DNA from: a virus
Length of the DNA stretch: 64,000 nucleotides
Direction: 5' to 3' (one strand)
Virus record (IMG/VR): IMGVR_UViG_3300025930_000008
Location: 43,023-107,022 of that record
Position 1 is the first letter of the stretch. Each line of letters begins with the position of its first letter. Position numbers and translations under genes: made by a program. The notes under the pieces are model-generated. The model made no database searches. It worked only from the letters and a program-made list of their open reading frames with translations, and was not told where the DNA came from. Below, one piece after another: positions 1 to 64,000 of the stretch.

Positions 1-99
1 ATACTCCCCCCAATACTTCAATGCATCGGCTTCGCTCACCACTCGGCCATACAGACCGTAGTAGTGATTCAAGATAAGGTATCTGACCTTAGTCTTGCA

Positions 100-170
100 A
101 GGCAAGGACGGGAGTCGAACCCGTGTTACAGGTTTTGCAGACCCGCGCGTAGCCATTCCGCCACCTTGCC
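100..170 (-). tRNA. tRNA-Cys(GCA)
   Basis: Reverse complement GGCAAGG...loop CTGCAAA...GGTTCGACTCC...CCTTGCC-T; no encoded CCA. Confidence 0.93.
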
Positions 171-284
171 ATTACGTCGTAGACATTCCTCACGGTCACA
201 ATTACATGCGTTCTGACAAACGAAACCCTTGTGACACTCACAGTCTTTGATGGGCTGTTCACAAATAGTACATTTCCATACCAT
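126..284 (-). CDS. Cys-rich microprotein (52 aa), stop codon lies inside tRNA-Cys
   Basis: MVWKCTICEQPIKDCECHKGFVCQNACNCDREEC; ATG 2 nt after the tRNA-Asn discriminator. Confidence 0.55.
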   Translation of the reverse strand: MVWKCTICEQPIKDCECHKGFVCQNACNCDREECLRRNGKVAEWLRAGLQNL

Positions 285-286
285 AG

Positions 287-358
287 CTCGCCGGGTAGGA
301 CTTGAACCTACAACCATTCGGTTAACAGCCGAACGCTCTGCCATTGAGCTACCGGCGA
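287..358 (-). tRNA. tRNA-Asn(GTT)
   Basis: TCGCCGG TAGCTCAATGGCAGAGC...CTGTTAA...GGTTCAAGTCC...CCGGCGA-G. Confidence 0.95.
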
Positions 359-609
359 CTGTTGATCCAACTATCTAGACACGCCTTATGAGTGGGCAGT
401 AACTCCCAATCAGCGTGCCAAGTACCCTGCACAATGTCAAAGGTTTCCGTACCTTCGTCTGACCACTCGCCACCCATGCGTTGTATTTTACACGGGATTC
501 CCTGGCGTCCTTCCTGAGCCTGTTCAACTGTAATGATACGCCAGATCGCACATTCGCTTTTATCAAAGCGGTAGTTTGCATATATTCTACCGACTAGCGG
601 CTCTTTCAT
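349..609 (-). CDS. hypothetical protein (86 aa), stop inside tRNA-Asn
   Basis: ORF fills the Lys-Asn spacer; ATG 1 nt after the tRNA-Lys discriminator. Confidence 0.6.
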   Translation of the reverse strand: MKEPLVGRIYANYRFDKSECAIWRIITVEQAQEGRQGIPCKIQRMGGEWSDEGTETFDIVQGTWHADWELLPTHKACLDSWINSRR

Positions 610-610
610 A

Positions 611-683
611 TGCCCCCAACAGGGATCGAACCTGTGACCTTGAGATTAAGAGTCTCCTGCTCTACCGGCTGAGCTATAGGGGC
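611..683 (-). tRNA. tRNA-Lys(CTT)
   Basis: Canonical cloverleaf, loop CTCTTAA. Confidence 0.95.
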
Positions 684-685
684 GA

Positions 686-740
686 TGATTGGTCATTCCC
701 CTTACCCCTAGGGAATCGTTACTGGATGGGCAACCAATCA
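686..740 (-). ncRNA. candidate small structured RNA
   Basis: Terminal 8-bp inverted repeat TGATTGGT/ACCAATCA plus internal ATTCCC/GGGAAT hairpin; strand assumed from context. Confidence 0.3.
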
Positions 741-747
741 AGTTGTA

Positions 748-827
748 TGGCGGGTGGAGGAATCGAACCTCATTACGCTCTCGCCAGCTAGGTTATGAGC
801 CTTGCTGCCCAAACCTGGGCACCCGCG
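748..827 (-). tRNA. atypical tRNA with CAT anticodon (initiator-like acceptor, mini D arm, long variable region)
   Basis: CGCGGGT G CCCA GGTT TGGG CA GCAAGG CTCATAA CCTAGC ... TGAGG TTCGATT CCTCC ACCCGCC A. Confidence 0.7.
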
Positions 828-841
828 TCGTAAATTTGCTA

Positions 842-927
842 CGGAGAGTGGGGGATTTGAACCCCCGGTACCCACTGGATACTCCGTCTTAGCAGGACGG
901 TGCATTAAGCCACTCTGCCAACTCTCC
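842..927 (-). tRNA. tRNA-Ser(GCT)
   Basis: GGAGAGT acceptor, loop CTGCTAA, long variable arm, G73. Confidence 0.95.
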
Positions 928-1113
928 CTGTGTGATACGTGGCACCCACGTACCCCTTTTAACTAAGGCGAAAAACTCTATCAACGTACACTTAGAACTA
1001 TCCGTCAATCCATCTACACGGCCGTCTGTGTAAGTCCAATAAACTCTTTCCGTCTTAGGATCATAGAGATAATCCTTCACCATTGCGTTCGCTTCCCAAC
1101 GAAAAGAAATCAT
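889..1113 (-). CDS. hypothetical protein (74 aa), stop inside tRNA-Ser
   Basis: ORF fills the Arg-Ser spacer; ATG 1 nt after the tRNA-Arg discriminator. Confidence 0.55.
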   Translation of the reverse strand: MISFRWEANAMVKDYLYDPKTERVYWTYTDGRVDGLTDSSKCTLIEFFALVKRGTWVPRITQGELAEWLNAPSC

Positions 1114-1114
1114 A

Positions 1115-1186
1115 CGGCCCCGGTGAGAATCGAACTCACATCTATCCCTTAGGAGGGGATCGTTCTGTCCATTATACTACAGGGCC
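1115..1186 (-). tRNA. tRNA-Arg(CCT)
   Basis: ATCCC CTCCTAA GGGAT anticodon arm; GTTCGATT T-loop. Confidence 0.93.
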
Positions 1187-1188
1187 AG

Positions 1189-1241
1189 AAGCAGGGCATT
1201 TCAGCCCCACCCACGTCACCGCTTTAGGACAACGGCTGCCT
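1189..1241 (-). ncRNA. candidate D-armless tRNA mimic
   Basis: AGGCA...CCGTT GTCCTAA AGCGG...GGGC TGAAAT GCCC TGCTT. Confidence 0.3.
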
Positions 1242-1242
1242 G

Positions 1243-1446
1243 TCAGATATCCATAGCGCACTGGTTAACGCAATCCCGACAACAATTGCACACCGTATCG
1301 TAATCGCCACCGATTTCCTCTGCATACGGACAGCCATGAGGAATCTCTCCCTCATTACCGCAGTTACAGAGCGGACTGATTGCCGATAACAACCAGTCTT
1401 TGACAACCTGCTTGTAAATATGCATACGTATTTGCACAGCAGGCAT
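1243..1446 (-). CDS. Cys-rich small phage protein (67 aa)
   Basis: C-terminal CNC...HGCPYAEEIGGD...CNCCRDC...CAMDI pattern; the A of ATG is the tRNA-Ile discriminator. Confidence 0.7.
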   Translation of the reverse strand: MPAVQIRMHIYKQVVKDWLLSAISPLCNCGNEGEIPHGCPYAEEIGGDYDTVCNCCRDCVNQCAMDI

Positions 1447-1518
1447 AGGCCAGGATGGATTTGAACCATCGACCCGCACCTTATAAGAGTGCCGCTCTAA
1501 CCCCTGAGCTACTGGCCC
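1446..1518 (-). tRNA. tRNA-Ile(TAT)
   Basis: GGGCCAG acceptor, GCACT CTTATAA GGTGC anticodon arm, A73. Confidence 0.9.
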
Positions 1519-1527
1519 AATTAGTTA

Positions 1528-1706
1528 GAGGATCGTATATGGGGGACTTACTTCATGGATAGGTACGCACTACGCCGGGGCGACCACACCCCTCTCGGCC
1601 AGCACGCATACTCCTAGATGTAGTCAACATCGTTAGTGACCTATATCAATCCGCTTACCCTTATCCCACCTGCGCACTGTGGGCGGCAATTATCCGTCCG
1701 ATCCTC
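1528..1706 (-). ncRNA. candidate ~180-nt multibranched ncRNA
   Basis: 8-bp terminal stem GAGGATCG/CGATCCTC, several internal hairpins, no ORF in the track, begins 1 nt after tRNA-Thr. Confidence 0.5.
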
Positions 1707-1707
1707 A

Positions 1708-1779
1708 AGCCCGCGAGGGGAATCGAACCCCTATCCCTGCTTTACGAAAGCAGTATAATAGCCGTTATACTACGCGGGC
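1708..1779 (-). tRNA. tRNA-Thr(CGT)
   Basis: GCCCGCG acceptor, CTGCT TTCGTAA AGCAG. Confidence 0.93.
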
Positions 1780-1782
1780 GAC

Positions 1783-1875
1783 TTACTTATCAGGCACAAT
1801 CATAGTGCCTTTACAGATGGGACATACCCTACCATTGTTAAGGATGCCCCCTTTCATCTTGCATTTACAATCCAT
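1783..1875 (-). CDS. 30-aa Zn-finger-like microprotein
   Basis: MDCKCKMKGGILNNGRVCPICKGTMIVPDK*, CxC...CxxCxG; ATG 2 nt after the tmRNA discriminator; not in the ORF track. Confidence 0.55.
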   Translation of the reverse strand: MDCKCKMKGGILNNGRVCPICKGTMIVPDK

Positions 1876-1877
1876 AG

Positions 1878-2327
1878 TGGAGGTGGGCGGAATTGAACCG
1901 CCGTCCTGCGTACACTTGTTGACTCAGTTTCTAGCAGCTTTGTAATACAATACTGGCAACCGGTTCTGAGCCGCCTACCCTTACTCTACCACAAGATACG
2001 GCAGACTCATGCTAGTGACTGTTTGAAATAGTCGGGAGCAGCCTGTTGTTCCGTACACCCTGCTGTCGAGATTACTCACCACGCAATGGAAATACCATTA
2101 GAGTGGAGCCGAGTAAGCCAATTAGATTGACCGTCTAATCTTTCCAAACAAGGATTTGGGACTTTATACCCCGGCCACGCTTTCTGTTCCTAGGTCCGTG
2201 GCTCCTGACCCGAGCGGACTAAGCCGCTAGAGCAAACGTATGAGTGTCTGCAATTATTGTTAGTGGTAGGCCACTACCCGCTGCACTAAGGCAACCGCAT
2301 CTTACACAGTCGATGCCTGTCACCCCC
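1878..2327 (-). ncRNA. ssrA: tmRNA, tag (A)ADTHTFALAA at 2251-2219
   Basis: 5' GGGGGTGA...TCGAC; 3' GACGGCGGTTCAATTCCGCCCACCTCCA with G3:U70; ATAATT upstream of resume codon GCA; tag ends ALAA-TAG. Confidence 0.95.
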
Positions 2328-2332
2328 ATGAT

Positions 2333-2399
2333 TATCAGCCTCCACCTAGCCTTATTAGACTAACGTCTAGCTTACGGCCTCGCTCTAGATTTGCTGACA
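2333..2399 (-). ncRNA. candidate structured RNA (three-way junction)
   Basis: TGTCAGC/GCTGATA closing stem, internal TAGAC/GTCTA hairpin. Confidence 0.3.
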
Positions 2400-2418
2400 C
2401 GGAGCGAATTAAAGTTTA

Positions 2419-2452
2419 TGCCGGATTTCTTGGACGGCTCCGGCAACCGCCC
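2419..2452 (-). ncRNA. H-type pseudoknot
   Basis: S1 GGGCGGT/GCCGTCC, S2 GCCGGA/TCCGGC, A-rich loop AAGAAA. Confidence 0.45.
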
Positions 2453-2457
2453 ATAAG

Positions 2458-2520
2458 GAGTTTATGAAAGGTGGTACCTCAACAAGACCGCGATATTCGC
2501 CTTGTTCCTCTCATAGACTC
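2458..2520 (-). ncRNA. candidate structured RNA
   Basis: GAGTCTATGA/TCATAAACTC closing stem with inner AACAAG/CTTGTT hairpin. Confidence 0.3.
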
Positions 2521-2533
2521 CACCAAGTTATAC

Positions 2534-2662
2534 GAGAGTCCACTGTGCCGTAGCCACTCCGAACGGTTCCTGCCGTCCCGCACTAGCCTCACGGTCTAGG
2601 CGATGGTCGGGAGACAATCTCCCCCTTGGGGCAGTCCATCCCAACTTAGAAGTAGAACTCTC
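2534..2662 (-). ncRNA. candidate ~130-nt multibranched ncRNA
   Basis: GAGAGTTC/GGACTCTC terminal stem; internal GGGAGA/TCTCCC, GATGG/CCATC and GGACGG/CCGTTC helices. Confidence 0.4.
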
Positions 2663-2665
2663 TAG

Positions 2666-2735
2666 TAGACCGGGCAGGATTCGAACCTGCAATGAACAAT
2701 GATAAAGATTGTTTGTGTACCGTACACACCGGTCA
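2666..2735 (-). tRNA. non-canonical tRNA-like gene, anticodon TTA (ochre)
   Basis: TGACCGG T GTGT ACGGT ACAC A AACAAT CTTTATC ATTGTT CATT GCAGG TTCGAAT CCTGC CCGGTCT A. Confidence 0.7.
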
Positions 2736-2802
2736 AGCCCCGGCATAGGGTTCCCGCCCTATGTTACTCCGGGGTCGTCCACGGACAATTAGTCGATGGA
2801 CA

Positions 2803-2874
2803 TGGGCCGCACTGGAATCGAACCAGTGACTTCCTGCGTGTCGAGCAGGCGTTCTACCGCTGAACTAGCGGCCC
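2803..2874 (-). tRNA. tRNA-Val(GAC)
   Basis: CCTGC TCGACAC GCAGG; C at position 33. Confidence 0.92.
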
Positions 2875-2881
2875 TAGTTAC

Positions 2882-2912
2882 GTGAGCTAGCTTACTCACT
2901 TCGCTAGCTCAC
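2882..2912. repeat. perfect 10-bp inverted repeat / hairpin
   Basis: GTGAGCTAGC...GCTAGCTCAC. Confidence 0.6.
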
Positions 2913-2973
2913 ACCCAAAACAACGCCTGATTCTGACGATGCGTGAGCGGGATGGTTGACCAACCAGAACAAC

Positions 2974-3002
2974 AGTTTAGCCGATGTTCTGGCGACTGTC
3001 AA
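2974..3002 (-). promoter_or_regulatory. sigma70/SigA-type promoter
   Basis: TTGACA-N17-TAAACT. Confidence 0.75.
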
Positions 3003-3004
3003 GC

Positions 3005-3166
3005 TTATCGGGACGAGAGGTAAACGCCTTCTATCTTTGCCCCACTGTACTCCTGCTTGTCAATCGCGTCTGCAACAGCAAGACCAACATCTTGGCGCAA
3101 GTCAAACTTCTTGATAGGCGCCAACGTCGTCGGAATGGTGATGACCACCGTGATTGTATTATCCAT
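3005..3166 (-). CDS. hypothetical protein (53 aa), probably leaderless
   Basis: MDNTITVVITIPTTLAPIKKFDLRQDVGLAVADAIDKQEYSGAKIEGVYLSSR*; extended -10 TGC-TACGTT 6 nt before ATG; not in the ORF track. Confidence 0.6.
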   Translation of the reverse strand: MDNTITVVITIPTTLAPIKKFDLRQDVGLAVADAIDKQEYSGAKIEGVYLSSR

Positions 3167-3192
3167 GCTAAAAACGTAGCACGACTGTCAAG

Positions 3193-3264
3193 TGGACCCG
3201 GCTGGGATCGAACCAGCGACCTTCTGCTTGTAAGGCAGACGTTCTCCCACTAAACTACGGGTCC
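3193..3264 (-). tRNA. tRNA-Val(TAC)
   Basis: TCTGC CTTACAA GCAGA. Confidence 0.95.
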
Positions 3265-3299
3265 GCAGCAGGCTCCCTCATGGGGCGTACCTCCCATAG

Positions 3300-3328
3300 A
3301 CACTACCCGACAGGTTCCCGCCTGTCAA
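3300..3328 (-). promoter_or_regulatory. sigma70/SigA-type promoter embedded in an inverted-repeat region (3268-3343)
   Basis: TTGACA-N17-TAGTGT. Confidence 0.55.
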
Positions 3329-3405
3329 GGCGAGGGAACCTGCGTGCTTAATCCCCGTGGGTACGCACGGATTAGGTACTGCGATGGCCCCTGACTGATG
3401 GGCAG

Positions 3406-3477
3406 AGCCGTCACCGGGAATCGAACCCGGCTTACTAACTTACCAAGCTAGGGTAATATCCGATATACTATGACGGC
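3406..3477 (-). tRNA. tRNA-Thr(GGT)
   Basis: GCCGTCA acceptor, CTAGC TTGGTAA GTTAG. Confidence 0.9.
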
Positions 3478-3480
3478 TTA

Positions 3481-3554
<74 letters not shown>

Positions 3555-3719
3555 TTACAAATGACTGAATACATAAGTCACAGCAGAGATACCATGACTA
3601 ATGAAACTCATGATACCGGTGGCAGCAGCCACCTTGAGGTACCACAATTCCTTACGGCTGAGCGTAACCTTTTCCTCAGCCTTCTTTATGGCTTTAAGTT
3701 TCGCTTCTTCCTTGTCCAT
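3555..3719 (-). CDS. small protein with C-terminal hydrophobic segment
   Basis: MDKEEAKLKAIKK...LWYLKVAAATGIMSFISHGISAVTYVF; overlaps the upstream membrane gene. Confidence 0.55.
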   Translation of the reverse strand: MDKEEAKLKAIKKAEEKVTLSRKELWYLKVAAATGIMSFISHGISAVTYVFSHL

Positions 3720-4044
3720 TGAGCGCCTTGCTTTGACGCCGCTTATACCCAAAGATCAAGTAGAGCGCGACATTCCCTGCGATGAATCCCACCGCATTCA
3801 GCGGGATATAGTAGGAAAACCCTGTGTCAAGTCTCTCAACGTTGTTAGTCAACGCTGACGTGGCTAAGAGCAGATACGAAACGGCAATGAGTACAACATG
3901 GAGCGGCAGCAGAGCTACATATCCTCCCTGCTTGCGCAGTTTGAGGTAGCTCTGGGTATATACCACCACAATCAGCACCACAAACGACACAATGCCTCCG
4001 TACAGAAAGATATTCAAGTATCGGAGGCCATCCAAAATGCTCAT
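3694..4044 (-). CDS. membrane protein, 3 predicted TM helices
   Basis: Three hydrophobic stretches and a basic C-tail; holin-like topology. Confidence 0.7.
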   Translation of the reverse strand: MSILDGLRYLNIFLYGGIVSFVVLIVVVYTQSYLKLRKQGGYVALLPLHVVLIAVSYLLLATSALTNNVERLDTGFSYYIPLNAVGFIAGNVALYLIFGYKRRQSKALNGQGRSET

Positions 4045-4058
4045 GCTCTATTACCTAG

Positions 4059-4129
4059 CGGGGGATCGAGGATTTGAACCCCGAAGTTCGGGTTTGGAGG
4101 CCGACAGTTTACCATTAGCTTAATCCCCC
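4059..4129 (-). tRNA. tRNA-Trp(CCA)
   Basis: Loop CTCCAAA, G73; C31:C39 mismatch. Confidence 0.9.
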
Positions 4130-4171
4130 AGGAGCGCACGGAGGGAGCGCGAGATTCTCTCACCCCTCGGT

Positions 4172-4249
4172 TATGTGAACAGACTTGTCATACGCCGACT
4201 TCACGCGGGCGGATTCTAACCATAGACCCTAAGGCGTATAGTTCATATG
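4172..4249 (-). ncRNA. candidate structured RNA with T-loop-like motif
   Basis: ATATGAAC/GTTCACAT and TACGCC/GGCGTA stems enclosing GGTTAGAATCC. Confidence 0.35.
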
Positions 4250-4316
4250 TGACTATACCGCGAAGGGACTCCGTTTCCATCGAATACTCCTGAACGCATG
4301 GTGCCATCTGAAACAA

Positions 4317-4428
4317 TCGTCATTGCCACGCCGCTTTTCGCTACTTGTATACTGCCCTCCGGGGATCAATCCATCCAGACGCATACGTTTGCTCGCTACA
4401 GCCGTGCGCATGTATTGAGCAATGACGA
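4317..4428 (-). ncRNA. candidate ~110-nt ncRNA
   Basis: Perfect 10-bp terminal stem TCGTCATTGC/GCAATGACGA starting 2 nt after tRNA-Leu. Confidence 0.45.
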
Positions 4429-4430
4429 AG

Positions 4431-4512
4431 TACGCCCGGAGGGACTTGAACCCCCACACCTTTCGGCATCAGGACCTAAACCTGACGTGTCTACCGATTC
4501 CACCACGGGCGC
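4431..4512 (-). tRNA. tRNA-Leu(TAG)
   Basis: TCAGG TTTAGGT CCTGA, long variable arm. Confidence 0.94.
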
Positions 4513-4646
4513 TAGTACCGATAACGTTCAAGGAAGGGCTGTTATCGGTGTTATCGTGCGACTGCCATTGGACCATATTCATAGTCGAGAGCCTTGCGCC
4601 GCTGCATGATACCCCGGATTCCCGTCCGGCATATTCATGCCTGATA

Positions 4647-4729
4647 TGCGATCAGTGAGAGTCGAACTCACACGCCTGTTAGGGCACTGACCCCTCAAGC
4701 CAGCGTGTCTACCATTTCACCATGATCGC
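4647..4729 (-). tRNA. tRNA-Leu(GAG)
   Basis: CTGGC TTGAGGG GTCAG, long variable arm. Confidence 0.94.
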
Positions 4730-4743
4730 TAAAGATTTTGAAA

Positions 4744-4825
4744 TGGCGGGAGTAGGATTCGAACCTACGAAGGCATAGCCGTCTGATTTACAGTCAGATG
4801 CGTTTGACCGCTCCGCAACCCCGCC
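4744..4825 (-). tRNA. tRNA-Tyr(GTA)
   Basis: TCTGA CTGTAAA TCAGA, long variable arm. Confidence 0.95.
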
Positions 4826-4834
4826 GAATAAACA

Positions 4835-4950
4835 CTTGGGCACCTAGATTGGGTGCGACCCTTCTCTTTCAAGTCAACTTCCTCCTGCCTAGCCTTATCC
4901 GGGCAGATGGTTCGCCGTATCTACGGCTGATCTAGGAGTTGGCTCCCAAG
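4835..4950 (-). ncRNA. candidate ~115-nt ncRNA: long stem capped by a three-hairpin multiloop
   Basis: CTTGGG/CCCAAG, CCTAGAT/ATCTAGG, GCCGTA/TACGGC, CTGCC/GGCAG. Confidence 0.45.
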
Positions 4951-4985
4951 CTATGTAGTTTTTGTCAGTCTACCAGACTGTCAAG

Positions 4986-5058
4986 CGCCCCCGCCCGGAT
5001 TTGAACCGGGAACCTGCGGTTTAGAAGGCCGCTGCGCTATCCGTTGCGCCACAGGGGC
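4986..5058 (-). tRNA. tRNA-Arg(TCT)
   Basis: Loop CTTCTAA; C31:A39 mismatch. Confidence 0.93.
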
Positions 5059-5060
5059 AT

Positions 5061-5086
5061 AAAAAAGGCGACCCTCTTTGGTCGCC
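5061..5086 (-). terminator. intrinsic terminator
   Basis: GGCGACC AAAGAG GGTCGCC TTTTTT. Confidence 0.8.
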
Positions 5087-5120
5087 CCCGTCTTACACCT
5101 ATCGTATGGGTAGACGAGAG

Positions 5121-5186
5121 CTAGACCAGGGGCTTACGACCTCCGATAAAGGCGTCCCAATTCTGATGTTCGGTCGAATATCTCAT
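5121..5186 (-). CDS. possible 21-aa peptide MRYSTEHQNWDAFIGGRKPLV
   Basis: Short ORF between a promoter and a terminator; flanked by complementary AGACGAG/CTCGTCT. Confidence 0.25.
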   Translation of the reverse strand: MRYSTEHQNWDAFIGGRKPLV

Positions 5187-5248
5187 ACTCGTCTGATTCT
5201 TAGTGCAGGCGGGGCACCCGTTTTATAGGTCCCCGCGATGGTCGTTTC

Positions 5249-5276
5249 ACGATAGCAGATGGTCCGGTGGAGTCAA
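5249..5276 (-). promoter_or_regulatory. SigA-type promoter with extended -10
   Basis: TTGACT-N16 (ending TGC)-TATCGT. Confidence 0.55.
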
Positions 5277-5455
5277 GAGCGCCAACGCGCCAAGACGGAT
5301 CGGGGCACCTTCACCTTTGGCGAATGACCCTCAGGCCGATCACAAGGATAGCCGTCACCACCATTGCCGGGTGCCCACCAGACCACCCCATCCCACTTCA
5401 CGCGATAGATACAGTATCTACAATCAGCACTGAATCTATATACCGCAGGCTCCAC
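5273..5455 (-). CDS. small putative Zn-binding protein (start uncertain)
   Basis: CRYC...W...WW...C...H pattern; overlaps the nrdJ end. Confidence 0.45.
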   Translation of the reverse strand: MEPAVYRFSADCRYCIYRVKWDGVVWWAPGNGGDGYPCDRPEGHSPKVKVPRSVLARWRS

Positions 5456-7136
5456 CGACGCAGCGTTCTTCCGACTCTTCAAAGACCACGCCTTCCTGTT
5501 CACGCGCGACATTATAGCCGACCGCGCTCAAGGGCTGTCCGCCCCGCGCCCCGTCAGGATAGCAGGTCACGCCGCGAAGTCTAGGGAGATAATCATACAA
5601 CATCTTCCCAAAGTCCTCAACTTCATCCGGGTCTGTGATTACATACGGGAGGTTGATCGTGGAGGATATTCCGTGATCGACGTACTGCTGTACGAAGGCT
5701 TGAAACGCAATCCTTTTTTCCACATTGTATGAGAGCGAGTACGCATCTTCAATCTGGTCTGGCGCCACTCCATACTCGTCAACCAATCTCTTTGCGGTGG
5801 GATCAACGACGTACTGGTACTTCCATGTTTTGCCTGACGCCAGGTATCGACGTTTGTACGCCACACAGAAGATCGGTTCAATGCCAGTAGTTGTTTCAGC
5901 GATAATCCCGATTGTGCCTGTTGGAGCAATTGCTCTAGTCTTTGCAGGCCGAGTAAGGTTATGGCGATCTGCCCAATAGTGAGCGTACTCTGTCGCCTTT
6001 GTGTAGTATTCCAACCACTCTGCCAACTCTTCGTTTGGCTCATATGAATAACCTCGCTTGAGCAACCACTCATGAATTCCCATCAGGCCAAGGCCAAGAC
6101 GCCTGTTCTTCTGACGAACAGCGTCAACCTTTTCGTAAGGGACATGACTATAAACCGTGCCTGCTAATAGGAAAAGAGTCGCATGGAATACAGCATCACC
6201 AAAGTCATCTAGGCTATCAAACCGTGCTAGATTTAGACTACCTAAATTACAAATGTCTGAATCATCTGTAGAGGTAACCTCCGTGCAAGCGTTGCGTAGA
6301 GTTTCACCTGCGTTCTCCCCTGTGTCAATAGAGAACCCTGGCTCTGCCGTCTTGAGCATTCGCTTGACCGTAGACGAATAAACATGCACTGCCTGGTCAT
6401 GTAGCTCATGCCAGTCGTTCTCGTATGCTACAAAAAATTCATCGTCTAGAATAATGGATACATTAGTCATATCCAACGTGGCCGGGAAGTTGAAATCCTT
6501 CTCTTTGAGGGCGCGTACCTCTGCGGGCCAGTCCTTAACGCGAATAAACTTAATAGCATCAGGATGGGACCACTTAAGGCCAGCCCAAATAGCAGAACGA
6601 CGACTACCACCCTGCATGATATGACGGCCACACTCATTGACCATTTCCATCAACGAAATAGGACCGGAAGCGAATCCACCAGTGCGCTTGATAGGTTCAC
6701 CCTCTGCACGCACATCAGAATAGTCTATACCGATACCGGCACCTGTCATCAGCGCCATAGACGCCCGGTAGAGTAGGTCAGACCATTCCTCGCGTGAGTC
6801 GCCAGCCTTTAACAACAAACAGTTCTGCGTCTGGTGTAGGTCACGACCTGAGGCGTACAGGTAACGACCACCCGGCATGAACTGCCTGTTCGTAATAAGA
6901 TTCAATACTCGCTGATACTCAGGAGTTGTATGGTCATAATCCAGGGCACCCAAAACATGCTTAGTAACACGCTCTGCTGTGTCCTCCCACGACTCCACTG
7001 GATTGCCGTTTTCGTCCTTCCAAGCGTACTTCTGTTCGTAAATAGATGATGCGAATGGACTCATGTCTACTTCCCGTAGTTCCTTGACTGTTACGGGAAG
7101 TGAGTCCCTCTCTGCTAGTGCCACTGTCGGTTGCAT
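5436..7136 (-). CDS. nrdJ: class II (B12-dependent) ribonucleotide reductase
   Basis: FMPGGR, NC, GG-RRSA, NACTE active site, CNLGSLNL, IAPTGT, C-terminal CVGGAC; no nrdB nearby. Confidence 0.88.
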   Translation of the reverse strand: MQPTVALAERDSLPVTVKELREVDMSPFASSIYEQKYAWKDENGNPVESWEDTAERVTKHVLGALDYDHTTPEYQRVLNLITNRQFMPGGRYLYASGRDLHQTQNCLLLKAGDSREEWSDLLYRASMALMTGAGIGIDYSDVRAEGEPIKRTGGFASGPISLMEMVNECGRHIMQGGSRRSAIWAGLKWSHPDAIKFIRVKDWPAEVRALKEKDFNFPATLDMTNVSIILDDEFFVAYENDWHELHDQAVHVYSSTVKRMLKTAEPGFSIDTGENAGETLRNACTEVTSTDDSDICNLGSLNLARFDSLDDFGDAVFHATLFLLAGTVYSHVPYEKVDAVRQKNRRLGLGLMGIHEWLLKRGYSYEPNEELAEWLEYYTKATEYAHYWADRHNLTRPAKTRAIAPTGTIGIIAETTTGIEPIFCVAYKRRYLASGKTWKYQYVVDPTAKRLVDEYGVAPDQIEDAYSLSYNVEKRIAFQAFVQQYVDHGISSTINLPYVITDPDEVEDFGKMLYDYLPRLRGVTCYPDGARGGQPLSAVGYNVAREQEGVVFEESEERCVGGACGI

Positions 7137-7297
7137 TCCCTTTGTGTTTTAGTCCGTAGACCTTACACGTCGCCCCGGATACGCATGAAGTGGCAAGCCA
7201 GCCATCCAACCTGGGCGTCTGATATCGCGCGCCCACTGGAGCCTTAAGGGTTAACAGGAGAAAGAAAAAGACCCTCTGCTCATATATAAATTTTGTA

Positions 7298-7615
7298 ATG
7301 AACCTACTACTAGACAACCCACAGCTTTGGGTTCTTCTAATTGGAAGTATTGTACCATTAGGAGGGTATCTTCTTAACAAGGTAGGTCCGTGGGTGGACG
7401 AAAGTACAAAAGCTTTTGTTCAGGTACTATTAGCGGCAGTAGCTGCTGCTCTATACACGGCTCTTGATACGGATGTATTTGGTTGGAATGACGACACACT
7501 ACAGTTAGTCCTAACTGGTATAGTTTCTATGTTAGCAGCCCATAAGCTACTATGGAAGCCTGCTAGGGTAAATGAACGTCTTGGAGCTATAGAGGACGTA
7601 CCTGAGGGTAAGTAA
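7298..7615 (+). CDS. putative holin / membrane protein
   Basis: 105 aa, 3 hydrophobic helices, charged C-tail. Confidence 0.6.
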   Translation: MNLLLDNPQLWVLLIGSIVPLGGYLLNKVGPWVDESTKAFVQVLLAAVAAALYTALDTDVFGWNDDTLQLVLTGIVSMLAAHKLLWKPARVNERLGAIEDVPEGK

Positions 7616-7639
7616 CCCAGCGCGCAGGCGAGTAAACGT

Positions 7640-7669
7640 GCGAGGCCCGCTCTAATCGGCGGGTCTTGC
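7640..7669 (+). terminator. hairpin, probable terminator
   Basis: GCGAGGCCCGC...GCGGGTCTTGC after the holin-like gene; weak U tract. Confidence 0.4.
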
Positions 7670-7719
7670 TCGTTCTAGGCAACATTTCCTTGGACCTGGG
7701 CGTTTGAAATCATGAACGG

Positions 7720-8040
7720 ATGACCCAAATCGTTGCTCGCCAACAGTGCCGCTCACTTGACGGCTGGTATCCTTACAAGGCTCAGTCCTCAGCCGATGAG
7801 GACGCACATTACGTTGTCCATGTGAACCCTTGGGCTAATCGTAGTGAACAACATGTATGTGAATGTAAGGGTTACCAGTATCGTGGCCGCTGTCGGCATC
7901 AAAAGGAAGCTCACCTAGATCATTGCGGCTGGAATGAAGTGGATAGTGAGATTCAACAGACTCCTGAGGAAGCAAAGAATCGTATCTGTCCTGAGTGTGG
8001 TGGTCCAACCCACTATGCAATGTGGGAAGTAGATGAATGA
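7720..8040 (+). CDS. SWIM zinc-finger protein
   Basis: CECKGYQYRGRCRH (CxC..CxH) plus C-terminal CPECGG. Confidence 0.8.
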   Translation: MTQIVARQQCRSLDGWYPYKAQSSADEDAHYVVHVNPWANRSEQHVCECKGYQYRGRCRHQKEAHLDHCGWNEVDSEIQQTPEEAKNRICPECGGPTHYAMWEVDE

Positions 8041-8587
8041 AGAGACTAAACAACTAGGTGAGGCGTACCGTCAGTGGAAAGATGCTGAGAAATCTAAGAA
8101 CGTGGCTAGAGACAAGTTCTTCCGGGCGGTCACTGAGGAATTGGAGCAGGAGATTCCGCCACAGGTGGTTGAGCGCGTCGAAGCCAGCGATGATGAGCAG
8201 GCGTTACGTATTGCTCAGCGTCGGTTTGTTCGTCACCGCGTTGTTGATGTGGCTCGCGTTAGTGATACGGAATACGACGTTATCCTAGAGGAAGATGCAA
8301 GCCTCCGTCCGTATTCTTATATTAACCGGGATGATGGAACAGTATACCGACGCATCATATCTGAGGGAACGCCGATTCTTGATGATGAGGCATTACGCGA
8401 TGAGTCACCCGAGCTTTGGGAGGCTATCACTGAGGAAGTGGTTGAAAGGAAACTCAAACCCTTGGATAAGCTAACCCCTGAGGAAACAGAGGCGTTGCGG
8501 CCCTACATAGCCATGCCCAAGCCACAGGTAAAGTTAGGTGCCCCCCGAAAGGCTACGCAAGAGGAACTAGATGGAGCAGAAGAGTAA
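8033..8587 (+). CDS. hypothetical protein
   Basis: 184-aa acidic ORF overlapping both neighbours. Confidence 0.8.
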   Translation: MNEETKQLGEAYRQWKDAEKSKNVARDKFFRAVTEELEQEIPPQVVERVEASDDEQALRIAQRRFVRHRVVDVARVSDTEYDVILEEDASLRPYSYINRDDGTVYRRIISEGTPILDDEALRDESPELWEAITEEVVERKLKPLDKLTPEETEALRPYIAMPKPQVKLGAPRKATQEELDGAEE

Positions 8588-8720
8588 GTTCGTTGCTGGT
8601 ATCACTTGTGGAAGGCTCAGATTCCGGGAGCCAATCATTTCTATACCAGCAGACGAGATTGAGCAATTGATATGCGAACTACAACAGACCCAAAAAACTT
8701 CCGATTCCACTTCACGGTAA
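8571..8720 (+). CDS. possible 49-aa protein
   Basis: MEQKSKFVAGITCGRLRFREPII...; GAGGA upstream; fills the gap. Confidence 0.35.
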   Translation: MEQKSKFVAGITCGRLRFREPIISIPADEIEQLICELQQTQKTSDSTSR

Positions 8721-9010
8721 CGGACCTTGCACGATTTCTCGGTAAATCTCCCGTCACGCTTCGGCATTGGGAACGGCAAGGTCTTGTGGTATTTCCAAGG
8801 GACACAAACGGGGACCGTAAGCTGTCAACTCAAGATGTTAGATATATGGCACGAATTGCCGCGAACCTGGGTCGTATCACAGAGGAACGTAAGAACTTGG
8901 TTGAAGCAACCATCACAATGTTGCAGTTAGTTGAACAGGAGAATGATGATAAAGGTAGCATTATTGGGAGCGCCGTCGTCGGGCAAAACGGACACGGCAC
9001 AGGACATTAG
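8672..9010 (+). CDS. MerR-like HTH DNA-binding protein
   Basis: FTVTDLARFLGKSPVTLRHWERQGLV..PRD.NGDR. Confidence 0.85.
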   Translation: MRTTTDPKNFRFHFTVTDLARFLGKSPVTLRHWERQGLVVFPRDTNGDRKLSTQDVRYMARIAANLGRITEERKNLVEATITMLQLVEQENDDKGSIIGSAVVGQNGHGTGH

Positions 9011-9542
9011 TAATGGATTGCACGACCGCACCGTCAGCATATGCGACGAGTACGTTGCCGACATTGAAGAACGCTCAGACAATACTCTCGGACACTTTGC
9101 CACTTATCTGGGAAACCTACAGGTGGGCATCGGACGTTGGGAACGCGAGCGTCAATTGGTACGCGACTTCAAGCCTGACATTCTTATCACTTGCGGAACC
9201 GTGGTGGAGACTGTCGTCTACGAAGCGCTGAACGCGCTCACGATGGCAAGCCTCAATGGCGACTCTCTCACGCTCCGCGAGGTACAGAATAACAAGCGCG
9301 CGTCGGTAACCCTGACCGCGTTGAGTATCATAGCCCATGACACCTGGGACTATGACTATGCGTATTATCTACCGTTAGTAGACTGTGATGACCAACGTCA
9401 TCAGGCAGTAGATAAACACATTCTAGAATCAGCAAGCGCTCTGGAAGTACCAGTCAAGCAAGTAGACCAGGCAGCAGTAGCTACCATAGTACAGGATATT
9501 ATCGCGCATGAGCAAGCTGAAACTCCCGCATCTGACCAGTAG
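8943..9542 (+). CDS. P-loop NTPase / nucleotide kinase-like (AAA_28/NadR-like)
   Basis: N-terminal KVALLGAPSSGKT; YDY.YYLP motif. Confidence 0.7.
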   Translation: MMIKVALLGAPSSGKTDTAQDISNGLHDRTVSICDEYVADIEERSDNTLGHFATYLGNLQVGIGRWERERQLVRDFKPDILITCGTVVETVVYEALNALTMASLNGDSLTLREVQNNKRASVTLTALSIIAHDTWDYDYAYYLPLVDCDDQRHQAVDKHILESASALEVPVKQVDQAAVATIVQDIIAHEQAETPASDQ

Positions 9543-10305
9543 CCAGTTTGCGGAGATAGAACAGCGAGCGAGGCTGTCGGGTATTCACCCGGATACGTGC
9601 CCAACGTGCGGGTCAGTCGCAGACGAGTGGGGCGAGCGCGAAAACGGAGTTTTCACGTTCAATGATGTCACTCAAAAGTGCGACTGTCAAGACCAGATCA
9701 TGCTTCGTAAGCATTATCTACTGGCGAACATACCCGATCAGTACATGCGCCTGGATTGGGAGCGAGACTATAAGGGCGATGCTAATGCGAAGATCGCCGT
9801 GGATAGTTTCCTATCCAACTGGCCTCAGTACAAGCTGTACGGTATGGGCCTAGAGCTAGGTGGCCCACTCGGCGTAGGTAAGACGTTCGCCGCCACAACT
9901 ATAGCGCGCGAGTTGGTAAAGCGTGGTGAAGATGTTTTCTTCTTACCTTTCAACCAGATGCTTTACGCGATACGACACGACGAACGAGCCGTACTAGCCA
10001 GGATGAATGAATCGAATGTTCTGGTATTGGATGAGATACAGGCTCCACCCAACGATTCACTACGGAACGTGATGGAAAACCATTTTGAATCAGTCGTTCG
10101 AAATCGGACAAACTACAATGGGGTAACCATTTTGACAACAAATCTTTCCGAGAAGGATATGCAGGTCCATTACTCCCGTTCATACAGTCTATTAGCGGCG
10201 AAAGAAGTGCGGGTTGAAATATCTGGTGATGATGTGCGGAAGCGTGCAATAGGACAAGAGAATCTTGCTCGACTACTGAGCGGTCAACAGGCCCCGATTT
10301 CATGA
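9508..10305 (+). CDS. DnaC/IstB-like helicase loader
   Basis: N-terminal CxxC..CxC, Walker A GPLGVGKT, Walker B LVLDEI, ILTTN. Confidence 0.85.
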   Translation: MSKLKLPHLTSSQFAEIEQRARLSGIHPDTCPTCGSVADEWGERENGVFTFNDVTQKCDCQDQIMLRKHYLLANIPDQYMRLDWERDYKGDANAKIAVDSFLSNWPQYKLYGMGLELGGPLGVGKTFAATTIARELVKRGEDVFFLPFNQMLYAIRHDERAVLARMNESNVLVLDEIQAPPNDSLRNVMENHFESVVRNRTNYNGVTILTTNLSEKDMQVHYSRSYSLLAAKEVRVEISGDDVRKRAIGQENLARLLSGQQAPIS

Positions 10306-11534
10306 CTGTTCTAGACCTTGATTTGGAGTTGATGTTCCATCTTACGGACCCAGCGTCGTGGCAGGTCATCCGTGATGAGCATTTTAATCCCGTACTGCTT
10401 GAAGATAATCTCGTTGCATCGGTCTATGAATTCTGCCGTACTCATTTCAATGAACAGGGGGCCTTGCCGAATGCGCTCGTCATCGAGGAAGAATTTAAGA
10501 GTCACGGTGTAACTCTTGAGCCATCCAAGGTGGCTATTGGGGATTTGATTCAACGCCTGCGCAATCGCTACGCTACTAATCAGGGTAGACATGCCATCTT
10601 GGATATTACGAACAAGACGATCAATGACCCAACTCAACTCGCTAAGGCTATGTTGGAGGAAGGGAATCGCCTCCACCGATTGCTTACCCCACGGGGTAAG
10701 GCGTTCAACGCCGATGACTACGGCAAAGCCATAGAACGCTATCACAAAAGTGTCGTGGCTGGGCGAGGACCATCGTTGGGGTTCGTTGAACTGGACGATT
10801 ACTTCTACGGACAACGTGGCCTCACTTTCATGGTTGGTGCGCCTAAGTCATTCAAGTCGTGGTTCACTGTCAAGGCTGTGTTAGAGAATGTCAAGAACGG
10901 TGGCAGTCCATACCTCTACAGCCTTGAGCTACCGGCTGAGGAAACGGATATGCGGCTGCGGTGTCTCGCGGCAGATGTACCTTACTGGAAGTACCTACAG
11001 CATCAGCTAGACAAGCAAGACATTCAGGCTATTGAGGAGCACTCAGAGATACTAGCAGGCTTCGGCAACGTCACTATTGATAAGCCACAACAGGGTGACC
11101 GCTCCGTGGACAGTATCATTGGCCGTGCCCGTGATGCTGGTGCTGACTGTATCTTTGTCGATCAGTTGCAGTATGTTGAAAACCGCAAGGGGATCGCTGT
11201 TGGTGCGACTAATGACACCAAAGATTATTTCGAAGTCATCAATGACCTCAGAGATTTCTCCGACGATGGTCCCATCTGGTGTGTCCATCAGTTCAATCGC
11301 TCCGTCCTGAACTCTGACTCGATGCCCGAAATGCAGCAGATCAAAGGGTCTGCCGCCGTGGAGGAATGCTCAACTCTAGCACTTGGCCTCTGGTCTAACA
11401 AGGAAATGCGCAAATCGAATCTCCTGCACCTAGGAGTGCTTACCGCCCGCAACTTTGGATACAAGACCTGGGAGGCTCAGGTTAGAATGCGTACTGGTTG
11501 TAACATCAATGTCATTGGCGAGGTAACAGAATGA
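10302..11534 (+). CDS. dnaB: DnaB-like replicative helicase
   Basis: GAPKSFKS, SLEL, FVDQLQ, QFNR, KGS motifs. Confidence 0.85.
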   Translation: MTVLDLDLELMFHLTDPASWQVIRDEHFNPVLLEDNLVASVYEFCRTHFNEQGALPNALVIEEEFKSHGVTLEPSKVAIGDLIQRLRNRYATNQGRHAILDITNKTINDPTQLAKAMLEEGNRLHRLLTPRGKAFNADDYGKAIERYHKSVVAGRGPSLGFVELDDYFYGQRGLTFMVGAPKSFKSWFTVKAVLENVKNGGSPYLYSLELPAEETDMRLRCLAADVPYWKYLQHQLDKQDIQAIEEHSEILAGFGNVTIDKPQQGDRSVDSIIGRARDAGADCIFVDQLQYVENRKGIAVGATNDTKDYFEVINDLRDFSDDGPIWCVHQFNRSVLNSDSMPEMQQIKGSAAVEECSTLALGLWSNKEMRKSNLLHLGVLTARNFGYKTWEAQVRMRTGCNINVIGEVTE

Positions 11535-12055
11535 TCTACGGCGACTCAATAGAACTAATGCGTATGATGGACGTAGGTAGTGTGGACTTTGTGTTAGCTG
11601 ATCCACCATACAGTGACCATGAAACTATTGACCTGGGTATCTACTATGCCCGCGCCATCTGTAAGGGACCATCACTGTTCTTTATGTATCCTGAGGACTT
11701 GTGTCGCCTAGAGGAACCACCCGATCAGGTCATCCACTGGATCAAGCCACCTAGTACCAAGAATACAGTGCGTAGATACTCACGCTTTGTTGAGGCTATC
11801 GCATGTTATGACCTAGATCAGAGTCCGTTCAATCAGGACACGCATTGGACGACCCGGACAGGCGTGTTCAATGACAGTTTCGCTGCCAAGCAAGTCCATC
11901 CTTTTGAGAAGCCAGCCAGCCTACTTGAAAAGCTACTGGTTGTCCACTCTAAGCCAGGGGACTTGGTTCTCGATCCTTTTGCCGGATCCGGTTCGGTTGA
12001 AAAGGTCTGTAATCGCATCGGTCGTAAATGTCTATCCATTGAAATCAAACCATGA
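11531..12055 (+). CDS. N4/N6 DNA methyltransferase (beta class, compact)
   Basis: DPPY before HP.EKP and VLDPFAGSGS. Confidence 0.88.
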   Translation: MIYGDSIELMRMMDVGSVDFVLADPPYSDHETIDLGIYYARAICKGPSLFFMYPEDLCRLEEPPDQVIHWIKPPSTKNTVRRYSRFVEAIACYDLDQSPFNQDTHWTTRTGVFNDSFAAKQVHPFEKPASLLEKLLVVHSKPGDLVLDPFAGSGSVEKVCNRIGRKCLSIEIKP

Positions 12056-12729
12056 GTCAGTATGTAGTATTCCATCCGTATGGCACTGTTGATCTAGAGG
12101 CTTCGCATGCCTCAGATTTATCAGTGGTCAACGCTGCCCGCGTATCTTTTGCCAAACACAGCCGTTTCTACTCGGACACCGACGCTAGGGTCCTACGGTT
12201 CTTGATGAAGGAAAAGCACGGTACGCCCTTTGAGCATAATTATTTCAGATGGCGTGTACGTGCGCCTATGATTGTTTTCTGGGAGTGGGTACGGCATCGT
12301 ATGGCCTCCTACAACGTGGAATCAGCACGGTATGTGGAAATGCGTCCGCACTTTTACTATCCAGATGAGGCGCGTATTCAAAAGGGCAGGCCAGGAGACT
12401 ACTGGTTTGAGTCAGGGACAGGAGAGCAGACCAAATGGTTACAGAAGGAACTATCAGAGCATTCGCAACAGGGGTTCGACCTCTACCTAGAAGCAATCGA
12501 CCGGGGAATTGCCAAAGAGCAGGCCCGTCTGTTCGTGCCTCCAAATCTCTACGTAGAGTTTTATTTCTCCTGCAACGCCCGCAGCCTCATGAACTTCCTG
12601 TCCCTGCGTAATGACACTCATGCTATGTATGAGATACGCAAGTATGCTATCGCTCTAGAGTATCTATGGGGCGAGATAATGCCAGACACTAAGAAGGCAT
12701 TCGTAGAACATGGTCGCATTGCACCTTAA
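12052..12729 (+). CDS. thyX: flavin-dependent thymidylate synthase
   Basis: AARVS, HGTPFEH, RHRMASYNVESARY, EQAR, EIR. Confidence 0.95.
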   Translation: MSQYVVFHPYGTVDLEASHASDLSVVNAARVSFAKHSRFYSDTDARVLRFLMKEKHGTPFEHNYFRWRVRAPMIVFWEWVRHRMASYNVESARYVEMRPHFYYPDEARIQKGRPGDYWFESGTGEQTKWLQKELSEHSQQGFDLYLEAIDRGIAKEQARLFVPPNLYVEFYFSCNARSLMNFLSLRNDTHAMYEIRKYAIALEYLWGEIMPDTKKAFVEHGRIAP

Positions 12730-13714
12730 ATGGGATGACATATACCCTCGTATAGATTGGGAGAAACTATACGATGAACTTGGATGGGAGCCAATCTACA
12801 CCCGAGGGGACGAAGATAAGGGGTACTGTCTCATGCCCCAAAACCATACCCACGGAGACTCCACGGGAAAACTGGCTATCAACCGAGCGAAGGGACTCTA
12901 CAATTGTTGGGTATGTGGTGGAGGCACTGTGGTACAGCTTGTCAGTGCTGTACGTTCTCTATCTGCTCAAGATAGTTTGAAGTACCTTTCACAGTTTGTT
13001 GATTCAAGCACTAAAGAGTCAACAGATGAATTCACGACTCGCGTCGCAAGACTATTGGCGAAGGAAACGGAATCACCACGCCGCGTGTCGCCGCCGGTAT
13101 TCAACCCTAACGTACTCAAAGACTGGCAAACGCCCCATGAGTGGTTTGATTCCCGACATATTCGTGATGGAGTACGTCAAAGTTTCCAAGCGGGGTTTGA
13201 CCCTGTGGCTAGACGGTACTCCCCGGAACACGGAACATACGAAGGTCCGGGAATCATACTTCCCCATTTTTGGGGTGGCTCATTGGTTGGATGGCAAACT
13301 AGATGGCTGGACGGTAAGCCCAAGTGGCTCCCTAAGTACACGAACACTACTGATTTTCCACGCGAGACAACTTTATGGGGATACGATAGTGCAGCAACAT
13401 CTGAACATGCGCCGGTTATTGTGGAGTCCGTCCCAACAGCCCTCTACCTAATCTCCGAGGGTTACCCGGCAATTGCGACGTTCGGAGCGCAGATCACAGA
13501 GGCCCAACTGCGCCATTTGAGACAATTTCAACAGGGCGTAATTCTCGCCCCGGACAACGACTCTGCTGGTAGAAAGTGGCTCGATACGACCACTAAATAC
13601 TTGGAGAGATTTATTCCTGTCAATAGCGTAGGCCCCGTCGAAGGTGAAGGCGCGGACCTAGGTGACTTACAACCAACTCAATTACAATGGCATTTAGAAA
13701 ATACCAAAAAGTAG
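12710..13714 (+). CDS. dnaG: DNA primase (Zn-finger plus TOPRIM)
   Basis: C..H...CWVC, IVES, ATFG, DNDSAG, DLGD. Confidence 0.9.
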   Translation: MVALHLKWDDIYPRIDWEKLYDELGWEPIYTRGDEDKGYCLMPQNHTHGDSTGKLAINRAKGLYNCWVCGGGTVVQLVSAVRSLSAQDSLKYLSQFVDSSTKESTDEFTTRVARLLAKETESPRRVSPPVFNPNVLKDWQTPHEWFDSRHIRDGVRQSFQAGFDPVARRYSPEHGTYEGPGIILPHFWGGSLVGWQTRWLDGKPKWLPKYTNTTDFPRETTLWGYDSAATSEHAPVIVESVPTALYLISEGYPAIATFGAQITEAQLRHLRQFQQGVILAPDNDSAGRKWLDTTTKYLERFIPVNSVGPVEGEGADLGDLQPTQLQWHLENTKK

Positions 13715-13854
13715 AAAAGCACGATGTCGTGAGTCCTGAGGGCCACGACGCAATTGCGGACGAACTCCGTAAAACCGGCAAGACAAGCGTGTCGGAAATG
13801 ACCTCTGCTGAGAAAGAGCAGACTATCAAGCGTCTGGACAACGATGAGAGTTAG
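13687..13854 (+). CDS. hypothetical protein (55 aa)
   Basis: MAFRKYQKVEKHDVVSPEGHDAIADELRKTGKTSVSEMT...; not in the ORF track. Confidence 0.6.
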   Translation: MAFRKYQKVEKHDVVSPEGHDAIADELRKTGKTSVSEMTSAEKEQTIKRLDNDES

Positions 13855-13987
13855 AGCGCAAGCATCCCTTCTTGTCGTTGGAACATTTGCCACTGGACAA
13901 ACGGCGTTGCCACGACTTGAAGTGGCATCGAGTCTCCCGGTCGGCACCTTTGCCACCGGGCAAGCGGTCAACCTGACCGTTCTGTAG
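13844..13987 (+). CDS. 47-aa peptide with two VGTFATGQ repeats
   Basis: The repeats differ only at synonymous sites; not in the ORF track. Confidence 0.65.
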   Translation: MRVRAQASLLVVGTFATGQTALPRLEVASSLPVGTFATGQAVNLTVL

Positions 13988-14035
13988 TCTTTAGACATAC
14001 GCAAAACACAAGCTGCCAAGCAGCTTTACAAGCAC

Positions 14036-14968
14036 ATGGAGAATTACATGCCCGAGTTTAGGCGTGGTATTGCAGGTATGCAGTCGAACAACGGTTCCGG
14101 GGGCAAGCAGTTCCCGGCCTTCTGCCCAGAAATCAGGTGGCAGAATGACCGTGAAGAGAAGTTCATCCTATTTCTCAACACGATTGATGACATTCCAACC
14201 GTCGAGCTTCACACATTCATCCCGGTTGGAACTACTAAGAGCGGCAAGACAAAGTACGACCAGTTTATCTCCCGTCGTGATCCGGCAATTGGAGAGTCTG
14301 CTGATGATTTGTCAGACCGTTTGGGTCGTAAAGCTGTGGCTAGGGCTTTAGCAGTCGCAGTTGAACTAGAGCCTAAGTACAAGATGGTCAACGGTAAGCG
14401 CCGTCCGACTGGCTTTGAGGTAAAGACTGAAACCTTTACCCGTAAGACCGAGGAAGGTGGCACTGAGGACGTTGAGGCTCCGCTCGTCGGCCTGGTAGTA
14501 CAGTCGCCGTACAATTTCTACGGCTGGCTTGGCTCATTCAGTGAGTCCACTGGAACCATTGAGGACACTCCGTTCCAGATCATCCGTCGTGGTAAGGATG
14601 CAAAGACCACGTACGATTTCATGCCGTTCCTTGACCAAGAGGTTGACTTTACTAATCTCATTAGTCTTGTAGGAAACGTTAGCTACCTCCGTGGTGAAGT
14701 AGATAAGCTTCCTTCTGACGACAAGGAAGCGGCTCTCCGTATTGGTGAAGTAATGCTAGAGAAGCGTCTATCAGAACTTACCGATAAGGACCGCTACACG
14801 GAATTGGTCACTCCTATTCAGGAGATTGAAGATCGGTTCGGTGGTAGCGGCGGTCAGACTAGGATTGAACCTAAGGCTGACGCACAGGCAATGGTCACCC
14901 CGACCAATGGTACGACTAACGGCTCAGATAAGTTTGAGCAGCTAAGAAAGATGCACGAAGGGGTCTAA
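14036..14968 (+). CDS. putative ssDNA-binding protein (gp32-like)
   Basis: IIRRGKDAKTTYDF motif, size and position in the replication operon. Confidence 0.6.
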   Translation: MENYMPEFRRGIAGMQSNNGSGGKQFPAFCPEIRWQNDREEKFILFLNTIDDIPTVELHTFIPVGTTKSGKTKYDQFISRRDPAIGESADDLSDRLGRKAVARALAVAVELEPKYKMVNGKRRPTGFEVKTETFTRKTEEGGTEDVEAPLVGLVVQSPYNFYGWLGSFSESTGTIEDTPFQIIRRGKDAKTTYDFMPFLDQEVDFTNLISLVGNVSYLRGEVDKLPSDDKEAALRIGEVMLEKRLSELTDKDRYTELVTPIQEIEDRFGGSGGQTRIEPKADAQAMVTPTNGTTNGSDKFEQLRKMHEGV

Positions 14969-15234
14969 TGTATACAGTTGACACTGAGTCTGTCGAGTAT
15001 GCCTTCGACCATCTGATGAATGTTGCTCAGATTCACGCTGACAACGATTCTATGGCAGAGATTGCCAGCGCCCTTAAGCTAGTACATCAGGGCCTTGGCA
15101 TGACTGAGGAAGCTACTGATGCGGTCTTTACGGGCATTGCGAAAATGTCTCCCGAACTAGACAAAGCATCGTGGATGGTACTTGGTGTCATCATCGGGTT
15201 AGCGGCAGCACAACATGGCGCTGAATCCGAGTAG
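14968..15234 (+). CDS. hypothetical protein
   Basis: TAATG-coupled 88-aa ORF. Confidence 0.7.
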   Translation: MYTVDTESVEYAFDHLMNVAQIHADNDSMAEIASALKLVHQGLGMTEEATDAVFTGIAKMSPELDKASWMVLGVIIGLAAAQHGAESE

Positions 15235-15652
15235 TGGACTCTTAGTCTACACAGACGGCGCTTATAGCGCACGGGGACCAGGCGGTTGGAGTTGGGTAGC
15301 GGTAGATGCTTTTGGCGGGGAGCAATTCTCGTCAGGGCATATACCGCCCCCGACTACCAATAACCGTGCTGAACTTGTGGCTGTGTACGCAGCCCTTGAT
15401 GACTTACATGCCAAGTATGGGCCAATTGAATTAGAGATAGTAAGCGACAGTATCTATGTCGTCAAAGGTGCAACCTATCCAGAGCGTGCGCGCAACGTCA
15501 ATCGTGACCTATGGGATAGAGTTGACCGGGGCATAGAGAAACATGCTTACGTCCAATTCAGGCACATACCAGGCCATGTGGGAGTGAAGTACAACGAACT
15601 GGCAGATACCCTGGCAGTTGAAGCAAAGAGGAAATCAACCTATGTCTATTAG
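15215..15652 (+). CDS. rnhA: ribonuclease HI
   Basis: YTDGA..GPGGW, TNNRAEL, SDS.YV, N.DLW, GH.G..YNELAD. Confidence 0.93.
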   Translation: MALNPSSGLLVYTDGAYSARGPGGWSWVAVDAFGGEQFSSGHIPPPTTNNRAELVAVYAALDDLHAKYGPIELEIVSDSIYVVKGATYPERARNVNRDLWDRVDRGIEKHAYVQFRHIPGHVGVKYNELADTLAVEAKRKSTYVY

Positions 15653-15839
15653 TACGACTACAAAGAAGGAAGCAGTATACAATTACCTGCGTAAGAACCG
15701 CAGGTACATTCCCGGCCCCGAGATTGAGGCGGCTGGTGGTCTACGTAGGCTCCGTGAGCTACGTTCTGAGGGCAAGAATATTGTCTCTCGTAAGAACCCT
15801 AAGACTGGTGCCTGGGAGTACCGTCTACAGGGTAAGTAA
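15642..15839 (+). CDS. small winged-HTH protein
   Basis: V.NYL...GLRRLRELRSEG.NI...WEYRL. Confidence 0.65.
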   Translation: MSISTTTKKEAVYNYLRKNRRYIPGPEIEAAGGLRRLRELRSEGKNIVSRKNPKTGAWEYRLQGK

Positions 15840-18800
15840 TGCAATTCGCTCCACTACACAATCACTCAGAATACTCCGCACTAGACGGGTTCTCTACCTG
15901 TGAGGAAATAGCGGAGCGATGCGTTGAATTGGGGTGTCCCTGCTGCGGTATCACAGATCACGGTACTGTGGCAGGGCACCTTGAATTCGCTAAGGCCCTA
16001 GCTAAGAGGGATATCAAGCCTATCTTTGGTACAGAATTGTACCACGGAGTCAAGCCCAAAGGTTACAAGGGCTGGACTCGGAACGAGCGTGACCAGGCGC
16101 ACCTAGTTGTGGGTGCCATGACGAATGAGGGCCTACGTAACCTATGGCGACTGAATGATATCGCCAGTCAGAACTTTCGATACGTAGGGAGGGTGACGTG
16201 GGATGATCTTGAGGGCTATTCAGACGGTCTTTTTTGCACTACAGCTTGCATCGCTAGTCTCGTATCTAGTGAGTTGCTTGCCGGACACTCGGAGTCTCTA
16301 AATAAGTACGTAGAGATATTCAAGGATAATCTCTACGTTGAGTTACACACCTATCCCAGCCCTGACCAAGAGCAGATCAACCTGGCTCTTTGTCAAATTG
16401 CAACGGAACGTGGACTCCCCGTAGTATACGCTAACGATGCCCACTTTGCCTATCCCGGGCAGTATGCGCAGCACGATGCTTATGTTGCCATGCAGACCGG
16501 GGAATCCATTGACACTCCGATCAATGACCGTAAGATGTGGCACCCCTTTGCGTTGTATATGATGGACGAAACGGAGATTCGCAACCATTTACATTACCTG
16601 CCTGACTCTGTAGTTGATGAGGCGTTGTCAAATACCGTCGCGCTCGGCAGCCGCTGTAATGTCAGCCTCCCATCTATCAAGCCACATCTCCCTATCTTCA
16701 TCCCCAAGCATTGCGAATTCGTCCCCGAACATCATCGTGAGGACAATGCGAGCAAGCTCTTTATCGACCTTGTTGAGAATGGCCTCAAGGATCGCTACGG
16801 AGAGGACGCCGGGGATGAGGTATGGCAGCGCGCGAATAAGGAAATGGAGGCTTTCTTTGCAGGAGGGCTTCATCACTATTTCTTACAAGCGTGGGACTTC
16901 TGTCAGTTCTGTGATGCAAATGGCATAGAACGGGGTCCGGGTCGTGGATCGGCGGCGGGAGCGCTTGTTTCTTACGCGCTTGGTATTACGGACGTTGACC
17001 CACTTCGTTACCAACTCTCTTTCGAGAGGTTTTGGAACGCTGGTCGAGCTAAAGGCTTCCCCGATATAGACAATGATTTCCCCGTTTATGAGCGTGAGAG
17101 GATTAAGGAGTACCTCACTCGTAGGTGGGGCGGCGACAACGTACGCAGCATAGGCACGGTGACCCGGCTGAAACCGAAAGCTGCCCTTGATAAGACTTAC
17201 AGGGTATTTGGCGTCGAGTTTCAAGAGAAAGAATCCATCAAAAAGATTGTCAACACTGTACCTGACCTCAACATTCTCGGTGCCGACTCGGTGGGCTGGA
17301 AAGATGACGGTGGCGGTAAGACGATCTACGTGTGGTCACATGTTGGTCGGCAGATAAAGCAGTACGTTGAGCAGCGTCCACCTGATCGTCAAACTGTCCT
17401 GTGGAAGTGGCTTGATTTCGTGGAGGCTGTGTGTTCCCGTGTTTCAGGATACGGCGTACATGCCTCAGGAGTCGTTGTGTCCGATGTGCCATTGAGTGAT
17501 GAGTTGCCTAGTTTCTGGTCAGCTACAGGTAACACTCAGGCGACGATGTTCCCGATGGCCGACGTGGATAAGCGCGGATTCATCAAGCAGGACATTCTTG
17601 GCCTGCGGAATCTAGACACTCTACAGGAGTGGAAGCGCCTCGTCAAGCTGAACCACGGCATTGATATCAAGTGGTCAGGATTAGAGGCTAAGCAGCACCC
17701 ACTTGAGATGTGGGAAATGCTGGACAAGGGACTCACCACGGGTGTGTTCCAAATTGAGACTAGTCCACCTGTGAGAAAGCTGACCATGGAATTCAAGCCA
17801 CGCTCAGTCGAGGACTTGTCAGTTATTGTGGCCTTGAACCGTCCCGGCCCACTACGTAGTGGTACGGGTGAAAGGTTCGTAGCCCGCCGTAATGGCCTAG
17901 AGCCGATCCAATACGACCACCCCTTTCTTGAGGATATCCTAGATGAAACTTATGGACTGTTTCTATATCAGGAGCAGGTCATCGCGCTGTTCAGTAAGCT
18001 AGGTCTATCTGAGTCTGATGCTGATGCGATCCGTAAGGTACTAGGCAAGAAGAATAATGAGGATTGGCAAGCGGTCAAGAATGGTGAAGGGGAGTGGCAA
18101 GATAAGGGCTTTTTCGATCTTGCTCGCCGTGTTATGGATGAGGGTTCTGCGCAGGTTATATGGAACCGCCTTGAGGAATTCGCTAAGTACAGCTTCAACA
18201 AGTCGCACTCCATCGCTTATGCAACGATTGCGTTTCGTACGCTCTATGCGAAGTATTACGCGCCAACAGAATTCATCATGGCATGTATACGAACCAATAA
18301 CGAAGATGCAGCTTTATACGTGGCTGAGGGACGACGCATCGGAGTGCCAGTATTGCCTCCGGATATTAGAAAATCCGGTGCTGAGGTTGGCGTTACCGAT
18401 GGAGCTATCTACTATGGACTCGCAAACGTTAAGGGTGTGGGCCTATCATCTGCACGGTATCTCTCCCAACTTGTCAAAACACATTCATGCTTTACGCCCG
18501 CCGACGTTGAAACGGCGTTAGAGGTAGAAGATGCGGCGTGGCGAAAGAGAAAAGAGGCTCATCAGGCTAATAATGTCACAGCCTTCCGCGAGCGCTCACC
18601 CCGTAGCCAGTGTCGATCCAATATCATTGAGGCCCTTGAGAGAGTTGGGGCCTTTGACAATTACAAAGAAAGAACTGTATCTCTGGCTGAACAGCAAGCC
18701 GCCGAGACTGAACTCTTGGGCATTGTTCTTAGCGACAACACTCAGGAAGCGCTAGATAGAAACTCCGATCTGGTAGAAGAATGTGACGATTACCAGGAGT

Positions 18801-19057
18801 TTATTGATTCTATCTCAGCGGGTGCGCGTGCTAAACTAGCAGGTATAGTTTCAAATATTCGTCCAACTCAAACGAAGGCGACTGGCTCTGACATGGCTAT
18901 CGTCACCATCGAAATGGGGCAGGACAACATTGAGTTCGCTGTATTCCCACGTCAATGGGAGTCCTACAAGTTTTTATGGAAGGAACGAACCGCTGGAATA
19001 TTCAACCTTAAGAAGTCGGACAGAGGAACCTTCTTTGAGGACGGAATCAAACTCTAA
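15839..19057 (+). CDS. dnaE: DNA polymerase III alpha subunit
   Basis: PHP LHNHSEYS.LDG, ITDHG, GRGSAAG, PDIDND, GVFQ, YQEQ, YSFNKSH, C-terminal OB fold. Confidence 0.97.
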   Translation: MQFAPLHNHSEYSALDGFSTCEEIAERCVELGCPCCGITDHGTVAGHLEFAKALAKRDIKPIFGTELYHGVKPKGYKGWTRNERDQAHLVVGAMTNEGLRNLWRLNDIASQNFRYVGRVTWDDLEGYSDGLFCTTACIASLVSSELLAGHSESLNKYVEIFKDNLYVELHTYPSPDQEQINLALCQIATERGLPVVYANDAHFAYPGQYAQHDAYVAMQTGESIDTPINDRKMWHPFALYMMDETEIRNHLHYLPDSVVDEALSNTVALGSRCNVSLPSIKPHLPIFIPKHCEFVPEHHREDNASKLFIDLVENGLKDRYGEDAGDEVWQRANKEMEAFFAGGLHHYFLQAWDFCQFCDANGIERGPGRGSAAGALVSYALGITDVDPLRYQLSFERFWNAGRAKGFPDIDNDFPVYERERIKEYLTRRWGGDNVRSIGTVTRLKPKAALDKTYRVFGVEFQEKESIKKIVNTVPDLNILGADSVGWKDDGGGKTIYVWSHVGRQIKQYVEQRPPDRQTVLWKWLDFVEAVCSRVSGYGVHASGVVVSDVPLSDELPSFWSATGNTQATMFPMADVDKRGFIKQDILGLRNLDTLQEWKRLVKLNHGIDIKWSGLEAKQHPLEMWEMLDKGLTTGVFQIETSPPVRKLTMEFKPRSVEDLSVIVALNRPGPLRSGTGERFVARRNGLEPIQYDHPFLEDILDETYGLFLYQEQVIALFSKLGLSESDADAIRKVLGKKNNEDWQAVKNGEGEWQDKGFFDLARRVMDEGSAQVIWNRLEEFAKYSFNKSHSIAYATIAFRTLYAKYYAPTEFIMACIRTNNEDAALYVAEGRRIGVPVLPPDIRKSGAEVGVTDGAIYYGLANVKGVGLSSARYLSQLVKTHSCFTPADVETALEVEDAAWRKRKEAHQANNVTAFRERSPRSQCRSNIIEALERVGAFDNYKERTVSLAEQQAAETELLGIVLSDNTQEALDRNSDLVEECDDYQEFIDSISAGARAKLAGIVSNIRPTQTKATGSDMAIVTIEMGQDNIEFAVFPRQWESYKFLWKERTAGIFNLKKSDRGTFFEDGIKL

Positions 19058-19220
19058 GCTGCATCGAGCAGTCCGAGCGCAACAGAAGGCCAAGCTACAA
19101 ACTTACATGGCCTTGATGGAACAACGTCTACCTATCCCCGCTGACTTAAGAAGGGACGTAGAAGAGAAAATACCTGTAACCAGAAAGTATCTAAGAGATT
19201 GGCTAACGTATACGACATAG
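19035..19220 (+). CDS. hypothetical protein (start uncertain)
   Basis: Fills the dnaE-recA gap. Confidence 0.45.
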   Translation: MRTESNSKLHRAVRAQQKAKLQTYMALMEQRLPIPADLRRDVEEKIPVTRKYLRDWLTYTT

Positions 19221-20245
19221 CAAAGAAATACGAGAAGAAATATGGGCATCAAGCTAGCGCTGGTGGCAGGTTCAATCGAGTTATTGACGTTACTAGCACG
19301 GGGATATTATCGCTGGACTACGCACTTGGTACCGGAGGCTGGGAAGAGGGGACTATCAACGAAGTATTTGGTCCTCCTGATATTGGCAAGTCGTCTATCA
19401 TCGGCTTTAACGCGATTATAGAACAGCAAAAGAAGGGCCGTATCTGTGCAATCGTAGCACTAGAGCCTGGGTTTGATCCTAAGTGGGCTGAAAAGAATGG
19501 AGTAGACCTTGACAAAGTTATCATCGGGTGGCCGGACAATGGTGAAGATGCGTTCAACATGGCGTACGACTTTGTTCTCGATGAGAATATTGGGTTTGTT
19601 CTCTTTGATTCTATTGGTGCGGTGCTTCGACCTTCTGAGGCAGGCGATAAGGGAAAGCCCTCTCAAGGTGGGCAAAGCGCTCTTATTACGTGGGGAGTCA
19701 AAAGGCTTCAAATGCCAGCCTGGAAGCGAAAGAAAACCGTAATCCTACTGAATCAGGTCAGGGACGATATGAACGCTCGCATCCCTGGTCTAGTGGATTC
19801 GCCCGGAGGCCACGCGCTCAAACATACCTGTGAAGTACGCATCCAATTGCGGCCTGGTAGCGATCAGTATAAGGTCCGCGTTGGTAGTGGTGACGACGCT
19901 CACGATGTTACTGTAGGTAGGTCAATTATCGCCATCGTCAAGCGTACTAAGAGGGCAGAGGGCACGAATGCCCGCGCTGTCTTTGACTTCTACTCTATGG
20001 AAACCGAGCATCTACCGTTCGGCGTAGACAAAGAGTGGGACATTATCAATACCGCCAAGCGTGCTGGTGTATTCTCCGGTACCGGTTGGCTTTACCATCA
20101 ATCATTCCCAGATGGCAAGCTACATGGCAAGGACGCTGTAGCTCAGTTCCTAAAGGACAATCCACTAATCGTGGAGGGAATCAAAAACGAAGTTATAGCT
20201 CAAGTGAGAAAAAATGAACGGCAAGCAGCTAGCGAAGATACATGA
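19199..20245 (+). CDS. recA: RecA-like recombinase
   Basis: STG.LSLD.ALG.GG, EVFGPPDIGKS, DSIGA, NQVRD, PGGHALK. Confidence 0.93.
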   Translation: MANVYDIAKKYEKKYGHQASAGGRFNRVIDVTSTGILSLDYALGTGGWEEGTINEVFGPPDIGKSSIIGFNAIIEQQKKGRICAIVALEPGFDPKWAEKNGVDLDKVIIGWPDNGEDAFNMAYDFVLDENIGFVLFDSIGAVLRPSEAGDKGKPSQGGQSALITWGVKRLQMPAWKRKKTVILLNQVRDDMNARIPGLVDSPGGHALKHTCEVRIQLRPGSDQYKVRVGSGDDAHDVTVGRSIIAIVKRTKRAEGTNARAVFDFYSMETEHLPFGVDKEWDIINTAKRAGVFSGTGWLYHQSFPDGKLHGKDAVAQFLKDNPLIVEGIKNEVIAQVRKNERQAASEDT

Positions 20246-20549
20246 GGAATGGGTAGCTAAACAATATGATGGAAGGCGCTCTCGTACCTCGGGAGCGTCC
20301 CCTGTAGATAAAGGCGATGTGTCCACCGGCACTCACTTGTATGAGTGCAAACTCCGTGGTGCCCCTGGTGGACCATCTATGCGCACGACACAGATGCGTT
20401 GGATGGAAAAGGTCGCTGATGAGGCATGGGCCGAGGGTAAGCAACCCGCTCTATGCTTACGCTATTATTGTCCTGAGTCAATTTTAGCCAACCATGAAGG
20501 CTGGGTTGACTTCACCCTCCGACTAACGAGGGATGATAGTGGCAATTAG
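20214..20549 (+). CDS. PD-(D/E)xK Holliday-junction-resolvase-like nuclease
   Basis: HE...A...GRR...SGA...KGDV...YECK. Confidence 0.75.
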   Translation: MNGKQLAKIHEEWVAKQYDGRRSRTSGASPVDKGDVSTGTHLYECKLRGAPGGPSMRTTQMRWMEKVADEAWAEGKQPALCLRYYCPESILANHEGWVDFTLRLTRDDSGN

Positions 20550-21261
20550 GCTCAAGAAAGATACCTTTGTCCGCAACCTTGTCAAGAATCACAAACTAGC
20601 CGGACACATCGACAAATCAATTGGTGAGGGCGAGTTCAATTGGCATGCAGAATTCAAGGTCAAGCAAGGCGATGACGGATTTCATCCTAGTAGTGACTGC
20701 ACTCCAAGCGTATTTAATCTATTTCGTAGTCGGACAACGGATAGTAAGGGCATCTCTACGGGGCTAAGCAAAGCCTTTCAAGTTGGACACTTCTGGCACG
20801 CTTACATTCAATGGATTGTCGTAGAAAGATTAGGCTATGCGTCATGGGATGAAATCGAAGTCCGAGGCCAACGTCGCTGGGCGGATGGCCCTTATGGTTG
20901 GGCTACTGGTAGTGCTGATATCGCCCCTTGTCATATACCTAGTGCTGGGGATTATCTCATTGATATAAAAACCATGAGAGCGCCTGACTTCAAGCAACAG
21001 GGCTTGCCTTCGTGGTGTGCGGAGAAATACGAATGCCAGGTCAATATCTATATGGACTGGTTTGACTTAGATGAAGCGATCATTCTTTGTGTCTGCAAAG
21101 ACTCCCCTCATGAGTTTAAGGAATTCCGCTTTGAACGAAACCCTGAGCTTGTTGAGGCCATATATAGTAAGTGGCGACTTGCCGGTGACTGTATACAAAC
21201 TGGAACCGTACCGGACGAAACTTACACGATCCCGCTGCCAACGGTGGGTCCAAGGTTGTAA
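20533..21261 (+). CDS. Cas4-like PD-(D/E)xK exonuclease
   Basis: HPS..C, G..WH, GSAD, IDIKT, QVNIY. Confidence 0.75.
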   Translation: MIVAIRLKKDTFVRNLVKNHKLAGHIDKSIGEGEFNWHAEFKVKQGDDGFHPSSDCTPSVFNLFRSRTTDSKGISTGLSKAFQVGHFWHAYIQWIVVERLGYASWDEIEVRGQRRWADGPYGWATGSADIAPCHIPSAGDYLIDIKTMRAPDFKQQGLPSWCAEKYECQVNIYMDWFDLDEAIILCVCKDSPHEFKEFRFERNPELVEAIYSKWRLAGDCIQTGTVPDETYTIPLPTVGPRL

Positions 21262-21267
21262 CTGGTA

Positions 21268-21393
21268 ATGTTTAGACAGAAGTGGACAGAAGCCGAGATA
21301 CGGCAGATAGCCCGCGAGGAAGCGTACAAACTCCTAAAGGATTATGATAAGCGGTTAGGAGCAGCCTTCCGTGGGGATCAGAAAAAGAAATAA
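21268..21393 (+). CDS. hypothetical protein (41 aa)
   Basis: MFRQKWTEAEIRQIAREEAYKLLKDYDKR...; not in the ORF track. Confidence 0.55.
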   Translation: MFRQKWTEAEIRQIAREEAYKLLKDYDKRLGAAFRGDQKKK

Positions 21394-21546
21394 CCGTAGT
21401 GCGTGTTACACTGAAATGAATGCGAATTGTACGAATTCCTTCGTCTAAAGGTGGATGGCCTTCGCCTACTGAACGTGTCTACAATGTAGACATAGGACCT
21501 TTGGGGCTGACAATCAGTCGTAAAGGAGTCATGTGGATAACCAAAC

Positions 21547-22041
21547 ATGCGGGTCCTGGCTTTCGACCCTGGCGCTAAGCGCATGGGTTATGCCATTCTT
21601 GAGAATGGCCCCGTCTATATAGATTCAGGTATAGAAACATGCATACGGTTCCCTAACGAGCCGTATCAGGAGTACCGGGCGCGTCTTATTGACCAGTGGG
21701 TCGGACGCGCCTTTACTATGTGTAAGCAGTACCACCCTGATTTGGTTGCTTATGAAACTCTTCCAGTCAGGGGGTTTCGAGATATGTCGCAGGCGTTGTT
21801 AGCTGCTACGGCCATCACGACGGTCCACGCTGTAGCAATTTACCAACATCTACAAGTGTCAACCTATGCTGCTAACTCTGTAAAAGCCCGGATAGCGGGA
21901 AGTAATAAGGCAACCAAAGTTGGGGTACGGAAGGGCGTCCAACTCTTTCTACCGGAACTTGACGTTCCTGGCTGGCCTCAATACCCCGACGAATCAGACG
22001 CGGTTGCAATAGGTCTAACCGCATTGGGGTATAAACTATAA
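21547..22041 (+). CDS. ruvC: RuvC-like resolvase
   Basis: VLAFDPG...GYA, AYE, K..IAG..KATK, DESDAVAI. Confidence 0.88.
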   Translation: MRVLAFDPGAKRMGYAILENGPVYIDSGIETCIRFPNEPYQEYRARLIDQWVGRAFTMCKQYHPDLVAYETLPVRGFRDMSQALLAATAITTVHAVAIYQHLQVSTYAANSVKARIAGSNKATKVGVRKGVQLFLPELDVPGWPQYPDESDAVAIGLTALGYKL

Positions 22042-22043
22042 AC

Positions 22044-22559
22044 ATGGCACAAGCCAAAGGCAAGCTAACGGAAGAAATTCCCAAGCACCGAATTCTCCGA
22101 GAGGTCTACAGACACTACTTGGAGTTTAGACAATACGTTTCGGACACCGGAAACCACGTCATCGAACATGGGTATTTCTTATACGATGACGAAGGTAACA
22201 TAAAGGATAAGGTCACGATCAAGATTTCCTTCTGGGACTTGTTCAACGGCCTCAAGGATTTGTCTCCACGTAAGCGTGAGGCGGTCTGGTTCAATGTTAT
22301 CCTAGATCAGAAGCAGCGTGATGTTGCCAAGAAAATGGAAATCACGACTGTCTCAGTAGGACAGTATGTAGAGCAAGCAATGTTACAGTTAAGCGAACAC
22401 TACTTCGCTGACGAGTCAAGTGAGGGTACAAGTGAAGTCGAGGTATTACCAGTCGTCGGGGACAGTGAAAGTCCACCGGAGTTACAACCGACTAAGAAGC
22501 AAGCAAAGGTACATAGAAAAACAAATCGGGGGAGACAGAAGGAAAACTGTGTGGCGTAA
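22044..22559 (+). CDS. sigma70 region-4-type HTH protein
   Basis: LSPRKREAV...QRDVAKKMEITTVSV..Y...AM..L; no recognisable region 2. Confidence 0.75.
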   Translation: MAQAKGKLTEEIPKHRILREVYRHYLEFRQYVSDTGNHVIEHGYFLYDDEGNIKDKVTIKISFWDLFNGLKDLSPRKREAVWFNVILDQKQRDVAKKMEITTVSVGQYVEQAMLQLSEHYFADESSEGTSEVEVLPVVGDSESPPELQPTKKQAKVHRKTNRGRQKENCVA

Positions 22560-23010
22560 AGATGAAGAAGCACCAGAATACGTTGAAGGACGCAGCTACA
22601 CGAATAGAGAAAAGGAGCTTATTGCTGACTCCCTTCTCCGCGACGATGCGCGTAGCGAAGTATGCAGAGTATGCAAAGCATCTGGGAGTCCAACAGGGCG
22701 AACTGAAACTATGGCTCAGCCCGCCGTCGATCAGGGAGGACATGCTCTTTCGCTTGAATTCCCGGAATTTTCTTGCCCCGCCGGTCATATCTGGTTTCAG
22801 GGTGAGGGCGAAGCAAGAGGCATCGGAGGAAAAGACCCAATTCTCTTTGAAGAACATCTAGCTAATCGCCGTCGCAGGGAAATCTTGCCTGCTAATGGCG
22901 TACCTGACCCGTCTATCGTGGCTGGAATATATAACCGAACTCATCCACAAGGACGCAAAGTCAACAGTGAGGAACAACGTAAGAAGAACGGAGCTAGCTT
23001 CTTTAGATAG
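22420..23010 (+). CDS. hypothetical Zn-ribbon protein (true start may be GTG 22549)
   Basis: CRVC...CPAGH. Confidence 0.7.
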   Translation: MRVQVKSRYYQSSGTVKVHRSYNRLRSKQRYIEKQIGGDRRKTVWRKDEEAPEYVEGRSYTNREKELIADSLLRDDARSEVCRVCKASGSPTGRTETMAQPAVDQGGHALSLEFPEFSCPAGHIWFQGEGEARGIGGKDPILFEEHLANRRRREILPANGVPDPSIVAGIYNRTHPQGRKVNSEEQRKKNGASFFR

Positions 23011-23020
23011 GGGTGATAAA

Positions 23021-23233
23021 ATGGACATTTTAGTTGATGCGGTCAAAACGTTTGAGCCTATCAGTATCCCCATTGCCAAGGTGCGGGAATACGAAAAGCC
23101 GGATGAGTGCAGTCTGATGGAATGGATGCCTAATCTGCCAGATATGGGCAGGATGGCGGTGTGTCCAGAATGTGATGAGGAAGCTCTCATCATAGATGGT
23201 GATTACATTTGTTTGAATTGTAGGATAGGATAA
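23021..23233 (+). CDS. small Zn-ribbon protein
   Basis: CPEC...CLNC; GGGGTG upstream. Confidence 0.6.
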   Translation: MDILVDAVKTFEPISIPIAKVREYEKPDECSLMEWMPNLPDMGRMAVCPECDEEALIIDGDYICLNCRIG

Positions 23234-23541
23234 TGGACTGGCTACGCCTTATCCTCATTGCCTCGGCTGGGGTCGTGGGATTACTCTATCTGTGGACTGC
23301 TATTAAGGCGGCTCACTTTGCTTGGGTCTACACTGAGCGTAGGCGCTGGAATATCGGTAGAGTATGTGCCGGGTTAGGCGTAGTCCTTATCAATACCGGA
23401 ACGATCCAAGTAGCCATCGCTCGTTGGGGGTTGAACCATCATTGGGGCACCTGGATCGTTTGTCTAGGTGAGATTGTCCTGATGTACGGCTGGATACTGT
23501 CAGGCCGTGTCACTATCAAGGCTGGACATACCGTCTATTAA
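23233..23541 (+). CDS. membrane protein
   Basis: 3 hydrophobic helices; TAATG-coupled. Confidence 0.7.
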   Translation: MDWLRLILIASAGVVGLLYLWTAIKAAHFAWVYTERRRWNIGRVCAGLGVVLINTGTIQVAIARWGLNHHWGTWIVCLGEIVLMYGWILSGRVTIKAGHTVY

Positions 23542-23549
23542 ACTGACAG

Positions 23550-24260
23550 ATGCCTAAGTTCAATCAACCCGCAAATAAGCCAAATTCTAGGAATGTCCCT
23601 GCCAAGAAAAGCCAATCCCTCGGTGTGCCCCTTATCATCGAGCCAAAATGCAAAGTATGTCAAAGTCCACACCGGCACGTCATTGACCAAATGCTCGTTG
23701 GGGGTGCCCTCACCTATTCCGAAATTGAGCGCCAATTTGTTTTCGCAGGCATACCTAGACGGTCAATCTCTTCCCATGCTCAGAAGCATCTTGGCTATGA
23801 AGAGACAGCTATTAGAGAGGTCATCGAGCGGGAAGCAGCTACCGCCCGACGTAATCACGAAGAGGGTGTTTCACGACTGGTTACAAAGAACGCCTACCTA
23901 GAGCTAGCTCTACAGAAGGCGTGGGACGCACTGATAAAAGACATTGCAATAGTTGAGCCGAAAGATGCTGTTAAGGTCATCGAAACTCTCCAACGATTCC
24001 AAGACAATAACCAAGAAGCTGCACTAGATGAACTCCGAGTACAATTCAATATGTTCATGCAGGCAGTTAAAGAAGTGGTTGAGCGGGACCGATGGGAAGA
24101 TATCGTGGGGCGCACCGCTGACCTACTCCGAGCGAGTGGACGTACTGTTGACTTCGACAAAGCTGGCGAACCTCAAGCAGACGAAGGATTCACAGAAATC
24201 TCGCCAAAAGAACTTGAAGAAGTCATATCGGACGTGCAGGTGGTAGATGCAGGTAGTTAG
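23550..24260 (+). CDS. Zn-finger/HTH protein, possible terminase small subunit
   Basis: CKVC...TYSEIERQ...SIS.H..KH then helical oligomerisation-like region; function inferred. Confidence 0.5.
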   Translation: MPKFNQPANKPNSRNVPAKKSQSLGVPLIIEPKCKVCQSPHRHVIDQMLVGGALTYSEIERQFVFAGIPRRSISSHAQKHLGYEETAIREVIEREAATARRNHEEGVSRLVTKNAYLELALQKAWDALIKDIAIVEPKDAVKVIETLQRFQDNNQEAALDELRVQFNMFMQAVKEVVERDRWEDIVGRTADLLRASGRTVDFDKAGEPQADEGFTEISPKELEEVISDVQVVDAGS

Positions 24261-24268
24261 CTGTTTCT

Positions 24269-24466
24269 GTGGAAAGGTGTATACTGGTGTCGTATGTCCG
24301 AAATGTGGTCGGGCGGCTCTCCCGGTTATTCGACCGCCACGTCCCTAAACTCTGTACCAAATGTGGTAAGCCCATGTCTGTCCGGGAAAAGAGGACAGGC
24401 GATCTTTGTACGAAATGTAAAGAGCTTGCCATGTTGGAAGCTCTATGGGAACTTACTCACTCCTAG
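24269..24466 (+). CDS. small Zn-ribbon protein
   Basis: CTKC...CTKC. Confidence 0.5.
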   Translation: MERCILVSYVRNVVGRLSRLFDRHVPKLCTKCGKPMSVREKRTGDLCTKCKELAMLEALWELTHS

Positions 24467-26316
24467 ACGATAAGCTACTTAAGGAGATTGCACAGTCCGA
24501 TGAGGCAGGCAATTGGCTCATTCTGGCACATCATCCTGACGCACCCGGCGCGTGGTTGGTACAGTCTCTTGACCCAACTTTTTATCTGGATTTTGCCGAT
24601 CTTATCGGTAGCGTACGTGCAGTTCGACCGTCCGCTCTACAGGATTTCCTTCGCCGTGCTGATAGTCTTGGATATCATGTGGCTTTTGAGCGTGATCCGA
24701 GTGATGTACTTAGAGTTTATTCATCACTCAACGACGAACCAACCGTAGCGTTGTCGTCCACCCTGCCGGGGACTATCAAGGGGTTCCTCCCCTTTCAGAT
24801 ACAGGGCTTCAATTTCCTGAAAGACCTACCAGGGGGTGTCGCCATGTGGTCCACCGGGACCGGGAAAACCGTCCTGGCTTCCGCCCTCATCAAATACCAC
24901 ATTGATCTTGCCGACTTCGATCTTTGTTGGGTCGTCGTGAAGGCGCATAACAAGTTCAATACTGCACGCACCTTGGAGCGGTTGGCCCACATTGATTGTA
25001 CGGTGCTGGACGGCCCAAAGGAACGCAGAGAGGAAGTTTTTGCTGACCTCTCTAAACTTGAAAGTGGTCCGACCGTAGTCGTCACTAACTATGAAAAGTT
25101 CCGCGTCGATGCTGGACATATCATCCCCCTGTTTGAAGGTCGTAGGGTGCTACTTATTTGGGATGAGATGCCGACGAAGTTGAAGTCTCGTAAGAGCCAG
25201 CTATACAAGAGCGTCCGCAAGGCTCTTTACAAGAAAATGGACTTGTCTGTCCCCCGTCCTACCGCCACTAGGCAGTACATGTTGTCGGCTACTCCGATTG
25301 AGAACAACCCGGAGGATTGGTACAACTGTGTCAGACTATTAGACCCAAAAATCTACGGGTCGATAAAATCATTTCGGGACGAGTATGTCCAGTCCTATAA
25401 TCCGTTTAGCCATGAACCGGCTGTCTGGAAAAATCTGGACAGGATGGGCCTCAAGGCGTCCAAGATCACTCATCAGGTCGATAAGACTTCGCCGGGGATT
25501 GCCGAGCAGTTTCCCAAGGTTATTGAGGAACCGTATTACATCGACTGGAACAAGGAACATAAAGTCCTGTACGAGTGGCTGACCGCTGAGGCGAAGGATA
25601 AGGCCAATTCTACGTTCACCCAGGACGGGGTTCTAGGTTTGATCCACGTCTTGCAGATGATGTGCTGCGCGCCTAGTATGGTCCAGAATAGTGCTAGTGC
25701 GCGTCTTGACTATGAGTTGGGATTCCTCAAGTCTAAGGCGGGATCAGTAGCGGCTAAAGAGTTTATACTATTACTAAACAAAAATCTACAGGACCAAAAT
25801 TTTTCTAAGCTGGAAACCCTAAAGCACTTACTACTGGAACAGCATCCCGATGAGAAGGTTGTAATCTTCTCAAGTTTCAATGACACCTTGATGCCGATTC
25901 TCTCCGACAACCTGAATCAGTGGGGCATCCAGCACGTCCGCTACAATGGTACGGCTCAGCAGAAGCAGGTTGCACAGGACTATTTTCAACAAGAAGATTT
26001 CGTAAAAGTTTTCTTATCATCAGATCAAGGCTCTGACTCAATCAGCTTAGAGCAGGCATCTGTTGTAATACACTACGATCTTCCGTGGAAGTGGTCTACC
26101 TATATACAACGTCAGAACAGGATTCATAGGGTCGTTTCCCCACACCAGCACGTACGATTCTATACCCTCATGATGGTCGATTCCGTCGAGGAACGCAAGA
26201 TGAAGGTTATCTCCAAGAAGCACCAATACCATGACGGCGTATTCAAGGGCGACGTTTCACATCAGTCCGAGTCGGCTCGTATGACCCGTGAGGACTTGTT
26301 GTATATCCTCGGCTAG
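24445..26316 (+). CDS. SNF2-family helicase
   Basis: PFQ..G, TGTGKT, NYE, DEMP, LSATPIEN, KVVIFS, Q...RIHR. Confidence 0.9.
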   Translation: MGTYSLLDDKLLKEIAQSDEAGNWLILAHHPDAPGAWLVQSLDPTFYLDFADLIGSVRAVRPSALQDFLRRADSLGYHVAFERDPSDVLRVYSSLNDEPTVALSSTLPGTIKGFLPFQIQGFNFLKDLPGGVAMWSTGTGKTVLASALIKYHIDLADFDLCWVVVKAHNKFNTARTLERLAHIDCTVLDGPKERREEVFADLSKLESGPTVVVTNYEKFRVDAGHIIPLFEGRRVLLIWDEMPTKLKSRKSQLYKSVRKALYKKMDLSVPRPTATRQYMLSATPIENNPEDWYNCVRLLDPKIYGSIKSFRDEYVQSYNPFSHEPAVWKNLDRMGLKASKITHQVDKTSPGIAEQFPKVIEEPYYIDWNKEHKVLYEWLTAEAKDKANSTFTQDGVLGLIHVLQMMCCAPSMVQNSASARLDYELGFLKSKAGSVAAKEFILLLNKNLQDQNFSKLETLKHLLLEQHPDEKVVIFSSFNDTLMPILSDNLNQWGIQHVRYNGTAQQKQVAQDYFQQEDFVKVFLSSDQGSDSISLEQASVVIHYDLPWKWSTYIQRQNRIHRVVSPHQHVRFYTLMMVDSVEERKMKVISKKHQYHDGVFKGDVSHQSESARMTREDLLYILG

Positions 26317-27494
26317 CTTAGCCTATAGCTGATGCCGTCGAGGCAGAACCATTTGCCGGAAGGTCCGCTGAAAACGTTATTACTAAGAGGGGTAATTCCT
26401 CCCGCCGTGTCTATCTGCACATATGGCATGATATTGCTTCCGTATATATTACTGGCGGCGTAAGCCGTCACCTGTTGAGTTGGTCTGACAGCAGCAGGTA
26501 GCGTCGCCTGACTACCGAAGGCGGTAATATTGATACAACCGCTCAGATATACTGTGCCCATGTAAACGGTATACTGTGGTGGGCCATAGCCTGTTGCTCC
26601 GGCTCCTGTAGCACCATTGATTAGCGTTATAGCAACGGGATTATCAGGCACAACAAGATTATCTGGCAGGGAGGCAGTAACTGGATTGAGAGAACCTATT
26701 GTGACATTGCTTTGGACCGAACCCATTGGAACAATCCAGCGAAGAGATGAGATATAAGCGTCAGCAGCATTGGTCACCGCAGTTTTTAGAATAATTTTAT
26801 TGGGCGAACCGGGTGTCACATCGGCGATACCATGTGCCTCTGCGCTCGTCAAAACAACTGGAAATCCAGAGGTGGCTCCAGGCATCCAACCTCCGGGCAT
26901 GGTGACCATAGTTGTTCCGGTGGCCTTTGAGGTGGTTGTACTTAGGAATCCATCACATTGAGCTAAACCATTAGGTTCAATCCACACCTCCCCTGTGCCG
27001 ACCCAGGCGCTATTAACCATAAAGTTGTCGGATACACTGCTGGGGCCTACCGTCAGAATAGGAGCATTAGCTGCGATAGCTCCTATCTTGCGACTGGTCC
27101 AAGGTATCCAACTTATATAACGGATTCCGTCTAATCCAATGTGATTCCATGAACCGTTACCAACGGGTATGATCGGAAAGACGGTTATATTTCCGTTATT
27201 CTCATCTACAGTGATACTTGTCGCATCGTTCCGGGCAGCGATAGTCGTAACTGGAAATTTACACGTTTGCAGAGGTTGATAATTGCTTTCAATGGTGGCA
27301 ACAATCGTATTGGTAGCGTTGGTACCGTCAATCGTACCTCTAAGGTGAACGGTCCCCATACGATCTTTATAGTAACCAACACTGGTCCCGCCTTGAGCCA
27401 CCCATCCATTCAAAAGCGTGAGTGGACGCCACGGGTCTAACTCGTTACTCGCGGTGATACTTGTAGAAACCGGGAGAAGTGTCCCAAACGACAT
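26313..27494 (-). CDS. tail fibre / receptor-binding-type protein with three repeated beta domains
   Basis: Repeated L.NG...G.V.L.G...TLP...RP...LDGI.Y modules. Confidence 0.7.
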   Translation of the reverse strand: MSFGTLLPVSTSITASNELDPWRPLTLLNGWVAQGGTSVGYYKDRMGTVHLRGTIDGTNATNTIVATIESNYQPLQTCKFPVTTIAARNDATSITVDENNGNITVFPIIPVGNGSWNHIGLDGIRYISWIPWTSRKIGAIAANAPILTVGPSSVSDNFMVNSAWVGTGEVWIEPNGLAQCDGFLSTTTSKATGTTMVTMPGGWMPGATSGFPVVLTSAEAHGIADVTPGSPNKIILKTAVTNAADAYISSLRWIVPMGSVQSNVTIGSLNPVTASLPDNLVVPDNPVAITLINGATGAGATGYGPPQYTVYMGTVYLSGCINITAFGSQATLPAAVRPTQQVTAYAASNIYGSNIMPYVQIDTAGGITPLSNNVFSGPSGKWFCLDGISYRLS

Positions 27495-28018
27495 TATGTA
27501 CCTATAATGCCAAGGTCCCTAAGGACTTTAGCCATTTCAGAGACATAGCGAATAGTATCATTGAGCGTTGAAGTTGAACTCAACTGCGTCTTGCCCGTGC
27601 CTATGGCTGGGGGAGAAATGGAAGCGCCCCAGCCCGTGCTTTGGTTCACGGGCGCAGCGTTATAGAATCCTGCCTGTGTTCCCTGATGGACCAAAGGACC
27701 CTGGAAGGTTGATGTGCCTGTAAAGGTCGGGCCAGCTTTAGGAGCCAGGGCGAGGATGGTCGTACCACTGGTCGCCTCAAATTGCTGGTTATATGTGGCA
27801 AAGCCAGCGCCAGAAATCCTGAGGTCGTAAGAGCCTTCGTTGACCCACGCCTCAACGCGCCCGTTCACAGTAGGTACGGCGGCGCTGATAGGACTACCCG
27901 ATGAGTTATACACCGCAGCGTCCGTTTCAGATCCGCGTAGCTTGACGGTGAGCGTGCCACTGGCGGCTGTACCGTCCGAAATCTTTTGGATCATTACGTC
28001 GATCTTTACAAGAGCCAT
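27494..28018 (-). CDS. virion structural protein (fibre-associated)
   Basis: Ig-like N-terminus, GFYN..PV...LRDLGII C-terminus. Confidence 0.6.
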   Translation of the reverse strand: MALVKIDVMIQKISDGTAASGTLTVKLRGSETDAAVYNSSGSPISAAVPTVNGRVEAWVNEGSYDLRISGAGFATYNQQFEATSGTTILALAPKAGPTFTGTSTFQGPLVHQGTQAGFYNAAPVNQSTGWGASISPPAIGTGKTQLSSTSTLNDTIRYVSEMAKVLRDLGIIGT

Positions 28019-28036
28019 ACGTTTATTAAGTTCCGA

Positions 28037-28501
28037 TTAGACCCAAATTAGACCTTCGCCAACACGGAAAGAGTCTCCCGTAGAACGTAGCATTGGGTTG
28101 AGGCTGCCCCAGGCAACTCGACCTTGATCGTCAGTTACCCTAAGATGGACGATAATATCTTGACCGCCATATGTATATGTGTAATTGACTGGATTACCTA
28201 CGCCTTGAGAGCCATCTCCGAAATCCCATAACCATTCGACCGGAGTGAATGGATCATAAACCGTAAGAGAACCGGTCATAACCAGGGGTTGGCCCGCATC
28301 ATGGTAGTACATTGTGGGGGCGTTATCATATGTATAACTACCATAATTTGTGCTAACGGAGACTACCTCTGCATTAGGGCTAATAACAATATTAACAGAT
28401 GGCAAGAGGTATTTGAGAGGGATCGAATTGATCGACTCTACTGCCTCTGATGTAGTATATTTACGAATAGGTGGCACGACGACTGATATTATGGGTTCCA
28501 A
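28037..28501 (-). CDS. PKD-domain protein
   Basis: WLWDFGDG..G.GNPV.YTY...V.LRVTDD.G. Confidence 0.8.
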   Translation of the reverse strand: MEPIISVVVPPIRKYTTSEAVESINSIPLKYLLPSVNIVISPNAEVVSVSTNYGSYTYDNAPTMYYHDAGQPLVMTGSLTVYDPFTPVEWLWDFGDGSQGVGNPVNYTYTYGGQDIIVHLRVTDDQGRVAWGSLNPMLRSTGDSFRVGEGLIWV

Positions 28502-31338
28502 ACAAAACGACCAAGCTGCGCATACTGCGGCTTGACGTAGATTTTGTCGATGTTTATTCCTTGCTTGAGCGCTTGCGCCCTGATCTGAATGAAGTTTCCA
28601 CGGGTTCCAAAGAGAACTCCGTTGTCGTTATTTACGAGGCTGCGGAAATCAATCCAGTTATTACCGCCACGACCCCAAGGATCTAGCGCTTCTGATCTAC
28701 CCGAGTAGGCTACGCTTCGTTCCATGAAGTAAAGATTATCTACCCACCATGTAAAGTCGCCATTCATCTGCATCAGGACAAATCTATACTTGCCTGACAT
28801 TTGATTAGATGCGCCAGAAGCATACACTCGGAAGGTCTGCCAACGGTTATCTACCCCGCGAGTCATGACTAGAGGGATAAGCATTCCCCGTTCATTCAAC
28901 AACCCTGGTAGGAAGTTATTAGCCCCACCCGTAGCTGTATAGAGGTCGAAGAAAATTTCTGTATTGTTGAAATCTTCAAATGTATGGAAGTCTGTCCATA
29001 AGCCTTGGCCGGGAGTAGCTGCCACGCGGACTGAACCGTCTGCTGAACGGGTCACTCGGGTATCCGCGAAAATTTCTGAGCCGAATGCCGCAGAGGTGTT
29101 TGGAATGATTGTTTGATCTGGTGTACTGCCGCTGTAAATGCGCGCACCCACAACAGGAGTGAAGGATTCAAAACTGTTTGTCATCACTTCGCCGTACATC
29201 ATTCCACGACTGCGCACAGAATCAACGTAAGCGTCAGTGTCATGAAGGTCAATCTGCCAGCCGACACGCCCTCGTCTACGCTTGAATAGGAAGTCATTGC
29301 GGACGCCGGTACTGTCAAACACAGGAGAACTAACGTCAATTGCCCCGTTAGGCTCAATCTCAAAAATCTTCAAAGTGACTGTCGAGTCAATAACGTCGAT
29401 ACGGAAAGTGTAAGATGTATTGGCTGTCAAAGTGGCAGGCCAGTAATAACGTTCATCATCGTTCAGTGTCTCTGTAGTTGACAACTCAACCTGATTGAAC
29501 AAACCAAAGTTCAAAGTGATCTTGACCCAAGATGCTGAAATTGTGTCAACCAGTCGTTCCATTTCAGCCTGTGTCTTGGGGTCAAGGTTGCTCTGAGTAA
29601 GATTCTCCAAATCTGACTGTGGGCGTGGGTTATAACGAGCCTGACCATAATCCGGTTGCCTCATACGAGCGTTGAGCGACGCTTGGTTCTCGCCATAACT
29701 TGGGACAACACCGGGGTCAGTGCCATCTAGGTCTAGCTGGGTCAAAAAGTCCTCGCGTCGGCCTCTGATATAAAGGTCAATCTTATTGTTAGCGGCCATA
29801 GACCCTGTAAAGAATGTCACTCCCATTCTGACATTGACAGGGCGAGGATCATCAGGGCCACCCGGATCGTCTAGGGTAGCGCGCCACACATGCGGAAGGG
29901 CGGCAGTAGGAACGGTGCCATCACGATTGATGGTTATACGCAAAACATTGTGTAGCGTATCTATGTCCAGTTTGGACAGAGAAATTTGGTCATCGCTTCC
30001 AAGGGCAGGCGGCGGTGGTGACCACGTAGGTGACAAGAATCTAAGCGCGGCTACAGTAATCGCCGCAGGCGAGGTTGGAGGATCAACGCCCGTGCCAACA
30101 ATTTGGTTGATGAGAATATCAGACTTGGGCGTACCTGTATTATTCTCTACGTAGATAGAGAATCGAGCCGTGGTAAACCCTGGTCCCTGTGGCCCTGTGG
30201 CGGTGCCTGTGACCTTAGAAGATAGGTCGCTGTGAAGCACCGTCCACGCTGATCCATCAGGACTGACTTCAAAATATACAGTGCCACTGGCTTCGCGGAT
30301 ACGGAACCATTTATGGGCGACCGGATTATATACGTTCGTAGTGCCAGATGAGGTGGGCGGGGTGGCGCTACCAAATCCTAGCGTACAAATCAAATTGCCT
30401 GCGGCGTTGACATGCATGCTAGCTGTACCGTATTGAGGCTCTAGCTTGTACCAAAATTCAATGCCTGTAGGCATTGAGGTAATTTCAGCCGCTACGCTAG
30501 AGTTCAACATATTCCGGCGCTCTTTTCCAGAGAATTCCTCAGAAGAGTTTGCAGCCGTGGTCATATGTAGGCTGCCGCCAGATGTGAAAATTCTTGTCGG
30601 AGTGCCACCATCATCCCACTTTGAACGGTCAAGGCTTAAACTGAAGTCATCGTCAAAATTGTCAAAGGTCGGGCCTGAGGTAACAGAGGGTACAAAATGA
30701 AAGTGAACTGTGTCAAACGTATCTGGCACAGCAGAGGCCGGGAAAGTCAATTCTTGATTGCCATTGACAGATTGAATGTTAGTCAAGAAAATCTTCGTTG
30801 ATCCTACCGGGGGGCCGGTGCCGCGATCAAAGTCATTAGGAACAAATTCTATATAGCTAAGGTTCTTATCTACATAGAGGCCAGGAAAATTGGGGAGTGT
30901 AATTGACAACTGCCAATCATCAGGCACTTGTGTGAAATCTAAAGGCGTTTCAATCTTTGACCAGGCGTCTATACCATTGGGTCCCGCTGGGGCATACATT
31001 GGCATGCTAAGGCGCAACGAAGGTAAACCTCCTAATGCCGAGTCAGCGCCATCTGGGAGCGGAGTGACACTGAATTCATTACTGCTCCACGCTTCAGTTA
31101 GTGATACGTTGTGACTGTCAAAATCGCTCATGATGAAGTCGCCAAGTTCTGTAGGACCCACCAGCTTTTGAGACAATTCATACATCTGCCATTCGACTTC
31201 TGTATCAACCTTGAAGAACGAGCGAATGTCGGCATGCGCCTTTGACTTGTAGTAGTCGTACAGGGTAACGTCGTTCGTATCGTAATACTGTAGGCGACCG
31301 AGAGGGTCGTCAAATGTCTCTGTGATCGGAACGGTCAT
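28489..31338 (-). CDS. minor tail / baseplate protein with ConA-like insert
   Basis: 949 aa, beta-rich; WFRIRE.SGTVYFEVSPDG..W. Confidence 0.7.
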   Translation of the reverse strand: MTVPITETFDDPLGRLQYYDTNDVTLYDYYKSKAHADIRSFFKVDTEVEWQMYELSQKLVGPTELGDFIMSDFDSHNVSLTEAWSSNEFSVTPLPDGADSALGGLPSLRLSMPMYAPAGPNGIDAWSKIETPLDFTQVPDDWQLSITLPNFPGLYVDKNLSYIEFVPNDFDRGTGPPVGSTKIFLTNIQSVNGNQELTFPASAVPDTFDTVHFHFVPSVTSGPTFDNFDDDFSLSLDRSKWDDGGTPTRIFTSGGSLHMTTAANSSEEFSGKERRNMLNSSVAAEITSMPTGIEFWYKLEPQYGTASMHVNAAGNLICTLGFGSATPPTSSGTTNVYNPVAHKWFRIREASGTVYFEVSPDGSAWTVLHSDLSSKVTGTATGPQGPGFTTARFSIYVENNTGTPKSDILINQIVGTGVDPPTSPAAITVAALRFLSPTWSPPPPALGSDDQISLSKLDIDTLHNVLRITINRDGTVPTAALPHVWRATLDDPGGPDDPRPVNVRMGVTFFTGSMAANNKIDLYIRGRREDFLTQLDLDGTDPGVVPSYGENQASLNARMRQPDYGQARYNPRPQSDLENLTQSNLDPKTQAEMERLVDTISASWVKITLNFGLFNQVELSTTETLNDDERYYWPATLTANTSYTFRIDVIDSTVTLKIFEIEPNGAIDVSSPVFDSTGVRNDFLFKRRRGRVGWQIDLHDTDAYVDSVRSRGMMYGEVMTNSFESFTPVVGARIYSGSTPDQTIIPNTSAAFGSEIFADTRVTRSADGSVRVAATPGQGLWTDFHTFEDFNNTEIFFDLYTATGGANNFLPGLLNERGMLIPLVMTRGVDNRWQTFRVYASGASNQMSGKYRFVLMQMNGDFTWWVDNLYFMERSVAYSGRSEALDPWGRGGNNWIDFRSLVNNDNGVLFGTRGNFIQIRAQALKQGINIDKIYVKPQYAQLGRFVWNP

Positions 31339-32984
31339 TACGGAGCCGGATTCGGGTTGAACGGGATATATTCTTCGTCTAAGAAATCGTTACGAAGAAC
31401 GTTAGTGAAGTCTCCCAAATTTTCTACATACATGTCTTGATCGGATGCCGCTGTGTAGTGTTCTCGCGTGAAGGCAATCTCTCGGACGCCTGCAAAATAC
31501 GCCTTACCAGTTTCAAATTCTGCTTGCAATACCTTATAGGCGTGGCGACACGTTAGATAGAAGAACATGACGGGCATATTCTGCTCAATCAAGACCGGCA
31601 TACGATCCACACTAGACACCGCTGTGGTGTCTGCTCGCGTAACTGTGATCTGTTCTGTAGGATAGGGGCCAGTGGCAGATGCTGTTACATACTGAGCCAA
31701 CATACTGTCTAACTGGCTAGCCCTCTGCCCTGGCTGCTTGTAATACGGCTTCATTTCTACAGCGACCTGGGCTAGAGTATTCGCGTCTAACAATCCCGTG
31801 TCAGGCGTATTCAAGAATGATGAGATATCTCCACCGCTAGGCGGTACCTCAATCCCCGTGTGTAGGTCATCAAGGTAATAGTCATACGCTAGCTGTAGGG
31901 CGTCGTACACTACGCGCACACGACGGGCAATCACCGGGTCCTCAGTATTGTTCTGAGCATTGATCCTGGCGAGGAAATAGGCCAGCACCCACTTGGGATG
32001 CTTTTTATATGTTACTGGCTGGTGGAAAGTTCCAGGCGAGTAGGACTGTGCCTGTAAATGCGTGAATTCTACCTTGATGAACTTAGACGTGACAGGCTCG
32101 GGGAGCGGAATGTCAAGCCTGCGATCTAATTTGAAGTTATCGAAGATGGGGGTCCATAGCTTCTGCTCCCAATCAGCATCATCAGTACCAGGGTCGCCGT
32201 CACTGCTGTAGTAAACAGTGCAGTAGACGCCCGGAGTAATTGGGTCGATAAGCATACGGTCGGTCACCCTTGCGTGGCCTAGACCGTCGCTTACATCGTA
32301 ATACACTGACTCTACAGCGAACTTACTTGGGTTGGGTTTACTCATCCAAGCAGAATTTGTGTTGGTAGAGCCAACGGTATCAGCATTGGAAATAGAATTA
32401 CGCCTGACATAACCACGGTAACGATTACCAAGGAAGTCTGTACCAGAATCCCCCGAGGCGGTTAGCAAGCGGAAGGCCAAGTCTCCACCACCGTTTGTCC
32501 AAACCGGATCATGAGAATCGACCCCGAGCCGCATCTGAATCTCTGTCTGTTCCGTAGTCAGAGAAACAGGCTTGTTAAAGTAAGCTGTAATCCATACCTT
32601 GTCACCGATGTAGGGCGGCGGCTTCTGAACACTGCCCTGTGCTAGCTGCGTCCATTCTCCAAACTGATTGAATTCCAGCGTAAAGTTCACATAGAATGGC
32701 GGATACGGGAATGTCTCGTCTGTTTGAATACAAGCCTGTGCGCCGGTGATATCGGGCACATAGCCACCTGCTCGCGCTATATCAACGGGCAGAAAGAATT
32801 CTGTCCATTTGGTAAAGCTACTGGCGTCTACCGTTGTAGTGGCGACGGGCTGATTGACTTCAATGCCGCTGAGGTATTCGTGCCGATATGTAGCATCAGG
32901 GGCAAAGATGGGGAATGGCGCAGTAGACGAACCAGGGACCGTCGTTGTAGACGGTAGCGTTGAAGTGGATGGATAAACCGGCAT
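31338..32984 (-). CDS. minor tail / baseplate protein
   Basis: 548 aa; position after the baseplate wedge genes. Confidence 0.65.
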   Translation of the reverse strand: MPVYPSTSTLPSTTTVPGSSTAPFPIFAPDATYRHEYLSGIEVNQPVATTTVDASSFTKWTEFFLPVDIARAGGYVPDITGAQACIQTDETFPYPPFYVNFTLEFNQFGEWTQLAQGSVQKPPPYIGDKVWITAYFNKPVSLTTEQTEIQMRLGVDSHDPVWTNGGGDLAFRLLTASGDSGTDFLGNRYRGYVRRNSISNADTVGSTNTNSAWMSKPNPSKFAVESVYYDVSDGLGHARVTDRMLIDPITPGVYCTVYYSSDGDPGTDDADWEQKLWTPIFDNFKLDRRLDIPLPEPVTSKFIKVEFTHLQAQSYSPGTFHQPVTYKKHPKWVLAYFLARINAQNNTEDPVIARRVRVVYDALQLAYDYYLDDLHTGIEVPPSGGDISSFLNTPDTGLLDANTLAQVAVEMKPYYKQPGQRASQLDSMLAQYVTASATGPYPTEQITVTRADTTAVSSVDRMPVLIEQNMPVMFFYLTCRHAYKVLQAEFETGKAYFAGVREIAFTREHYTAASDQDMYVENLGDFTNVLRNDFLDEEYIPFNPNPAP

Positions 32985-32991
32985 AACATTA

Positions 32992-33117
32992 TTACTCTTG
33001 AGGCTGAGACTTAAGTTCTTCTAACTCTGCTTCTAGAGTTTTGATTTTTCCTTCTAGTATTCGTCGTTCTACTTCTAGATCGCCAATGATAGCCAACAAT
33101 GTATTTTGATCTACCAT
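32992..33117 (-). CDS. small coiled-coil protein (possible fibre chaperone)
   Basis: MVDQNTLLAIIGDLEVERRILEGKIKTLEAELEELK; TAATG-coupled. Confidence 0.6.
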   Translation of the reverse strand: MVDQNTLLAIIGDLEVERRILEGKIKTLEAELEELKSQPQE

Positions 33118-34181
33118 TATCCTAGCTCTGCCCAGGGCTGAATTCCCGTACCACCGGAGGTTAGGGTGCCGGGTGTGCCAGTTGTGAATCCTGAGGCAGC
33201 GCGAGCCAATCCAAAGGTTCTCAGGCCGCGTGTACCGGACATACCGGAGACTCCTGAGGCTCCACGTAACTGTAGAGTAGTCCCCGACCAAGCTATTCCA
33301 AGATAAACTTGCTGCTGTTCAGTCAAAACTACAGGCGAGGCAAGCGCTACGTCATACACTGTGCTAGCCGCCGTAACTGTTCCGGAGAGATTCGCTGTGG
33401 CCTGTAGCAATGTGCCGGTAGAATCCCAGACTGCGCCACGTACATCGGTGAGAGCCGAAGGCGCGGTACCTCCTGTGCAGAACCGAATGTTGGTATAAGT
33501 TCCGGCTTTCATAGCGAAGGCTGCGACTCCATACATAGTGCCGCTGACCAGGGTCAGGGCTGTCTGCGCATGTAAATCACTCATTGTCATCACATTGCTG
33601 GAACGACGCTTCAAGTGCAATTCGTTGAAATTGTTGCCTCCCGTGATGATATCGCCATCGGGGCCAACAACAAATCTTTCAACGCCATTCTGGCGGAAGT
33701 TCATCAGCTTGCCGGTAGTACCACCGACTTGTTCAGCGTCAAAGAAAATACCCTGGGCGGCTGTACCCGCTCCATTGCAGCGCAATGAGAGTACAGAGGC
33801 TCCACTGTCGTCAATAGAGCCGCCCGCCGTAGGACGATTGTGGGTAGCCTTGATCGTTCCCTTGCCTGTCTCATAGCCAGAGATACCAAAGGTGGTATCC
33901 ATTGGGCCTACGTTAGAATAATCGTTACCCGTGACAAGCAGAACGTTTCCGTTAGACGGTGCAGCCCCCGTACGATTGACGATAAGCAGATGGGTACTAG
34001 GAGCGCCTTGCACTCGCATAATCGCCTGACTGGTATCGGCAGTACCCGTGAAGGTATTGTTTCGCGTGAGACTACCGTCTGTGTATGTAGCTAGACGAGT
34101 CTCTAAATCCTCCATCGCTGCCGCTGAGAGGGGTGTGGTAGTCTCGGGAGCGTCTTTCCAATCTTTAACTGTAAATGCCAT
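33117..34181 (-). CDS. tail fibre / tailspike-like protein
   Basis: N-terminal W.D.P..TTPLSA..M..LE anchor; DT.FGISG.E..KGTIK..H segment reminiscent of phage hyaluronidase beta-helix. Confidence 0.65.
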   Translation of the reverse strand: MAFTVKDWKDAPETTTPLSAAAMEDLETRLATYTDGSLTRNNTFTGTADTSQAIMRVQGAPSTHLLIVNRTGAAPSNGNVLLVTGNDYSNVGPMDTTFGISGYETGKGTIKATHNRPTAGGSIDDSGASVLSLRCNGAGTAAQGIFFDAEQVGGTTGKLMNFRQNGVERFVVGPDGDIITGGNNFNELHLKRRSSNVMTMSDLHAQTALTLVSGTMYGVAAFAMKAGTYTNIRFCTGGTAPSALTDVRGAVWDSTGTLLQATANLSGTVTAASTVYDVALASPVVLTEQQQVYLGIAWSGTTLQLRGASGVSGMSGTRGLRTFGLARAASGFTTGTPGTLTSGGTGIQPWAELG

Positions 34182-34183
34182 AG

Positions 34184-36025
34184 TTATCCAATATTCCGGG
34201 CTGCTCGTAAGTTTCGTACCTCAATAGGACCCGTATAACTTTCTCGACGGATAATCTCCAATCGTAAGCCACGGGTAAAGGGGATAGCTCCTAAGCTGTC
34301 TGTGAATGTTAGCGTAGTGGTTTGCCAGCCATTATTATCTAGGTCGTTACCAGCGATATAGTTGCTATATGGCTCCACCGGAGTGACTGGTATCCAAATT
34401 GATTCATCGCCTCCATCACTGGCATCAAAGTACACGTTTACCGTGACTGGCTTACGACCAATCTCAAAACTCAAATAGTTGGTTGCACTGACTTGCTCAA
34501 AGTCTATAACGATCCATTCGTCATCCTGCTGAGCCACAGATATCCACTCTTGATCGCCAATGTATCGAATCGGTGGCACGCCCGGTAGCTTGGTGTAGTC
34601 CTGTGGATAAACGCCGTTGACGAAACTGTTGACGGCTCCATTTTGTGTCTGTGTGGCTGACGTGATAAACAGAGGCTCATCATAATCTGCCAGAACACGG
34701 TTGGCATTGAGTGGATTAGACGAAGTAACGGCTTGGCTGATGTTATGCCAGCCTGTGTAATGGTATTGGTAGTCTTTAGCGATACGAGGCGCTTCCTTTT
34801 CCACCTCCTGCTCAACCCAATAGATGGCATTTGGTGCAGGCCAGATGACTCGCGGGTTGCCAGATACGAAGCGGACAACCTCTGTATACTCAGAGGATGA
34901 GTAAGCGTCAGACCAGTTATTACGCTCCCTCAAACCGGGAGAGCTACCCACTGTCATAATGGTCGTCTGTGACCTGATACGGTCAACAGCGCCTTGTAGA
35001 TTCCACAGGCTCTTAGGTGAAATGTTGACAATCTCGTCAATAGCCTCTCGGCCTCCTACGCTTGTCGTCACCTTAAGAAAGGACGGGGTACCATTGGGCG
35101 TAATCAAAGACTCAGACCCCGACTTAAGCTCTGGCACGTCCCTATCCGCTAGGCTCCTGACGAATCTTACTTTCCAAGGGAGGACAGGGCCAGGACCACC
35201 GGTGACTTCCACATTTCCAGCACCGATGGTTGGGATGGCTTCTAATGCTAAACGAATTTGATCGCTAGTGGCGGTGACTGGAATTGAGGACGTGGTGACT
35301 GGACCCGTACCATCGTCATATGTGTATGGATAGTTAGCAGAGTCTAGACTATTGTAGACTAATGTGAAGCTACCACTGATGGGGAAATCAGGATCTATGG
35401 TGAAGGAAATGGTCTGTTCCTCTGACTGTCCAATCTCACGGCGCGGGAGGACTATCATTTCCTCTGTAGATTTGGTCTTGCCTAGATACTTTACACCTAG
35501 CGGATCATCAGAGTGAGTGTCAAAGAGATACTTGTAGTTCTCTACAATCTCTACGTCGTGCCCAAGGCCAGCCTTGGCGACCAACTTCATACCCATCGGG
35601 GTATTGCCAGCCCTCGCCCCATTGATATAGTCAAGCGCCCGGTTACGATAACGAGCGTTCTGTGACTTGATCTGCTCGTCTTGGTCCCTTGTTATTAGAC
35701 CAGTATAATCTACATCGTAAATTTCATCAGCGATGCGCCCGAATGCAAACGGGTTACCAAAGAATGAGTCCAGATCGAAGGCGTCCAGACCCATTTCCTC
35801 TAGCGCAATGCGGGCGTCTAGCTGATTCTTACGTAGCCAATTGACCCCGGCGTCACCCAGCAGCACTCGCATGAACTTGTACAGATGCGAGTCTGCGCTT
35901 TTGGTATAAATCTCGTACGGGAAGTTCTCGATGTAATGGAAAACATCTTTGGCCCCCGTAAGAGGCTCGATGAGGTAATTTTGCTTTACTACCTCGCTGT
36001 ATGTAGGAACACCACTTACAGCCAT
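34184..36025 (-). CDS. baseplate wedge protein
   Basis: LD.FFG, YR.R, G.T..G motifs; follows baseplate J. Confidence 0.7.
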   Translation of the reverse strand: MAVSGVPTYSEVVKQNYLIEPLTGAKDVFHYIENFPYEIYTKSADSHLYKFMRVLLGDAGVNWLRKNQLDARIALEEMGLDAFDLDSFFGNPFAFGRIADEIYDVDYTGLITRDQDEQIKSQNARYRNRALDYINGARAGNTPMGMKLVAKAGLGHDVEIVENYKYLFDTHSDDPLGVKYLGKTKSTEEMIVLPRREIGQSEEQTISFTIDPDFPISGSFTLVYNSLDSANYPYTYDDGTGPVTTSSIPVTATSDQIRLALEAIPTIGAGNVEVTGGPGPVLPWKVRFVRSLADRDVPELKSGSESLITPNGTPSFLKVTTSVGGREAIDEIVNISPKSLWNLQGAVDRIRSQTTIMTVGSSPGLRERNNWSDAYSSSEYTEVVRFVSGNPRVIWPAPNAIYWVEQEVEKEAPRIAKDYQYHYTGWHNISQAVTSSNPLNANRVLADYDEPLFITSATQTQNGAVNSFVNGVYPQDYTKLPGVPPIRYIGDQEWISVAQQDDEWIVIDFEQVSATNYLSFEIGRKPVTVNVYFDASDGGDESIWIPVTPVEPYSNYIAGNDLDNNGWQTTTLTFTDSLGAIPFTRGLRLEIIRRESYTGPIEVRNLRAARNIG

Positions 36026-38163
36026 TACGAGCTAGTCCATGTGTTCTGAGCGCGAGTCCTGATGAGGATGCCCGGTACGGCGCTCCACACACGCGCTACC
36101 TGACCGTCAATGTCTGCCTCAGTATTGAGCGTAGCCAAACGAGGCATTTCGTCATCCTTGAGGAAGAAGTCGTTATTGATAACATACTGTGAACCAGTAC
36201 GTGGAGCGCCTTCGCGCTCTGTTTCTACGATACGCGGGGCGGTAGTCTCAGTGTTACCGGGAGTGTCTGAGGACCAACGAACATTGTCTACGCCTGACAC
36301 AGCATGGATAGCCTGTAGGATATCTGACAACTGAATTACGTTGCCGAAATACTGACTGTCAAAGAAGTTATCTACAGCGGTCTTGACAGCAGCGTTCACC
36401 GCTGATGGGTTAGAGCCAGAGCTATACATGACCGTGATATCTAGTTTGAAGTAGCGCTCCCTAGCACGGTGGACTAGAATGTCTGTGGTGACCTGCTTAG
36501 CGGCTTCCAAGGCAGCCTGTAGGTCCACGATGTTCTTGTCGTAAATATAATTAGAGACTTCAATCGGGGTATACTGCGGGAACCCAGAAATGAGCGGACC
36601 AGTCCTCCCCAAATCTCCTACGTTGATCGCGCCCTTGCCGGTCGTGGCATTCATATTCCACTCGATGCCGTTACGAGCGCGGATCGTTCCGTGTAGCTCC
36701 GTAACATCTTCTACGAGCCAGTAATGCTCACCCTCGTAATAAATGGCCGTCTGGCCTCCACCGGTGACCACAATCTCAGAAGGTAAGTCAACGGCAGGCT
36801 GCCAGAACATCGGGAAGAATAGATTACCTATGGTCGGGAGAACATCGGGTTGTCCCACGCGACGGTAACTGCCTGCATAGTATTTGGTGGTGCTGGTATT
36901 GTTGAACGCTGCAACGGTCGAACTACCGGGCGATGGTAAGATGGTAGAAGCTACGGTGTCATTCGATCCGTCAATGAATACGTCTACACAGTTGGAGATG
37001 TTGCGTGTCTTGTCATTCCTAGATGACACAGACATATAGCTATGCTCAAAGAGAACAATGTCTCCCCAACGGACAGCCGTTACTGTAGCATCGGTGCTTG
37101 GATCAATGACGTTTAGGAATGTAATGTTTGGCTTATACGCTGAGGTTGGGTCGGCTGGGTCAGGGCCGATATCAGGGCCAACGTCTACATTGTAATAACG
37201 GTGAGCGTCACCGCGATCCTTAGCAACAGTGGTGGTGTTCAGTCTGTAGTCAATACCCTCACGCCAGAATACCGTGGCCGTTCCTGTGTTACCGTTACTG
37301 ACGAAGTTAGGCACCTCGGTGTAGGTATACTTAGAGTAAGGAATAGTTGATAGGGCGGTTGTCCATTCGTTGGAATTACCACCACCAGCTTCTAGAGCAG
37401 GGCCTACTCCTGTATTGACATTGATAGACTGAGAGTCATCCCCAAGAGGTACCTGTAGATATTCACGGTACCGACTGATAGGGCCAACTACGTTGACCTT
37501 CTTTGTGAAGGCGGCTGATAACGCGAGCGCGATGTACTGATCCTGCGTTCCGGCGAGGTTACGGAATACGGTGTTTTTGAACCGTACCTTGAGTTGGTCG
37601 TCGTCCTCCCCGTCGATCCCGCCCGTGATCGGCGCGGCGTTGTTGATGGTTTCGATGCCAAAGATTGCAGTAGCTGCATTTGTCGTGACCGCTCCTGCTG
37701 CAACATTTCCCGTACTTCCCGCGTAAATAGCTTGTACAGGAGCCTGGACCGTCGTTTGGCCTGCCAGGAGAGTAACGTCGAAAGTGGTTTCGTAGATAAC
37801 GTCCACGACGCCATCGAAGGAAGTCGTGACTCCCGGAGCCATAACCTGAGTGCCCGCCGGTATACGGATATCGTTACCCGACGTTGTTGCCCGTCCAAAG
37901 TCAACGAAACCTGTACTCTTGACGGCTTGTTGGCGTCCGAACCCAAATAGCGCAAGGAAGTTATCGAGGTTTGATCCTGTTTTTGTGTCAATGTCCAGCG
38001 CTCCCTGTAACTGTGTAAGGTCGATCTGAGCGTCTGACAACGCAGAAGCTACAGAGTCAAGAATCTTACGTTCTGGTGTACCTACCTCCGCAGAGATAGA
38101 TGGGTCCAGCATCCGTAGCTGGGCCAGCATTTGTACGACTAAATCTGCTTGTGTAACTGCCAT
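36025..38163 (-). CDS. baseplate J-like protein
   Basis: LD...ALFG..R..A, IPAGT.V, G..GNV.AG, GG.D.EDD.QL..R. Confidence 0.9.
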   Translation of the reverse strand: MAVTQADLVVQMLAQLRMLDPSISAEVGTPERKILDSVASALSDAQIDLTQLQGALDIDTKTGSNLDNFLALFGFGRQQAVKSTGFVDFGRATTSGNDIRIPAGTQVMAPGVTTSFDGVVDVIYETTFDVTLLAGQTTVQAPVQAIYAGSTGNVAAGAVTTNAATAIFGIETINNAAPITGGIDGEDDDQLKVRFKNTVFRNLAGTQDQYIALALSAAFTKKVNVVGPISRYREYLQVPLGDDSQSINVNTGVGPALEAGGGNSNEWTTALSTIPYSKYTYTEVPNFVSNGNTGTATVFWREGIDYRLNTTTVAKDRGDAHRYYNVDVGPDIGPDPADPTSAYKPNITFLNVIDPSTDATVTAVRWGDIVLFEHSYMSVSSRNDKTRNISNCVDVFIDGSNDTVASTILPSPGSSTVAAFNNTSTTKYYAGSYRRVGQPDVLPTIGNLFFPMFWQPAVDLPSEIVVTGGGQTAIYYEGEHYWLVEDVTELHGTIRARNGIEWNMNATTGKGAINVGDLGRTGPLISGFPQYTPIEVSNYIYDKNIVDLQAALEAAKQVTTDILVHRARERYFKLDITVMYSSGSNPSAVNAAVKTAVDNFFDSQYFGNVIQLSDILQAIHAVSGVDNVRWSSDTPGNTETTAPRIVETEREGAPRTGSQYVINNDFFLKDDEMPRLATLNTEADIDGQVARVWSAVPGILIRTRAQNTWTSS

Positions 38164-38675
38164 TAGCTAGTAGTTATTACGGCGGGTAGTTGGAGATTGA
38201 GAGTAGCCTCGGTGTTACGAGCGCTCTTAATGACTACGTTAACCCACAAAGAATCAGCGTTCTGAGTGAAATTGATCGCCGTTACGGCAGCAAGGATTTC
38301 ACCGCCTGTCAGCGTGGATTTGTTGTACCGGTTCCTGTCTCGCGTAGCCCTATCGACCTGCATGCGCTGGTAAGCTGCGGCCACACGGCGTATCTCAGCT
38401 TCAATCTCCATGCGCACAAGCCTAATGTTGGTTTTACCGATCACCGAGTCAATCGGTTTGCCGGAAGCATCTACCCCTCCGTCGATAATTGAACCGTAGC
38501 TGGGGTGTAACGGGTCCTGCCCCATATGCTCTAGGAGCCAGTGGCTAAGGTCCTGAACCAACTTCTGCTCGTTAGAAACGGTAGACAAAGAGGACCCGGT
38601 AAGAACCAAGTCCCCTCCTGGCCGTAAATACCCGTTCTCATCGCGGGTGCGTCTGACTTCCAGGGACCAACTCAT
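38163..38675 (-). CDS. baseplate wedge gp25/GPW-like protein
   Basis: GDL...KL.QDL..WL.E..G.D..HP.YGS. Confidence 0.8.
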   Translation of the reverse strand: MSWSLEVRRTRDENGYLRPGGDLVLTGSSLSTVSNEQKLVQDLSHWLLEHMGQDPLHPSYGSIIDGGVDASGKPIDSVIGKTNIRLVRMEIEAEIRRVAAAYQRMQVDRATRDRNRYNKSTLTGGEILAAVTAINFTQNADSLWVNVVIKSARNTEATLNLQLPAVITTS

Positions 38676-38998
38676 TATTCTGCGGGTGTATCAGGCGCAG
38701 GATCAGGCGCGGGTTCGGGGTCGGGCTTTTGCTTCGGCTTTGGCGGTGGTGGATCGTCGGGATTTGTTGGTTGTGGCTTAGGCGGTGGCGGGGTCGGATC
38801 AATAGGTTCTACTTGCTGTTCACTACGTACTGTAACACTCATGACCATCATTGCGTTGTAGCAACTTGGATGGAATTCATAGGTGTCTGATACGTTCTGA
38901 GCCGTGGAACCATCGACCGTGACTGTTTGCACAGACATAGCCGTATAGTTGGAAGCGATTTCCTGCAAGCAGTAATCACAGATTAGTTTATTGCTCAT
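38675..38998 (-). CDS. CxxC/HxxC protein with Pro-rich tail
   Basis: CDYC...FHPSC; PPPKP repeats. Confidence 0.65.
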   Translation of the reverse strand: MSNKLICDYCLQEIASNYTAMSVQTVTVDGSTAQNVSDTYEFHPSCYNAMMVMSVTVRSEQQVEPIDPTPPPPKPQPTNPDDPPPPKPKQKPDPEPAPDPAPDTPAE

Positions 38999-39003
38999 AT
39001 CAA

Positions 39004-39189
39004 TTATGTCTCTAGGCTAGGCCGATTACCTGTAATGGTATCCTTGGCCTTGGCGAGAAAAGCCCGCTGACATTCAATATGGAAGTCAAGACCATCTTCG
39101 GCGATCATCGTTGCAGGGTCAGGCGTGGGCACAAGAGTGACACGTCCGTCTGTAATTGGATCACCGCAATAATCGCATGTAGTTGCCAT
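39004..39189 (-). CDS. small CxxC/HxxC protein
   Basis: CDYCG.PI...FHIEC; paralog of its neighbour. Confidence 0.65.
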   Translation of the reverse strand: MATTCDYCGDPITDGRVTLVPTPDPATMIAEDGLDFHIECQRAFLAKAKDTITGNRPSLET

Positions 39190-39190
39190 T

Positions 39191-39619
39191 TTATACTCCT
39201 TTCGTGTAAAACATCAAACCGCTAAATGTGTTGTTGGCGTCGCTAAAGAAGGCATTAGCCGCCACCGAATAATTCACCATGCGGACCACATATGTTACGC
39301 CTTGAGTTAGGCTGGTCGCGCTTGTACCATAGCCCGCTGTAATCGTTCGATATTGGCTAAGGTCTGCCGAGGTAAATCCGTGTTCCATGTAACCACAAAC
39401 GGCTTCATTGATTCGGAGTTCCATGTAATGCATACCTGCTACGTTAGTTGATCCTTGTCCAGTGATAGCGGCTGACCACGAACCCGTTTTGGTTGGCACA
39501 AAATTCCATCGAACAATCTCTGCTGACGCAACCGATGCCTGCACATTAGCGGAAATGCGAGGGAGATAGACGACGGTCTGAGTAGCATCGTTTGTATCTG
39601 CGATGGTGATTCTTGCCAT
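39191..39619 (-). CDS. small beta-sandwich (C1q/TNF-like) virion protein
   Basis: Starts MARITIAD at a TAATG overlap. Confidence 0.65.
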   Translation of the reverse strand: MARITIADTNDATQTVVYLPRISANVQASVASAEIVRWNFVPTKTGSWSAAITGQGSTNVAGMHYMELRINEAVCGYMEHGFTSADLSQYRTITAGYGTSATSLTQGVTYVVRMVNYSVAANAFFSDANNTFSGLMFYTKGV

Positions 39620-40095
39620 TAGGTTATCCTCCCTAAATAGTTGCCCCAAAAGTAACTATAATGCGAACCACTAGAGACATTCTGGATAGTTGCATTACCG
39701 CCCGGCGTACCCTGGAAAATCAAGTTGAAATAATCGGTTGTGCCATTAGCGGTCACAATGGCCGAACCGCTTGCCGATGGGTTCACGGCACCATTGGTTG
39801 CAAGACGACCCAATTCTGCAATTTGCCCGCCATTCCTTTGTAAGCCCAAAATAATATACTGTCCGGTAGCGATAGAGGTTGGAACGTTAATCTGCCCGCC
39901 AAGGTGCCAAGCTCCTGCGAGCAATGGGGTGAATCGTCCAATGTTGGTGGTTATATCAAACCAACCAGTAGTGTCGATTACCTTAGTGTCAAATGGAATA
40001 GGCGTTGCCTGCACGTATGTCGTTAGCGCTGCCGTTCGACCGGCGAAAAAGGTTAGCCCTGTGGGCTGGATATCTGACAAGTTTTTACGAGCCAT
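39619..40095 (-). CDS. C1q-like domain protein
   Basis: IPFD....DT.G.FD....RFTP..AG.W...L.RNG...DY...YF.G..L. Confidence 0.75.
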   Translation of the reverse strand: MARKNLSDIQPTGLTFFAGRTAALTTYVQATPIPFDTKVIDTTGWFDITTNIGRFTPLLAGAWHLGGQINVPTSIATGQYIILGLQRNGGQIAELGRLATNGAVNPSASGSAIVTANGTTDYFNLIFQGTPGGNATIQNVSSGSHYSYFWGNYLGRIT

Positions 40096-40550
40096 TATGC
40101 TGCTCCGATGTAATAGGCGGAGAACATCGACGCAGTAACAAAGTTGCCTGTTGCGCCAGAGTTCTGTGACGACGTAACGGTTAATACATCGTTGGCAGCT
40201 AATACAATAGGCCCACTACAGTTGGCGAAGTAGTTGAATCCTACTGCGCTCATCAACGTCGATGCAGTGATTAATGTGCTTGATCCATTTTTGACCAGAG
40301 ACGCAGACCAAGTAGATGCGCCTGCCGGGAGGACATTCAATACAGCCTGAATGGTTACATACCATAAGCCGGGGCGATCTACAACTATACTTTGCCCGCT
40401 TGGGGTGTGGAAATTCCAGGGATCGGCAATTTCACTTGTCCATGTATGAGCGGGAATGCTGCCCGGGGCATAACTTTGGTTAGCCGAAATGCTCAAGATA
40501 CAATACGGGAGAGCGGGGGCGCTAATCTCTGAGATAGGTCGAATAGCCAT
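40095..40550 (-). CDS. C1q-like domain protein
   Basis: DP..FH...I.V..PGLWY...L.KNG...L.A.D.L.V...Q.SG. Confidence 0.75.
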   Translation of the reverse strand: MAIRPISEISAPALPYCILSISANQSYAPGSIPAHTWTSEIADPWNFHTPSGQSIVVDRPGLWYVTIQAVLNVLPAGASTWSASLVKNGSSTLITASTLMSAVGFNYFANCSGPIVLAANDVLTVTSSQNSGATGNFVTASMFSAYYIGAA

Positions 40551-41167
40551 TAGTTACCCGTGATCTTTCGGGGGGAAAGCATGATGAAAGTATTGCCACG
40601 ATAATAGGTTCCAGCACTTGTGCCCATGAAAATTTGTACACAGAAAACACCAGAAGCCATAGTTGCCTTACGCCGACCAATGCCCGACCCCATCCATGTA
40701 GCGTTAGTATTTGCCGCACCGATCTGCCATAATGGATCGACACCGTTACTTGGATATGCATTGTTGACCATAGCGGGGATGCCCGCACTAAAGTTAAGAC
40801 CAATTACATAATTGACACCGGCCCCGGCAGCAAGAGACACACCCGCTCCCCACTCAACGATATAATCGCCTGATAGTGGAGCCGTAGCCACAGGATCGAA
40901 AGTTGTGCTAATGCTGGCCCATGCACTTAAGCTTAAACTTGCCGAACGGTTAACCGCGTCAAAGGCGTATACAGGCTCCTGTCGTCCTACTGGATACCAA
41001 GCCGAAGTGCCCGCATCATAGATCAATTGCCAATAAATTACTGTGGGATCAGCGGGCGTTACAGTCTGCGTAAATTTGTAATTCACGATCATGCCGTCTA
41101 CCGGACTCGCCGGGAGCGAAGTCACCGTTGGGATGGGTCGATAATCAGATACGCTTCTACGTGCCAT
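40550..41167 (-). CDS. fibre-tip paralog protein
   Basis: V.SLP..P.DG...W.L.Y...W..VG..P..PL.GD. domain shared with the C-terminus of the upstream fibre. Confidence 0.7.
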   Translation of the reverse strand: MARRSVSDYRPIPTVTSLPASPVDGMIVNYKFTQTVTPADPTVIYWQLIYDAGTSAWYPVGRQEPVYAFDAVNRSASLSLSAWASISTTFDPVATAPLSGDYIVEWGAGVSLAAGAGVNYVIGLNFSAGIPAMVNNAYPSNGVDPLWQIGAANTNATWMGSGIGRRKATMASGVFCVQIFMGTSAGTYYRGNTFIMLSPRKITGN

Positions 41168-44100
41168 TAGCCGACCCTCACAGGCATGACCTTCATCCAA
41201 CGATTAGAATATGTGGGTGTAGATGAGTTGACGCCACCCGAATTGTTATATTGCATCTTTATAAGAGAGCTTGTAGCTACAGAAGTTACTCGGGTATCAC
41301 CATTTAGACCTTGGATACCGCCGAATACCGCGCCACTTGTTTCTGTGTATTGGTCTAAGACGAGGGGTGTACCTGCAACAGTCGCAGCAATTGCATGATA
41401 AGCGTTTGCGCTAGCTCCCCATGAGCTAGTCGCGCCAGCGCTGATATCCCAATCACCGGCTAGAGGGGTTGTGTAAGACGGACCAACAGAGGCGGTCAGG
41501 TCTGACCAACCACCTGTGGTGACAGCGATAGCGGCAGCGGTTGCAATAGCCACATAGATAGGAGAGCCACCAACGACTTCCCACTTATATGTTGATGCGC
41601 TTGATTGGTTATAACGTAGATGCCAAACAACGCCTTGCGCAGCCATAGTGGCATCTTGGAAATGAACCTCTAGACCATCGCTGAGTCCTGTTGTTGGGAG
41701 AACGCTGACCTTGGCCGGGAGATTACCTGCGGGGCCGGGAGGTCCCTGAGGCCCAGCTAAAAGAGTTGATACTGAATCGGTGTCAAATTCAATAACGTCT
41801 AGTGATAGTGCCCCAGCGGCTGAGGCCGGGAAATCATTAAAGACTTGCCCGGAAGGATTGACGATTAGGCGTGCATATGTACCACCGTTGTCGGTAGTAA
41901 ACCAGGCGTTGAATGCCGGTCGATAGCCAACAGGCAGAGTAAAGATCACCGCATTGGTCGTTCCGCCCTTGACCAATCCGCGTACCTGAACTTTGCCTAG
42001 CGGGTCCTTACGGAAGGCCGCGCTTTGGTAAGTGCCAACCGTATGGTTTGTATATCCATTTTGGAATGCAGGTTCACCCGATCCACCGACAAGGTGCCAA
42101 GGGTCCATCGCTTGTTGGGTAAGCGTAACATTGCCTGGGCCTGAGCAAACAACAGTGTACTGATTTTGTGAAGGCGCAGGTGTAGCAGGATTGAATTTGA
42201 CAGTAACTTGGTTGAGACTGTTACGTTCGATTTCTGCGGTAACCTCAGACCAGGGCGAATTAGTTTCGTAAACGCTGACCGCGATATTACGAGTTGCCAA
42301 ATTATGGTCAATAGCAAAAGTACGAGTAGCACCATCGCCAATGATCGTTGAAAATGAGGTACCACCGGGGACTCCCTGTGGACCAGCGGGGAGAGTGGTT
42401 ACCGAATCTGTATCAAACTCGATCCCGTCAAGTGAAAGCAGCGTCGCCGTGGCATCGCCCCAGGCAAACACCGATCCATCAGCGGCGATATTGACCTGGG
42501 TCCAGGCGGTTGATGTGTTTGAGGATCCATGTGGGTCGAACCGGAGTTGCTTTGGCGGGCGATAACCGGCAGGCAGAGTGAACATCACTGTGCCAGATGC
42601 TCCACCCTTTGCCGACCCCTCTATTTTGACTATACCATCGGGGTATTTACGGAATCGTGGCACCTGAAACGAGGCACCGGCATCGTAGGAAGTCCACGAG
42701 TTTTGGAATGCCGGTTCACCCGAATTACCAACAATATGCCAGGTGTCCATCGTCTGCTGAGTCAGGACAGCGCCCGGACCATTGACAACAACTGTGTATT
42801 GACCTGTAGTTGGAGCGGCAGTAGCCGTGGCAGTACGGATCGTTAGAGTGTTCTGATCCGTGTATTCAATTTCAGCGGGGACATAGGCCCTAGGTGAATT
42901 GGTTTCGCGGACAAAAGCGTTGACATTCCAGCTAGCGAGATTGTGCGAGATAGTGAATACCTTGCTTGTACCATCGCCAAAAACCTGTGTATAGGATTGA
43001 CCACCAGGAGGGCCAGCCGGTAGAGTTGTGACCGGTATATCTTCAGCTATGAATGAAAGACCATCAAGAGATTCCCAACCACCTGACGCTGTGTTACCAA
43101 CTGTGACACTGATAACACCCGTCGTTGCAATGTCAAGACGACCAGGGGTATTAGGTTCTCCATAACGGTTTCCTATAATCAATGGGCCTGATGGACGATA
43201 GCCCGCTGGCAATGTAAAGAGCGTTGAGCTAGCTGCGGCGCTTGCTAAACACACACCCTTCAACTGCACAGTGCCATCAGGCAATTTACGGAAAGCCACG
43301 CCACCTGAGAATGCAGCCCAGCTAGTCCAGTTGGTACCAAAGGCAGGCTCTCCCGCCGTGCCAACGTAATGCCAAGAGTCAATAGTCTGTGAACTTACCG
43401 CCGCACCTGGCCCGGTAATGACGACCGTATATTGACCAGTCGTTGGCGCTGCTGAGGTGGCAGAAGTTTTGACTGTAACAACGCTTGGAGTAGTACGCTC
43501 GACTTCAACTTCTACCTCTGAAAATGGTGAAGCCGTCTGGTAGCACGCAACATTGACATTACGTGTACCCATCCCATGGGTAAGCGTGAAAGTCTTAGAG
43601 GTACCATCACCGATAACTGCTGACCATGAATTTCCTGAGGTACCGGGAGGGCCAGCCGGAAGAGTAGTGACTGAATCGGTATCAAATTCGACGTTCATCA
43701 AATGCAGATTGGTTCCTGCACGAACGCCTGCCACTACACCTGTGTTATCAATGCTGATGAAATTGCCTGCCGCTCCACCGTCGCCTAGGACGGGGAGGTA
43801 TTGAAATGTCGGAGGCCGATATCCAGCGGGAAGTGTAAATACAGTTGTTCCAGTCGTACCACCTGAAATGGTCCCTCGCATCTGGACCTTGCCCAATGGG
43901 TCCTTACGGAATGACACCGGGCCATAAATACCACCAAAGCTAGTCCACGAATTCACAAATCCGGGTTCGCCTGCTGTACCAACTACATGCCAAGGATCAA
44001 GATTCTGCTGAGTTATAGCCGCGCCAGGACCAGAGACTACGACTGTGTATTCATTCAGCGCGATAGGAGCTAAACCAGCCGATGTACGAATAGTGATCTG

Positions 44101-45675
44101 ATCGACCGTAGTCTTTTCAAACTCTAGACCACCGGTTACGTCCTGATATGGTGAGGCAGTCTGGTATACGTCGATCTGAACGTTACGAGTACCTAGAGCA
44201 TGGGTGACTGTAAAGGTACGAGCGACGCCATCGCCGATAGGTACCGAGAATTGAGCACCACCGGCAGTACCCCCACCTCCACCGCCGCCAGGAATGGTGA
44301 CAACGGTTTTATTGTTAGACGAGTCGTCTGTGACAGTGACACCGGCACCAGAGAAATCAAGATTTGGACGATTGGTGCGGGCAATACCCTCGTCCATAAT
44401 GGTATGACCAGCGCTACCCCACGTTGTATCGTAATCAGTAGCTGATGCTTTGACTAATGCCTGGCCCGTAGTACCTCCTGTGGGTACGCCTGGTCCCGCA
44501 GCGCCAGTGGGTCCGCTTGCTCCTTGAGGGCCGGTTGGCCCCGTAGCTCCGGTAGCTCCTGCTGGACCCGTCGCGCCTGTTGGACCTTGTGGACCCTGCG
44601 CTCCCGCTGCCCCCTGGGGGCCGGGGATACCCTGTGGGCCAATAAGTACGCCGCCGCTGATGGTGACACCGCTGACTTTGACGATGTATGCCAACACTAC
44701 ATATGGCGGCATGTTGTTGTGAGTGAGGCCACCACCTGTGTTAGTAGTTCCTGAAATGCCAGTGAAAGCTGATGCCGTGTTAATAACCCACGCGCCGAGC
44801 GGGGCTGCGTTGTGCGGAGGAATACCACTACCAGAGTTGGTAGGTCCGGCTGCTGTCGTATATGGTGCGGTGGCACCGTGAATGTGGCCCGGGTCATTGA
44901 TCGTGTGACTGTGGGCCGGAACCTCTGAGGTTATAAGACTGTGGGTTTCCTCGCCAGGATTTGCAAGCGCAGGATTTGTCTGAGATTTAGTACCGACTGT
45001 ACGAGAGCCGCTAGCAAAAATGAAACGATTGCTAAGGTCAGGGACTACGAAAGTTCCTGCCCCGGCGTTATAGTCCCAAAGAGTGCTTCCCCCGTCCTTT
45101 TGTGACTTGGCGAAATCATAGCCATCTGGGTATGCTGCACGGGTAAGAGACTGACCGTTGGCTAGAACATAGTCAGTAGGGATAGTATTCCCCGTCCAAG
45201 CCATGACCATACCGATACGACCGGTATCCATGCCTCCACCGCCACCAGCACCGGCTTTGAACACCTGATCTGAGTCATTCCAAACGAGGCTCTCACCATT
45301 GTTGATATCTGTCAGATCAACAGGAGCTAGACGCATCCCACGGTCGTCATAAATCTTGCTAGAATCCAGGCGCATTTCGCCTGGGTCCATAACCGTGATA
45401 TCAAAATCCTCAACCTCTGTGAAGGCAATACCACCATTCTGTGGTAAAGCCTTGTAGCCATGCACACGGCTACAGAGATTCCATGTAACGTTGTCGATTG
45501 GATCGCGTGTTATCGACCAAACCTCGCCGGTCTGAGGCCAGCGGAAGCTAGGCGGCACGTCTAGAATAGAAACGTAGACTAATCCGCCGTCGCGGAGTTT
45601 GCCCTGAATCTGTTTAGTCTGTGGATAAGCGGATAGGACTTCTATCCACTGTTTATCAGGACCGTATACTCTCAT
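41167..45675 (-). CDS. central spike/fibre: collar domain, collagen Gly-X-Y, four tandem two-domain modules
   Basis: G.V.AW.G..IP..Y..ANG..PDL..RF..GEE.H..HNNMPPY collar; GXY run about 44490-44640; 4x (GDG..TH.L.TRN + FTLP.GYRP). Confidence 0.85.
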   Translation of the reverse strand: MRVYGPDKQWIEVLSAYPQTKQIQGKLRDGGLVYVSILDVPPSFRWPQTGEVWSITRDPIDNVTWNLCSRVHGYKALPQNGGIAFTEVEDFDITVMDPGEMRLDSSKIYDDRGMRLAPVDLTDINNGESLVWNDSDQVFKAGAGGGGGMDTGRIGMVMAWTGNTIPTDYVLANGQSLTRAAYPDGYDFAKSQKDGGSTLWDYNAGAGTFVVPDLSNRFIFASGSRTVGTKSQTNPALANPGEETHSLITSEVPAHSHTINDPGHIHGATAPYTTAAGPTNSGSGIPPHNAAPLGAWVINTASAFTGISGTTNTGGGLTHNNMPPYVVLAYIVKVSGVTISGGVLIGPQGIPGPQGAAGAQGPQGPTGATGPAGATGATGPTGPQGASGPTGAAGPGVPTGGTTGQALVKASATDYDTTWGSAGHTIMDEGIARTNRPNLDFSGAGVTVTDDSSNNKTVVTIPGGGGGGGTAGGAQFSVPIGDGVARTFTVTHALGTRNVQIDVYQTASPYQDVTGGLEFEKTTVDQITIRTSAGLAPIALNEYTVVVSGPGAAITQQNLDPWHVVGTAGEPGFVNSWTSFGGIYGPVSFRKDPLGKVQMRGTISGGTTGTTVFTLPAGYRPPTFQYLPVLGDGGAAGNFISIDNTGVVAGVRAGTNLHLMNVEFDTDSVTTLPAGPPGTSGNSWSAVIGDGTSKTFTLTHGMGTRNVNVACYQTASPFSEVEVEVERTTPSVVTVKTSATSAAPTTGQYTVVITGPGAAVSSQTIDSWHYVGTAGEPAFGTNWTSWAAFSGGVAFRKLPDGTVQLKGVCLASAAASSTLFTLPAGYRPSGPLIIGNRYGEPNTPGRLDIATTGVISVTVGNTASGGWESLDGLSFIAEDIPVTTLPAGPPGGQSYTQVFGDGTSKVFTISHNLASWNVNAFVRETNSPRAYVPAEIEYTDQNTLTIRTATATAAPTTGQYTVVVNGPGAVLTQQTMDTWHIVGNSGEPAFQNSWTSYDAGASFQVPRFRKYPDGIVKIEGSAKGGASGTVMFTLPAGYRPPKQLRFDPHGSSNTSTAWTQVNIAADGSVFAWGDATATLLSLDGIEFDTDSVTTLPAGPQGVPGGTSFSTIIGDGATRTFAIDHNLATRNIAVSVYETNSPWSEVTAEIERNSLNQVTVKFNPATPAPSQNQYTVVCSGPGNVTLTQQAMDPWHLVGGSGEPAFQNGYTNHTVGTYQSAAFRKDPLGKVQVRGLVKGGTTNAVIFTLPVGYRPAFNAWFTTDNGGTYARLIVNPSGQVFNDFPASAAGALSLDVIEFDTDSVSTLLAGPQGPPGPAGNLPAKVSVLPTTGLSDGLEVHFQDATMAAQGVVWHLRYNQSSASTYKWEVVGGSPIYVAIATAAAIAVTTGGWSDLTASVGPSYTTPLAGDWDISAGATSSWGASANAYHAIAATVAGTPLVLDQYTETSGAVFGGIQGLNGDTRVTSVATSSLIKMQYNNSGGVNSSTPTYSNRWMKVMPVRVG

Positions 45676-48600
45676 CTACCACCCGCGCACCATGCCTCTA
45701 GAGATTTCAGGGTGGGCATTCTTCTTCATTGAAGATGGTGCGCTTAGATTAGCCTGAGTAGTAAAGCCAGCGGTGTAATCAAATGAGTGGTGTACTTCGT
45801 CAATAAACATCTGGATACCGTGACTTGGGAAGGCTACAAGACCACCCGGATACAACTCCGGCATGAAGGTAAATGAGAACGTAGTCTGGAACTGACGTGC
45901 CCACATCAGCATGAATTGCTGGTATGCATAGAATGTCTCAAAGACGTGAGAGCGGATCATGGGAGCCTCTTGGACATATGGCCGCGCTCCATACCTCTGT
46001 AAGAATTCCACGGACTTCTGATAGGTACCGAGGAATGGCTGAGTATCTTCGCCATACTCTGTCTGTAGCTCAGTTTCCTTCTGTTCCTCTTGCCCTGCAC
46101 TCGTTAGAGCGTGGGTGACTCCTGATCTAACAAAGGGGTTCTGAGTAATCTTAGGTGGATTTGACTGTGTGAGGTTTAGGAAGTCAGAAGTGCCAGCGTT
46201 GAGAATGTTAACCACGCCAGTAGTCTCCAACTTACGGGTAATCTCAATGCTCTGATTAGGAAGAGTTGCGCCGACCACATAAACATGTGTAGCCAAAGCC
46301 TCATCTGTAAGCTGAATGTTTCCTTCAAGGATTTCAATGTCGTCTATCTCCCAATATGGGGCTGTGCCCATAGTGCCAAAATAGTCTGGGTAAAATGCGA
46401 GGAAGTCTCCATCGGGGAGGCTCTGGAATGATCGCATCGTGCCCTTGATAATCTGCTCAATGAACGGCAAAAGAGGCTGGTCGTTCATGAGAGACTTGCC
46501 ACCTGTCAACAGGATTGACTCTGCTGCGTCCACAGCCTCGGGGAAGTTCAACTGAGAGAACACAGAGGCGGTCTTAGCTGCGACCAATGGGTCTACGCTG
46601 CCACCGGAAGCCTCTCCACCACCACTAGCTGTATCCTGTCCAGCTTCCCCGGCAGGGGCAGTTTCACCCTTCTGTAGCGCCTTGAATACAGCAGTAGGGT
46701 CTACGGAGCCATCCATGCCATTTGAGTCGTTACGCATGATGAAATGGACGTGGGGAGCCGGGTGGTTAGACTTCGCCAAGACCTTGCCAGCTTTTACCTT
46801 GTCGCCTGGGCTGACCATAACTTCACCAACATGGCCCCAACCGATAACGGTGCCCTTCTTAATCTCACCTACGTCCTCATCGAAGATGAAATGGACCATG
46901 CCGCCGTACCCACCGAATGCATAGCCGGATGAGGCATACTTACCGATGGTGCCGTCACACGGAGCGATACATTCTGTGCCCGTGGGAACCGGTACGTCAA
47001 TACCCATGTGCGTGTGGGGAGGGTTACCGTGATTGGCCTCACCGAACGGCGAGCTAATGTCGGTCTTACCACCCTTGATGACAGAGTAGAGTTTACGATC
47101 AGATGAACTGGCCGGAGTGTCAGTGGTTTTAGAATCCTCCCATGCCTTTAGACGAGCCTGATAATCTTCTGTACTCTCTCCCGCTCGCCTGTTAGGCTTG
47201 GCTGTGACGGTCGTGGTGCTTGGATCGGTCTGGTTGGTATCACTGCTATCCTCTGCGGTTGAGGAAGCCTTGTCCTTATCTGATTCAGATGACCCACCCT
47301 TTCCTACCGCAGCCTTAGCGGTTTCTAGATAGCGCAGATAGGTTTTCTCATGACCGGGTGTATCGGCCCCTGTATAAGTCGTCCAAGGATTCCAGTTGGT
47401 TCCGTTGCTGGAAATCTTCATCATGGCCTGGGCGTTCTTTGAAGGGACCTTCAAATCCTCTACCGTCATGCCTAGTTCGGGGTGAACGCTCTGATAAATC
47501 TGCCAGAGTCCTACACAACCGATGGAGTTGACCACCTTAGGGTTACCCTGTGATTCCGCAGAGGCGATAGCCCCGGCGATAGCAGCCTTTTCTCCCTCCA
47601 AGCCAGCTTCCTCGGCCAGAGCTACAAGCTCTGCTGTAGAGAATTCTCCCTTGGCGTCCTGTGATCCCGCTGCACCGGAGCTACTGCTTCCTGAACCTGT
47701 GCCCTTAGAACCCTCTCCGATGAAGTCTTTAAGCCACTGATTGAATTCCGCAGTAGCTTCTGTATTGGCAGCCTGTAATGAATTGAAAATTTGCTGGATA
47801 CGATCTACTAGACCAATGGGTAATTCCTCAATGAACAGATGCTTAGGGTCCCATCGCGCTATATGCTTCAAACAGGCGTAAGCCAAATCACTCATGCTGG
47901 CGGCTTGAATCTCATCAGCGGTGATAGGCTGTGCCACAGACTGAGTGGTGGAATTACTACCGTTTGCGCTGACACCTCCCACCACGGCGTCATTAATCAT
48001 GTCAGCGCGTTTCTTATAGCCCGCAGCGTTAGGATGCATACCATCTGTTAGGGTCACATCACCGTTGTCTACGACGGCCTTCCAGTCAATGATGTGTAGA
48101 TTGGAATGCTTGGCTGCCACCTGACCTAAAGCGGTATTAATAGCCGTATCGGCAGGCTTACCCGCGAGGGCTGGACGCTTGATATTGAGCCAGTAGACTG
48201 GTCGGCCATTAGCCAGGCTCATGATTGACTCAGCGCTCTTTTTGAAATTCACAGTGTCGAAGTCATTCGTGCCAAGAGAGATAACCAACTGGTCGCCTAG
48301 CTTAGACCTATTAGCCTGTAGGTTTTTGAGTCCCTGGGCGGTAGTGATACCTACCTTGGCATTGGTGGTGGCCTTGATGGTAGCCTTTTTGAGTCCATCG
48401 TCAGTGCCCACGGCCAAAGAATCTCCGTACACTTGTACATTGCCCACCGTGCCAGTGCCAGCGGTGTTAGAGCCGGGAGACTGGATATTGCCATCTGGCC
48501 CCAGCAGCCAACCATATGAAGCCATGAAGTGCATCATAAATGGCAAGCCTGGATCGAAGTAGGTGTACTGCAATCGCTTTAAGCTACAGCTAGCCGTTAC

Positions 48601-48900
48601 CGTGCATGTGCCCGGGTACATCTGGTAATACGGTACAGAGTCCAGATAGCCGGTGAATACCTGAATGGGCATTCCGGGGAGCCTCTGTAGGAAAATGGTG
48701 ATCTTATCCATCGGGCTGAACGTGTTATTCCCCGGCTGTGTGAACTGGCGATACGGGTTCTGAAAAGTAACCTCAGCCGTAGAGACTTGATTCAGTTTGC
48801 GAGAGACATTCCCTGATACAACAAGATCAGAGATATTGATTGTCTCTTTGGGGGTCTGGATATATACGTAGACTTTTGGTGAGTAAACTAAGCGGCGCAT
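45676..48900 (-). CDS. baseplate hub / tail-associated lysin: SGNH hydrolase + lytic transglycosylase + M23 peptidase
   Basis: GDSL, GTND, DGMH; AESQG..GLWQI..W.PWTTY; HMGID..HVH, inserted in a hub scaffold. Confidence 0.85.
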   Translation of the reverse strand: MRRLVYSPKVYVYIQTPKETINISDLVVSGNVSRKLNQVSTAEVTFQNPYRQFTQPGNNTFSPMDKITIFLQRLPGMPIQVFTGYLDSVPYYQMYPGTCTVTASCSLKRLQYTYFDPGLPFMMHFMASYGWLLGPDGNIQSPGSNTAGTGTVGNVQVYGDSLAVGTDDGLKKATIKATTNAKVGITTAQGLKNLQANRSKLGDQLVISLGTNDFDTVNFKKSAESIMSLANGRPVYWLNIKRPALAGKPADTAINTALGQVAAKHSNLHIIDWKAVVDNGDVTLTDGMHPNAAGYKKRADMINDAVVGGVSANGSNSTTQSVAQPITADEIQAASMSDLAYACLKHIARWDPKHLFIEELPIGLVDRIQQIFNSLQAANTEATAEFNQWLKDFIGEGSKGTGSGSSSSGAAGSQDAKGEFSTAELVALAEEAGLEGEKAAIAGAIASAESQGNPKVVNSIGCVGLWQIYQSVHPELGMTVEDLKVPSKNAQAMMKISSNGTNWNPWTTYTGADTPGHEKTYLRYLETAKAAVGKGGSSESDKDKASSTAEDSSDTNQTDPSTTTVTAKPNRRAGESTEDYQARLKAWEDSKTTDTPASSSDRKLYSVIKGGKTDISSPFGEANHGNPPHTHMGIDVPVPTGTECIAPCDGTIGKYASSGYAFGGYGGMVHFIFDEDVGEIKKGTVIGWGHVGEVMVSPGDKVKAGKVLAKSNHPAPHVHFIMRNDSNGMDGSVDPTAVFKALQKGETAPAGEAGQDTASGGGEASGGSVDPLVAAKTASVFSQLNFPEAVDAAESILLTGGKSLMNDQPLLPFIEQIIKGTMRSFQSLPDGDFLAFYPDYFGTMGTAPYWEIDDIEILEGNIQLTDEALATHVYVVGATLPNQSIEITRKLETTGVVNILNAGTSDFLNLTQSNPPKITQNPFVRSGVTHALTSAGQEEQKETELQTEYGEDTQPFLGTYQKSVEFLQRYGARPYVQEAPMIRSHVFETFYAYQQFMLMWARQFQTTFSFTFMPELYPGGLVAFPSHGIQMFIDEVHHSFDYTAGFTTQANLSAPSSMKKNAHPEISRGMVRGW

Positions 48901-50129
48901 TAGAAGTGTCTTGCTGTGAATCCTGCTGTCGGACGTGTTTGAGAGCGAGTGTGTGGTCCATCTGGCTTTCCACCTTGGCTATAGTCAGATGTGTCAGCGC
49001 GTTTGATATCACCCTGTTCAAACATAATAAAGGTGTGTTCACTGTTGGCATAGACAGTGAAGTCTGTACCCCTACCCGCTTTGCCCACGCCCATGAGAGC
49101 GTTGGAATCCATAGGGGCTTTGATATAACCACCAGCGCCTAGACATGCGGATACATAGCCAGAACAATCAAATCCTACTTGTGATTCGCCAGGTCGAATG
49201 GACTTAGATGGAACGCCTAGCTTTGCATGACCTCCACCCCAGGCATAAGGCAGATTTTGTGCGTCGATACGTCGTGCCTCTTGAAGTACGGAACCTACGC
49301 CTTCACCGCTGACAGGCACATCACCTAGACCGGGAATAAGCGCCTGTCCACCACCACCCTTGAAAGCCGCATCCTCTTGCTCTACTTTCTTGGCGGCTGC
49401 TTCCGCTTCCTTAGCGCGGATATCCTTCTGCTCTAGCAAGAGAATGTCAGGGTCAGCAACGAAGCTGACTGTGCCGGTCGTACCACGTTCCTTTTCCCAT
49501 GAGAGCGGTCGTTTCTCGTTGGGAAACTGCATTGCCATAGCGATCTTGTCTAGCTGATATGTAGGGTCCTCTAGACCTGTAGTCAAAACGCCGTGCGTAG
49601 CAGATACGATGTTGAATTCAAAGGTGAATTCAGGAGCGTTGACCCATCGCTCTGTATTCCTCTCCACCTTGAGAATGTGCCCACGCACAGAGACACCATC
49701 GTGTGCGTAGCGCTTATGTACGCTACTAAGCGTGGAGGCAACGTTACCAGAGTGAATCGTCAGATGCATAGTATTCTGCAACTTGTCTGGCACCCTAGCC
49801 CGCTGACATTGCATCTGCGCTGTGCGTACCCATTCAGCAAACTGCCCATAAAGCGCCTGATTGGGGAATTGCCCACGCACAGTCAAACGTGGCTGCACGA
49901 AGTTACGCGGGTACCACGCCCGATGCCTATGAGACTGAGCGTAGTTGCCGCCAATCTCGAAGTTTTGTTCTACCTCATGGACCCAAAGGTAAATGCTAGT
50001 GCCGTCAGGCCGGGAAAGCTGTGCCGTATGACGAGACTCTGTGGGAAGCGCCTTCTGTGGGAAGTTGACAAAATACCCTTGGTCGGTGGGCACATTGGGC
50101 GGGATATCACTTGGACCATAATTAGCCAC
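48900..50129 (-). CDS. tail protein with C-terminal NlpC/P60-like domain
   Basis: PYAWGGGH...GFDCSGYVS...HT; GTG start overlapping the upstream stop. Confidence 0.8.
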   Translation of the reverse strand: MANYGPSDIPPNVPTDQGYFVNFPQKALPTESRHTAQLSRPDGTSIYLWVHEVEQNFEIGGNYAQSHRHRAWYPRNFVQPRLTVRGQFPNQALYGQFAEWVRTAQMQCQRARVPDKLQNTMHLTIHSGNVASTLSSVHKRYAHDGVSVRGHILKVERNTERWVNAPEFTFEFNIVSATHGVLTTGLEDPTYQLDKIAMAMQFPNEKRPLSWEKERGTTGTVSFVADPDILLLEQKDIRAKEAEAAAKKVEQEDAAFKGGGGQALIPGLGDVPVSGEGVGSVLQEARRIDAQNLPYAWGGGHAKLGVPSKSIRPGESQVGFDCSGYVSACLGAGGYIKAPMDSNALMGVGKAGRGTDFTVYANSEHTFIMFEQGDIKRADTSDYSQGGKPDGPHTRSQTRPTAGFTARHF

Positions 50130-50943
50130 CCTTATTATCCCCCGTCTTAGCTGTGTCAGCCGTATCCTTATTGTCCGGCTGCTGTCCGGTGCTGGTGGAT
50201 GGCTTAGAGCCATCAAAATTCATCAAGTCTGCTAGCTCGCTGAACTGGCCTCCCATTAGCGCTGTGAACTGCTCATTCATTACTCTGGCGATTCCCTTAG
50301 GGTCTGGTTTCTCTGGTTCCTTGCCCGACCCTTCCACTTGGATACCCTTCAAGTGAGTTGCGCGTGGATATAGGTCGGCCTCTTCCTTTGTAATGACGGC
50401 GTTCGGGTCAGAAAATGGGTTCCTACGTCTGTATCCTATGTCAGCGGTCAGTCTACCGAATGCTTGTAGCCCCGTCTGGCCTGCCTGTGCATAATCTACA
50501 GTCAGTTCATCCATGATAGGGTCAGGGTCTACGATAGAAGCTTTCAACCTCCACTGTGGGATAATCACATCGCGCCCATACCGCATCCCTGGCATTTGAA
50601 TAGGCTTGATAGCTAGCGACCACCCTCTCTCGGGGTACGTCATGATGACCGGAGTCTCTACATAGCTTTCCCCCGCATAGCCCTGCGTAGCCTTGAGCAT
50701 GTATTGAAGGAACCAGGCATAGATAGTCTCCATCTCTGAGTAACTCTTGACCTCTCCGACAATCTCAAGATCGTCAATGTTAGTCGAAAGAACTTGGACC
50801 ACCTCACCAGCATATGTAGCATATGACTGTGTGTTTAGATTATAGCCCCAACTGATCTGATTGGCACCCGTGGTCACAATCAGGGTCTTAGGCAGGCCAC
50901 CGCTAGTGTCAATGCGCTCGTAATCGAAATAGATATTCGGCAT
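50122..50943 (-). CDS. tail tube initiator-like / baseplate protein
   Basis: Immediately after the tape measure; I.W.Y.LN....T..GEVVQ.LS. Confidence 0.6.
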   Translation of the reverse strand: MPNIYFDYERIDTSGGLPKTLIVTTGANQISWGYNLNTQSYATYAGEVVQVLSTNIDDLEIVGEVKSYSEMETIYAWFLQYMLKATQGYAGESYVETPVIMTYPERGWSLAIKPIQMPGMRYGRDVIIPQWRLKASIVDPDPIMDELTVDYAQAGQTGLQAFGRLTADIGYRRRNPFSDPNAVITKEEADLYPRATHLKGIQVEGSGKEPEKPDPKGIARVMNEQFTALMGGQFSELADLMNFDGSKPSTSTGQQPDNKDTADTAKTGDNKGG

Positions 50944-53240
50944 TATCCGGTTGTATTGAAGTTGTTCAAGCCTGAGTTGGACACATCGCTAAGGTTGGCT
51001 GGACCTGCTGTGCTGCCATAGGCTGTATTAGCCGGAGCGTTAGGCTCATCCCAATTGACCTTGCCGAAATCAGCCTTGTTATTGTTGACCAAAGCCTTGA
51101 AGAATTTCGCGGCTGGACCAGTGAAGGCGATTTGATACTTAGCCTGTTCCTCGGCTGCCTTTTCAGCAATCAGAGCGCGAGTACGTTTGACACGTTCCTC
51201 CGGGGTCTTTGCATCGTCTACGGCATGGCCCAATTCCTTACCCTTGATTCCGGCTCGGTGGGCTGCGGATACAAGATCGTCCCTAGTAACCGCGTTAGGA
51301 TCTTTATTTAGCTTATCCATGGTGGTTTTGCCCACCTCCGTAGAGAACTGCTTGGCAATCTCGCCTGTATCCTCTCGCCAAGTAACCTTACCGGTCGTTT
51401 CATCTACTTGCTTGTACTCAAACTTATTTTTCTGAGCATTCCAACGCTGTGACAGTTTGCGCTGAGGGTCCCTATTGATCCAATCTTGAATACGCTTTGT
51501 TGCGGACGCTGGGTCTGCTCTACCACCCGATCTATTTGCCTGCTGTTCGTAAGCCGTTAGTTCATCTTCCAGCCTACCTATGTTAGCCTGGAATCCTTGG
51601 CCCGAGCGGATTTTATCTACTGCGTCAGCGCTAATACCAAACATAGAGCCTACAGCCGTAGAAGCTGGATTATCCCCTCGTACGGTGGCTGTGCGCCCAC
51701 CACCTAGATTGACCGTCCGGGTAGCGCCCGCTTCGCCTAAGTTACTAGCGTATGCCTGGTAGTACATATTGATAGCATCTGTAGTAGCCTGCATTTTGGC
51801 ACCAGCGGGGGCTGACGCTGAGGCGAACGTAGGCAGGCCCGTAGCACCCGCCAGGAGCGCCTGTACGGTATTATTCTGTAGTAATTGATTACCCACATCA
51901 GGGGTAAGGCCAGTTGTCTCAGAAAATCGTGAACCGAATTGCACACCGCCTTGGAAGTAACCTCCTGCCTGCTGTGCTGCTTCGCCGGAGGCCGCTAACG
52001 CCTGAGCCATGGTATTTACATCGACTCTAGCTGTACGGGCTAACTCTCCAAGATTGCCAAGTTCCTTGCTCAAGTCGGCAATAGTGCCAGTCCCGGTCCT
52101 AAGTACCTGGGTGAAGGGAATAAGAGTCTGAGGGTCTAGGCCAAACTGTCTCTGCAACGGCTGCATGAACTTCAACATCACGTCAGTGCCTTGCTGCCCG
52201 GAGAATCCAGCCTGTGCGGTCGCGTTTGCTAGAGCCTCAGCCTGTTCCTTATTGGTGCCTGGTAGGAATCGTGCTGTAAGTGTGTCTCGCCACATACGCT
52301 CCCCCTGGGCACCGGCAGGAGAGAATGGTGTCTGGAAGGGTAGAGGGATACCAAACAAATCTTGGCCTGGTCCACGCCTATACCCTAGGGATGCGCCCAT
52401 TGTGTCAAAAGCCGAGAGACTAAAGCCAGTACGCTCACCAATTCGCGCCATGCCTGCTCGCGCTCTATTGAAAAGCTGCTGTATTGCGTATCCCTGTCCT
52501 GCGCGATCAGATAGGTACTGATACATTCCAGCGCTCTTATTGCGCGCCTGCGCTTCCTCAGGGTCTGTAGCTTCCAGCGCTTGCTTCATGCGCCTATCAC
52601 GTAGCTCGTTGAAAAGGTCCTGAATGTTTAGTTCACCATAACGAGGAATACGCATTCCTGTTTCTTCACCGCGCAGAGGCTCAATTTTCTTCAATAAGGG
52701 GTTATCCGGCCCGTCTACCCCCGTGACACTAGGGAAAATCTGCTCTCTAATCCCCGGCGGTAGCTTAGAAGTACGACGCAGACGCTCAGCTTCGCGCATT
52801 TCGTCACTCATAGTCTCCAAGCGTTCACGACGATCATGCTCTTGTGGACTGATGGTGCGGTTGGCTCTGTCAGCCATTTCATCCTGGCGACGATGTTCCT
52901 CATTCAAGCGGTCGCTTGTCTCTTGCTGAGTGGGCGCACGCCATCCCTCCACAGCGCCACGAATAGCACCACGGATACCGCCACCACGCTGCTGCATTTC
53001 CTGATCCCTAGCGATGGCTTGCTGCCTACGCTCGTTCTCAGTATTCATCTGCTGAGTCAGTTCGGTGAATTTTTGAGCCTGTGACAAGAAATCTGTGGCC
53101 TTCATAGCTTCAAACATCTTGCCTGCCTGCGTAAAAGCTTCCTTCATTTCACGGAAAGCTGCACTCTCCTGTGCGCTAAGAAATGAAAGGCCAACTTCTA
53201 TGCGGCCTGGTTGATCCGGGTTTCGTCCTTGTTCTGCCAT
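50943..53240 (-). CDS. tape measure protein
   Basis: 765 aa, A/G/Q-rich and helical; downstream of the chaperones. Confidence 0.75.
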   Translation of the reverse strand: MAEQGRNPDQPGRIEVGLSFLSAQESAAFREMKEAFTQAGKMFEAMKATDFLSQAQKFTELTQQMNTENERRQQAIARDQEMQQRGGGIRGAIRGAVEGWRAPTQQETSDRLNEEHRRQDEMADRANRTISPQEHDRRERLETMSDEMREAERLRRTSKLPPGIREQIFPSVTGVDGPDNPLLKKIEPLRGEETGMRIPRYGELNIQDLFNELRDRRMKQALEATDPEEAQARNKSAGMYQYLSDRAGQGYAIQQLFNRARAGMARIGERTGFSLSAFDTMGASLGYRRGPGQDLFGIPLPFQTPFSPAGAQGERMWRDTLTARFLPGTNKEQAEALANATAQAGFSGQQGTDVMLKFMQPLQRQFGLDPQTLIPFTQVLRTGTGTIADLSKELGNLGELARTARVDVNTMAQALAASGEAAQQAGGYFQGGVQFGSRFSETTGLTPDVGNQLLQNNTVQALLAGATGLPTFASASAPAGAKMQATTDAINMYYQAYASNLGEAGATRTVNLGGGRTATVRGDNPASTAVGSMFGISADAVDKIRSGQGFQANIGRLEDELTAYEQQANRSGGRADPASATKRIQDWINRDPQRKLSQRWNAQKNKFEYKQVDETTGKVTWREDTGEIAKQFSTEVGKTTMDKLNKDPNAVTRDDLVSAAHRAGIKGKELGHAVDDAKTPEERVKRTRALIAEKAAEEQAKYQIAFTGPAAKFFKALVNNNKADFGKVNWDEPNAPANTAYGSTAGPANLSDVSNSGLNNFNTTG

Positions 53241-53262
53241 ACGCCTCTTAGGAGTGCGACCC

Positions 53263-53291
53263 TTGACAAAGAACAGCTATCCTGCTATAGT
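53263..53291 (+). promoter_or_regulatory. near-consensus SigA promoter, leaderless
   Basis: TTGACA-N17 (ending TGC)-TATAGT-N6-ATG. Confidence 0.85.
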
Positions 53292-53297
53292 CGGACT

Positions 53298-53633
53298 ATG
53301 AACAAGACTGGAATGGACATAACGGCTGAAAAGCACGCTAAGTACAGAGCGAAGCATCCCCATCAGGAACCTAAGAATGAGAATCCCAGGAACAAGTCCC
53401 TGTGGCTCAACTATTCTGATGAGGATGAGACACCTGAGCCTCAGGCGGCTCCCAAGGAAGTCACGGATTTCTCGTTCTTCCCTGGTGAAAAGGACTATTA
53501 TCCTAACCTGTGGACAGCATACCAGAAGGGTGAGGTCAAGATTCGCAACCCCTTCAAGGTCATGTACGTGTTCATCATGTCGATCTTGGACAACCCGTAC
53601 TACGGGTCCAATCACAACGGCTCACCCTGGTAG
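53298..53633 (+). CDS. hypothetical protein (111 aa), antisense moron
   Basis: Own promoter; fills the chaperone-TMP gap; hydrophobic stretch near the C-terminus. Confidence 0.75.
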   Translation: MNKTGMDITAEKHAKYRAKHPHQEPKNENPRNKSLWLNYSDEDETPEPQAAPKEVTDFSFFPGEKDYYPNLWTAYQKGEVKIRNPFKVMYVFIMSILDNPYYGSNHNGSPW

Positions 53634-53975
53634 TTATCGCCTGATACGGCGACCCGAACCAGACTCAAGCGCGGCTAGTTGAGCCATCATATCCTGCACG
53701 TCCGTTTCTGTGGATGGAACCTGCCAGTCCACATCTTCGTCCTGCACGATTGGCTCGCCTTCCTCGTCGTATAGTTCCCTATACGTTTCAGGACGGTGAA
53801 CGAGTAGGCTGTCTTTGAAGGCGTCTACTCGTTCTCGTCCGCGAGCAATTTCATTTGCTCCGGTGAGATAGTACCATAGGATTCGGTGGAGTCTGTTTGG
53901 CTCTCGGAATCCTCTGGCTTCTTGTAGGAATCTGCAAGTTTCCAAGAGTTCTTGCGATTCCCTGGCGATAAATTT
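53634..53975 (-). CDS. tail assembly chaperone, -1 frameshift extension (T-like)
   Basis: Open -1 frame from slippery A AAT TTA at 53975-53969. Confidence 0.75.
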   Translation of the reverse strand, partial: KFIARESQELLETCRFLQEARGFREPNRLHRILWYYLTGANEIARGRERVDAFKDSLLVHRPETYRELYDEEGEPIVQDEDVDWQVPSTETDVQDMMAQLAALESGSGRRIRR

Positions 53976-54376
53976 TCTACCGCCTCTATCGCGTCAGCTT
54001 GTCGTCTGACCAAATCCACGTATTTGCCGAACAGATGTTCGGTCAAAGGCCAGTACCAGTTTTCTGTAACGTAATTGAACTTGGCTCGTAGATGCTGTTT
54101 GGCATCTGGGCCGATAGGTGGACAAAAGCTGTCATCGCCGTCTACAGATGTGAGGGCAGCCGCTACATGAGCGGCGGCTGTTGCCTTAGTCTGCCCGAAT
54201 GTCTCAAGATATTCCTTGGCAATGACGGCAGCCTCAAGTTCCTCAGCGATCTTGAGGGTGCGTAGCAGGAAGGTATGACCTCCGAATTTGACTTCATCCT
54301 CAAGGTGGCCTAGCCACATGAGGCCGTCAACTGCTACTGCCGTTTCTGGCGAGAATTCGTCGTATAACTCTGTCAA
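53825..54376 (-). CDS. tail assembly chaperone (G-like)
   Basis: Between tube and TMP; ENL followed by a Ser-rich tail. Confidence 0.8.
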   Translation of the reverse strand: MTELYDEFSPETAVAVDGLMWLGHLEDEVKFGGHTFLLRTLKIAEELEAAVIAKEYLETFGQTKATAAAHVAAALTSVDGDDSFCPPIGPDAKQHLRAKFNYVTENWYWPLTEHLFGKYVDLVRRQADAIEAVENLSPGNRKNSWKLADSYKKPEDSESQTDSTESYGTISPEQMKLLADENE

Positions 54377-54384
54377 AACTTACT

Positions 54385-54993
54385 TTACGGATTACTTAAC
54401 GGACTTACATCATCTGCCTGCGTAGTAGCGCGGTTATTACGCATGTTGACCGCGCGGTTCGCGTTCGCACCGTCACGGGTCATGTGGGTATAGGCCACCG
54501 TAATACGCTTGGTAACTTCCATTGTACCAATCTCGATGGTTTCCCCGTCCTCTACGTTGGTAATAACGCAGCGGTGGAAACGCTCGGCATATGAACTCAT
54601 TGCCTGACCACGTAGAGTAGTCGGCGGGGTGATTAGCTTGACGACTTGAATGTCCTCGCCAATCTCAGCGATCTTGATGAAAATGTTCACAAGGTCAATC
54701 TCACCGGCGATATCTGCTAGAGCGTCCCAAACCTTGTGGTTATAAAGTTCGTAGAGTTCTAGAGTTAGTGTGCCGATGTTCTGAGCGCCAGGAGTGATAA
54801 CTTCAATTGGGTACGGCTCATCCAACGGATGAATTGGGGTTGGGCCAGGCCCGACTGGTGTCGGGGAAACATGACCAATTTGGCGGCAGAATCCAATCGG
54901 CTGTGAACGCCAGAAGAAGGCGGTAAAGCCAGAGCCACCTACCCTAGTACGGGCGTTTGTAATACTGTGTGAATATCCTGATATGGCTGCCAT
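54385..54993 (-). CDS. tail tube protein
   Basis: Directly after the sheath; GTLTLE.YE..N; C.IT...DGE....TM. Confidence 0.8.
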   Translation of the reverse strand: MAAISGYSHSITNARTRVGGSGFTAFFWRSQPIGFCRQIGHVSPTPVGPGPTPIHPLDEPYPIEVITPGAQNIGTLTLELYELYNHKVWDALADIAGEIDLVNIFIKIAEIGEDIQVVKLITPPTTLRGQAMSSYAERFHRCVITNVEDGETIEIGTMEVTKRITVAYTHMTRDGANANRAVNMRNNRATTQADDVSPLSNP

Positions 54994-55005
54994 AGCTGAT
55001 TCTTA

Positions 55006-56568
55006 CTAGACGGTGTTCAAGTCAATTGTTGTAGCGCCAGTAAGGTCAACGCTGAATACAATGTGAACGAAGTTCAACGGGAAGGCCGGGAGGTAGGAGA
55101 ACCTGACTTCCACCGTCGTAGGGTCGCCAACGAGGGTACGTGCTTGTACGCCTTGATAATCAACCAGTTCTGCTGTGCCGCGTAATGCCTCAAGAACGCC
55201 GATGACTGCATTCTTGACCAAGAACGGTGCATTGCCATCAGCCGGGACCGATCCGATAATTTGCGTGTCAATTGTCTGCCTTAGAGACTCGATCATACGG
55301 TGCTTAGAGCGTACAACCGATAGCTCTCGCTGCGCCGTGGTGTTATTGCTGAGAGTAATAGCGTGACGGACTTGAATCGCAGTACCCTTTTGCTCAATCA
55401 CCATAAGACCGGCGTTACCATCAGCATCCTTACCACCCTTGTCCCTGGCGTCGGCAACTGTTGCGAAACCAGCGACTTGCTTACGGGTAAGCGTTGCTGA
55501 GGTAGGCCGTGATGCAAGCATTCCAGCGATAGCTGCGGCCATGAACTGACCACCGACTGTAATAATTGTATTTGTGACAGTTGGGAGTGCGCGGGTGAAC
55601 CTTGACGGAGATACGATAACCGTAGACTCGGCTTGCGCTCCACCGTAACGATCCCTCATGACCTGACTCTGAGTCCTTAGCTCGTTGGCTGTACCAACGG
55701 CTGGGTCCTCGGCAGAGTCGTGACCACCGATCATCACCATGTACTGACCTTGGGTCTGCATGTAGTGAACATGGTCCTGCGCTGCGTTGAGAATGTTGTT
55801 TACAATCGTGGTGCTTGAGCCGCTGTCCGACTGCCCAAAGACCGGAACTAAAACATTTACGTCCTCAACATCCCGCAAACCTGCGAAGGTCGCCTGCCAC
55901 TGAGCGGCGTTGGCTGCCTCAGCCGTCGTAGGCTGTACACGCGGAGACAGAGGGTTAGCCGGATCAGTTAGCTTGAAGAGTGGTTGGATAACCACGCTCG
56001 CAGCACCATTCTGGAAGGCAATTGACGCCGCTGCCGACAGAGGCGTAACCACTCCTGTAGCGTCGTAGGCTGGACCAAACCGTCTTTCCACCAAAGCCTG
56101 AGAGTCAAGCCTGGTCGCACTGTAGTACATGTCTGGGAGGAAGCGGTAAGTAATTTGCACCGCTCCACCGTTTGTAGCCAGTGGGCCACCCGTGATAGGT
56201 GTAATTGTCGCTGTAGCCCCGTTTGCTGCGATAGTGGCTGAAAAGTCTGGGCCTGCGCCTGCGACATACGATCCTGTGCCTTGCTTGTAACCGCCCTGGC
56301 TCGTCTGAGAACCGGCGGTTGGGTCTGTTAGGTTTTTGACTGATTCGAAGGATTGCGTACCTGAGACAGCAACAAAAGCGCCGCCCGGTGGAGCAGTAAT
56401 AGTCTGTGGTGCGACACCAGTGGGAAAAACAACCTGGGTTGTTCCCACTTGGTAGCCCTGGGCAACGCCTACTAGGCAAACTAATGCAGAAGTAGCGAGT
56501 AGCGGGCTAACTGAGGGAGAGGTAAGTTCCTCTACATTTACGCCTGGTGGGATATAAGCTAGGGCCAT
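55006..56568 (-). CDS. tail sheath protein
   Basis: Y.PPGV.VEE N-terminus; AAA.AG, ELSVVR, Y.P.FPLN C-terminus. Confidence 0.9.
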   Translation of the reverse strand: MALAYIPPGVNVEELTSPSVSPLLATSALVCLVGVAQGYQVGTTQVVFPTGVAPQTITAPPGGAFVAVSGTQSFESVKNLTDPTAGSQTSQGGYKQGTGSYVAGAGPDFSATIAANGATATITPITGGPLATNGGAVQITYRFLPDMYYSATRLDSQALVERRFGPAYDATGVVTPLSAAASIAFQNGAASVVIQPLFKLTDPANPLSPRVQPTTAEAANAAQWQATFAGLRDVEDVNVLVPVFGQSDSGSSTTIVNNILNAAQDHVHYMQTQGQYMVMIGGHDSAEDPAVGTANELRTQSQVMRDRYGGAQAESTVIVSPSRFTRALPTVTNTIITVGGQFMAAAIAGMLASRPTSATLTRKQVAGFATVADARDKGGKDADGNAGLMVIEQKGTAIQVRHAITLSNNTTAQRELSVVRSKHRMIESLRQTIDTQIIGSVPADGNAPFLVKNAVIGVLEALRGTAELVDYQGVQARTLVGDPTTVEVRFSYLPAFPLNFVHIVFSVDLTGATTIDLNTV

Positions 56569-56611
56569 GATTACTCGTTCATTACCTACTTGCGATCAAG
56601 ACTTTTGTAGC

Positions 56612-57409
56612 CTAGACCCATTGGCCTAGGTCATCGTCGGAAGCAGTCCATGATCCAGTAGGTATAGTTATACCCTCGACCGATCCATCTGGCTTTGGAG
56701 TATTTGGTATCCACTGCTCGTACGGGTAGATGTTGACCTGTTGGATAAGACCCGCAGATGGAACATCGACAGGTGGGAGACTATAAAACTCTCCAAAGAT
56801 GCCTAAACGGTACGAAGTCTGGTAAACTAGCTGATCTTCTGACAACCAGGGTTGCGGGGTCTGTGTTTCGCCGAACCCCTGAATCTTATCTGTATTGAGG
56901 TTGACGTAGTTCCAATTACCCTTATTGTTTACCTCATTAACGCCTTCCGGCCAATAGATACGGTCCCAAAATTCCTTTGTGTACGCTGCCATATCCGGCA
57001 TAGCTAGGGTCTGAATGAGTGAGTCGGAGATAAGGTCGCGGTCCAGAGAGGATAGTGCAAAGATAGCGAACTCAATGTCTCCATCGTAGAGATAATGACG
57101 GAATTTAGTTGCTATCGAATCCAACTCATCTACGAGGATATATTCTACGTGTCCTACGCCCGCATTCTTGACCTCACGCTCAAAAAATCGCACTACGATA
57201 GACGGGTAATGAAGCTCTGACGTAGGATATTCAATACTGACCTTCGTCCCGGCCTTGATCGGCTTCCCATCGCGGACAGCATCATGGGTCCGAATGCGGG
57301 AATCCGGGTGGCTATCAAATACATTTCTCAAGGACTCCACAAGAGAAGTCTTGATCCAAGTTTTATACGGTACGGTCTGTTCAGGTAGTAGTGGCACGTA
57401 AATCCTCAA
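56612..57409 (-). CDS. tail terminator / neck protein
   Basis: EYP....YPSI.V; upstream of the sheath. Confidence 0.6.
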   Translation of the reverse strand: MRIYVPLLPEQTVPYKTWIKTSLVESLRNVFDSHPDSRIRTHDAVRDGKPIKAGTKVSIEYPTSELHYPSIVVRFFEREVKNAGVGHVEYILVDELDSIATKFRHYLYDGDIEFAIFALSSLDRDLISDSLIQTLAMPDMAAYTKEFWDRIYWPEGVNEVNNKGNWNYVNLNTDKIQGFGETQTPQPWLSEDQLVYQTSYRLGIFGEFYSLPPVDVPSAGLIQQVNIYPYEQWIPNTPKPDGSVEGITIPTGSWTASDDDLGQWV

Positions 57410-57701
57410 GCATTAGGAACCCGACTGCCTGCCATTCCTTGTGTAAGGCTTTCTGTACAGCATCTTGGACGACCGTTTCCATGATCCGGTGAATCTCATC
57501 AGAACTCTTTATCTCACCCGCTCTAAGCTGGGCGTTCCTGATCGCATTCTCTACGGTATGAGGGTCGTACCAGACTTCAATACGGTCATACCGGGGTGGA
57601 GGGCCAAACTTGTCCCTGAGGTACCAGGGGAGTCGGTCATCCTTATTGGCTATGGGCAGGGCCGCATGGATGATGCGGCTGTAGGCTTCGGCTTGGTTCA
57701 T
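57381..57701 (-). CDS. hypothetical protein
   Basis: TAATG-coupled ORF in the neck module. Confidence 0.6.
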   Translation of the reverse strand: MNQAEAYSRIIHAALPIANKDDRLPWYLRDKFGPPPRYDRIEVWYDPHTVENAIRNAQLRAGEIKSSDEIHRIMETVVQDAVQKALHKEWQAVGFLMLEDLRATTT

Positions 57702-58417
57702 TACCGGTCAACTTCCACGTCGTAAATCACGTCGGTTCCAGGCACTAGAGCCATTTCAAACGTTTGATTTACAACGTGAACGTTCCCGAATGACTCGCCG
57801 TATTCTTTACGCCCTCGCCTATCGTTTCCTCGGACAGTGACAGGAGACACATTTTTGGCTTCAAACCGCTCATGTGTGTCTGCAACAGTGCCACCGCTGT
57901 TAAGCGTGACCTGTATCACTAGATCGTTGTCGTTTATATCAGGGTACCAGGGAGCGATGACTGTCGCTGTCTGTACCTTGAAGATTGGACCACCAGTCGT
58001 GGCCTTAAAAAAGTCCTCTGCCCGGTCTGGTTCGATTATGTACGTCAGATTGCCTGGCCCGTAACCACGAAAGCGCGGTGCCCTGGTCCAACCAGTGCCA
58101 GGTGATACCCCCGATTTTACTATCGTACCAGACGAGTCGTACCACTCGTCCTGGGCTAATTCTTTTGACACAAACCCTACGCCGTGGGATAGCGGGTCCT
58201 CGTTTCGTGTTTGATCGTAGATGGAGTCAAAGACAGGAGAAACTTCAGCGAGTCCATCTTTTACATCGCGGTCGTTATAACGATGCTTCACGATCACAGG
58301 CGTTCCCATGCGTTGCATCATTTCAGCTACAGAACGACGCCGACGCGCTACATCGGGAGGGACATTCCCTACACCAACGGTCTTTGAAGTCCTACGCGGT
58401 CCTAAGTAGATCGGCAT
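57701..58417 (-). CDS. head-tail adaptor / stopper-like protein
   Basis: Position; G.G...GY.P, APW.P.INDNDL. Confidence 0.6.
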   Translation of the reverse strand: MPIYLGPRRTSKTVGVGNVPPDVARRRRSVAEMMQRMGTPVIVKHRYNDRDVKDGLAEVSPVFDSIYDQTRNEDPLSHGVGFVSKELAQDEWYDSSGTIVKSGVSPGTGWTRAPRFRGYGPGNLTYIIEPDRAEDFFKATTGGPIFKVQTATVIAPWYPDINDNDLVIQVTLNSGGTVADTHERFEAKNVSPVTVRGNDRRGRKEYGESFGNVHVVNQTFEMALVPGTDVIYDVEVDR

Positions 58418-58445
58418 ACAATAAGCGAAGTGATGAGTTGAGATA

Positions 58446-59342
58446 CTAGTAGTATCCACGTCCAATGTTGCGCGAGCGCAATGGCGCTGGCATCAACCTT
58501 CCCGCCTTACTTGACACAAGATTCTTAGATTCGTGCAGACCCATAAACTGACGCTTCCAATTCTTTACTAGGTGCTGGAAGAATTCGTTTTCGATCTGAT
58601 AGATGGTTCCCCATCGCTGTAGGTAATCCCTGCGGTCCTCATATGTGACCTGTCCACCCGCAGGAGTCGGCTGCTCTGTGTATGTACGCATCAGGTGTCG
58701 TACAACCGCAAGAAATGTTCCCTGAACAATAACCGTGAGATTAGGATTTGGCTTCTGCTTCCCCGTCGTAAGATCAGCGACGACAGGGCGAGCAAATGTA
58801 TCCAAACTAAACTCAGTTGGAGGCATGTAGACATTGATATCAAAGAGAGCCTCCGGAATAAAGTCTGCAATGCGTGAGTCGGAAAAGACATTCATGGTCA
58901 TATCCATCATCCAGGGACCGCCGTCCGCAGAGTCGAATAGATCGTTCAGCTTTTTCCATACGCGCTCAGAGATAATACTTTCGTAGTGAGCCTCGGCGTC
59001 GTAGTCAGGAGCGCTTGGATCATACTCAGCAGTAAATGGATCATGGACTTCGAAGTCTGTCCTCGTTGACCTGATCTGGCCGTCTATAAATGTGAACTTA
59101 GCGACGACCGTATACTCGCCGCGCTGGTCTGTCTCCAAGAATAAGAGGTAGCCTGAACCATCCTCTTGAATTTGGCCTGGCTCAGTAACCTTTGTACCAT
59201 CTGGCTTCTGAATGGTGAAATCCACCATCACCAGATCGTCAGGATCAACCGGCGCATCGTCACGATCATAGAGATAAGCGTAGAGGTCCGCCGTGTCTCC
59301 TACGCTGACTACGTTCTGTTCTCTGTCATATCCTAGAGCCAT
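58446..59342 (-). CDS. head-tail connector with N-terminal Ig/BppU-like domain
   Basis: GDT..L, I.KPDG, G.Y.V; DRRDY..RW. Confidence 0.6.
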   Translation of the reverse strand: MALGYDREQNVVSVGDTADLYAYLYDRDDAPVDPDDLVMVDFTIQKPDGTKVTEPGQIQEDGSGYLLFLETDQRGEYTVVAKFTFIDGQIRSTRTDFEVHDPFTAEYDPSAPDYDAEAHYESIISERVWKKLNDLFDSADGGPWMMDMTMNVFSDSRIADFIPEALFDINVYMPPTEFSLDTFARPVVADLTTGKQKPNPNLTVIVQGTFLAVVRHLMRTYTEQPTPAGGQVTYEDRRDYLQRWGTIYQIENEFFQHLVKNWKRQFMGLHESKNLVSSKAGRLMPAPLRSRNIGRGYY

Positions 59343-59345
59343 CTA

Positions 59346-62300
59346 TTACTTATCCTCTTGGTCCACGACGAGATATAGCTGGTCATTTTCAAGCTCTAGC
59401 TCTTCTTGGAAATCTTCATCCTCGTAGCCCCTGCGAACCTCATGCGGAACACTGATTACCTGCTCATCATCAAAGGCTGCGATAAGTTCGTCGTTATTCG
59501 TAATAACTTGTTTATATAAATCTACAGGGGAAAAATAAATTTCGGTGCTACTATAAACCAGATTCGCCTGTGTTTGAGTCAAGTTCAGGACCGTAGACTC
59601 GCCATACAAATTTGGTCCAAGGAATTCTGTAATCTGCGTAGTGTGAATAAGTCCCTCGTAATTCACTGAAAGTACCTGCGAAGTGTCGATTCGCTGGAAT
59701 AGCGACCCACTCTTGTCTATTACTTCTACAATAATCGGAGTTCTCCGCAGGAACAGCGTGCCTTTCGATGCCAAAGGCGGCATAAGGGCGACTGCGACTA
59801 TGTAATCGGACTCTCCGGTAAGGGACAGGATTCCATAGTATTCAGATGCACCAATGGCAATGGCTTCTGAATCTCCAACCAACGCGGCAGAGCCGTGGGT
59901 TATGCGAGTTGACGCCGTGGAGAAAACTGTGGCAGCGTCAAACCCGGCTTGGGCTGTCACTAGGCGTACTGGCGTACCCGATGCATTGCCCATGCCGCTC
60001 ATAGTCAATTGACCAAACTTCAAACCAGTGCCCTGCGCCGTGATACTTGTCTGTCCAGACATTGACACACTGGTAGATTGAATACGTGTGCCATTGACTG
60101 TCAAAGTGGTAGCACCACTGAGGGTCGCGCTGCCCGTGGCTGTCCTTAGTCCAGCGGCTACAAGAGTGGACGCACCAGAAACAGACGTAGATGCGAGCCT
60201 TTGAACAAATGGAACGGCTGTCAAACTACTCTGTGCTGTCAGGTCGGCAGAACCAAATGCTTGACCCGTGAAGGTGATAAGCATGGTACTGGCACCGGTC
60301 AACGCTACTGTGCTTGCAAATGTGGCCTGACCGGTGGCGCTGAAAGTAGAAGCTGCGGTCAATGCGCTTCCACTTTGTTGCACCCGAGTACCGGCGACTG
60401 TCAAAGTAGACTGATTGACCCCCTCGAACAATTGGAAATTGTCCATGTGCAGACCGGTGTTTGTAGCTACGCCACCGCCACCACGCACACCTGGGAAACC
60501 ATTGGCTGTGACAGTTGTTGTGAATGGGCCAATGGCAAGCGCTCCGTCTAGAAGCGCTGATACCTGATTACCGACTGCACGCAATGTTACTCGTACAGTT
60601 TGTCCAACGCTAAGACTTGCTGTGGTGCTGCCAAGCAATGTATTCGTACCATTGACAAACTGGTATAGCTCCCAGAGGTTGTTCGCCCCGTTGTAACGAA
60701 CGTGCAGCATTGTGTTCAACGTAGAACTGGCACGCGATATCGGGCCGCTAGAGCCAAGCAATGTCTTGACGTTCATGTCCAATGACACGTCATGGTCAGC
60801 GCTATTAGGTAGTTTGTTGAGATAATGGACGGCAATACCTGCCGCCGTACGCACTTCGCCCAGGGCGGTGATAGAATGCGATCCACTTGTGAACAGCGTA
60901 TGTTCTATCCATCCGAACCCGCTGTCACTGACGTGATTCTCTAGCAGTACACCACTAGTGTCAGTGAACGAATCCGAGGCGATGATTTGTCCATTGCCTC
61001 CAAGCGTCAATACGCCGCTCAATACTCCCTGGCCCGCCGCTCCAAGCGTAGTAGCACCGGAGAGTGAGAGGGCACCATTGAGGAATTTAGTTCCTGCGAC
61101 AGTGAGAGTTGTTGCCCCTGAAAATGTGGCGCTAGTTTGCTGTACGCGAGTACCAACTGCGGTTAGAGAACTGTCGCCAGCTAATGTCGCGCTACTATTC
61201 TGTTGCCTAGTGCCTTGTACGATGACAGTGCTATCACCAGCAAGCGTGGCGGCTCCACGCAGTTCTTTGGTAGCGGCAACAGTGACAGAAGTTTGACCCG
61301 ATGGTGCAGCCGTAGCATTGGCTGTATAGAAGCCAGTAGCAGCGAGAGTTGTAGCACCAGAGAGAGATGCAGTGCCAACGATGTATTTATTGCCAACGGC
61401 GGTAAGGGTGGAGTCGCCAGCTAGAGTAGCTGAGGCATTTTGTACACGGGTACCGGCGACAGTAAGAGTGGTCGCTCCAGACAGAGAGGCTGAGCCTACA
61501 TAATTACCTTGGGCCGCTGCTGTGAGGGTGGTTTGACCACTAGGCGCAGTAGACCCCTGCTGAATTCTTGTACCGGCTACTGTGAGAGTAGTTTGTCCAC
61601 TGAGCGAGGCGCTACCCGATTGAGTGAGTTGTCCAGTGGCGGTGAGTGTCGTAGCACCGCTTGGAGCAGAGACACCGTGCCATTCAACGGCAACAGGTAC
61701 GTTAACTTGGTCAACAAGTAGCGCAATACCAAGGCCACCAACTATTTCAATCGAAGTTGAAGTGATGCCCGCTATATTGGCTGTACTAGTCTGATTAGTC
61801 CAGTTTGTAGCATCAGGACTAGTGTCATAGAAGGTCGTACCCCCTGATTCTCGGAGGCGCATGTAAAGCATGTTGGTAGCATTATATGTTGCGCTTCCAA
61901 TTGATGCACCATTCTTATAGAAGATAATACCAGTGCCAGTATCTCCACCAAATGACATGGTATTGGCACCGGCACGAATACCTACAGTTGGGGCTTCACC
62001 AAGGGTAAACGCCCCATTCCAGCCACTAGTAATCTTGAAAATTACATAGCTATTCGTGAAGTCATATGTATTCCGTGAACTAGTTCCGCCGCTACCAAAG
62101 GCTTGCAGAGCGTTGCCCTGAATAGAATCAAGGCTAGTCCAAATAGCAGTATTGGGCGCGCTGCCATTTGTTCCGGTGAATGGGTCATATACGGTTTCAA
62201 TCTTGCTTTCAGAAACCGGAGCCGCACCACTGACAGTCTCAGCCTTATAAGCTACAATGGCATTAGACCACAGCGCTGAGCTAGATAGTGTGCCGGTGTC

Positions 62301-62927
62301 CTGATAGCTACCGGCAGCAACGTTTAGCTGTTCATCAACGGCAAGGCCCTTAGAACCATTGTTTACGTCGTCAATCTCTGTCCAGGCTCCACCAGGCGTG
62401 TGAGCTACTGTTGTGAGGTTATAACCGGTGCCACCGAGAACAAGGTCCGAATAGCTTGTAGTGATGGTGCCTGACGCCGGGGTGGTGCTTGTACCCTTAC
62501 CCGTGTTACTTGAGGCATCAGCCCAACCGCTTGCTGCCAAACCATTGTAGTGATATGCGGTCATCAAGCGGTGCGTAACAGCACTGCTTGTGGTCATCGT
62601 TATGGTCTGACCGGCTGTTAACTGCGTCGTGACCTTGGCTGAGGCGAACGCAGAATAAGCACCCGTGGCGTTACCATCGTCAGCGATAACGTCGGTCGTA
62701 TAAGTATTGCCCGCCTGGTCCGCGCAGGTGACCGTAACTCCCAGGGCACCTGAGTAACCCATACCAACGATGATATGGTCGCCCACCGGTACGTTAGAAG
62801 GCAGCGTGATGGTCAGTGTGGTACCACTGACCGCAGAGGTGGTTGGCGTAGCCTTTTGTACGCGGGTGATGGTAGCAGGATGAGTGCCACCAGTAGCCGC
62901 AGAGCGTAGTAGGAGTAGCAAAGACAT
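59346..62927 (-). CDS. large virion surface protein with ~20-aa T/S/G/A repeats and lectin-like domains
   Basis: More than 20 (A.LSG.TTLTV.GT)-type repeats in two blocks separated by globular beta domains. Confidence 0.75.
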   Translation of the reverse strand: MSLLLLLRSAATGGTHPATITRVQKATPTTSAVSGTTLTITLPSNVPVGDHIIVGMGYSGALGVTVTCADQAGNTYTTDVIADDGNATGAYSAFASAKVTTQLTAGQTITMTTSSAVTHRLMTAYHYNGLAASGWADASSNTGKGTSTTPASGTITTSYSDLVLGGTGYNLTTVAHTPGGAWTEIDDVNNGSKGLAVDEQLNVAAGSYQDTGTLSSSALWSNAIVAYKAETVSGAAPVSESKIETVYDPFTGTNGSAPNTAIWTSLDSIQGNALQAFGSGGTSSRNTYDFTNSYVIFKITSGWNGAFTLGEAPTVGIRAGANTMSFGGDTGTGIIFYKNGASIGSATYNATNMLYMRLRESGGTTFYDTSPDATNWTNQTSTANIAGITSTSIEIVGGLGIALLVDQVNVPVAVEWHGVSAPSGATTLTATGQLTQSGSASLSGQTTLTVAGTRIQQGSTAPSGQTTLTAAAQGNYVGSASLSGATTLTVAGTRVQNASATLAGDSTLTAVGNKYIVGTASLSGATTLAATGFYTANATAAPSGQTSVTVAATKELRGAATLAGDSTVIVQGTRQQNSSATLAGDSSLTAVGTRVQQTSATFSGATTLTVAGTKFLNGALSLSGATTLGAAGQGVLSGVLTLGGNGQIIASDSFTDTSGVLLENHVSDSGFGWIEHTLFTSGSHSITALGEVRTAAGIAVHYLNKLPNSADHDVSLDMNVKTLLGSSGPISRASSTLNTMLHVRYNGANNLWELYQFVNGTNTLLGSTTASLSVGQTVRVTLRAVGNQVSALLDGALAIGPFTTTVTANGFPGVRGGGGVATNTGLHMDNFQLFEGVNQSTLTVAGTRVQQSGSALTAASTFSATGQATFASTVALTGASTMLITFTGQAFGSADLTAQSSLTAVPFVQRLASTSVSGASTLVAAGLRTATGSATLSGATTLTVNGTRIQSTSVSMSGQTSITAQGTGLKFGQLTMSGMGNASGTPVRLVTAQAGFDAATVFSTASTRITHGSAALVGDSEAIAIGASEYYGILSLTGESDYIVAVALMPPLASKGTLFLRRTPIIVEVIDKSGSLFQRIDTSQVLSVNYEGLIHTTQITEFLGPNLYGESTVLNLTQTQANLVYSSTEIYFSPVDLYKQVITNNDELIAAFDDEQVISVPHEVRRGYEDEDFQEELELENDQLYLVVDQEDK

Positions 62928-62950
62928 ATGCTACTCTTTATATACCTGAG

Positions 62951-63502
62951 TTAGCGTGGAACGCCGTATACGCTAATGTAGGAACCGGTCAGGAGGCTCA
63001 CTGAACCCCCACCGTCCATCGCTACGCACTGAGCCTCAGCGTTATTCCACCAGTTGCCACAAACTACGTCTAGTGATCCGTGCGCAGAGGCAGCGGTAGT
63101 CGGGTTCTGAGCCGTGTAGGTCGCCGTACGAGAATCAATGAATTTAGGATCGGTAGTGGGGTTCCAAATCATATGCTGACCACGACGACCAAAGGTCGTA
63201 GCCACGTTGGCTACAGCAAAACCATTAGTCGAAGCCGTGCTTGTGGTTGTACCAACCGTCGCACCACCGGCAATAAACCGGGCAGTAATCGAACCGTAGT
63301 TAGCACCGGTGTCCACAGTAGAAGCTGTGCCTAGCTGAATGCGCGCGATACCACCGCCGGACGTATATCCGGCGATATAGTGGTAAACAAAAAGCCATTC
63401 ATATCCCGGACCAAAGACAATGGTAGGCGTAGTCGTATTGCTTGAGGCAAGCGGAGTAGTCTTTCCCAGGAACTTGGCCCCTGAGGGGAAAAACATAGGC
63501 AT
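62951..63502 (-). CDS. virion structural protein (beta-rich)
   Basis: Y..L, DTG.NY, GS.I.VYG motifs. Confidence 0.65.
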   Translation of the reverse strand: MPMFFPSGAKFLGKTTPLASSNTTTPTIVFGPGYEWLFVYHYIAGYTSGGGIARIQLGTASTVDTGANYGSITARFIAGGATVGTTTSTASTNGFAVANVATTFGRRGQHMIWNPTTDPKFIDSRTATYTAQNPTTAASAHGSLDVVCGNWWNNAEAQCVAMDGGGSVSLLTGSYISVYGVPR

Positions 63503-63999
63503 TATGCAGTTAGCTCCGTGACGTTAGCTCCGCTACCACCGGTGGCTGACCAAATACCATCTACGATGCCCGTATAGATTGGGTCGTCTGGTAACTCCCA
63601 AAATCCATTGGGCGGAATCATGGCGGTAAAACTTGTTGTTGTGGTGGCTGTAGCCCCTAGCTTCACAAAGAGGTTATTGGTCCCAGCGTTGAAAACGTAA
63701 AGAGCCTTACGATTGGCATTAGCTGCCTTGAGCGTGACGTTAGAAGCGCTGGCCGCAACGTTGGTTACCGCAGAGGTAGTGGCTGCCTGACCGGTTACCG
63801 TGGCTGCTACATTTGGCTCAAAAGGATAGGTACCAGCTACAATAACAACGTTAGCCGTACCAGAGGTCCAAGCCGTAGCCCTTACTCGGAAATAACTTAG
63901 CCCCGGAGCGCCAGTAGTCCAGGCGCGTAGGGTATTAGCAGTTAGAACACCAGAGGTAGTCTCAGCTATTACAGAATCTTCGCGGACGACACTAACCGG
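63502..63999 (-). CDS. virion structural protein, 5' end outside the window
   Basis: Open frame ...FRVRATAWTSG...LKAANANRK...YTGIVDGIW...VTELTA*; TAATG-coupled. Confidence 0.7.
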   Translation of the reverse strand, partial: PVSVVREDSVIAETTSGVLTANTLRAWTTGAPGLSYFRVRATAWTSGTANVVIVAGTYPFEPNVAATVTGQAATTSAVTNVAASASNVTLKAANANRKALYVFNAGTNNLFVKLGATATTTTSFTAMIPPNGFWELPDDPIYTGIVDGIWSATGGSGANVTELTA

Positions 64000-64000
64000 G

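What the first reader, a model, noticed from the sequence alone, without database searches (positions are those of the whole stretch)
126..2327. tRNA-punctuated microprotein mRNAs: leaderless at the 5' end, non-stop at the 3' end, next to a phage tmRNA
Seen: five ORFs have their ATG 0-2 nt after the discriminator base of the upstream RNA (284 after Asn, 609 after Lys, 1113 after Arg, 1446 using the Ile discriminator itself, 1875 after tmRNA). None has room for a Shine-Dalgarno outside the RNA gene. Three of them (126-284, 349-609, 889-1113) have their stop codon inside the next tRNA gene. Established: CCA-less tRNAs can be cut endonucleolytically after the discriminator (RNase Z), RNase P cuts at +1, actinobacteria translate leaderless mRNA, and non-stop mRNAs are tmRNA substrates. 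Inference: tRNA maturation switches these mRNAs on (leaderless AUG) and then makes them non-stop, so the products are tagged, possibly by the phage's own tmRNA. This would be a mitochondria-like punctuation circuit tying protein output and half-life to tRNA processing.
Basis: partly seen in the sequence, partly recalled or inferred. Interest (0 to 1): 0.78.

Follow-up and report, generated by a model that had tools for sequence, protein, structure and literature searches.

The report
Phage genes flush against tRNA genes
In the tRNA cluster of this uncultured soil phage and its relatives, small genes start one or two bases after a tRNA and often end at or inside the next one, so cutting out the tRNAs probably releases ready-made, nearly leaderless messages as in mitochondria; the added idea of a built-in "non-stop and tag" circuit is not supported.

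Summary
All five ATGs lie where stated, 0-2 nt after the discriminator of tRNA-Asn, Lys, Arg, Ile and the tmRNA. Three of the ORFs have their stop inside the next tRNA gene. The tmRNA is real and its tag is ADTHTFALAA.

The pattern is not chance. In this phage plus five relatives, 15 of 97 RNA genes carry N73-(C)T-ATG opening an ORF of at least 40 codons (expected 2.5%, P=2e-8). Relatives alone give 10 of 68 (P=8e-6), and an antisense control gives 1 of 97. The tRNA order is conserved while the ORFs differ, so the junction has arisen repeatedly. One flush ORF, after tRNA-Thr(tgt), is orthologous between two phages.

My best reading (0.55) is tRNA punctuation: excision of the tRNAs frees short mRNAs with a 0-2 nt leader.

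Caveats: I could obtain no RNA data. The host is unknown, so an actinobacterial host is unproven. The phage uses Shine-Dalgarno sites only weakly anyway. The five ORFs are ORFans.

Stops inside tRNAs look like a by-product of tight packing, with 4 being the tRNA's own U8-A9-G10. Only 1 of 10 flush ORFs in relatives runs into a tRNA, and the one orthologue found stops outside. A designed non-stop/tmRNA circuit gets about 0.08.

This scan has reported the same flush-ATG pattern before in at least eight other phage genomes.

The parts
100..170 (-). tRNA-Cys(gca). It holds the stop codon (128-126) of ORF52.
   Evidence: ARAGORN; Rfam 63 bits
126..284 (-). ORF52, a Cys-rich microprotein candidate. 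Its ATG lies 2 nt (CT) after the Asn discriminator. Its last 14 codons and stop are encoded by tRNA-Cys. It has no alternative start.
   Evidence: codon score neutral at 0.02 per codon; no family match; this exact sequence is not in the protein collection
287..358 (-). tRNA-Asn(gtt), discriminator G287, followed by C-T-ATG. Its U8-A9-G10 (351-349) is the stop of ORF86.
349..609 (-). ORF86. Its ATG lies 1 nt (T) after the Lys discriminator, and this is the only start that gives the full protein. Its stop is the UAG at positions 8-10 of tRNA-Asn.
   Evidence: codon score 0.16 per codon, against 0.28 for real and -0.15 for spurious ORFs; called as a gene on 11 contigs; best single-sequence AF2 model pLDDT 80, beta-barrel plus helix, the other four models 40-60
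611..683 (-). tRNA-Lys(ctt), discriminator A611
748..827 (-). tRNA-Met(cat). No ORF follows it.
842..927 (-). tRNA-Ser(gct). It holds the stop (891-889, U36-A37-A38) and the last 12 codons of ORF74.
889..1113 (-). ORF74. Its ATG lies 1 nt (T) after the Arg discriminator. An alternative in-frame ATG at 1083 has GGGAAG upstream.
   Evidence: codon score 0.17; an 86%-identical variant, P0004, keeps the frame and both Met codons; the AF2 model is poor, pLDDT 52
1115..1186 (-). tRNA-Arg(cct), discriminator G1115
1243..1446 (-). ORF67, a Cys/His-rich protein. Its ATG shares the discriminator A of tRNA-Ile. An alternative ATG lies at 1425. Its own stop is 56 nt before tRNA-Arg.
   Evidence: the Cys pattern matches an ORF in an unrelated phage contig, L044, at 35% over 60 aa from residue 10 on
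1446..1518 (-). tRNA-Ile(tat). The Rfam ends are given here; ARAGORN gives 1445-1519.
1708..1779 (-). tRNA-Thr(cgt)
1783..1875 (-). ORF30 (CxC...CxxC). It fills the tmRNA to tRNA-Thr spacer exactly. Its ATG lies 2 nt (CT) after the tmRNA discriminator and its stop ends 3 nt before tRNA-Thr.
   Evidence: not conserved after the syntenic tmRNA of the relative G001
1878..2327 (-). Phage tmRNA with G3.U70. It ends ...CCACCUCC-A-CUA, where CUA stands in place of CCA and its A is the A of the ORF30 ATG.
   Evidence: Rfam RF00023, 68.8 bits against a gathering score of 47
2219..2251 (-). tmRNA tag reading frame, ADTHTFALAA plus UAG
   Evidence: Rfam alignment; ORF list

Best explanation
The stretch is part of a 13-kb, one-strand array of 37 CCA-less tRNA genes, a tmRNA and an RNase P RNA-like gene in an uncultured soil myovirus. 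Small, fast-turning-over but mostly real phage genes, many of them zinc-ribbon-like microproteins, sit in the spacers between the tRNAs. They are packed flush on both sides. The ATG lies 1-2 nt after the discriminator, as N73-(C)U-AUG where CUA is a degenerate CCA. The stop lies within about 10 nt of the next tRNA's +1 or a few codons inside it.

Shown here:
- the anatomy described above;
- its statistical excess over chance;
- its recurrence in relatives at different tRNAs;
- one orthologous flush ORF;
- no extra SD complementarity in the tRNA 3' ends that carry a flush ATG.

Inferred:
- The array is transcribed as long precursors.
- RNase P cuts at +1, and a 3' endonuclease cuts at or just after N73/C74, or directly before the AU. 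Together they excise the tRNAs and so release each spacer as a short mRNA with a 5'-monophosphate and a 0-2 nt leader.
- Ribosomes translate this mRNA in leaderless mode.
- Where the stop lies inside the next tRNA, molecules cut by RNase P before the ribosome arrives become non-stop and would be rescued by tmRNA. I regard this as a tolerated by-product of packing, not a designed switch.
For: Excess over chance:
- ATG at offset 1-2 with an ORF of at least 40 codons occurs at 15/97 RNA genes. Expected is 2.5%, P=2.4e-8.
- Relatives only: 10/68, P=8e-6.
- The offset histogram peaks at 1 (5 cases) and 2 (10 cases), against a background of 0-3 per position.
- All 16 ATGs at offsets 1-2 open at least 30 codons, where about a third would by chance.
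- The antisense control gives 1/97.

Recurrence: the tRNA order is conserved between G000 and G001, yet the flush ORFs follow different tRNAs. This points to repeated origin of the junction.

Reality of the ORFs:
- The orthologous ORFs after tRNA-Thr(tgt) are 42% identical from M1 on in both phages.
- Paralogous CxxC..DYLCxxCR motifs validate the frames.

Initiation: there is no SD enrichment in the tRNA 3' ends that carry a flush ATG.

Stop side: 31 ORFs of at least 45 codons end within -10..+1 of a tRNA 5' end, and 20 end inside the tRNA, out of 231 frames examined.

Transcription units: no consensus promoter or terminator lies on the minus strand within 126-2327, apart from a hairpin inside the tmRNA.

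The phage's own tRNA-maturation equipment:
- an RNase P RNA-like gene, 40 bits, E=1.6e-12;
- a CCA-adding/poly(A) polymerase family domain, 93 bits.

Literature:
- tRNA precursors are cut between C74 and C75 in Streptomyces and Propionibacterium (PMC4681348, PMC3848588).
- A 5'-terminal ATG or GTG is necessary and sufficient for leaderless initiation in mycobacteria (PMC4633059).
Against: - There are no RNA 5'/3' end or ribosome data.
- The host is unknown.
- The phage's genes in general show only weak SD use. The mean anti-SD duplex energy is -3.1 to -4.1 against -2.8 to -2.9 kcal/mol for random sites. Many starts are TAATG-coupled. Absence of an SD is therefore not special here.
- The leader varies between 0, 1 and 2 nt, and is 3-4 nt in a few cases. 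This does not fit one fixed cut plus a strict 5'-terminal AUG, unless the cut is set by the AU itself or 1-2 nt leaders are tolerated.
- The five ORFs of the finding are ORFans with intermediate codon scores of 0.02-0.17.
- ORF74 and ORF67 have alternative internal starts.
- In the cultured Streptomyces phage GiJojo, annotated island genes start 22-36 nt after the tRNAs and only one possible CTATG start exists. The architecture is lineage-specific.
Confidence: 0.55

Rival explanations
1. Compaction only. The ORFs are real, but they are translated from the unprocessed polycistronic precursor by the same SD-independent initiation that most genes of this phage use. The ATG sits 1-2 nt after the tRNA only because positions 74-75 are needed for tRNA 3' maturation and the genes are packed as tightly as possible. 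tRNA excision then merely destroys the mRNA.
For: - The phage's genes have little SD signal and are often start/stop-coupled.
- ORF ends are also flush with the next tRNA, as general compaction would predict.
- Most 3' trailers start with C or CT whether or not an ORF follows.
Against: - The array is not generally compact. ORF-free spacers of 64-337 nt lie in the same stretch.
- An AUG 1-2 nt from a folded acceptor stem leaves no single-stranded upstream track for a 30S subunit (my own knowledge of initiation complexes).
- In mycobacteria an internal AUG without an SD is not used (PMC4633059).
- The junction has arisen repeatedly at different tRNAs.
Confidence: 0.25
2. tRNA maturation first switches the mRNAs on through a leaderless AUG. 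It then makes them non-stop by design, so that the products are tagged, preferentially by the phage's own tmRNA, and output and half-life are tied to tRNA processing.
For: - Three of the five ORFs, and about 8-10 ORFs in the whole array, have their stop inside the next tRNA.
- Run-ins are more frequent in this phage than in its relatives: 10 against 5 own-stop ORFs, compared with 10 against 26, Fisher P=0.013.
- The same array encodes a tmRNA with an ALAA-ended tag, an RNase P RNA-like gene and a CCA-adding family enzyme.
Against: - The feature is not conserved. Only 1 of 10 flush ORFs in relatives runs into a tRNA.
- The orthologue of the Thr(tgt) ORF stops 255 nt before tRNA-Ala in G001.
- G001 has a syntenic tmRNA-like gene (36 bits) but fewer run-ins.
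- Seven of 20 run-ins use U8-A9-G10, the share expected from a random frame.
- The run-in counts include overlapping, probably spurious frames.
- Important genes such as the endolysin keep their own stop 2 nt before the tRNA.
- No SmpB was found in the phage.
- Tagging with ...ALAA would destroy the proteins, which makes the genes pointless unless very brief expression is the aim.
Confidence: 0.08
3. Some or all of the five ORFs are not translated. The spacers are processed RNA by-products or structured RNAs, and the open frames are accidental.
For: - There are no homologues outside near-identical copies.
- There are no family matches.
- Codon scores of ORF52, ORF67 and ORF30 (0.02) lie between those of real and spurious ORFs.
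- The AF2 model of ORF74 is poor.
Against: - As a class, the flush ATGs are tied to long open frames far beyond chance.
- There is an orthologous pair and shared zinc-ribbon motifs.
- The ORFs fill the spacers exactly.
- ORF67 shares a Cys/His pattern with another phage's ORF.
- The ORF74 variant keeps its frame across 10 substitutions.
- One AF2 model of ORF86 reaches pLDDT 80.
Confidence: 0.08
4. Termination-reinitiation across tRNAs. A ribosome that ends inside a tRNA sequence keeps that tRNA unfolded and scans on to the next flush AUG. This would couple ORF74, ORF86 and ORF52 on the precursor.
For: - ORF86 ends at position 10 of tRNA-Asn, and ORF52 starts 65 nt further on.
- The phage uses start/stop coupling widely.
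Against: - Most flush ORFs, here and in the relatives, are not preceded by an ORF that runs into the tRNA.
- Three tRNAs lie between ORF74 and ORF86.
- Such coupling would sacrifice the tRNAs.
Confidence: 0.03

Closest known systems
tRNA punctuation of animal mitochondrial transcripts (Ojala, Montoya and Attardi 1981, from my own knowledge; cited in PMC4633059, reviewed in PMC4394434)
   Same: - ORFs are flanked on both sides by tRNA genes on one strand.
- The start codon lies 0-2 nt from the upstream tRNA's 3' end.
- There is no SD.
- The ORF end abuts the next tRNA.
- Excision by RNase P and a 3' endonuclease would release leaderless mRNAs.
   Different: - This is a bacterial virus.
- The spacers hold dispensable, rapidly replaced microprotein genes rather than core genes.
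- Only about 15-20% of the tRNAs carry a flush ORF.
- Stops are borrowed from inside the tRNA, not completed by polyadenylation. The nucleotides left at the RNase P site (AG, GC) would not give UAA.
- Processing is not shown here.
Leaderless mRNAs of Actinobacteria (PMC4633059, PMC3848588, PMC4681348)
   Same: - An AUG sits at or next to the 5' end with no SD.
- The products are small proteins.
- A 5'-terminal RTG suffices for initiation in mycobacteria.
   Different: - The known cases arise by transcription initiation at the start codon. Here the 5' end would be made by RNA processing and would carry a monophosphate and 0-2 extra nt.
- The host of this phage is not known to be an actinobacterium.
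Processing-made leaderless mRNAs: MazF-cleaved mRNAs in E. coli (mentioned in PMC3848588, PMC5416887)
   Same: An endonuclease cut just upstream of the AUG creates a translatable leaderless mRNA.
   Different: MazF is a stress toxin that leaves a 5'-OH. Here ordinary tRNA maturation would make the cut.
Phage-encoded tmRNAs: mycobacteriophage Bxz1 group, Wildcat, Bacillus phage G (PMC4131195)
   Same: A full tmRNA with a tRNA-like domain and a tag frame ending in ALAA, lying in a phage tRNA cluster.
   Different: - There is no detectable sequence match to any tmRNA in the phage collection.
- A microprotein ORF is flush with its 3' end.
- A link to non-stop phage mRNAs is only conjecture.
tRNA islands of cultured Streptomyces phages such as GiJojo (PP725410.1)
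   Same: - Many CCA-less tRNAs lie on one strand with small genes between them.
- The 3' trailers start with C74.
- The RNR is 57% identical to this phage's RNR.
   Different: Annotated genes start 22-36 nt after the tRNAs and end 8-15 nt before the next one. Only tRNA-His has a CTATG in frame with a gene.

Membership tests
tRNA-punctuated transcription unit (mitochondrial model) | Protein-coding frames flanked directly by tRNA genes on the same strand | tested here: met
   All 38 RNA genes lie on the minus strand and ORFs fill the spacers
tRNA-punctuated transcription unit (mitochondrial model) | Start codon within a few nt of the upstream tRNA 3' end, more often than chance | tested here: met
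   15/97 against 2.5% expected, P=2.4e-8; replicated in relatives at 10/68; antisense control 1/97
tRNA-punctuated transcription unit (mitochondrial model) | ORF 3' end abuts the next tRNA, with minimal or no 3' UTR | tested here: met
   31 ORFs end within -10..+1 of a tRNA 5' end, and 20 end inside the tRNA
tRNA-punctuated transcription unit (mitochondrial model) | One long precursor cut by RNase P and a 3' endonuclease into tRNAs and mRNAs | not testable with these tools
   No RNA data. The only indirect point is that no consensus promoter or terminator lies within 126-2327 on the minus strand
tRNA-punctuated transcription unit (mitochondrial model) | Released mRNAs are translated as leaderless mRNAs | not testable with these tools
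   Needs Ribo-seq or reporters
tmRNA (Rfam RF00023) | Score over the family's gathering threshold across the full model | tested here: met
   68.8 bits against 47, model positions 1-374
tmRNA (Rfam RF00023) | tRNA-Ala-like acceptor with a G3.U70 pair | tested here: met
   The acceptor is GGGGGUG / CACCUCC, so G3 pairs with U
tmRNA (Rfam RF00023) | Internal tag frame that starts with Ala and ends in a hydrophobic ALAA-type degron plus a stop | tested here: met
   ADTHTFALAA plus UAG at 2251-2219, aligned to the consensus tag region
tmRNA (Rfam RF00023) | SmpB partner | tested here: not met
   No PF01668 match in the 67%-complete phage record. The host's SmpB would be needed. This does not argue against the RNA being a tmRNA
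Leaderless mRNA (actinobacterial type) | ATG or GTG exactly at the RNA 5' end | not testable with these tools
   Sequence allows it only if the cut falls directly before the A. Cuts after N73 or C74 would leave 1-2 nt
Leaderless mRNA (actinobacterial type) | No Shine-Dalgarno upstream | tested here: met
   Anti-SD duplex energy of flush tRNA ends is -3.3 against -2.4 for other tRNAs, P=0.27. The phage's genes in general are also SD-poor
Leaderless mRNA (actinobacterial type) | Host known to translate leaderless mRNA efficiently | tested here: inconclusive
   Host unknown. The only links to actinophages are distant. No WhiB. No related bacterial locus
Non-stop mRNA / trans-translation substrate | No in-frame stop before the RNA's 3' end | tested here: inconclusive
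   True for ORF52, ORF86 and ORF74 only if RNase P cuts before translation ends. On the precursor they have stops
Non-stop mRNA / trans-translation substrate | Products carry the tmRNA tag | not testable with these tools
   Needs proteomics

The most novel reading that the evidence does not exclude
The phage carries a self-contained RNA-processing expression module. Its own RNase P RNA, CCA-adding-type enzyme and tmRNA act on one tRNA array so that tRNA excision both activates microprotein mRNAs (by exposing a leaderless AUG) and caps their output (by removing the stop, after which tmRNA tags the product). This would give a brief pulse of protein timed by tRNA maturation.
Probability: 0.08. 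Interest if true: 0.85.

Novelty: new variant of a known kind. Interest (0 to 1): 0.6.

Why it matters
If tRNA excision really makes translatable leaderless mRNAs in phages, tRNA arrays are more than codon-supply devices. They would also be expression platforms, in which any small gene dropped into a spacer is expressed without a promoter or a ribosome-binding site. That would explain the rapid turnover of microprotein genes between conserved tRNAs.

It would also be a bacterial-virus counterpart of mitochondrial punctuation. Gene callers that require an SD or forbid overlap with tRNAs would need to change: ORF52 and ORF30 are absent from the protein collection, and callers disagree on the starts of ORF74 and ORF67.

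I found no paper in the held library that describes this in phages. This scan, however, has already reported the same pattern in at least eight other phage genomes, so this window adds a further lineage and a different junction, (C)U-AUG, rather than a first sighting.

Tried and rejected
- Homology for the five ORFs gave nothing useful. Pfam and PHROGs gave nothing below E=0.01. The word-indexed search of 5.8 billion proteins found only the proteins themselves. The exhaustive search with ORF74 found one 86% variant plus short repeat-motif hits to Ig-like surface proteins, which I regard as spurious. Viral-contig scans found nothing. The metagenome scan gave only 99.7-99.9% identical contigs, too close for dN/dS.
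- Structure. The best AF2 model of ORF86 has pLDDT 80, but the five models disagree, and Foldseek found no PDB match with E<=0.001. The ORF74 model has pLDDT 52 and is uninformative.
- Host. No WhiB. No bacterial genome locus related to the endolysin. There is no near match to any record in the phage collection beyond a tRNA-Pro, and the tmRNA region gave no match at all.
- An SD hidden in the tRNA 3' end is rejected as a general explanation, although the tRNA-Lys acceptor strand GGGGG could serve for ORF86.
- A promoter inside each tRNA was not tested directly. Consensus promoter matches in 1-5500 are at chance level (6 found, 5.5 expected) and none lies in 126-2327 on the minus strand.
- Mitochondria-style completion of stops by polyadenylation is rejected. 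The nucleotides left at the RNase P site are AG or GC, not U or UA.
- ARAGORN's tmRNA tag (GQSNWL...) is rejected in favour of the Rfam-aligned ADTHTFALAA.
- I considered linking run-in frequency to the presence of a tmRNA. I dropped this because the genome-wide search missed the weak tmRNA of G001, so absence in the other relatives is not established.

Full report
WHAT THE WINDOW IS

The window is bases 43023-107022 of a 107-kb IMG/VR virus record, which CheckV rates 67% complete. It encodes a tail sheath, a DnaE-type polymerase, a helicase and an RNR, so it is a myovirus.

- The tail sheath is only 27-30% identical to those of Rhodococcus, Gordonia and Mycobacterium myoviruses.
- The RNR's closest cultured-phage relative is an Acidobacteria phage at 59%. 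Several Streptomyces phages follow at 55-58%.
- Near-identical contigs come from two JGI metagenomes.
- The host is unknown. No WhiB was found, and no related bacterial locus was found.

The finding lies at the downstream end of a 13.3-kb array, genome 34766-48080. The array holds 37 tRNA genes and one tmRNA, all on the minus strand, and none encodes CCA. The array also contains an RNase P RNA-like gene (40 bits, below Rfam's gathering score, E=1.6e-12). Elsewhere the phage encodes a CCA-adding/poly(A) polymerase family domain. I found no RNase Z or SmpB.

CHECKING THE OBSERVATION

I fixed each discriminator by acceptor-stem pairing and by Rfam's ends. The junctions read as follows:

- Asn: ...CCGGCGA-G-CT-ATG
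- Lys: ...TGGGGGC-A-T-ATG
- Arg: ...CGGGGCC-G-T-ATG
- tmRNA: ...CACCTCC-A-CT-ATG
- Ile...CTGGCCT-ATG, with the discriminator as the A

The stops of ORF52, ORF86 and ORF74 lie 45, 10 and 39 nt inside tRNA-Cys, tRNA-Asn and tRNA-Ser. ORF67 stops 56 nt before the next RNA, and ORF30 stops 3 nt before it. Every coordinate in the finding is correct.

The Rfam alignment of the tmRNA places the tag as ADTHTFALAA. It also shows that the CUA after the discriminator aligns with the consensus CCA, so the A of the ATG stands at position 76. Two more flush ORFs lie upstream of the window, after tRNA-Ala(tgc) and tRNA-Leu(caa).

IS IT MORE THAN CHANCE?

Within the stretch, 5 of the 8 RNAs that have at least 60 nt of downstream spacer carry an ATG at -1..+2 (P=1.6e-4).

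I then used the neighbouring RNR gene to fetch related phage contigs and took five records with tRNA arrays.

- Pooled, 15 of 97 RNA genes have an ATG at offset 1 or 2 that opens at least 40 codons. The expected share is 2.5% (P=2.4e-8).
- The relatives alone, an independent replication, give 10 of 68 (P=8e-6).
- The histogram of offsets has 5 and 10 cases at offsets 1 and 2, against 0-3 elsewhere.
- All 16 ATGs at these offsets open at least 30 codons, although only a third of ATGs in the spacers open even 40.
- The mirror-image control, antisense ORFs leaving tRNA 5' ends, gives 1 of 97.

The order of the tRNAs is nearly the same in this phage and in its closest relative G001, whose RNR is 75% identical. 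The flush ORFs nevertheless follow different tRNAs:

- Here: Ala, Leu(caa), Asn, Lys(ctt), Arg(cct), tmRNA.
- G001: Pro, Val(tac), Cys, Lys(ttt), Arg(gcg).

The ORFs are also unrelated to each other. The junction has therefore been created repeatedly, which is what selection for that exact position would produce.

ARE THE ORFs GENES?

As a class, yes.

- Beyond the statistics, the ORF after tRNA-Thr(tgt) is orthologous in G000 and G001. It is 42% identical over 52 residues, and the alignment starts at the flush Met in both. The ATG lies 4 nt after the discriminator in G000 and 3 nt after it in G001.
- Several flush ORFs in both phages share a CxxC...DYLCxxCR zinc-ribbon motif, which validates their frames.

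Individually, the five ORFs of the finding are weaker.

- They have no family and no homologue other than near-identical copies.
- Their codon-usage scores are 0.16-0.17 for ORF86 and ORF74, and 0.02 for ORF52, ORF67 and ORF30. Pieces of real genes score 0.28 +/- 0.14 and spurious ORFs score -0.15 +/- 0.15.
- ORF74 has an 86%-identical variant with ten mostly conservative changes and an intact frame.
- ORF67 shares a Cys/His pattern with an ORF in another phage contig.
- One of the five AF2 models of ORF86 reaches pLDDT 80, without a PDB match.
- ORF74 and ORF67 each have a second in-frame ATG, at 1083 and 1425. The flush start is obligatory only for ORF52, ORF86 and ORF30.

HOW IT MOST LIKELY WORKS

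Functional tRNAs must be cut out of their precursor at +1 and at or just after the discriminator. Whatever else happens, the spacer RNAs will therefore exist with a 5' end next to the AUG and a 3' end next to, or before, the stop.

The tRNA 3' strands upstream of flush ATGs are no more complementary to the anti-SD than those of other tRNAs. They are also locked in the acceptor stem. A 30S subunit therefore has no landing track on the folded precursor.

The simplest mechanism is that the processed fragment is translated in leaderless mode. The literature supports two of the steps:

- In Streptomyces and Propionibacterium, tRNA precursors are cut between C74 and C75 (PMC4681348, PMC3848588). Here such a cut would leave U-AUG or AUG.
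- In mycobacteria, a 5'-terminal ATG or GTG is necessary and sufficient for initiation, whereas an internal AUG without an SD is not used (PMC4633059).

The offset varies between 1 and 2 nt, and is occasionally 3-4 nt. This does not sit well with a single cut fixed to the tRNA. A cut placed directly before the AU would remove the difficulty. An RNase E-type enzyme could make such a cut, since that enzyme prefers a U two bases downstream of the scissile bond. That preference is from my own knowledge and the idea is untested.

WHAT WEAKENS THIS READING

The phage's ordinary genes are themselves poor in SD.

- Upstream regions of the 51 longest ORFs bind the anti-SD no better than random sites.
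- Thirty-nine tightly packed starts do so only slightly better (-4.1 against -2.9 kcal/mol, P=0.017). Many of these are TAATG overlaps.

The host may therefore initiate largely without SD, and 'no room for an SD' is not in itself diagnostic. This keeps alive the rival that the flush position reflects packing only.

Against that rival, the same array has several ORF-free spacers of 64-337 nt. In addition, the cultured Streptomyces phage GiJojo has the same kind of island but leaves 22-36 nt leaders. Flushness is thus a trait of this lineage and not a general consequence of having genes among tRNAs.

THE NON-STOP AND tmRNA HALF

ORF ends are also flush. Across the six records, 31 ORFs of at least 45 codons end within -10..+1 of a tRNA 5' end, and 20 run into the tRNA. 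Seven of those 20, four of them in this phage, stop at the tRNA's own U8-A9-G10. That is the one-in-three share expected if the entering frame is arbitrary.

- Among flush-start ORFs, 5 of the 7 in this phage run into the next tRNA, but only 1 of 10 in the relatives does.
- The Thr(tgt) orthologue ends in tRNA-Ala here but 255 nt before it in G001.
- Run-ins are somewhat more frequent in this phage: 10 against 5 own-stop ORFs, compared with 10 against 26 in relatives (P=0.013). The counts include overlapping, probably spurious frames.
- G001 also has a tmRNA-like gene at the syntenic place (36 bits).
- The endolysin and other larger genes keep their own stop 0-8 nt before the tRNA.

I conclude that stops inside tRNAs are what remains when a tightly packed gene loses its own stop. 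Molecules cut by RNase P before the ribosome arrives would indeed be non-stop and would be rescued by tmRNA. Nothing indicates that this is a selected circuit or that the phage tmRNA is dedicated to it.

COMPARISON WITH WHAT IS KNOWN

The closest known system is the tRNA punctuation of animal mitochondrial transcripts. The anatomy tested here meets its sequence-level criteria. The RNA-level criteria could not be tested.

Phage tmRNAs are known (PMC4131195). Leaderless mRNAs and mRNAs made leaderless by cleavage are known. I found no paper in the held library that describes tRNA-flush genes in phages.

This scan has already reported the pattern in at least eight other phage genomes, mostly as N73-C-ATG in Streptomyces phages. 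Other notes on this same genome list the borrowed stops, the RNase P RNA and the zinc-ribbon motif. I re-derived the parts that I use.

VERDICT

The leaderless-by-processing reading is plausible but unproven (0.55). The non-stop/tagging circuit is unlikely as a design (0.08). The finding is a new variant of a known kind and of moderate to high interest.

Noticed in passing
window 2666-2735 (-): A tRNA-like gene with anticodon UUA, which would read the stop codon UAA. It scores 36 bits against Rfam tRNA, and its acceptor stem has one mismatch. TAA is the commonest stop of the phage's long ORFs (45 of 80). It is either a possible ochre suppressor or a decayed tRNA.
   Followed up: partly
genome 37087-37358 (-), i.e. 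5.7-5.9 kb before the window start (L113): An RNase P RNA-like gene inside the tRNA array. It scores 40 bits against RF00010, below the gathering score of 100, with E=1.6e-12. Its 3' part overlaps the longest version of a 122-codon ORF.
   Followed up: partly
genome 15090-15503 (-) (L117): A PolyA_pol/CCA-adding family domain (PF01743, 93 bits) inside a 1198-aa ORF. This fits a phage whose 37 tRNA genes all lack CCA.
   Followed up: no
window 3183-3192 and 4976-4985 (-); also three tRNAs of G001 (L007): The same 10-mer, CTTGACAGTC, follows the discriminators of tRNA-Val(tac) and tRNA-Arg(tct) directly. CTTGAC also follows three tRNAs in the relative. These may be -35 boxes of internal promoters. 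The consensus scan did not flag them.
   Followed up: no
whole record: The phage's genes show only a weak Shine-Dalgarno signal, and many starts overlap the previous stop as TAATG. The host probably initiates largely without SD.
   Followed up: partly
genome 35729-35945 (-) and G001 37897-38106 (+): An orthologous 69-72 aa zinc-ribbon ORF flush after tRNA-Thr(tgt) in both phages. CxxC..DYLCxxCR proteins recur in both tRNA arrays.
   Followed up: partly
window 1520-1707 and 2328-2664 (-): Spacers of 188 and 337 nt with no ORF of note on the tRNA strand. They could hold structured RNAs. I did not examine them.
   Followed up: no
L087, L088 against genome 42266-42490: Near-identical metagenome contigs (99.7-99.9%) lack about 35 nt and about 77 nt of spacer next to tRNA-Ser(tga) and tRNA-Phe. 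Spacers therefore gain and lose DNA between otherwise identical genomes.
   Followed up: no
L007 16214-16764 (+): The relative G001 has a divergent tmRNA-like gene (36 bits, below the gathering score, E=1e-12) at the syntenic place between tRNA-Val(gac) and tRNA-Thr(cgt). The genome-wide search had missed it.
   Followed up: partly
L116 13072-13253 (Streptomyces phage GiJojo, gene 50): tRNA-His is followed by CTATG in frame with annotated gene 50, whose annotated start lies 30 nt further on. The gene may start flush with the tRNA.
   Followed up: no

Follow-up and report, generated by a model that had tools for sequence, protein, structure and literature searches.

A compact core has been described for tRNAPyl, which combines a 6-bp anticodon stem, a 3-nt variable loop, one connector base and a 5-nt D loop, has lost both G18G19 and T-Psi-C, carries a CUA anticodon and is recognised via G73 and G1:C72 (PMC1851642). 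In phages, tRNAs with stop anticodons have been reported before: Sup-TTA in the Klebsiella jumbo phage phiKp24 (PMC8386662), a tRNAGln of an alpha-group crAss-like phage that became an ochre suppressor by a TTG to TTA change without TAA reassignment, termed 'suppressor pre-emergence' by its authors (PMC7886860), and two CUA tRNAs of the Xanthomonas phage XacN1, described as suppressors without targets (PMC5852040). The tRNA gene analysed here resembles these cases in that a stop-anticodon tRNA belongs to a phage set, with no reassignment and no identifiable target. Orphan suppressor-type tRNAs are already known in phages, and the compact shape is the new element. Ochre suppressors of E. coli include supB, derived from tRNAGln (UUG to UUA), and supG/supL, derived from tRNALys (UUU to UUA).

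The gene lies in a stretch of 64,000 nucleotides (hereafter the window), bases 43023-107022 of a linear IMG/VR record of 107,022 bp with a GC content of 51%. CheckV estimates the completeness of this contig at about 67%, about a third of the genome being missing. The contig comes from a tailed phage of myovirus type encoding a tail sheath, a DnaE-type polymerase, a DnaB-type helicase and a ribonucleotide reductase (RNR); its nearest isolates are distant, the top DnaE match reaching 31% identity (Gordonia, Rhodococcus and Mycobacterium phages). A single minus-strand array holds 36 ordinary tRNA genes for all 20 amino acids, a tmRNA and a compact tRNA gene with anticodon UUA (2666-2735, minus strand; 70 nt including the discriminator A2666), termed here the UUA tRNA, whose strand and spacing are the same as those of the 36 ordinary tRNAs. 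Its upstream neighbour is an ordinary tRNA-Val(GAC) (2803-2874, minus strand; 66.6 bits in the covariance search) and its downstream neighbour, 338 nt further on, is the phage tmRNA (1875-2327, minus strand), found both by ARAGORN and by Rfam (RF00023, 68.8 bits).

Two hairpins flank the gene on the same strand. The first, CAUAGGG-CGGGAA-CCCUAUG (2744-2763, minus strand), ends 8 nt before the 5' end of the UUA tRNA, and the second, also closed by a hexaloop, GGACGG-CAGGAA-CCGUUC (2561-2578, minus strand), lies about 88 nt downstream. Both are members of a set of C(A/G)GGAA-hexaloop hairpins counting 8 on the contig minus strand, against about 1 expected from shuffles. The phage furthermore encodes a CCA-adding enzyme inside a 1198-aa ORF (domains PolyA_pol, RNA-binding, HD and tRNA_NucTran2_2) and carries an RNase P RNA-like element, in which 272 nt match the bacterial RNase P family at 40.2 bits (E 1.6e-12), less than its gathering score. 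Since the phage brings its own tRNA-maturation elements, a well-folded tRNA of this array is likely to be matured. A scan for promoters and terminators gave results no better than shuffles, and a 72-aa ORF running over the UUA tRNA (2528-2746, minus strand) had no Pfam match and was taken as spurious.

Read 5' to 3', from 2735 to 2666, the gene can be followed arm by arm. The 5' strand of the acceptor stem (2729-2735, minus strand) consists of U1 followed by GACCGG, which pairs with CCGGUC near the 3' end, leaving U1 opposite U72 (2667) as a mismatch next to A73. The short D arm (2715-2728, minus strand), supported by the sequence and by the minimum free energy (MFE) fold, comprises a connector U2728, the stem GUGU (2727-2724)/ACAC (2718-2715) and a 5-nt loop ACGGU (2723-2719) in which GG is kept. 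After a single A follows the anticodon arm (2695-2713, minus strand), found in the sequence and by ARAGORN and Rfam, with a 6-bp stem AACAAU/AUUGUU and the loop CUUUAUC (2707-2701), in which the anticodon UUA occupies 2705-2703, U37 lies at 2702 and C38 at 2701. A variable loop CAUU (2694-2691) and a canonical T arm, GCAGG-UUCGAAU-CCUGC (2690-2674), both recovered by Rfam, complete the element (2674-2694, minus strand). CCA is not encoded, as in most array tRNAs.

ARAGORN called 2666-2735 as tRNA-Stop(tta). With relaxed filters and 2640-2760 as the sole query, the Rfam tRNA model RF00005 matched with 36.3 bits (E 1.2e-6, gathering 29) over its positions 1-71; searches of 64 kb and 6 kb, in which filtering was stricter, missed the gene and gave only a tRNA-Sec match of 26.6 bits. 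The MFE fold is a cloverleaf of -23.2 kcal/mol (z = -3.6), a value as good being reached in 1/200 shuffles. Watson-Crick pairs occupy 21/22 stem positions with no G·U, and U8, G18G19, U33, T54-T55-C56 and A58 are all present, whereas position 37 is a U and not a purine. The 70-nt cloverleaf of the preliminary description, which did not give the strand, is thereby borne out in all its listed features by the sequence, on the minus strand. We conclude that the phage's array includes a true tRNA gene at 2666-2735. What is truly odd about it is the short D arm, U37, C38 and U1·U72 with A73; the 6-bp anticodon stem by itself is not unusual, a Watson-Crick 26:44 pair being present in at least 7 other array tRNAs.

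The D arm can be drawn in two registers. In the canonical register, adopted by ARAGORN and Rfam, U8 and G9 precede a 3-bp D stem with an A13·C22 mismatch and a 5-nt D loop, and these are followed by a 5-bp anticodon stem with an additional A26-U44 pair and by a 5-nt variable region. In the compact register of the MFE fold, one connector base is followed by a 4-bp Watson-Crick D stem and, further on, the 6-bp anticodon stem. We prefer the latter, because it has four instead of three Watson-Crick D-stem pairs and restores G10:C25 and U11:A24; the compact register is the more likely of the two, a choice that sequence alone cannot settle. Whichever register is adopted, the D arm is 2-3 nt shorter than that of any ordinary array tRNA, in line with the anticodon position assigned by ARAGORN, which is 31 in the UUA tRNA as compared to 33-36 in the ordinary array tRNAs.

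In the compact register, the UUA tRNA would have the one connector base, 5-nt D loop and 6-bp anticodon stem that characterise tRNAPyl and bovine mitochondrial tRNASer(UCN), with which it also has a short variable loop in common. Unlike tRNAPyl, it keeps G18G19 (in ACGGU) and T54-T55-C56 (in UUCGAAU), has a variable loop of 4 nt (5 in the canonical register) instead of 3, reads UUA instead of CUA and carries A73 and U1·U72 where tRNAPyl has G73 and G1:C72; no sequence similarity links the two, and PylS is absent from the contig. The tRNAPyl and mitochondrial tRNASer geometry pointed out earlier from the letters of this DNA therefore stands as a resemblance of the core (PMC1851642), and identity with tRNAPyl was rejected, all other defining features being different. 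Two further assignments were discarded. The tRNASec match under RF01852 reached 26.6 bits where 47 are required and, against the 13-bp acceptor/T branch, long variable arm and UCA anticodon of that family, the gene has a short variable loop and the anticodon UUA. It is not an allo-tRNA either, since these have an 8/4 or 9/3 acceptor/T arrangement (Mukai et al. 2017, PMC5389517), as compared to 7/5 here, with an acceptor of 7 positions and a T stem of 5 bp.

The other tRNAs with this anticodon that were compared look different. Among the matches listed, nine ARAGORN tRNA(UUA) calls were obtained from IMG/VR, eight with the loop CUUUAAA and one with CUUUAAG, all with A37; at least 8 distinct canonical tRNA(UUA) genes exist in that collection. 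These canonical UUA tRNAs, again among the matches listed, have a normal D arm and A37, in contrast to the short D arm, U37/C38 and U1·U72 of the present gene. A strict descriptor of the compact shape (7-position acceptor, one connector base, 4-bp D stem, 5-nt D loop with GG, 6-bp anticodon stem, U33, 3-4-nt variable loop, 5-bp T stem and TTCRA T loop) was run over 4.5 Mb of phage DNA and returned two matches only, the UUA tRNA itself and a tRNAGln(CUG) in the tRNA array of another uncultivated phage (IMGVR_UViG_3300045918_000340; L101:6352-6424). Both show U1·U72, a single connector base, a D arm in which 4 bp enclose a 5-nt loop containing GG, an anticodon arm with a 6-bp stem and with C32 and C38 in its loop, and a standard T loop. 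The tRNAGln(CUG) differs by its sense anticodon, A37, G73 and encoded CCA; its variable loop is one of 3 nt, and 2 nt separate its D stem from its anticodon stem. In sequence the stems of the two tRNAs have nothing in common, so that the likeness is architectural and does not imply homology.

An identical 70-nt copy was found in a different metagenome (contig Ga0070689_100001252, L120:14402-14471), at the same distance from the RNR gene as in the source contig. The RNR proteins of both contigs are 98% identical and their DNA is 98.7% identical over 11.2 kb. This independent copy indicates that the UUA tRNA is not an assembly artefact. It is to be noted that the two arrays are nearly identical, with about 9 differences across the 2.8 kb of array sequence that they have in common, and that the identity of the 70 nt is therefore uninformative on selection.

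The closest relative among the loci examined (L003, RNR 75% identical) keeps the array order, Arg-Tyr-...-Leu-Leu-Trp-Pro-Thr-Val-Val-[gap]-tmRNA-Thr-Ile-Arg-Ser-Met-Lys, and in the gap of 306 nt between its tRNA-Val(GAC) and tmRNA we found neither a tRNA nor a recognisable remnant. The two syntenic arrays, that of the window and that of L003, differ in several genes. A role as a ribosome-rescue tRNA, one of the functions initially suggested, finds no support here, the closest relative having a tmRNA without the UUA tRNA.

To look for homologs of the fold, a covariance model (R1) was built from the UUA tRNA gene and applied to 49 sources (the window plus 48 loci), to 17 related virus records in full, to 26 metagenome loci and to 30 other loci. 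The sole match scoring above ordinary tRNAs (about 30-36 bits) was the identical copy described above, and the gene was absent from the 17 related virus records; the covariance search proposed at the outset thus brought no homolog beyond this copy. Pattern scans of IMG/VR agreed with this result: the anticodon-arm pattern gave chance matches in AT-rich giant-virus genes only, the 3'-half pattern unrelated tRNAs and tmRNA ends only, and the 5'-half and acceptor-stem patterns zero matches. The combined loop and T-loop pattern retrieved no tRNA with a CUUUAUC loop and no homolog, most of its matches resembling tmRNA 3' ends when inspected by eye. BLAST against isolated phages returned generic T arms only. 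Relatives of the RNR at 75-84% identity do exist in the protein collection searched, and in the search of genome contigs they were represented by one 3.9-kb scaffold of a Ferruginibacter MAG only, which ends just past the RNR gene. When compared to the phage's own tRNAs, the UUA tRNA showed unremarkable identity and no clear nearest isoacceptor. Judged from these comparisons, the UUA tRNA is lineage-specific and confined to one phage species in the data examined; not being conserved beyond that species, it offers no evidence of selection on this side either.

The anticodon UUA is the complement of UAA, which continues to serve as a stop in this phage. Long intact ORFs, conserved genes included, are obtained under table 11, which indicates a standard code; DnaE aligns with its PHROG across residues 1-1049, and the RNR match spans the entire protein. 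TAA is the rarest stop triplet in the DNA and yet the main stop, closing 63/122 ORFs overall and 50/94 ORFs of 100 aa or more; in 28/50 of these longer TAA-ended ORFs it stands in the context TAAT, which is the strongest termination context in E. coli. The structural genes form long uninterrupted reading frames closed by TAA. Coding coverage was 0.895 under the standard code versus 0.904 with TAA recoded, a gain not above that obtained by recoding other stops. With no special gain in coverage and no in-frame TAA or TAG in conserved genes, we rejected the possibility of a stop-codon-recoded phage.

We found no sign of read-through targets in the surroundings of the stop codons. In-frame extensions after TAA were no longer than after TAG or TGA, and neither tandem stops nor UGA back-up stops were enriched. 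The in-frame junction that stood out most, of 1074 aa, TAG and 1502 aa (41167-48900), was considered as a read-through target and discarded, its two parts being ordinary neighbours, a lysin-carrying virion protein and a fibre-like protein. For three in-frame pairs separated by TAA, no fused homolog was found in relatives; in the case of the pair at G000 34219-34758 and then 33433-34188, with an endolysin-like downstream gene, the closest relative matches the downstream gene only, in an open frame of 269 aa. The initial proposal of an ochre suppressor can accordingly be retained in a weak form only, TAA being the main stop (mostly TAAT), position 37 lacking a purine and no target having been found.

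Partner genes were looked for over the whole contig. The window had already been said to hold no Pyl genes or synthetase, and this extends to all 107 kb: PylS (TIGR02367) had no match on the contig, about 67% complete, whereas the Methanosarcina control was positive. Contig-wide profile searches over the same 107 kb were negative for the RF-1 domain, peptidyl-tRNA hydrolase, SmpB and RtcB, and for the synthetase families tRNA-synt_2 (class II, Lys/Asp/Asn-type) and tRNA-synt_1c (Glu/Gln-type). The suggestion of a synthetase, release factor or peptidyl-tRNA hydrolase elsewhere on the genome therefore found nothing on the contig to build on. A search for T4 Rnl1 matched nowhere, controls included, and is therefore uninformative. 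The ideas of a decoy and of a release-factor competitor, also put forward at first, gained no support from these searches. A partner enzyme may nevertheless lie on the missing third of the genome. In our reading, the UUA tRNA is neither a recoding device nor a Pyl-like system.

Our tentative reading, to which we give a probability of roughly 0.45, is that of an orphan suppressor-type tRNA, specific to this lineage, which undergoes maturation along with the array and reads UAA and UAG weakly at most. The gene would be transcribed together with the array, the transcript would be cut at both ends as in the neighbouring tRNAs, and CCA would be added. The product is predicted to adopt an L-shaped fold with a core tightened by the missing position 9 and the 5-nt D loop. 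If it is charged at all, the likeliest enzyme by E. coli identity rules would be the host LysRS (U34, U35 and A73), followed by GlnRS (U35 and U1 with an unpaired 1:72). Once charged, the tRNA could read UAA and, through wobble at U34, also UAG, competing with release factors. Decoding would presumably be poor: all three codon-anticodon pairs are A-U, two release factors compete at UAA, U37 takes the place of the (modified) purine that stabilises the A36-U pairing, and the open 1:72 pair should weaken EF-Tu binding. With decoding this poor, the gene could be tolerated even though half of the phage's genes end in TAA.

The laboratory suppressors supB and supG/supL offer a parallel, as they have the same anticodon and read UAA as well as UAG by wobble, and as U34U35 together with A73 (Lys) or U1 (Gln) are the elements that keep such tRNAs chargeable. 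They differ in being canonical in structure, with position 37 a modified purine and positions 1 and 72 paired, and in being laboratory mutants and not natural phage genes. U1 with an open or weak 1:72 pair is a mark of tRNAGln in E. coli. This mark and the single change that separates UUA from UUG make a compact Gln-type ancestor plausible, not proven; by the same E. coli identity rules, U34, U35 and A73 would fit LysRS at least as well. The gene probably originated in a compact U34U35 tRNA of the Gln/Lys group. Such an ancestry is suggested by an architecture in common with one unrelated phage tRNA and by E. coli identity rules.

We read the UUA tRNA as a recent and nearly neutral by-product of tRNA-array turnover, an instance of 'suppressor pre-emergence'. 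As the evidence stands, it is an orphan in one phage species, with no sign of a target and no indication of a need for the gene. Should it prove active, it would stand as a naturally occurring tRNA that reads ochre codons from a compact, tRNAPyl-like scaffold with a normal elbow, of interest for the engineering of orthogonal and suppressor tRNAs and for the origin of stop-codon reassignment in phages by a 'suppressor first' route. Should it prove inactive, it would be another tRNA-shaped array gene whose anticodon should not count as evidence of recoding, a point that matters for automatic genetic-code calls on metagenomic phages.

The main rival, less likely than this reading, is a tRNA-shaped module with no decoding role, kept only for the processing or structure of the array transcript, which is cut at tRNA structures; UUA would then be incidental to an unconstrained loop. 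Such a module could provide a cleavage site freeing the flanking hairpin RNAs or the tmRNA precursor, or a binding platform. U37/C38 and the open 1:72 pair do not favour decoding, the gene is flanked by two over-represented hexaloop hairpins, and the phage owns an RNase P-like RNA and a CCA enzyme. There is also a precedent: tRNA-like RNAs of unknown role in phage tRNA clusters have long been known, such as the species 1 and 2 RNAs of T4. However, a pure processing signal would not require that the 6-bp anticodon stem be intact and carry a 7-nt loop with U33, the relative L003 processes the same array and tmRNA without the UUA tRNA, and no homologs showing a drifting loop were found. As a separate observation, U37, the 1:72 mismatch and the short D arm are equally compatible with a non-decoding RNA.

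We consider it distinctly improbable that the gene is a dying paralogue, a duplicate that acquired a mildly harmful UUA anticodon, then suffered D-arm deletions, an A37 to U change and loss of the 1:72 pair, and is now functionless and being lost. Its occurrence in one phage species only, the several hallmark positions affected together and the fast turnover of phage tRNA arrays, as seen between the window and L003, would all fit such a history. Against it, the T loop, GG and U33 are intact, and the stems, with 21/22 Watson-Crick positions and no G·U, and the z of -3.6 are unlike a decayed gene; the argument from intact helices against simple decay, already made in the preliminary description, is a fair one. 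Moreover, the same compact geometry and U1·U72 are found in the tRNAGln(CUG) with encoded CCA, which is apparently functional, so that compaction and mismatch need not be damage.

That same tRNAGln(CUG) invites a bolder proposal, which we regard as a long shot, namely that it forms with the UUA tRNA an unrecognised class of phage tRNAs. Members would unite a tRNAPyl-like tightened core with a canonical elbow and an open U1·U72, would be matured by phage enzymes (a minimal RNase P RNA and a CCA-adding enzyme) and would have a shape partly orthogonal to host factors. In the present phage, the member would serve as a weak or regulated reader of UAA and UAG that tunes termination, for instance by feeding ribosomes to the adjacent tmRNA.

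Very improbable is a decoy, an uncharged or unusual tRNA that would jam a host anticodon nuclease or tRNA-sensing defence aimed at U34U35 tRNAs (Lys, Gln or Glu type). The loop does start with CUUU as in tRNALys(UUU), the phage carries a full tRNA replacement set, and phages counter tRNA-cleaving defences with their own tRNAs, as those of T5 do against PARIS and PtuAB. But the known counter-measures replace the cleaved tRNA and are not decoys, a stoichiometric decoy would be weak against a catalytic nuclease, the tRNA repair gene RtcB is absent from the contig (the T4 Rnl1 search matched no controls either), and the UUA tRNA is not conserved in relatives.

Least credible of all is a dedicated orthogonal recoding system, with a synthetase on the missing third of the genome placing a specific residue at selected UAA or UAG codons: the geometry recalls tRNAPyl, a tRNA recognised through its shape (PMC1851642), and the contig is only about 67% complete, but PylS and synthetases of class II Lys/Asp/Asn-type and of Glu/Gln-type are absent from the 107 kb, conserved genes have no in-frame TAA or TAG while TAA is the main stop, and the PylRS identity elements G73 and G1:C72 are absent from the UUA tRNA.

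A minor observation concerns the end of the acceptor stem. The U at -1 (2736) could pair with A73 of the UUA tRNA and would then sit above the U·U mismatch; a T at -1 is also present in other array tRNAs, where ARAGORN draws it as an eighth pair.

Geometry resembling that of tRNAPyl was also observed in a tRNAGln(CUG) gene of an unrelated uncultivated phage (IMGVR_UViG_3300045918_000340, locus L101, 6352-6424, plus strand), which combines a single connector base, a D loop of five nucleotides (AGGUU), an anticodon stem of 6 bp and a variable loop of 3 nt. This gene displays U1·U72 and G73, encodes its CCA end and directly follows a tRNA-Asn gene (6268-6343). About 100 nt upstream of it lies a stretch with an ACCACCA end that resembles the 3' end of a tmRNA, and no tmRNA was called there by ARAGORN. 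Departures of other kinds were found in the arrays of related and unrelated phages, where short UAA-anticodon tRNAs of 74-75 nt, corresponding to the Leu codons UUA/UUG (L005:16835-16909, L043:12251-12325 and L257:2068-2141), carry G1·U72 and A73 and lack the long variable arm that is the norm for bacterial tRNALeu. The L005 array additionally contains a tRNA-Ile(UAU) called by ARAGORN (18413-18485, plus strand) and drawn with an anticodon stem of 6 bp and an acceptor stem of 8 bp, the second position of which is a U·U mismatch. Its D stem (GUGU/ACAC) and 5' flank (GGCU) are the same as those of the UUA tRNA, and it scores 35.3 bits with R1, the covariance model built from the latter.

A second irregular tRNA gene, 80 nt long and with a CAU anticodon, is found at positions 748-827 (minus strand) of the window. 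Its acceptor stem (CGCGGG.../...CCCGC, with a C1·C72 mismatch and A73) resembles that of the E. coli initiator tRNA except for this mismatch and A73. The remainder of the molecule comprises zero or one connector bases, a D stem of 4 bp, an anticodon stem of 6 bp containing an A·A mismatch and a variable arm of 15 nt; in large searches it fell under the Rfam tRNA threshold, with a tRNA-Sec match of 26.4 bits. The syntenic tRNA-Met(CAU) of the closest visible relative, L003 (18990-19064, 75 nt), also leaves 1:72 open, there through a C1·U72 mismatch, so that this property is conserved. The CAU gene may encode a phage initiator-type tRNA.

Two elements related to tRNA maturation were detected elsewhere on the phage record (G000:C1). 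A 272-nt element on the minus strand (37087-37358, locus L447), located within the tRNA array 5.7 kb ahead of the window start, covers the whole model of bacterial RNase P RNA (RF00010) with a score of 40.2 bits (E 1.6e-12), far under the gathering score of 100 bits. If genuine, it would be a phage-encoded and much reduced RNase P RNA, a remarkable case. In addition, a 1198-aa ORF (13593-17189, minus strand, locus L117) displays at residues 563-1029 the PolyA_pol head, RNA-binding, HD and tRNA_NucTran2_2 domains of a complete module of a CCA-adding enzyme, preceded by an N-terminal part of 560 aa devoid of any Pfam match. Such a module is in keeping with the presence, in the array, of tRNA genes that do not encode CCA.

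The phage also encodes a one-piece tmRNA (1875-2327 of the window, minus strand, Rfam 68.8 bits), and the contig carrying it contains no SmpB gene; the syntenic tmRNA of L003 (16214-16764) is longer and scores more weakly (36.2 bits).

A single long in-frame junction could be bridged, through wobble, by a UUA tRNA. At positions 41167-48900 (minus strand), a 1074-aa ORF, whose virion protein product includes transglycosylase and metallopeptidase parts, terminates at a TAG, straight after which comes, in the same frame, the ATG of a fibre-like 1502-aa ORF. This arrangement probably reflects mere tight packing of genes.

Among named genome records, a close RNR (77% identity) occurs in just one, NZ_JAQBNR010000076.1, a scaffold of 3.9 kb that was binned into a Ferruginibacter (Bacteroidota) MAG. 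This assignment either gives a weak clue to the host or is a binning artefact.

Finally, hairpins in which stems of differing sequence carry a C(A/G)GGAA hexaloop occur eight times on the minus strand, versus about one expected from shuffles: at 2744-2763, 2561-2578, 3306-3329 and 4614-4629 in the window and, in G000 coordinates, at 42802-42817, 12223-12242, 35442-35455 and 88072-88085. Five of the eight lie inside the tRNA array. These hairpins could constitute a signal for protein binding or processing; L003 has one (GGUCAGG-CGGGAA-CCUGGC), directly upstream of its tmRNA.
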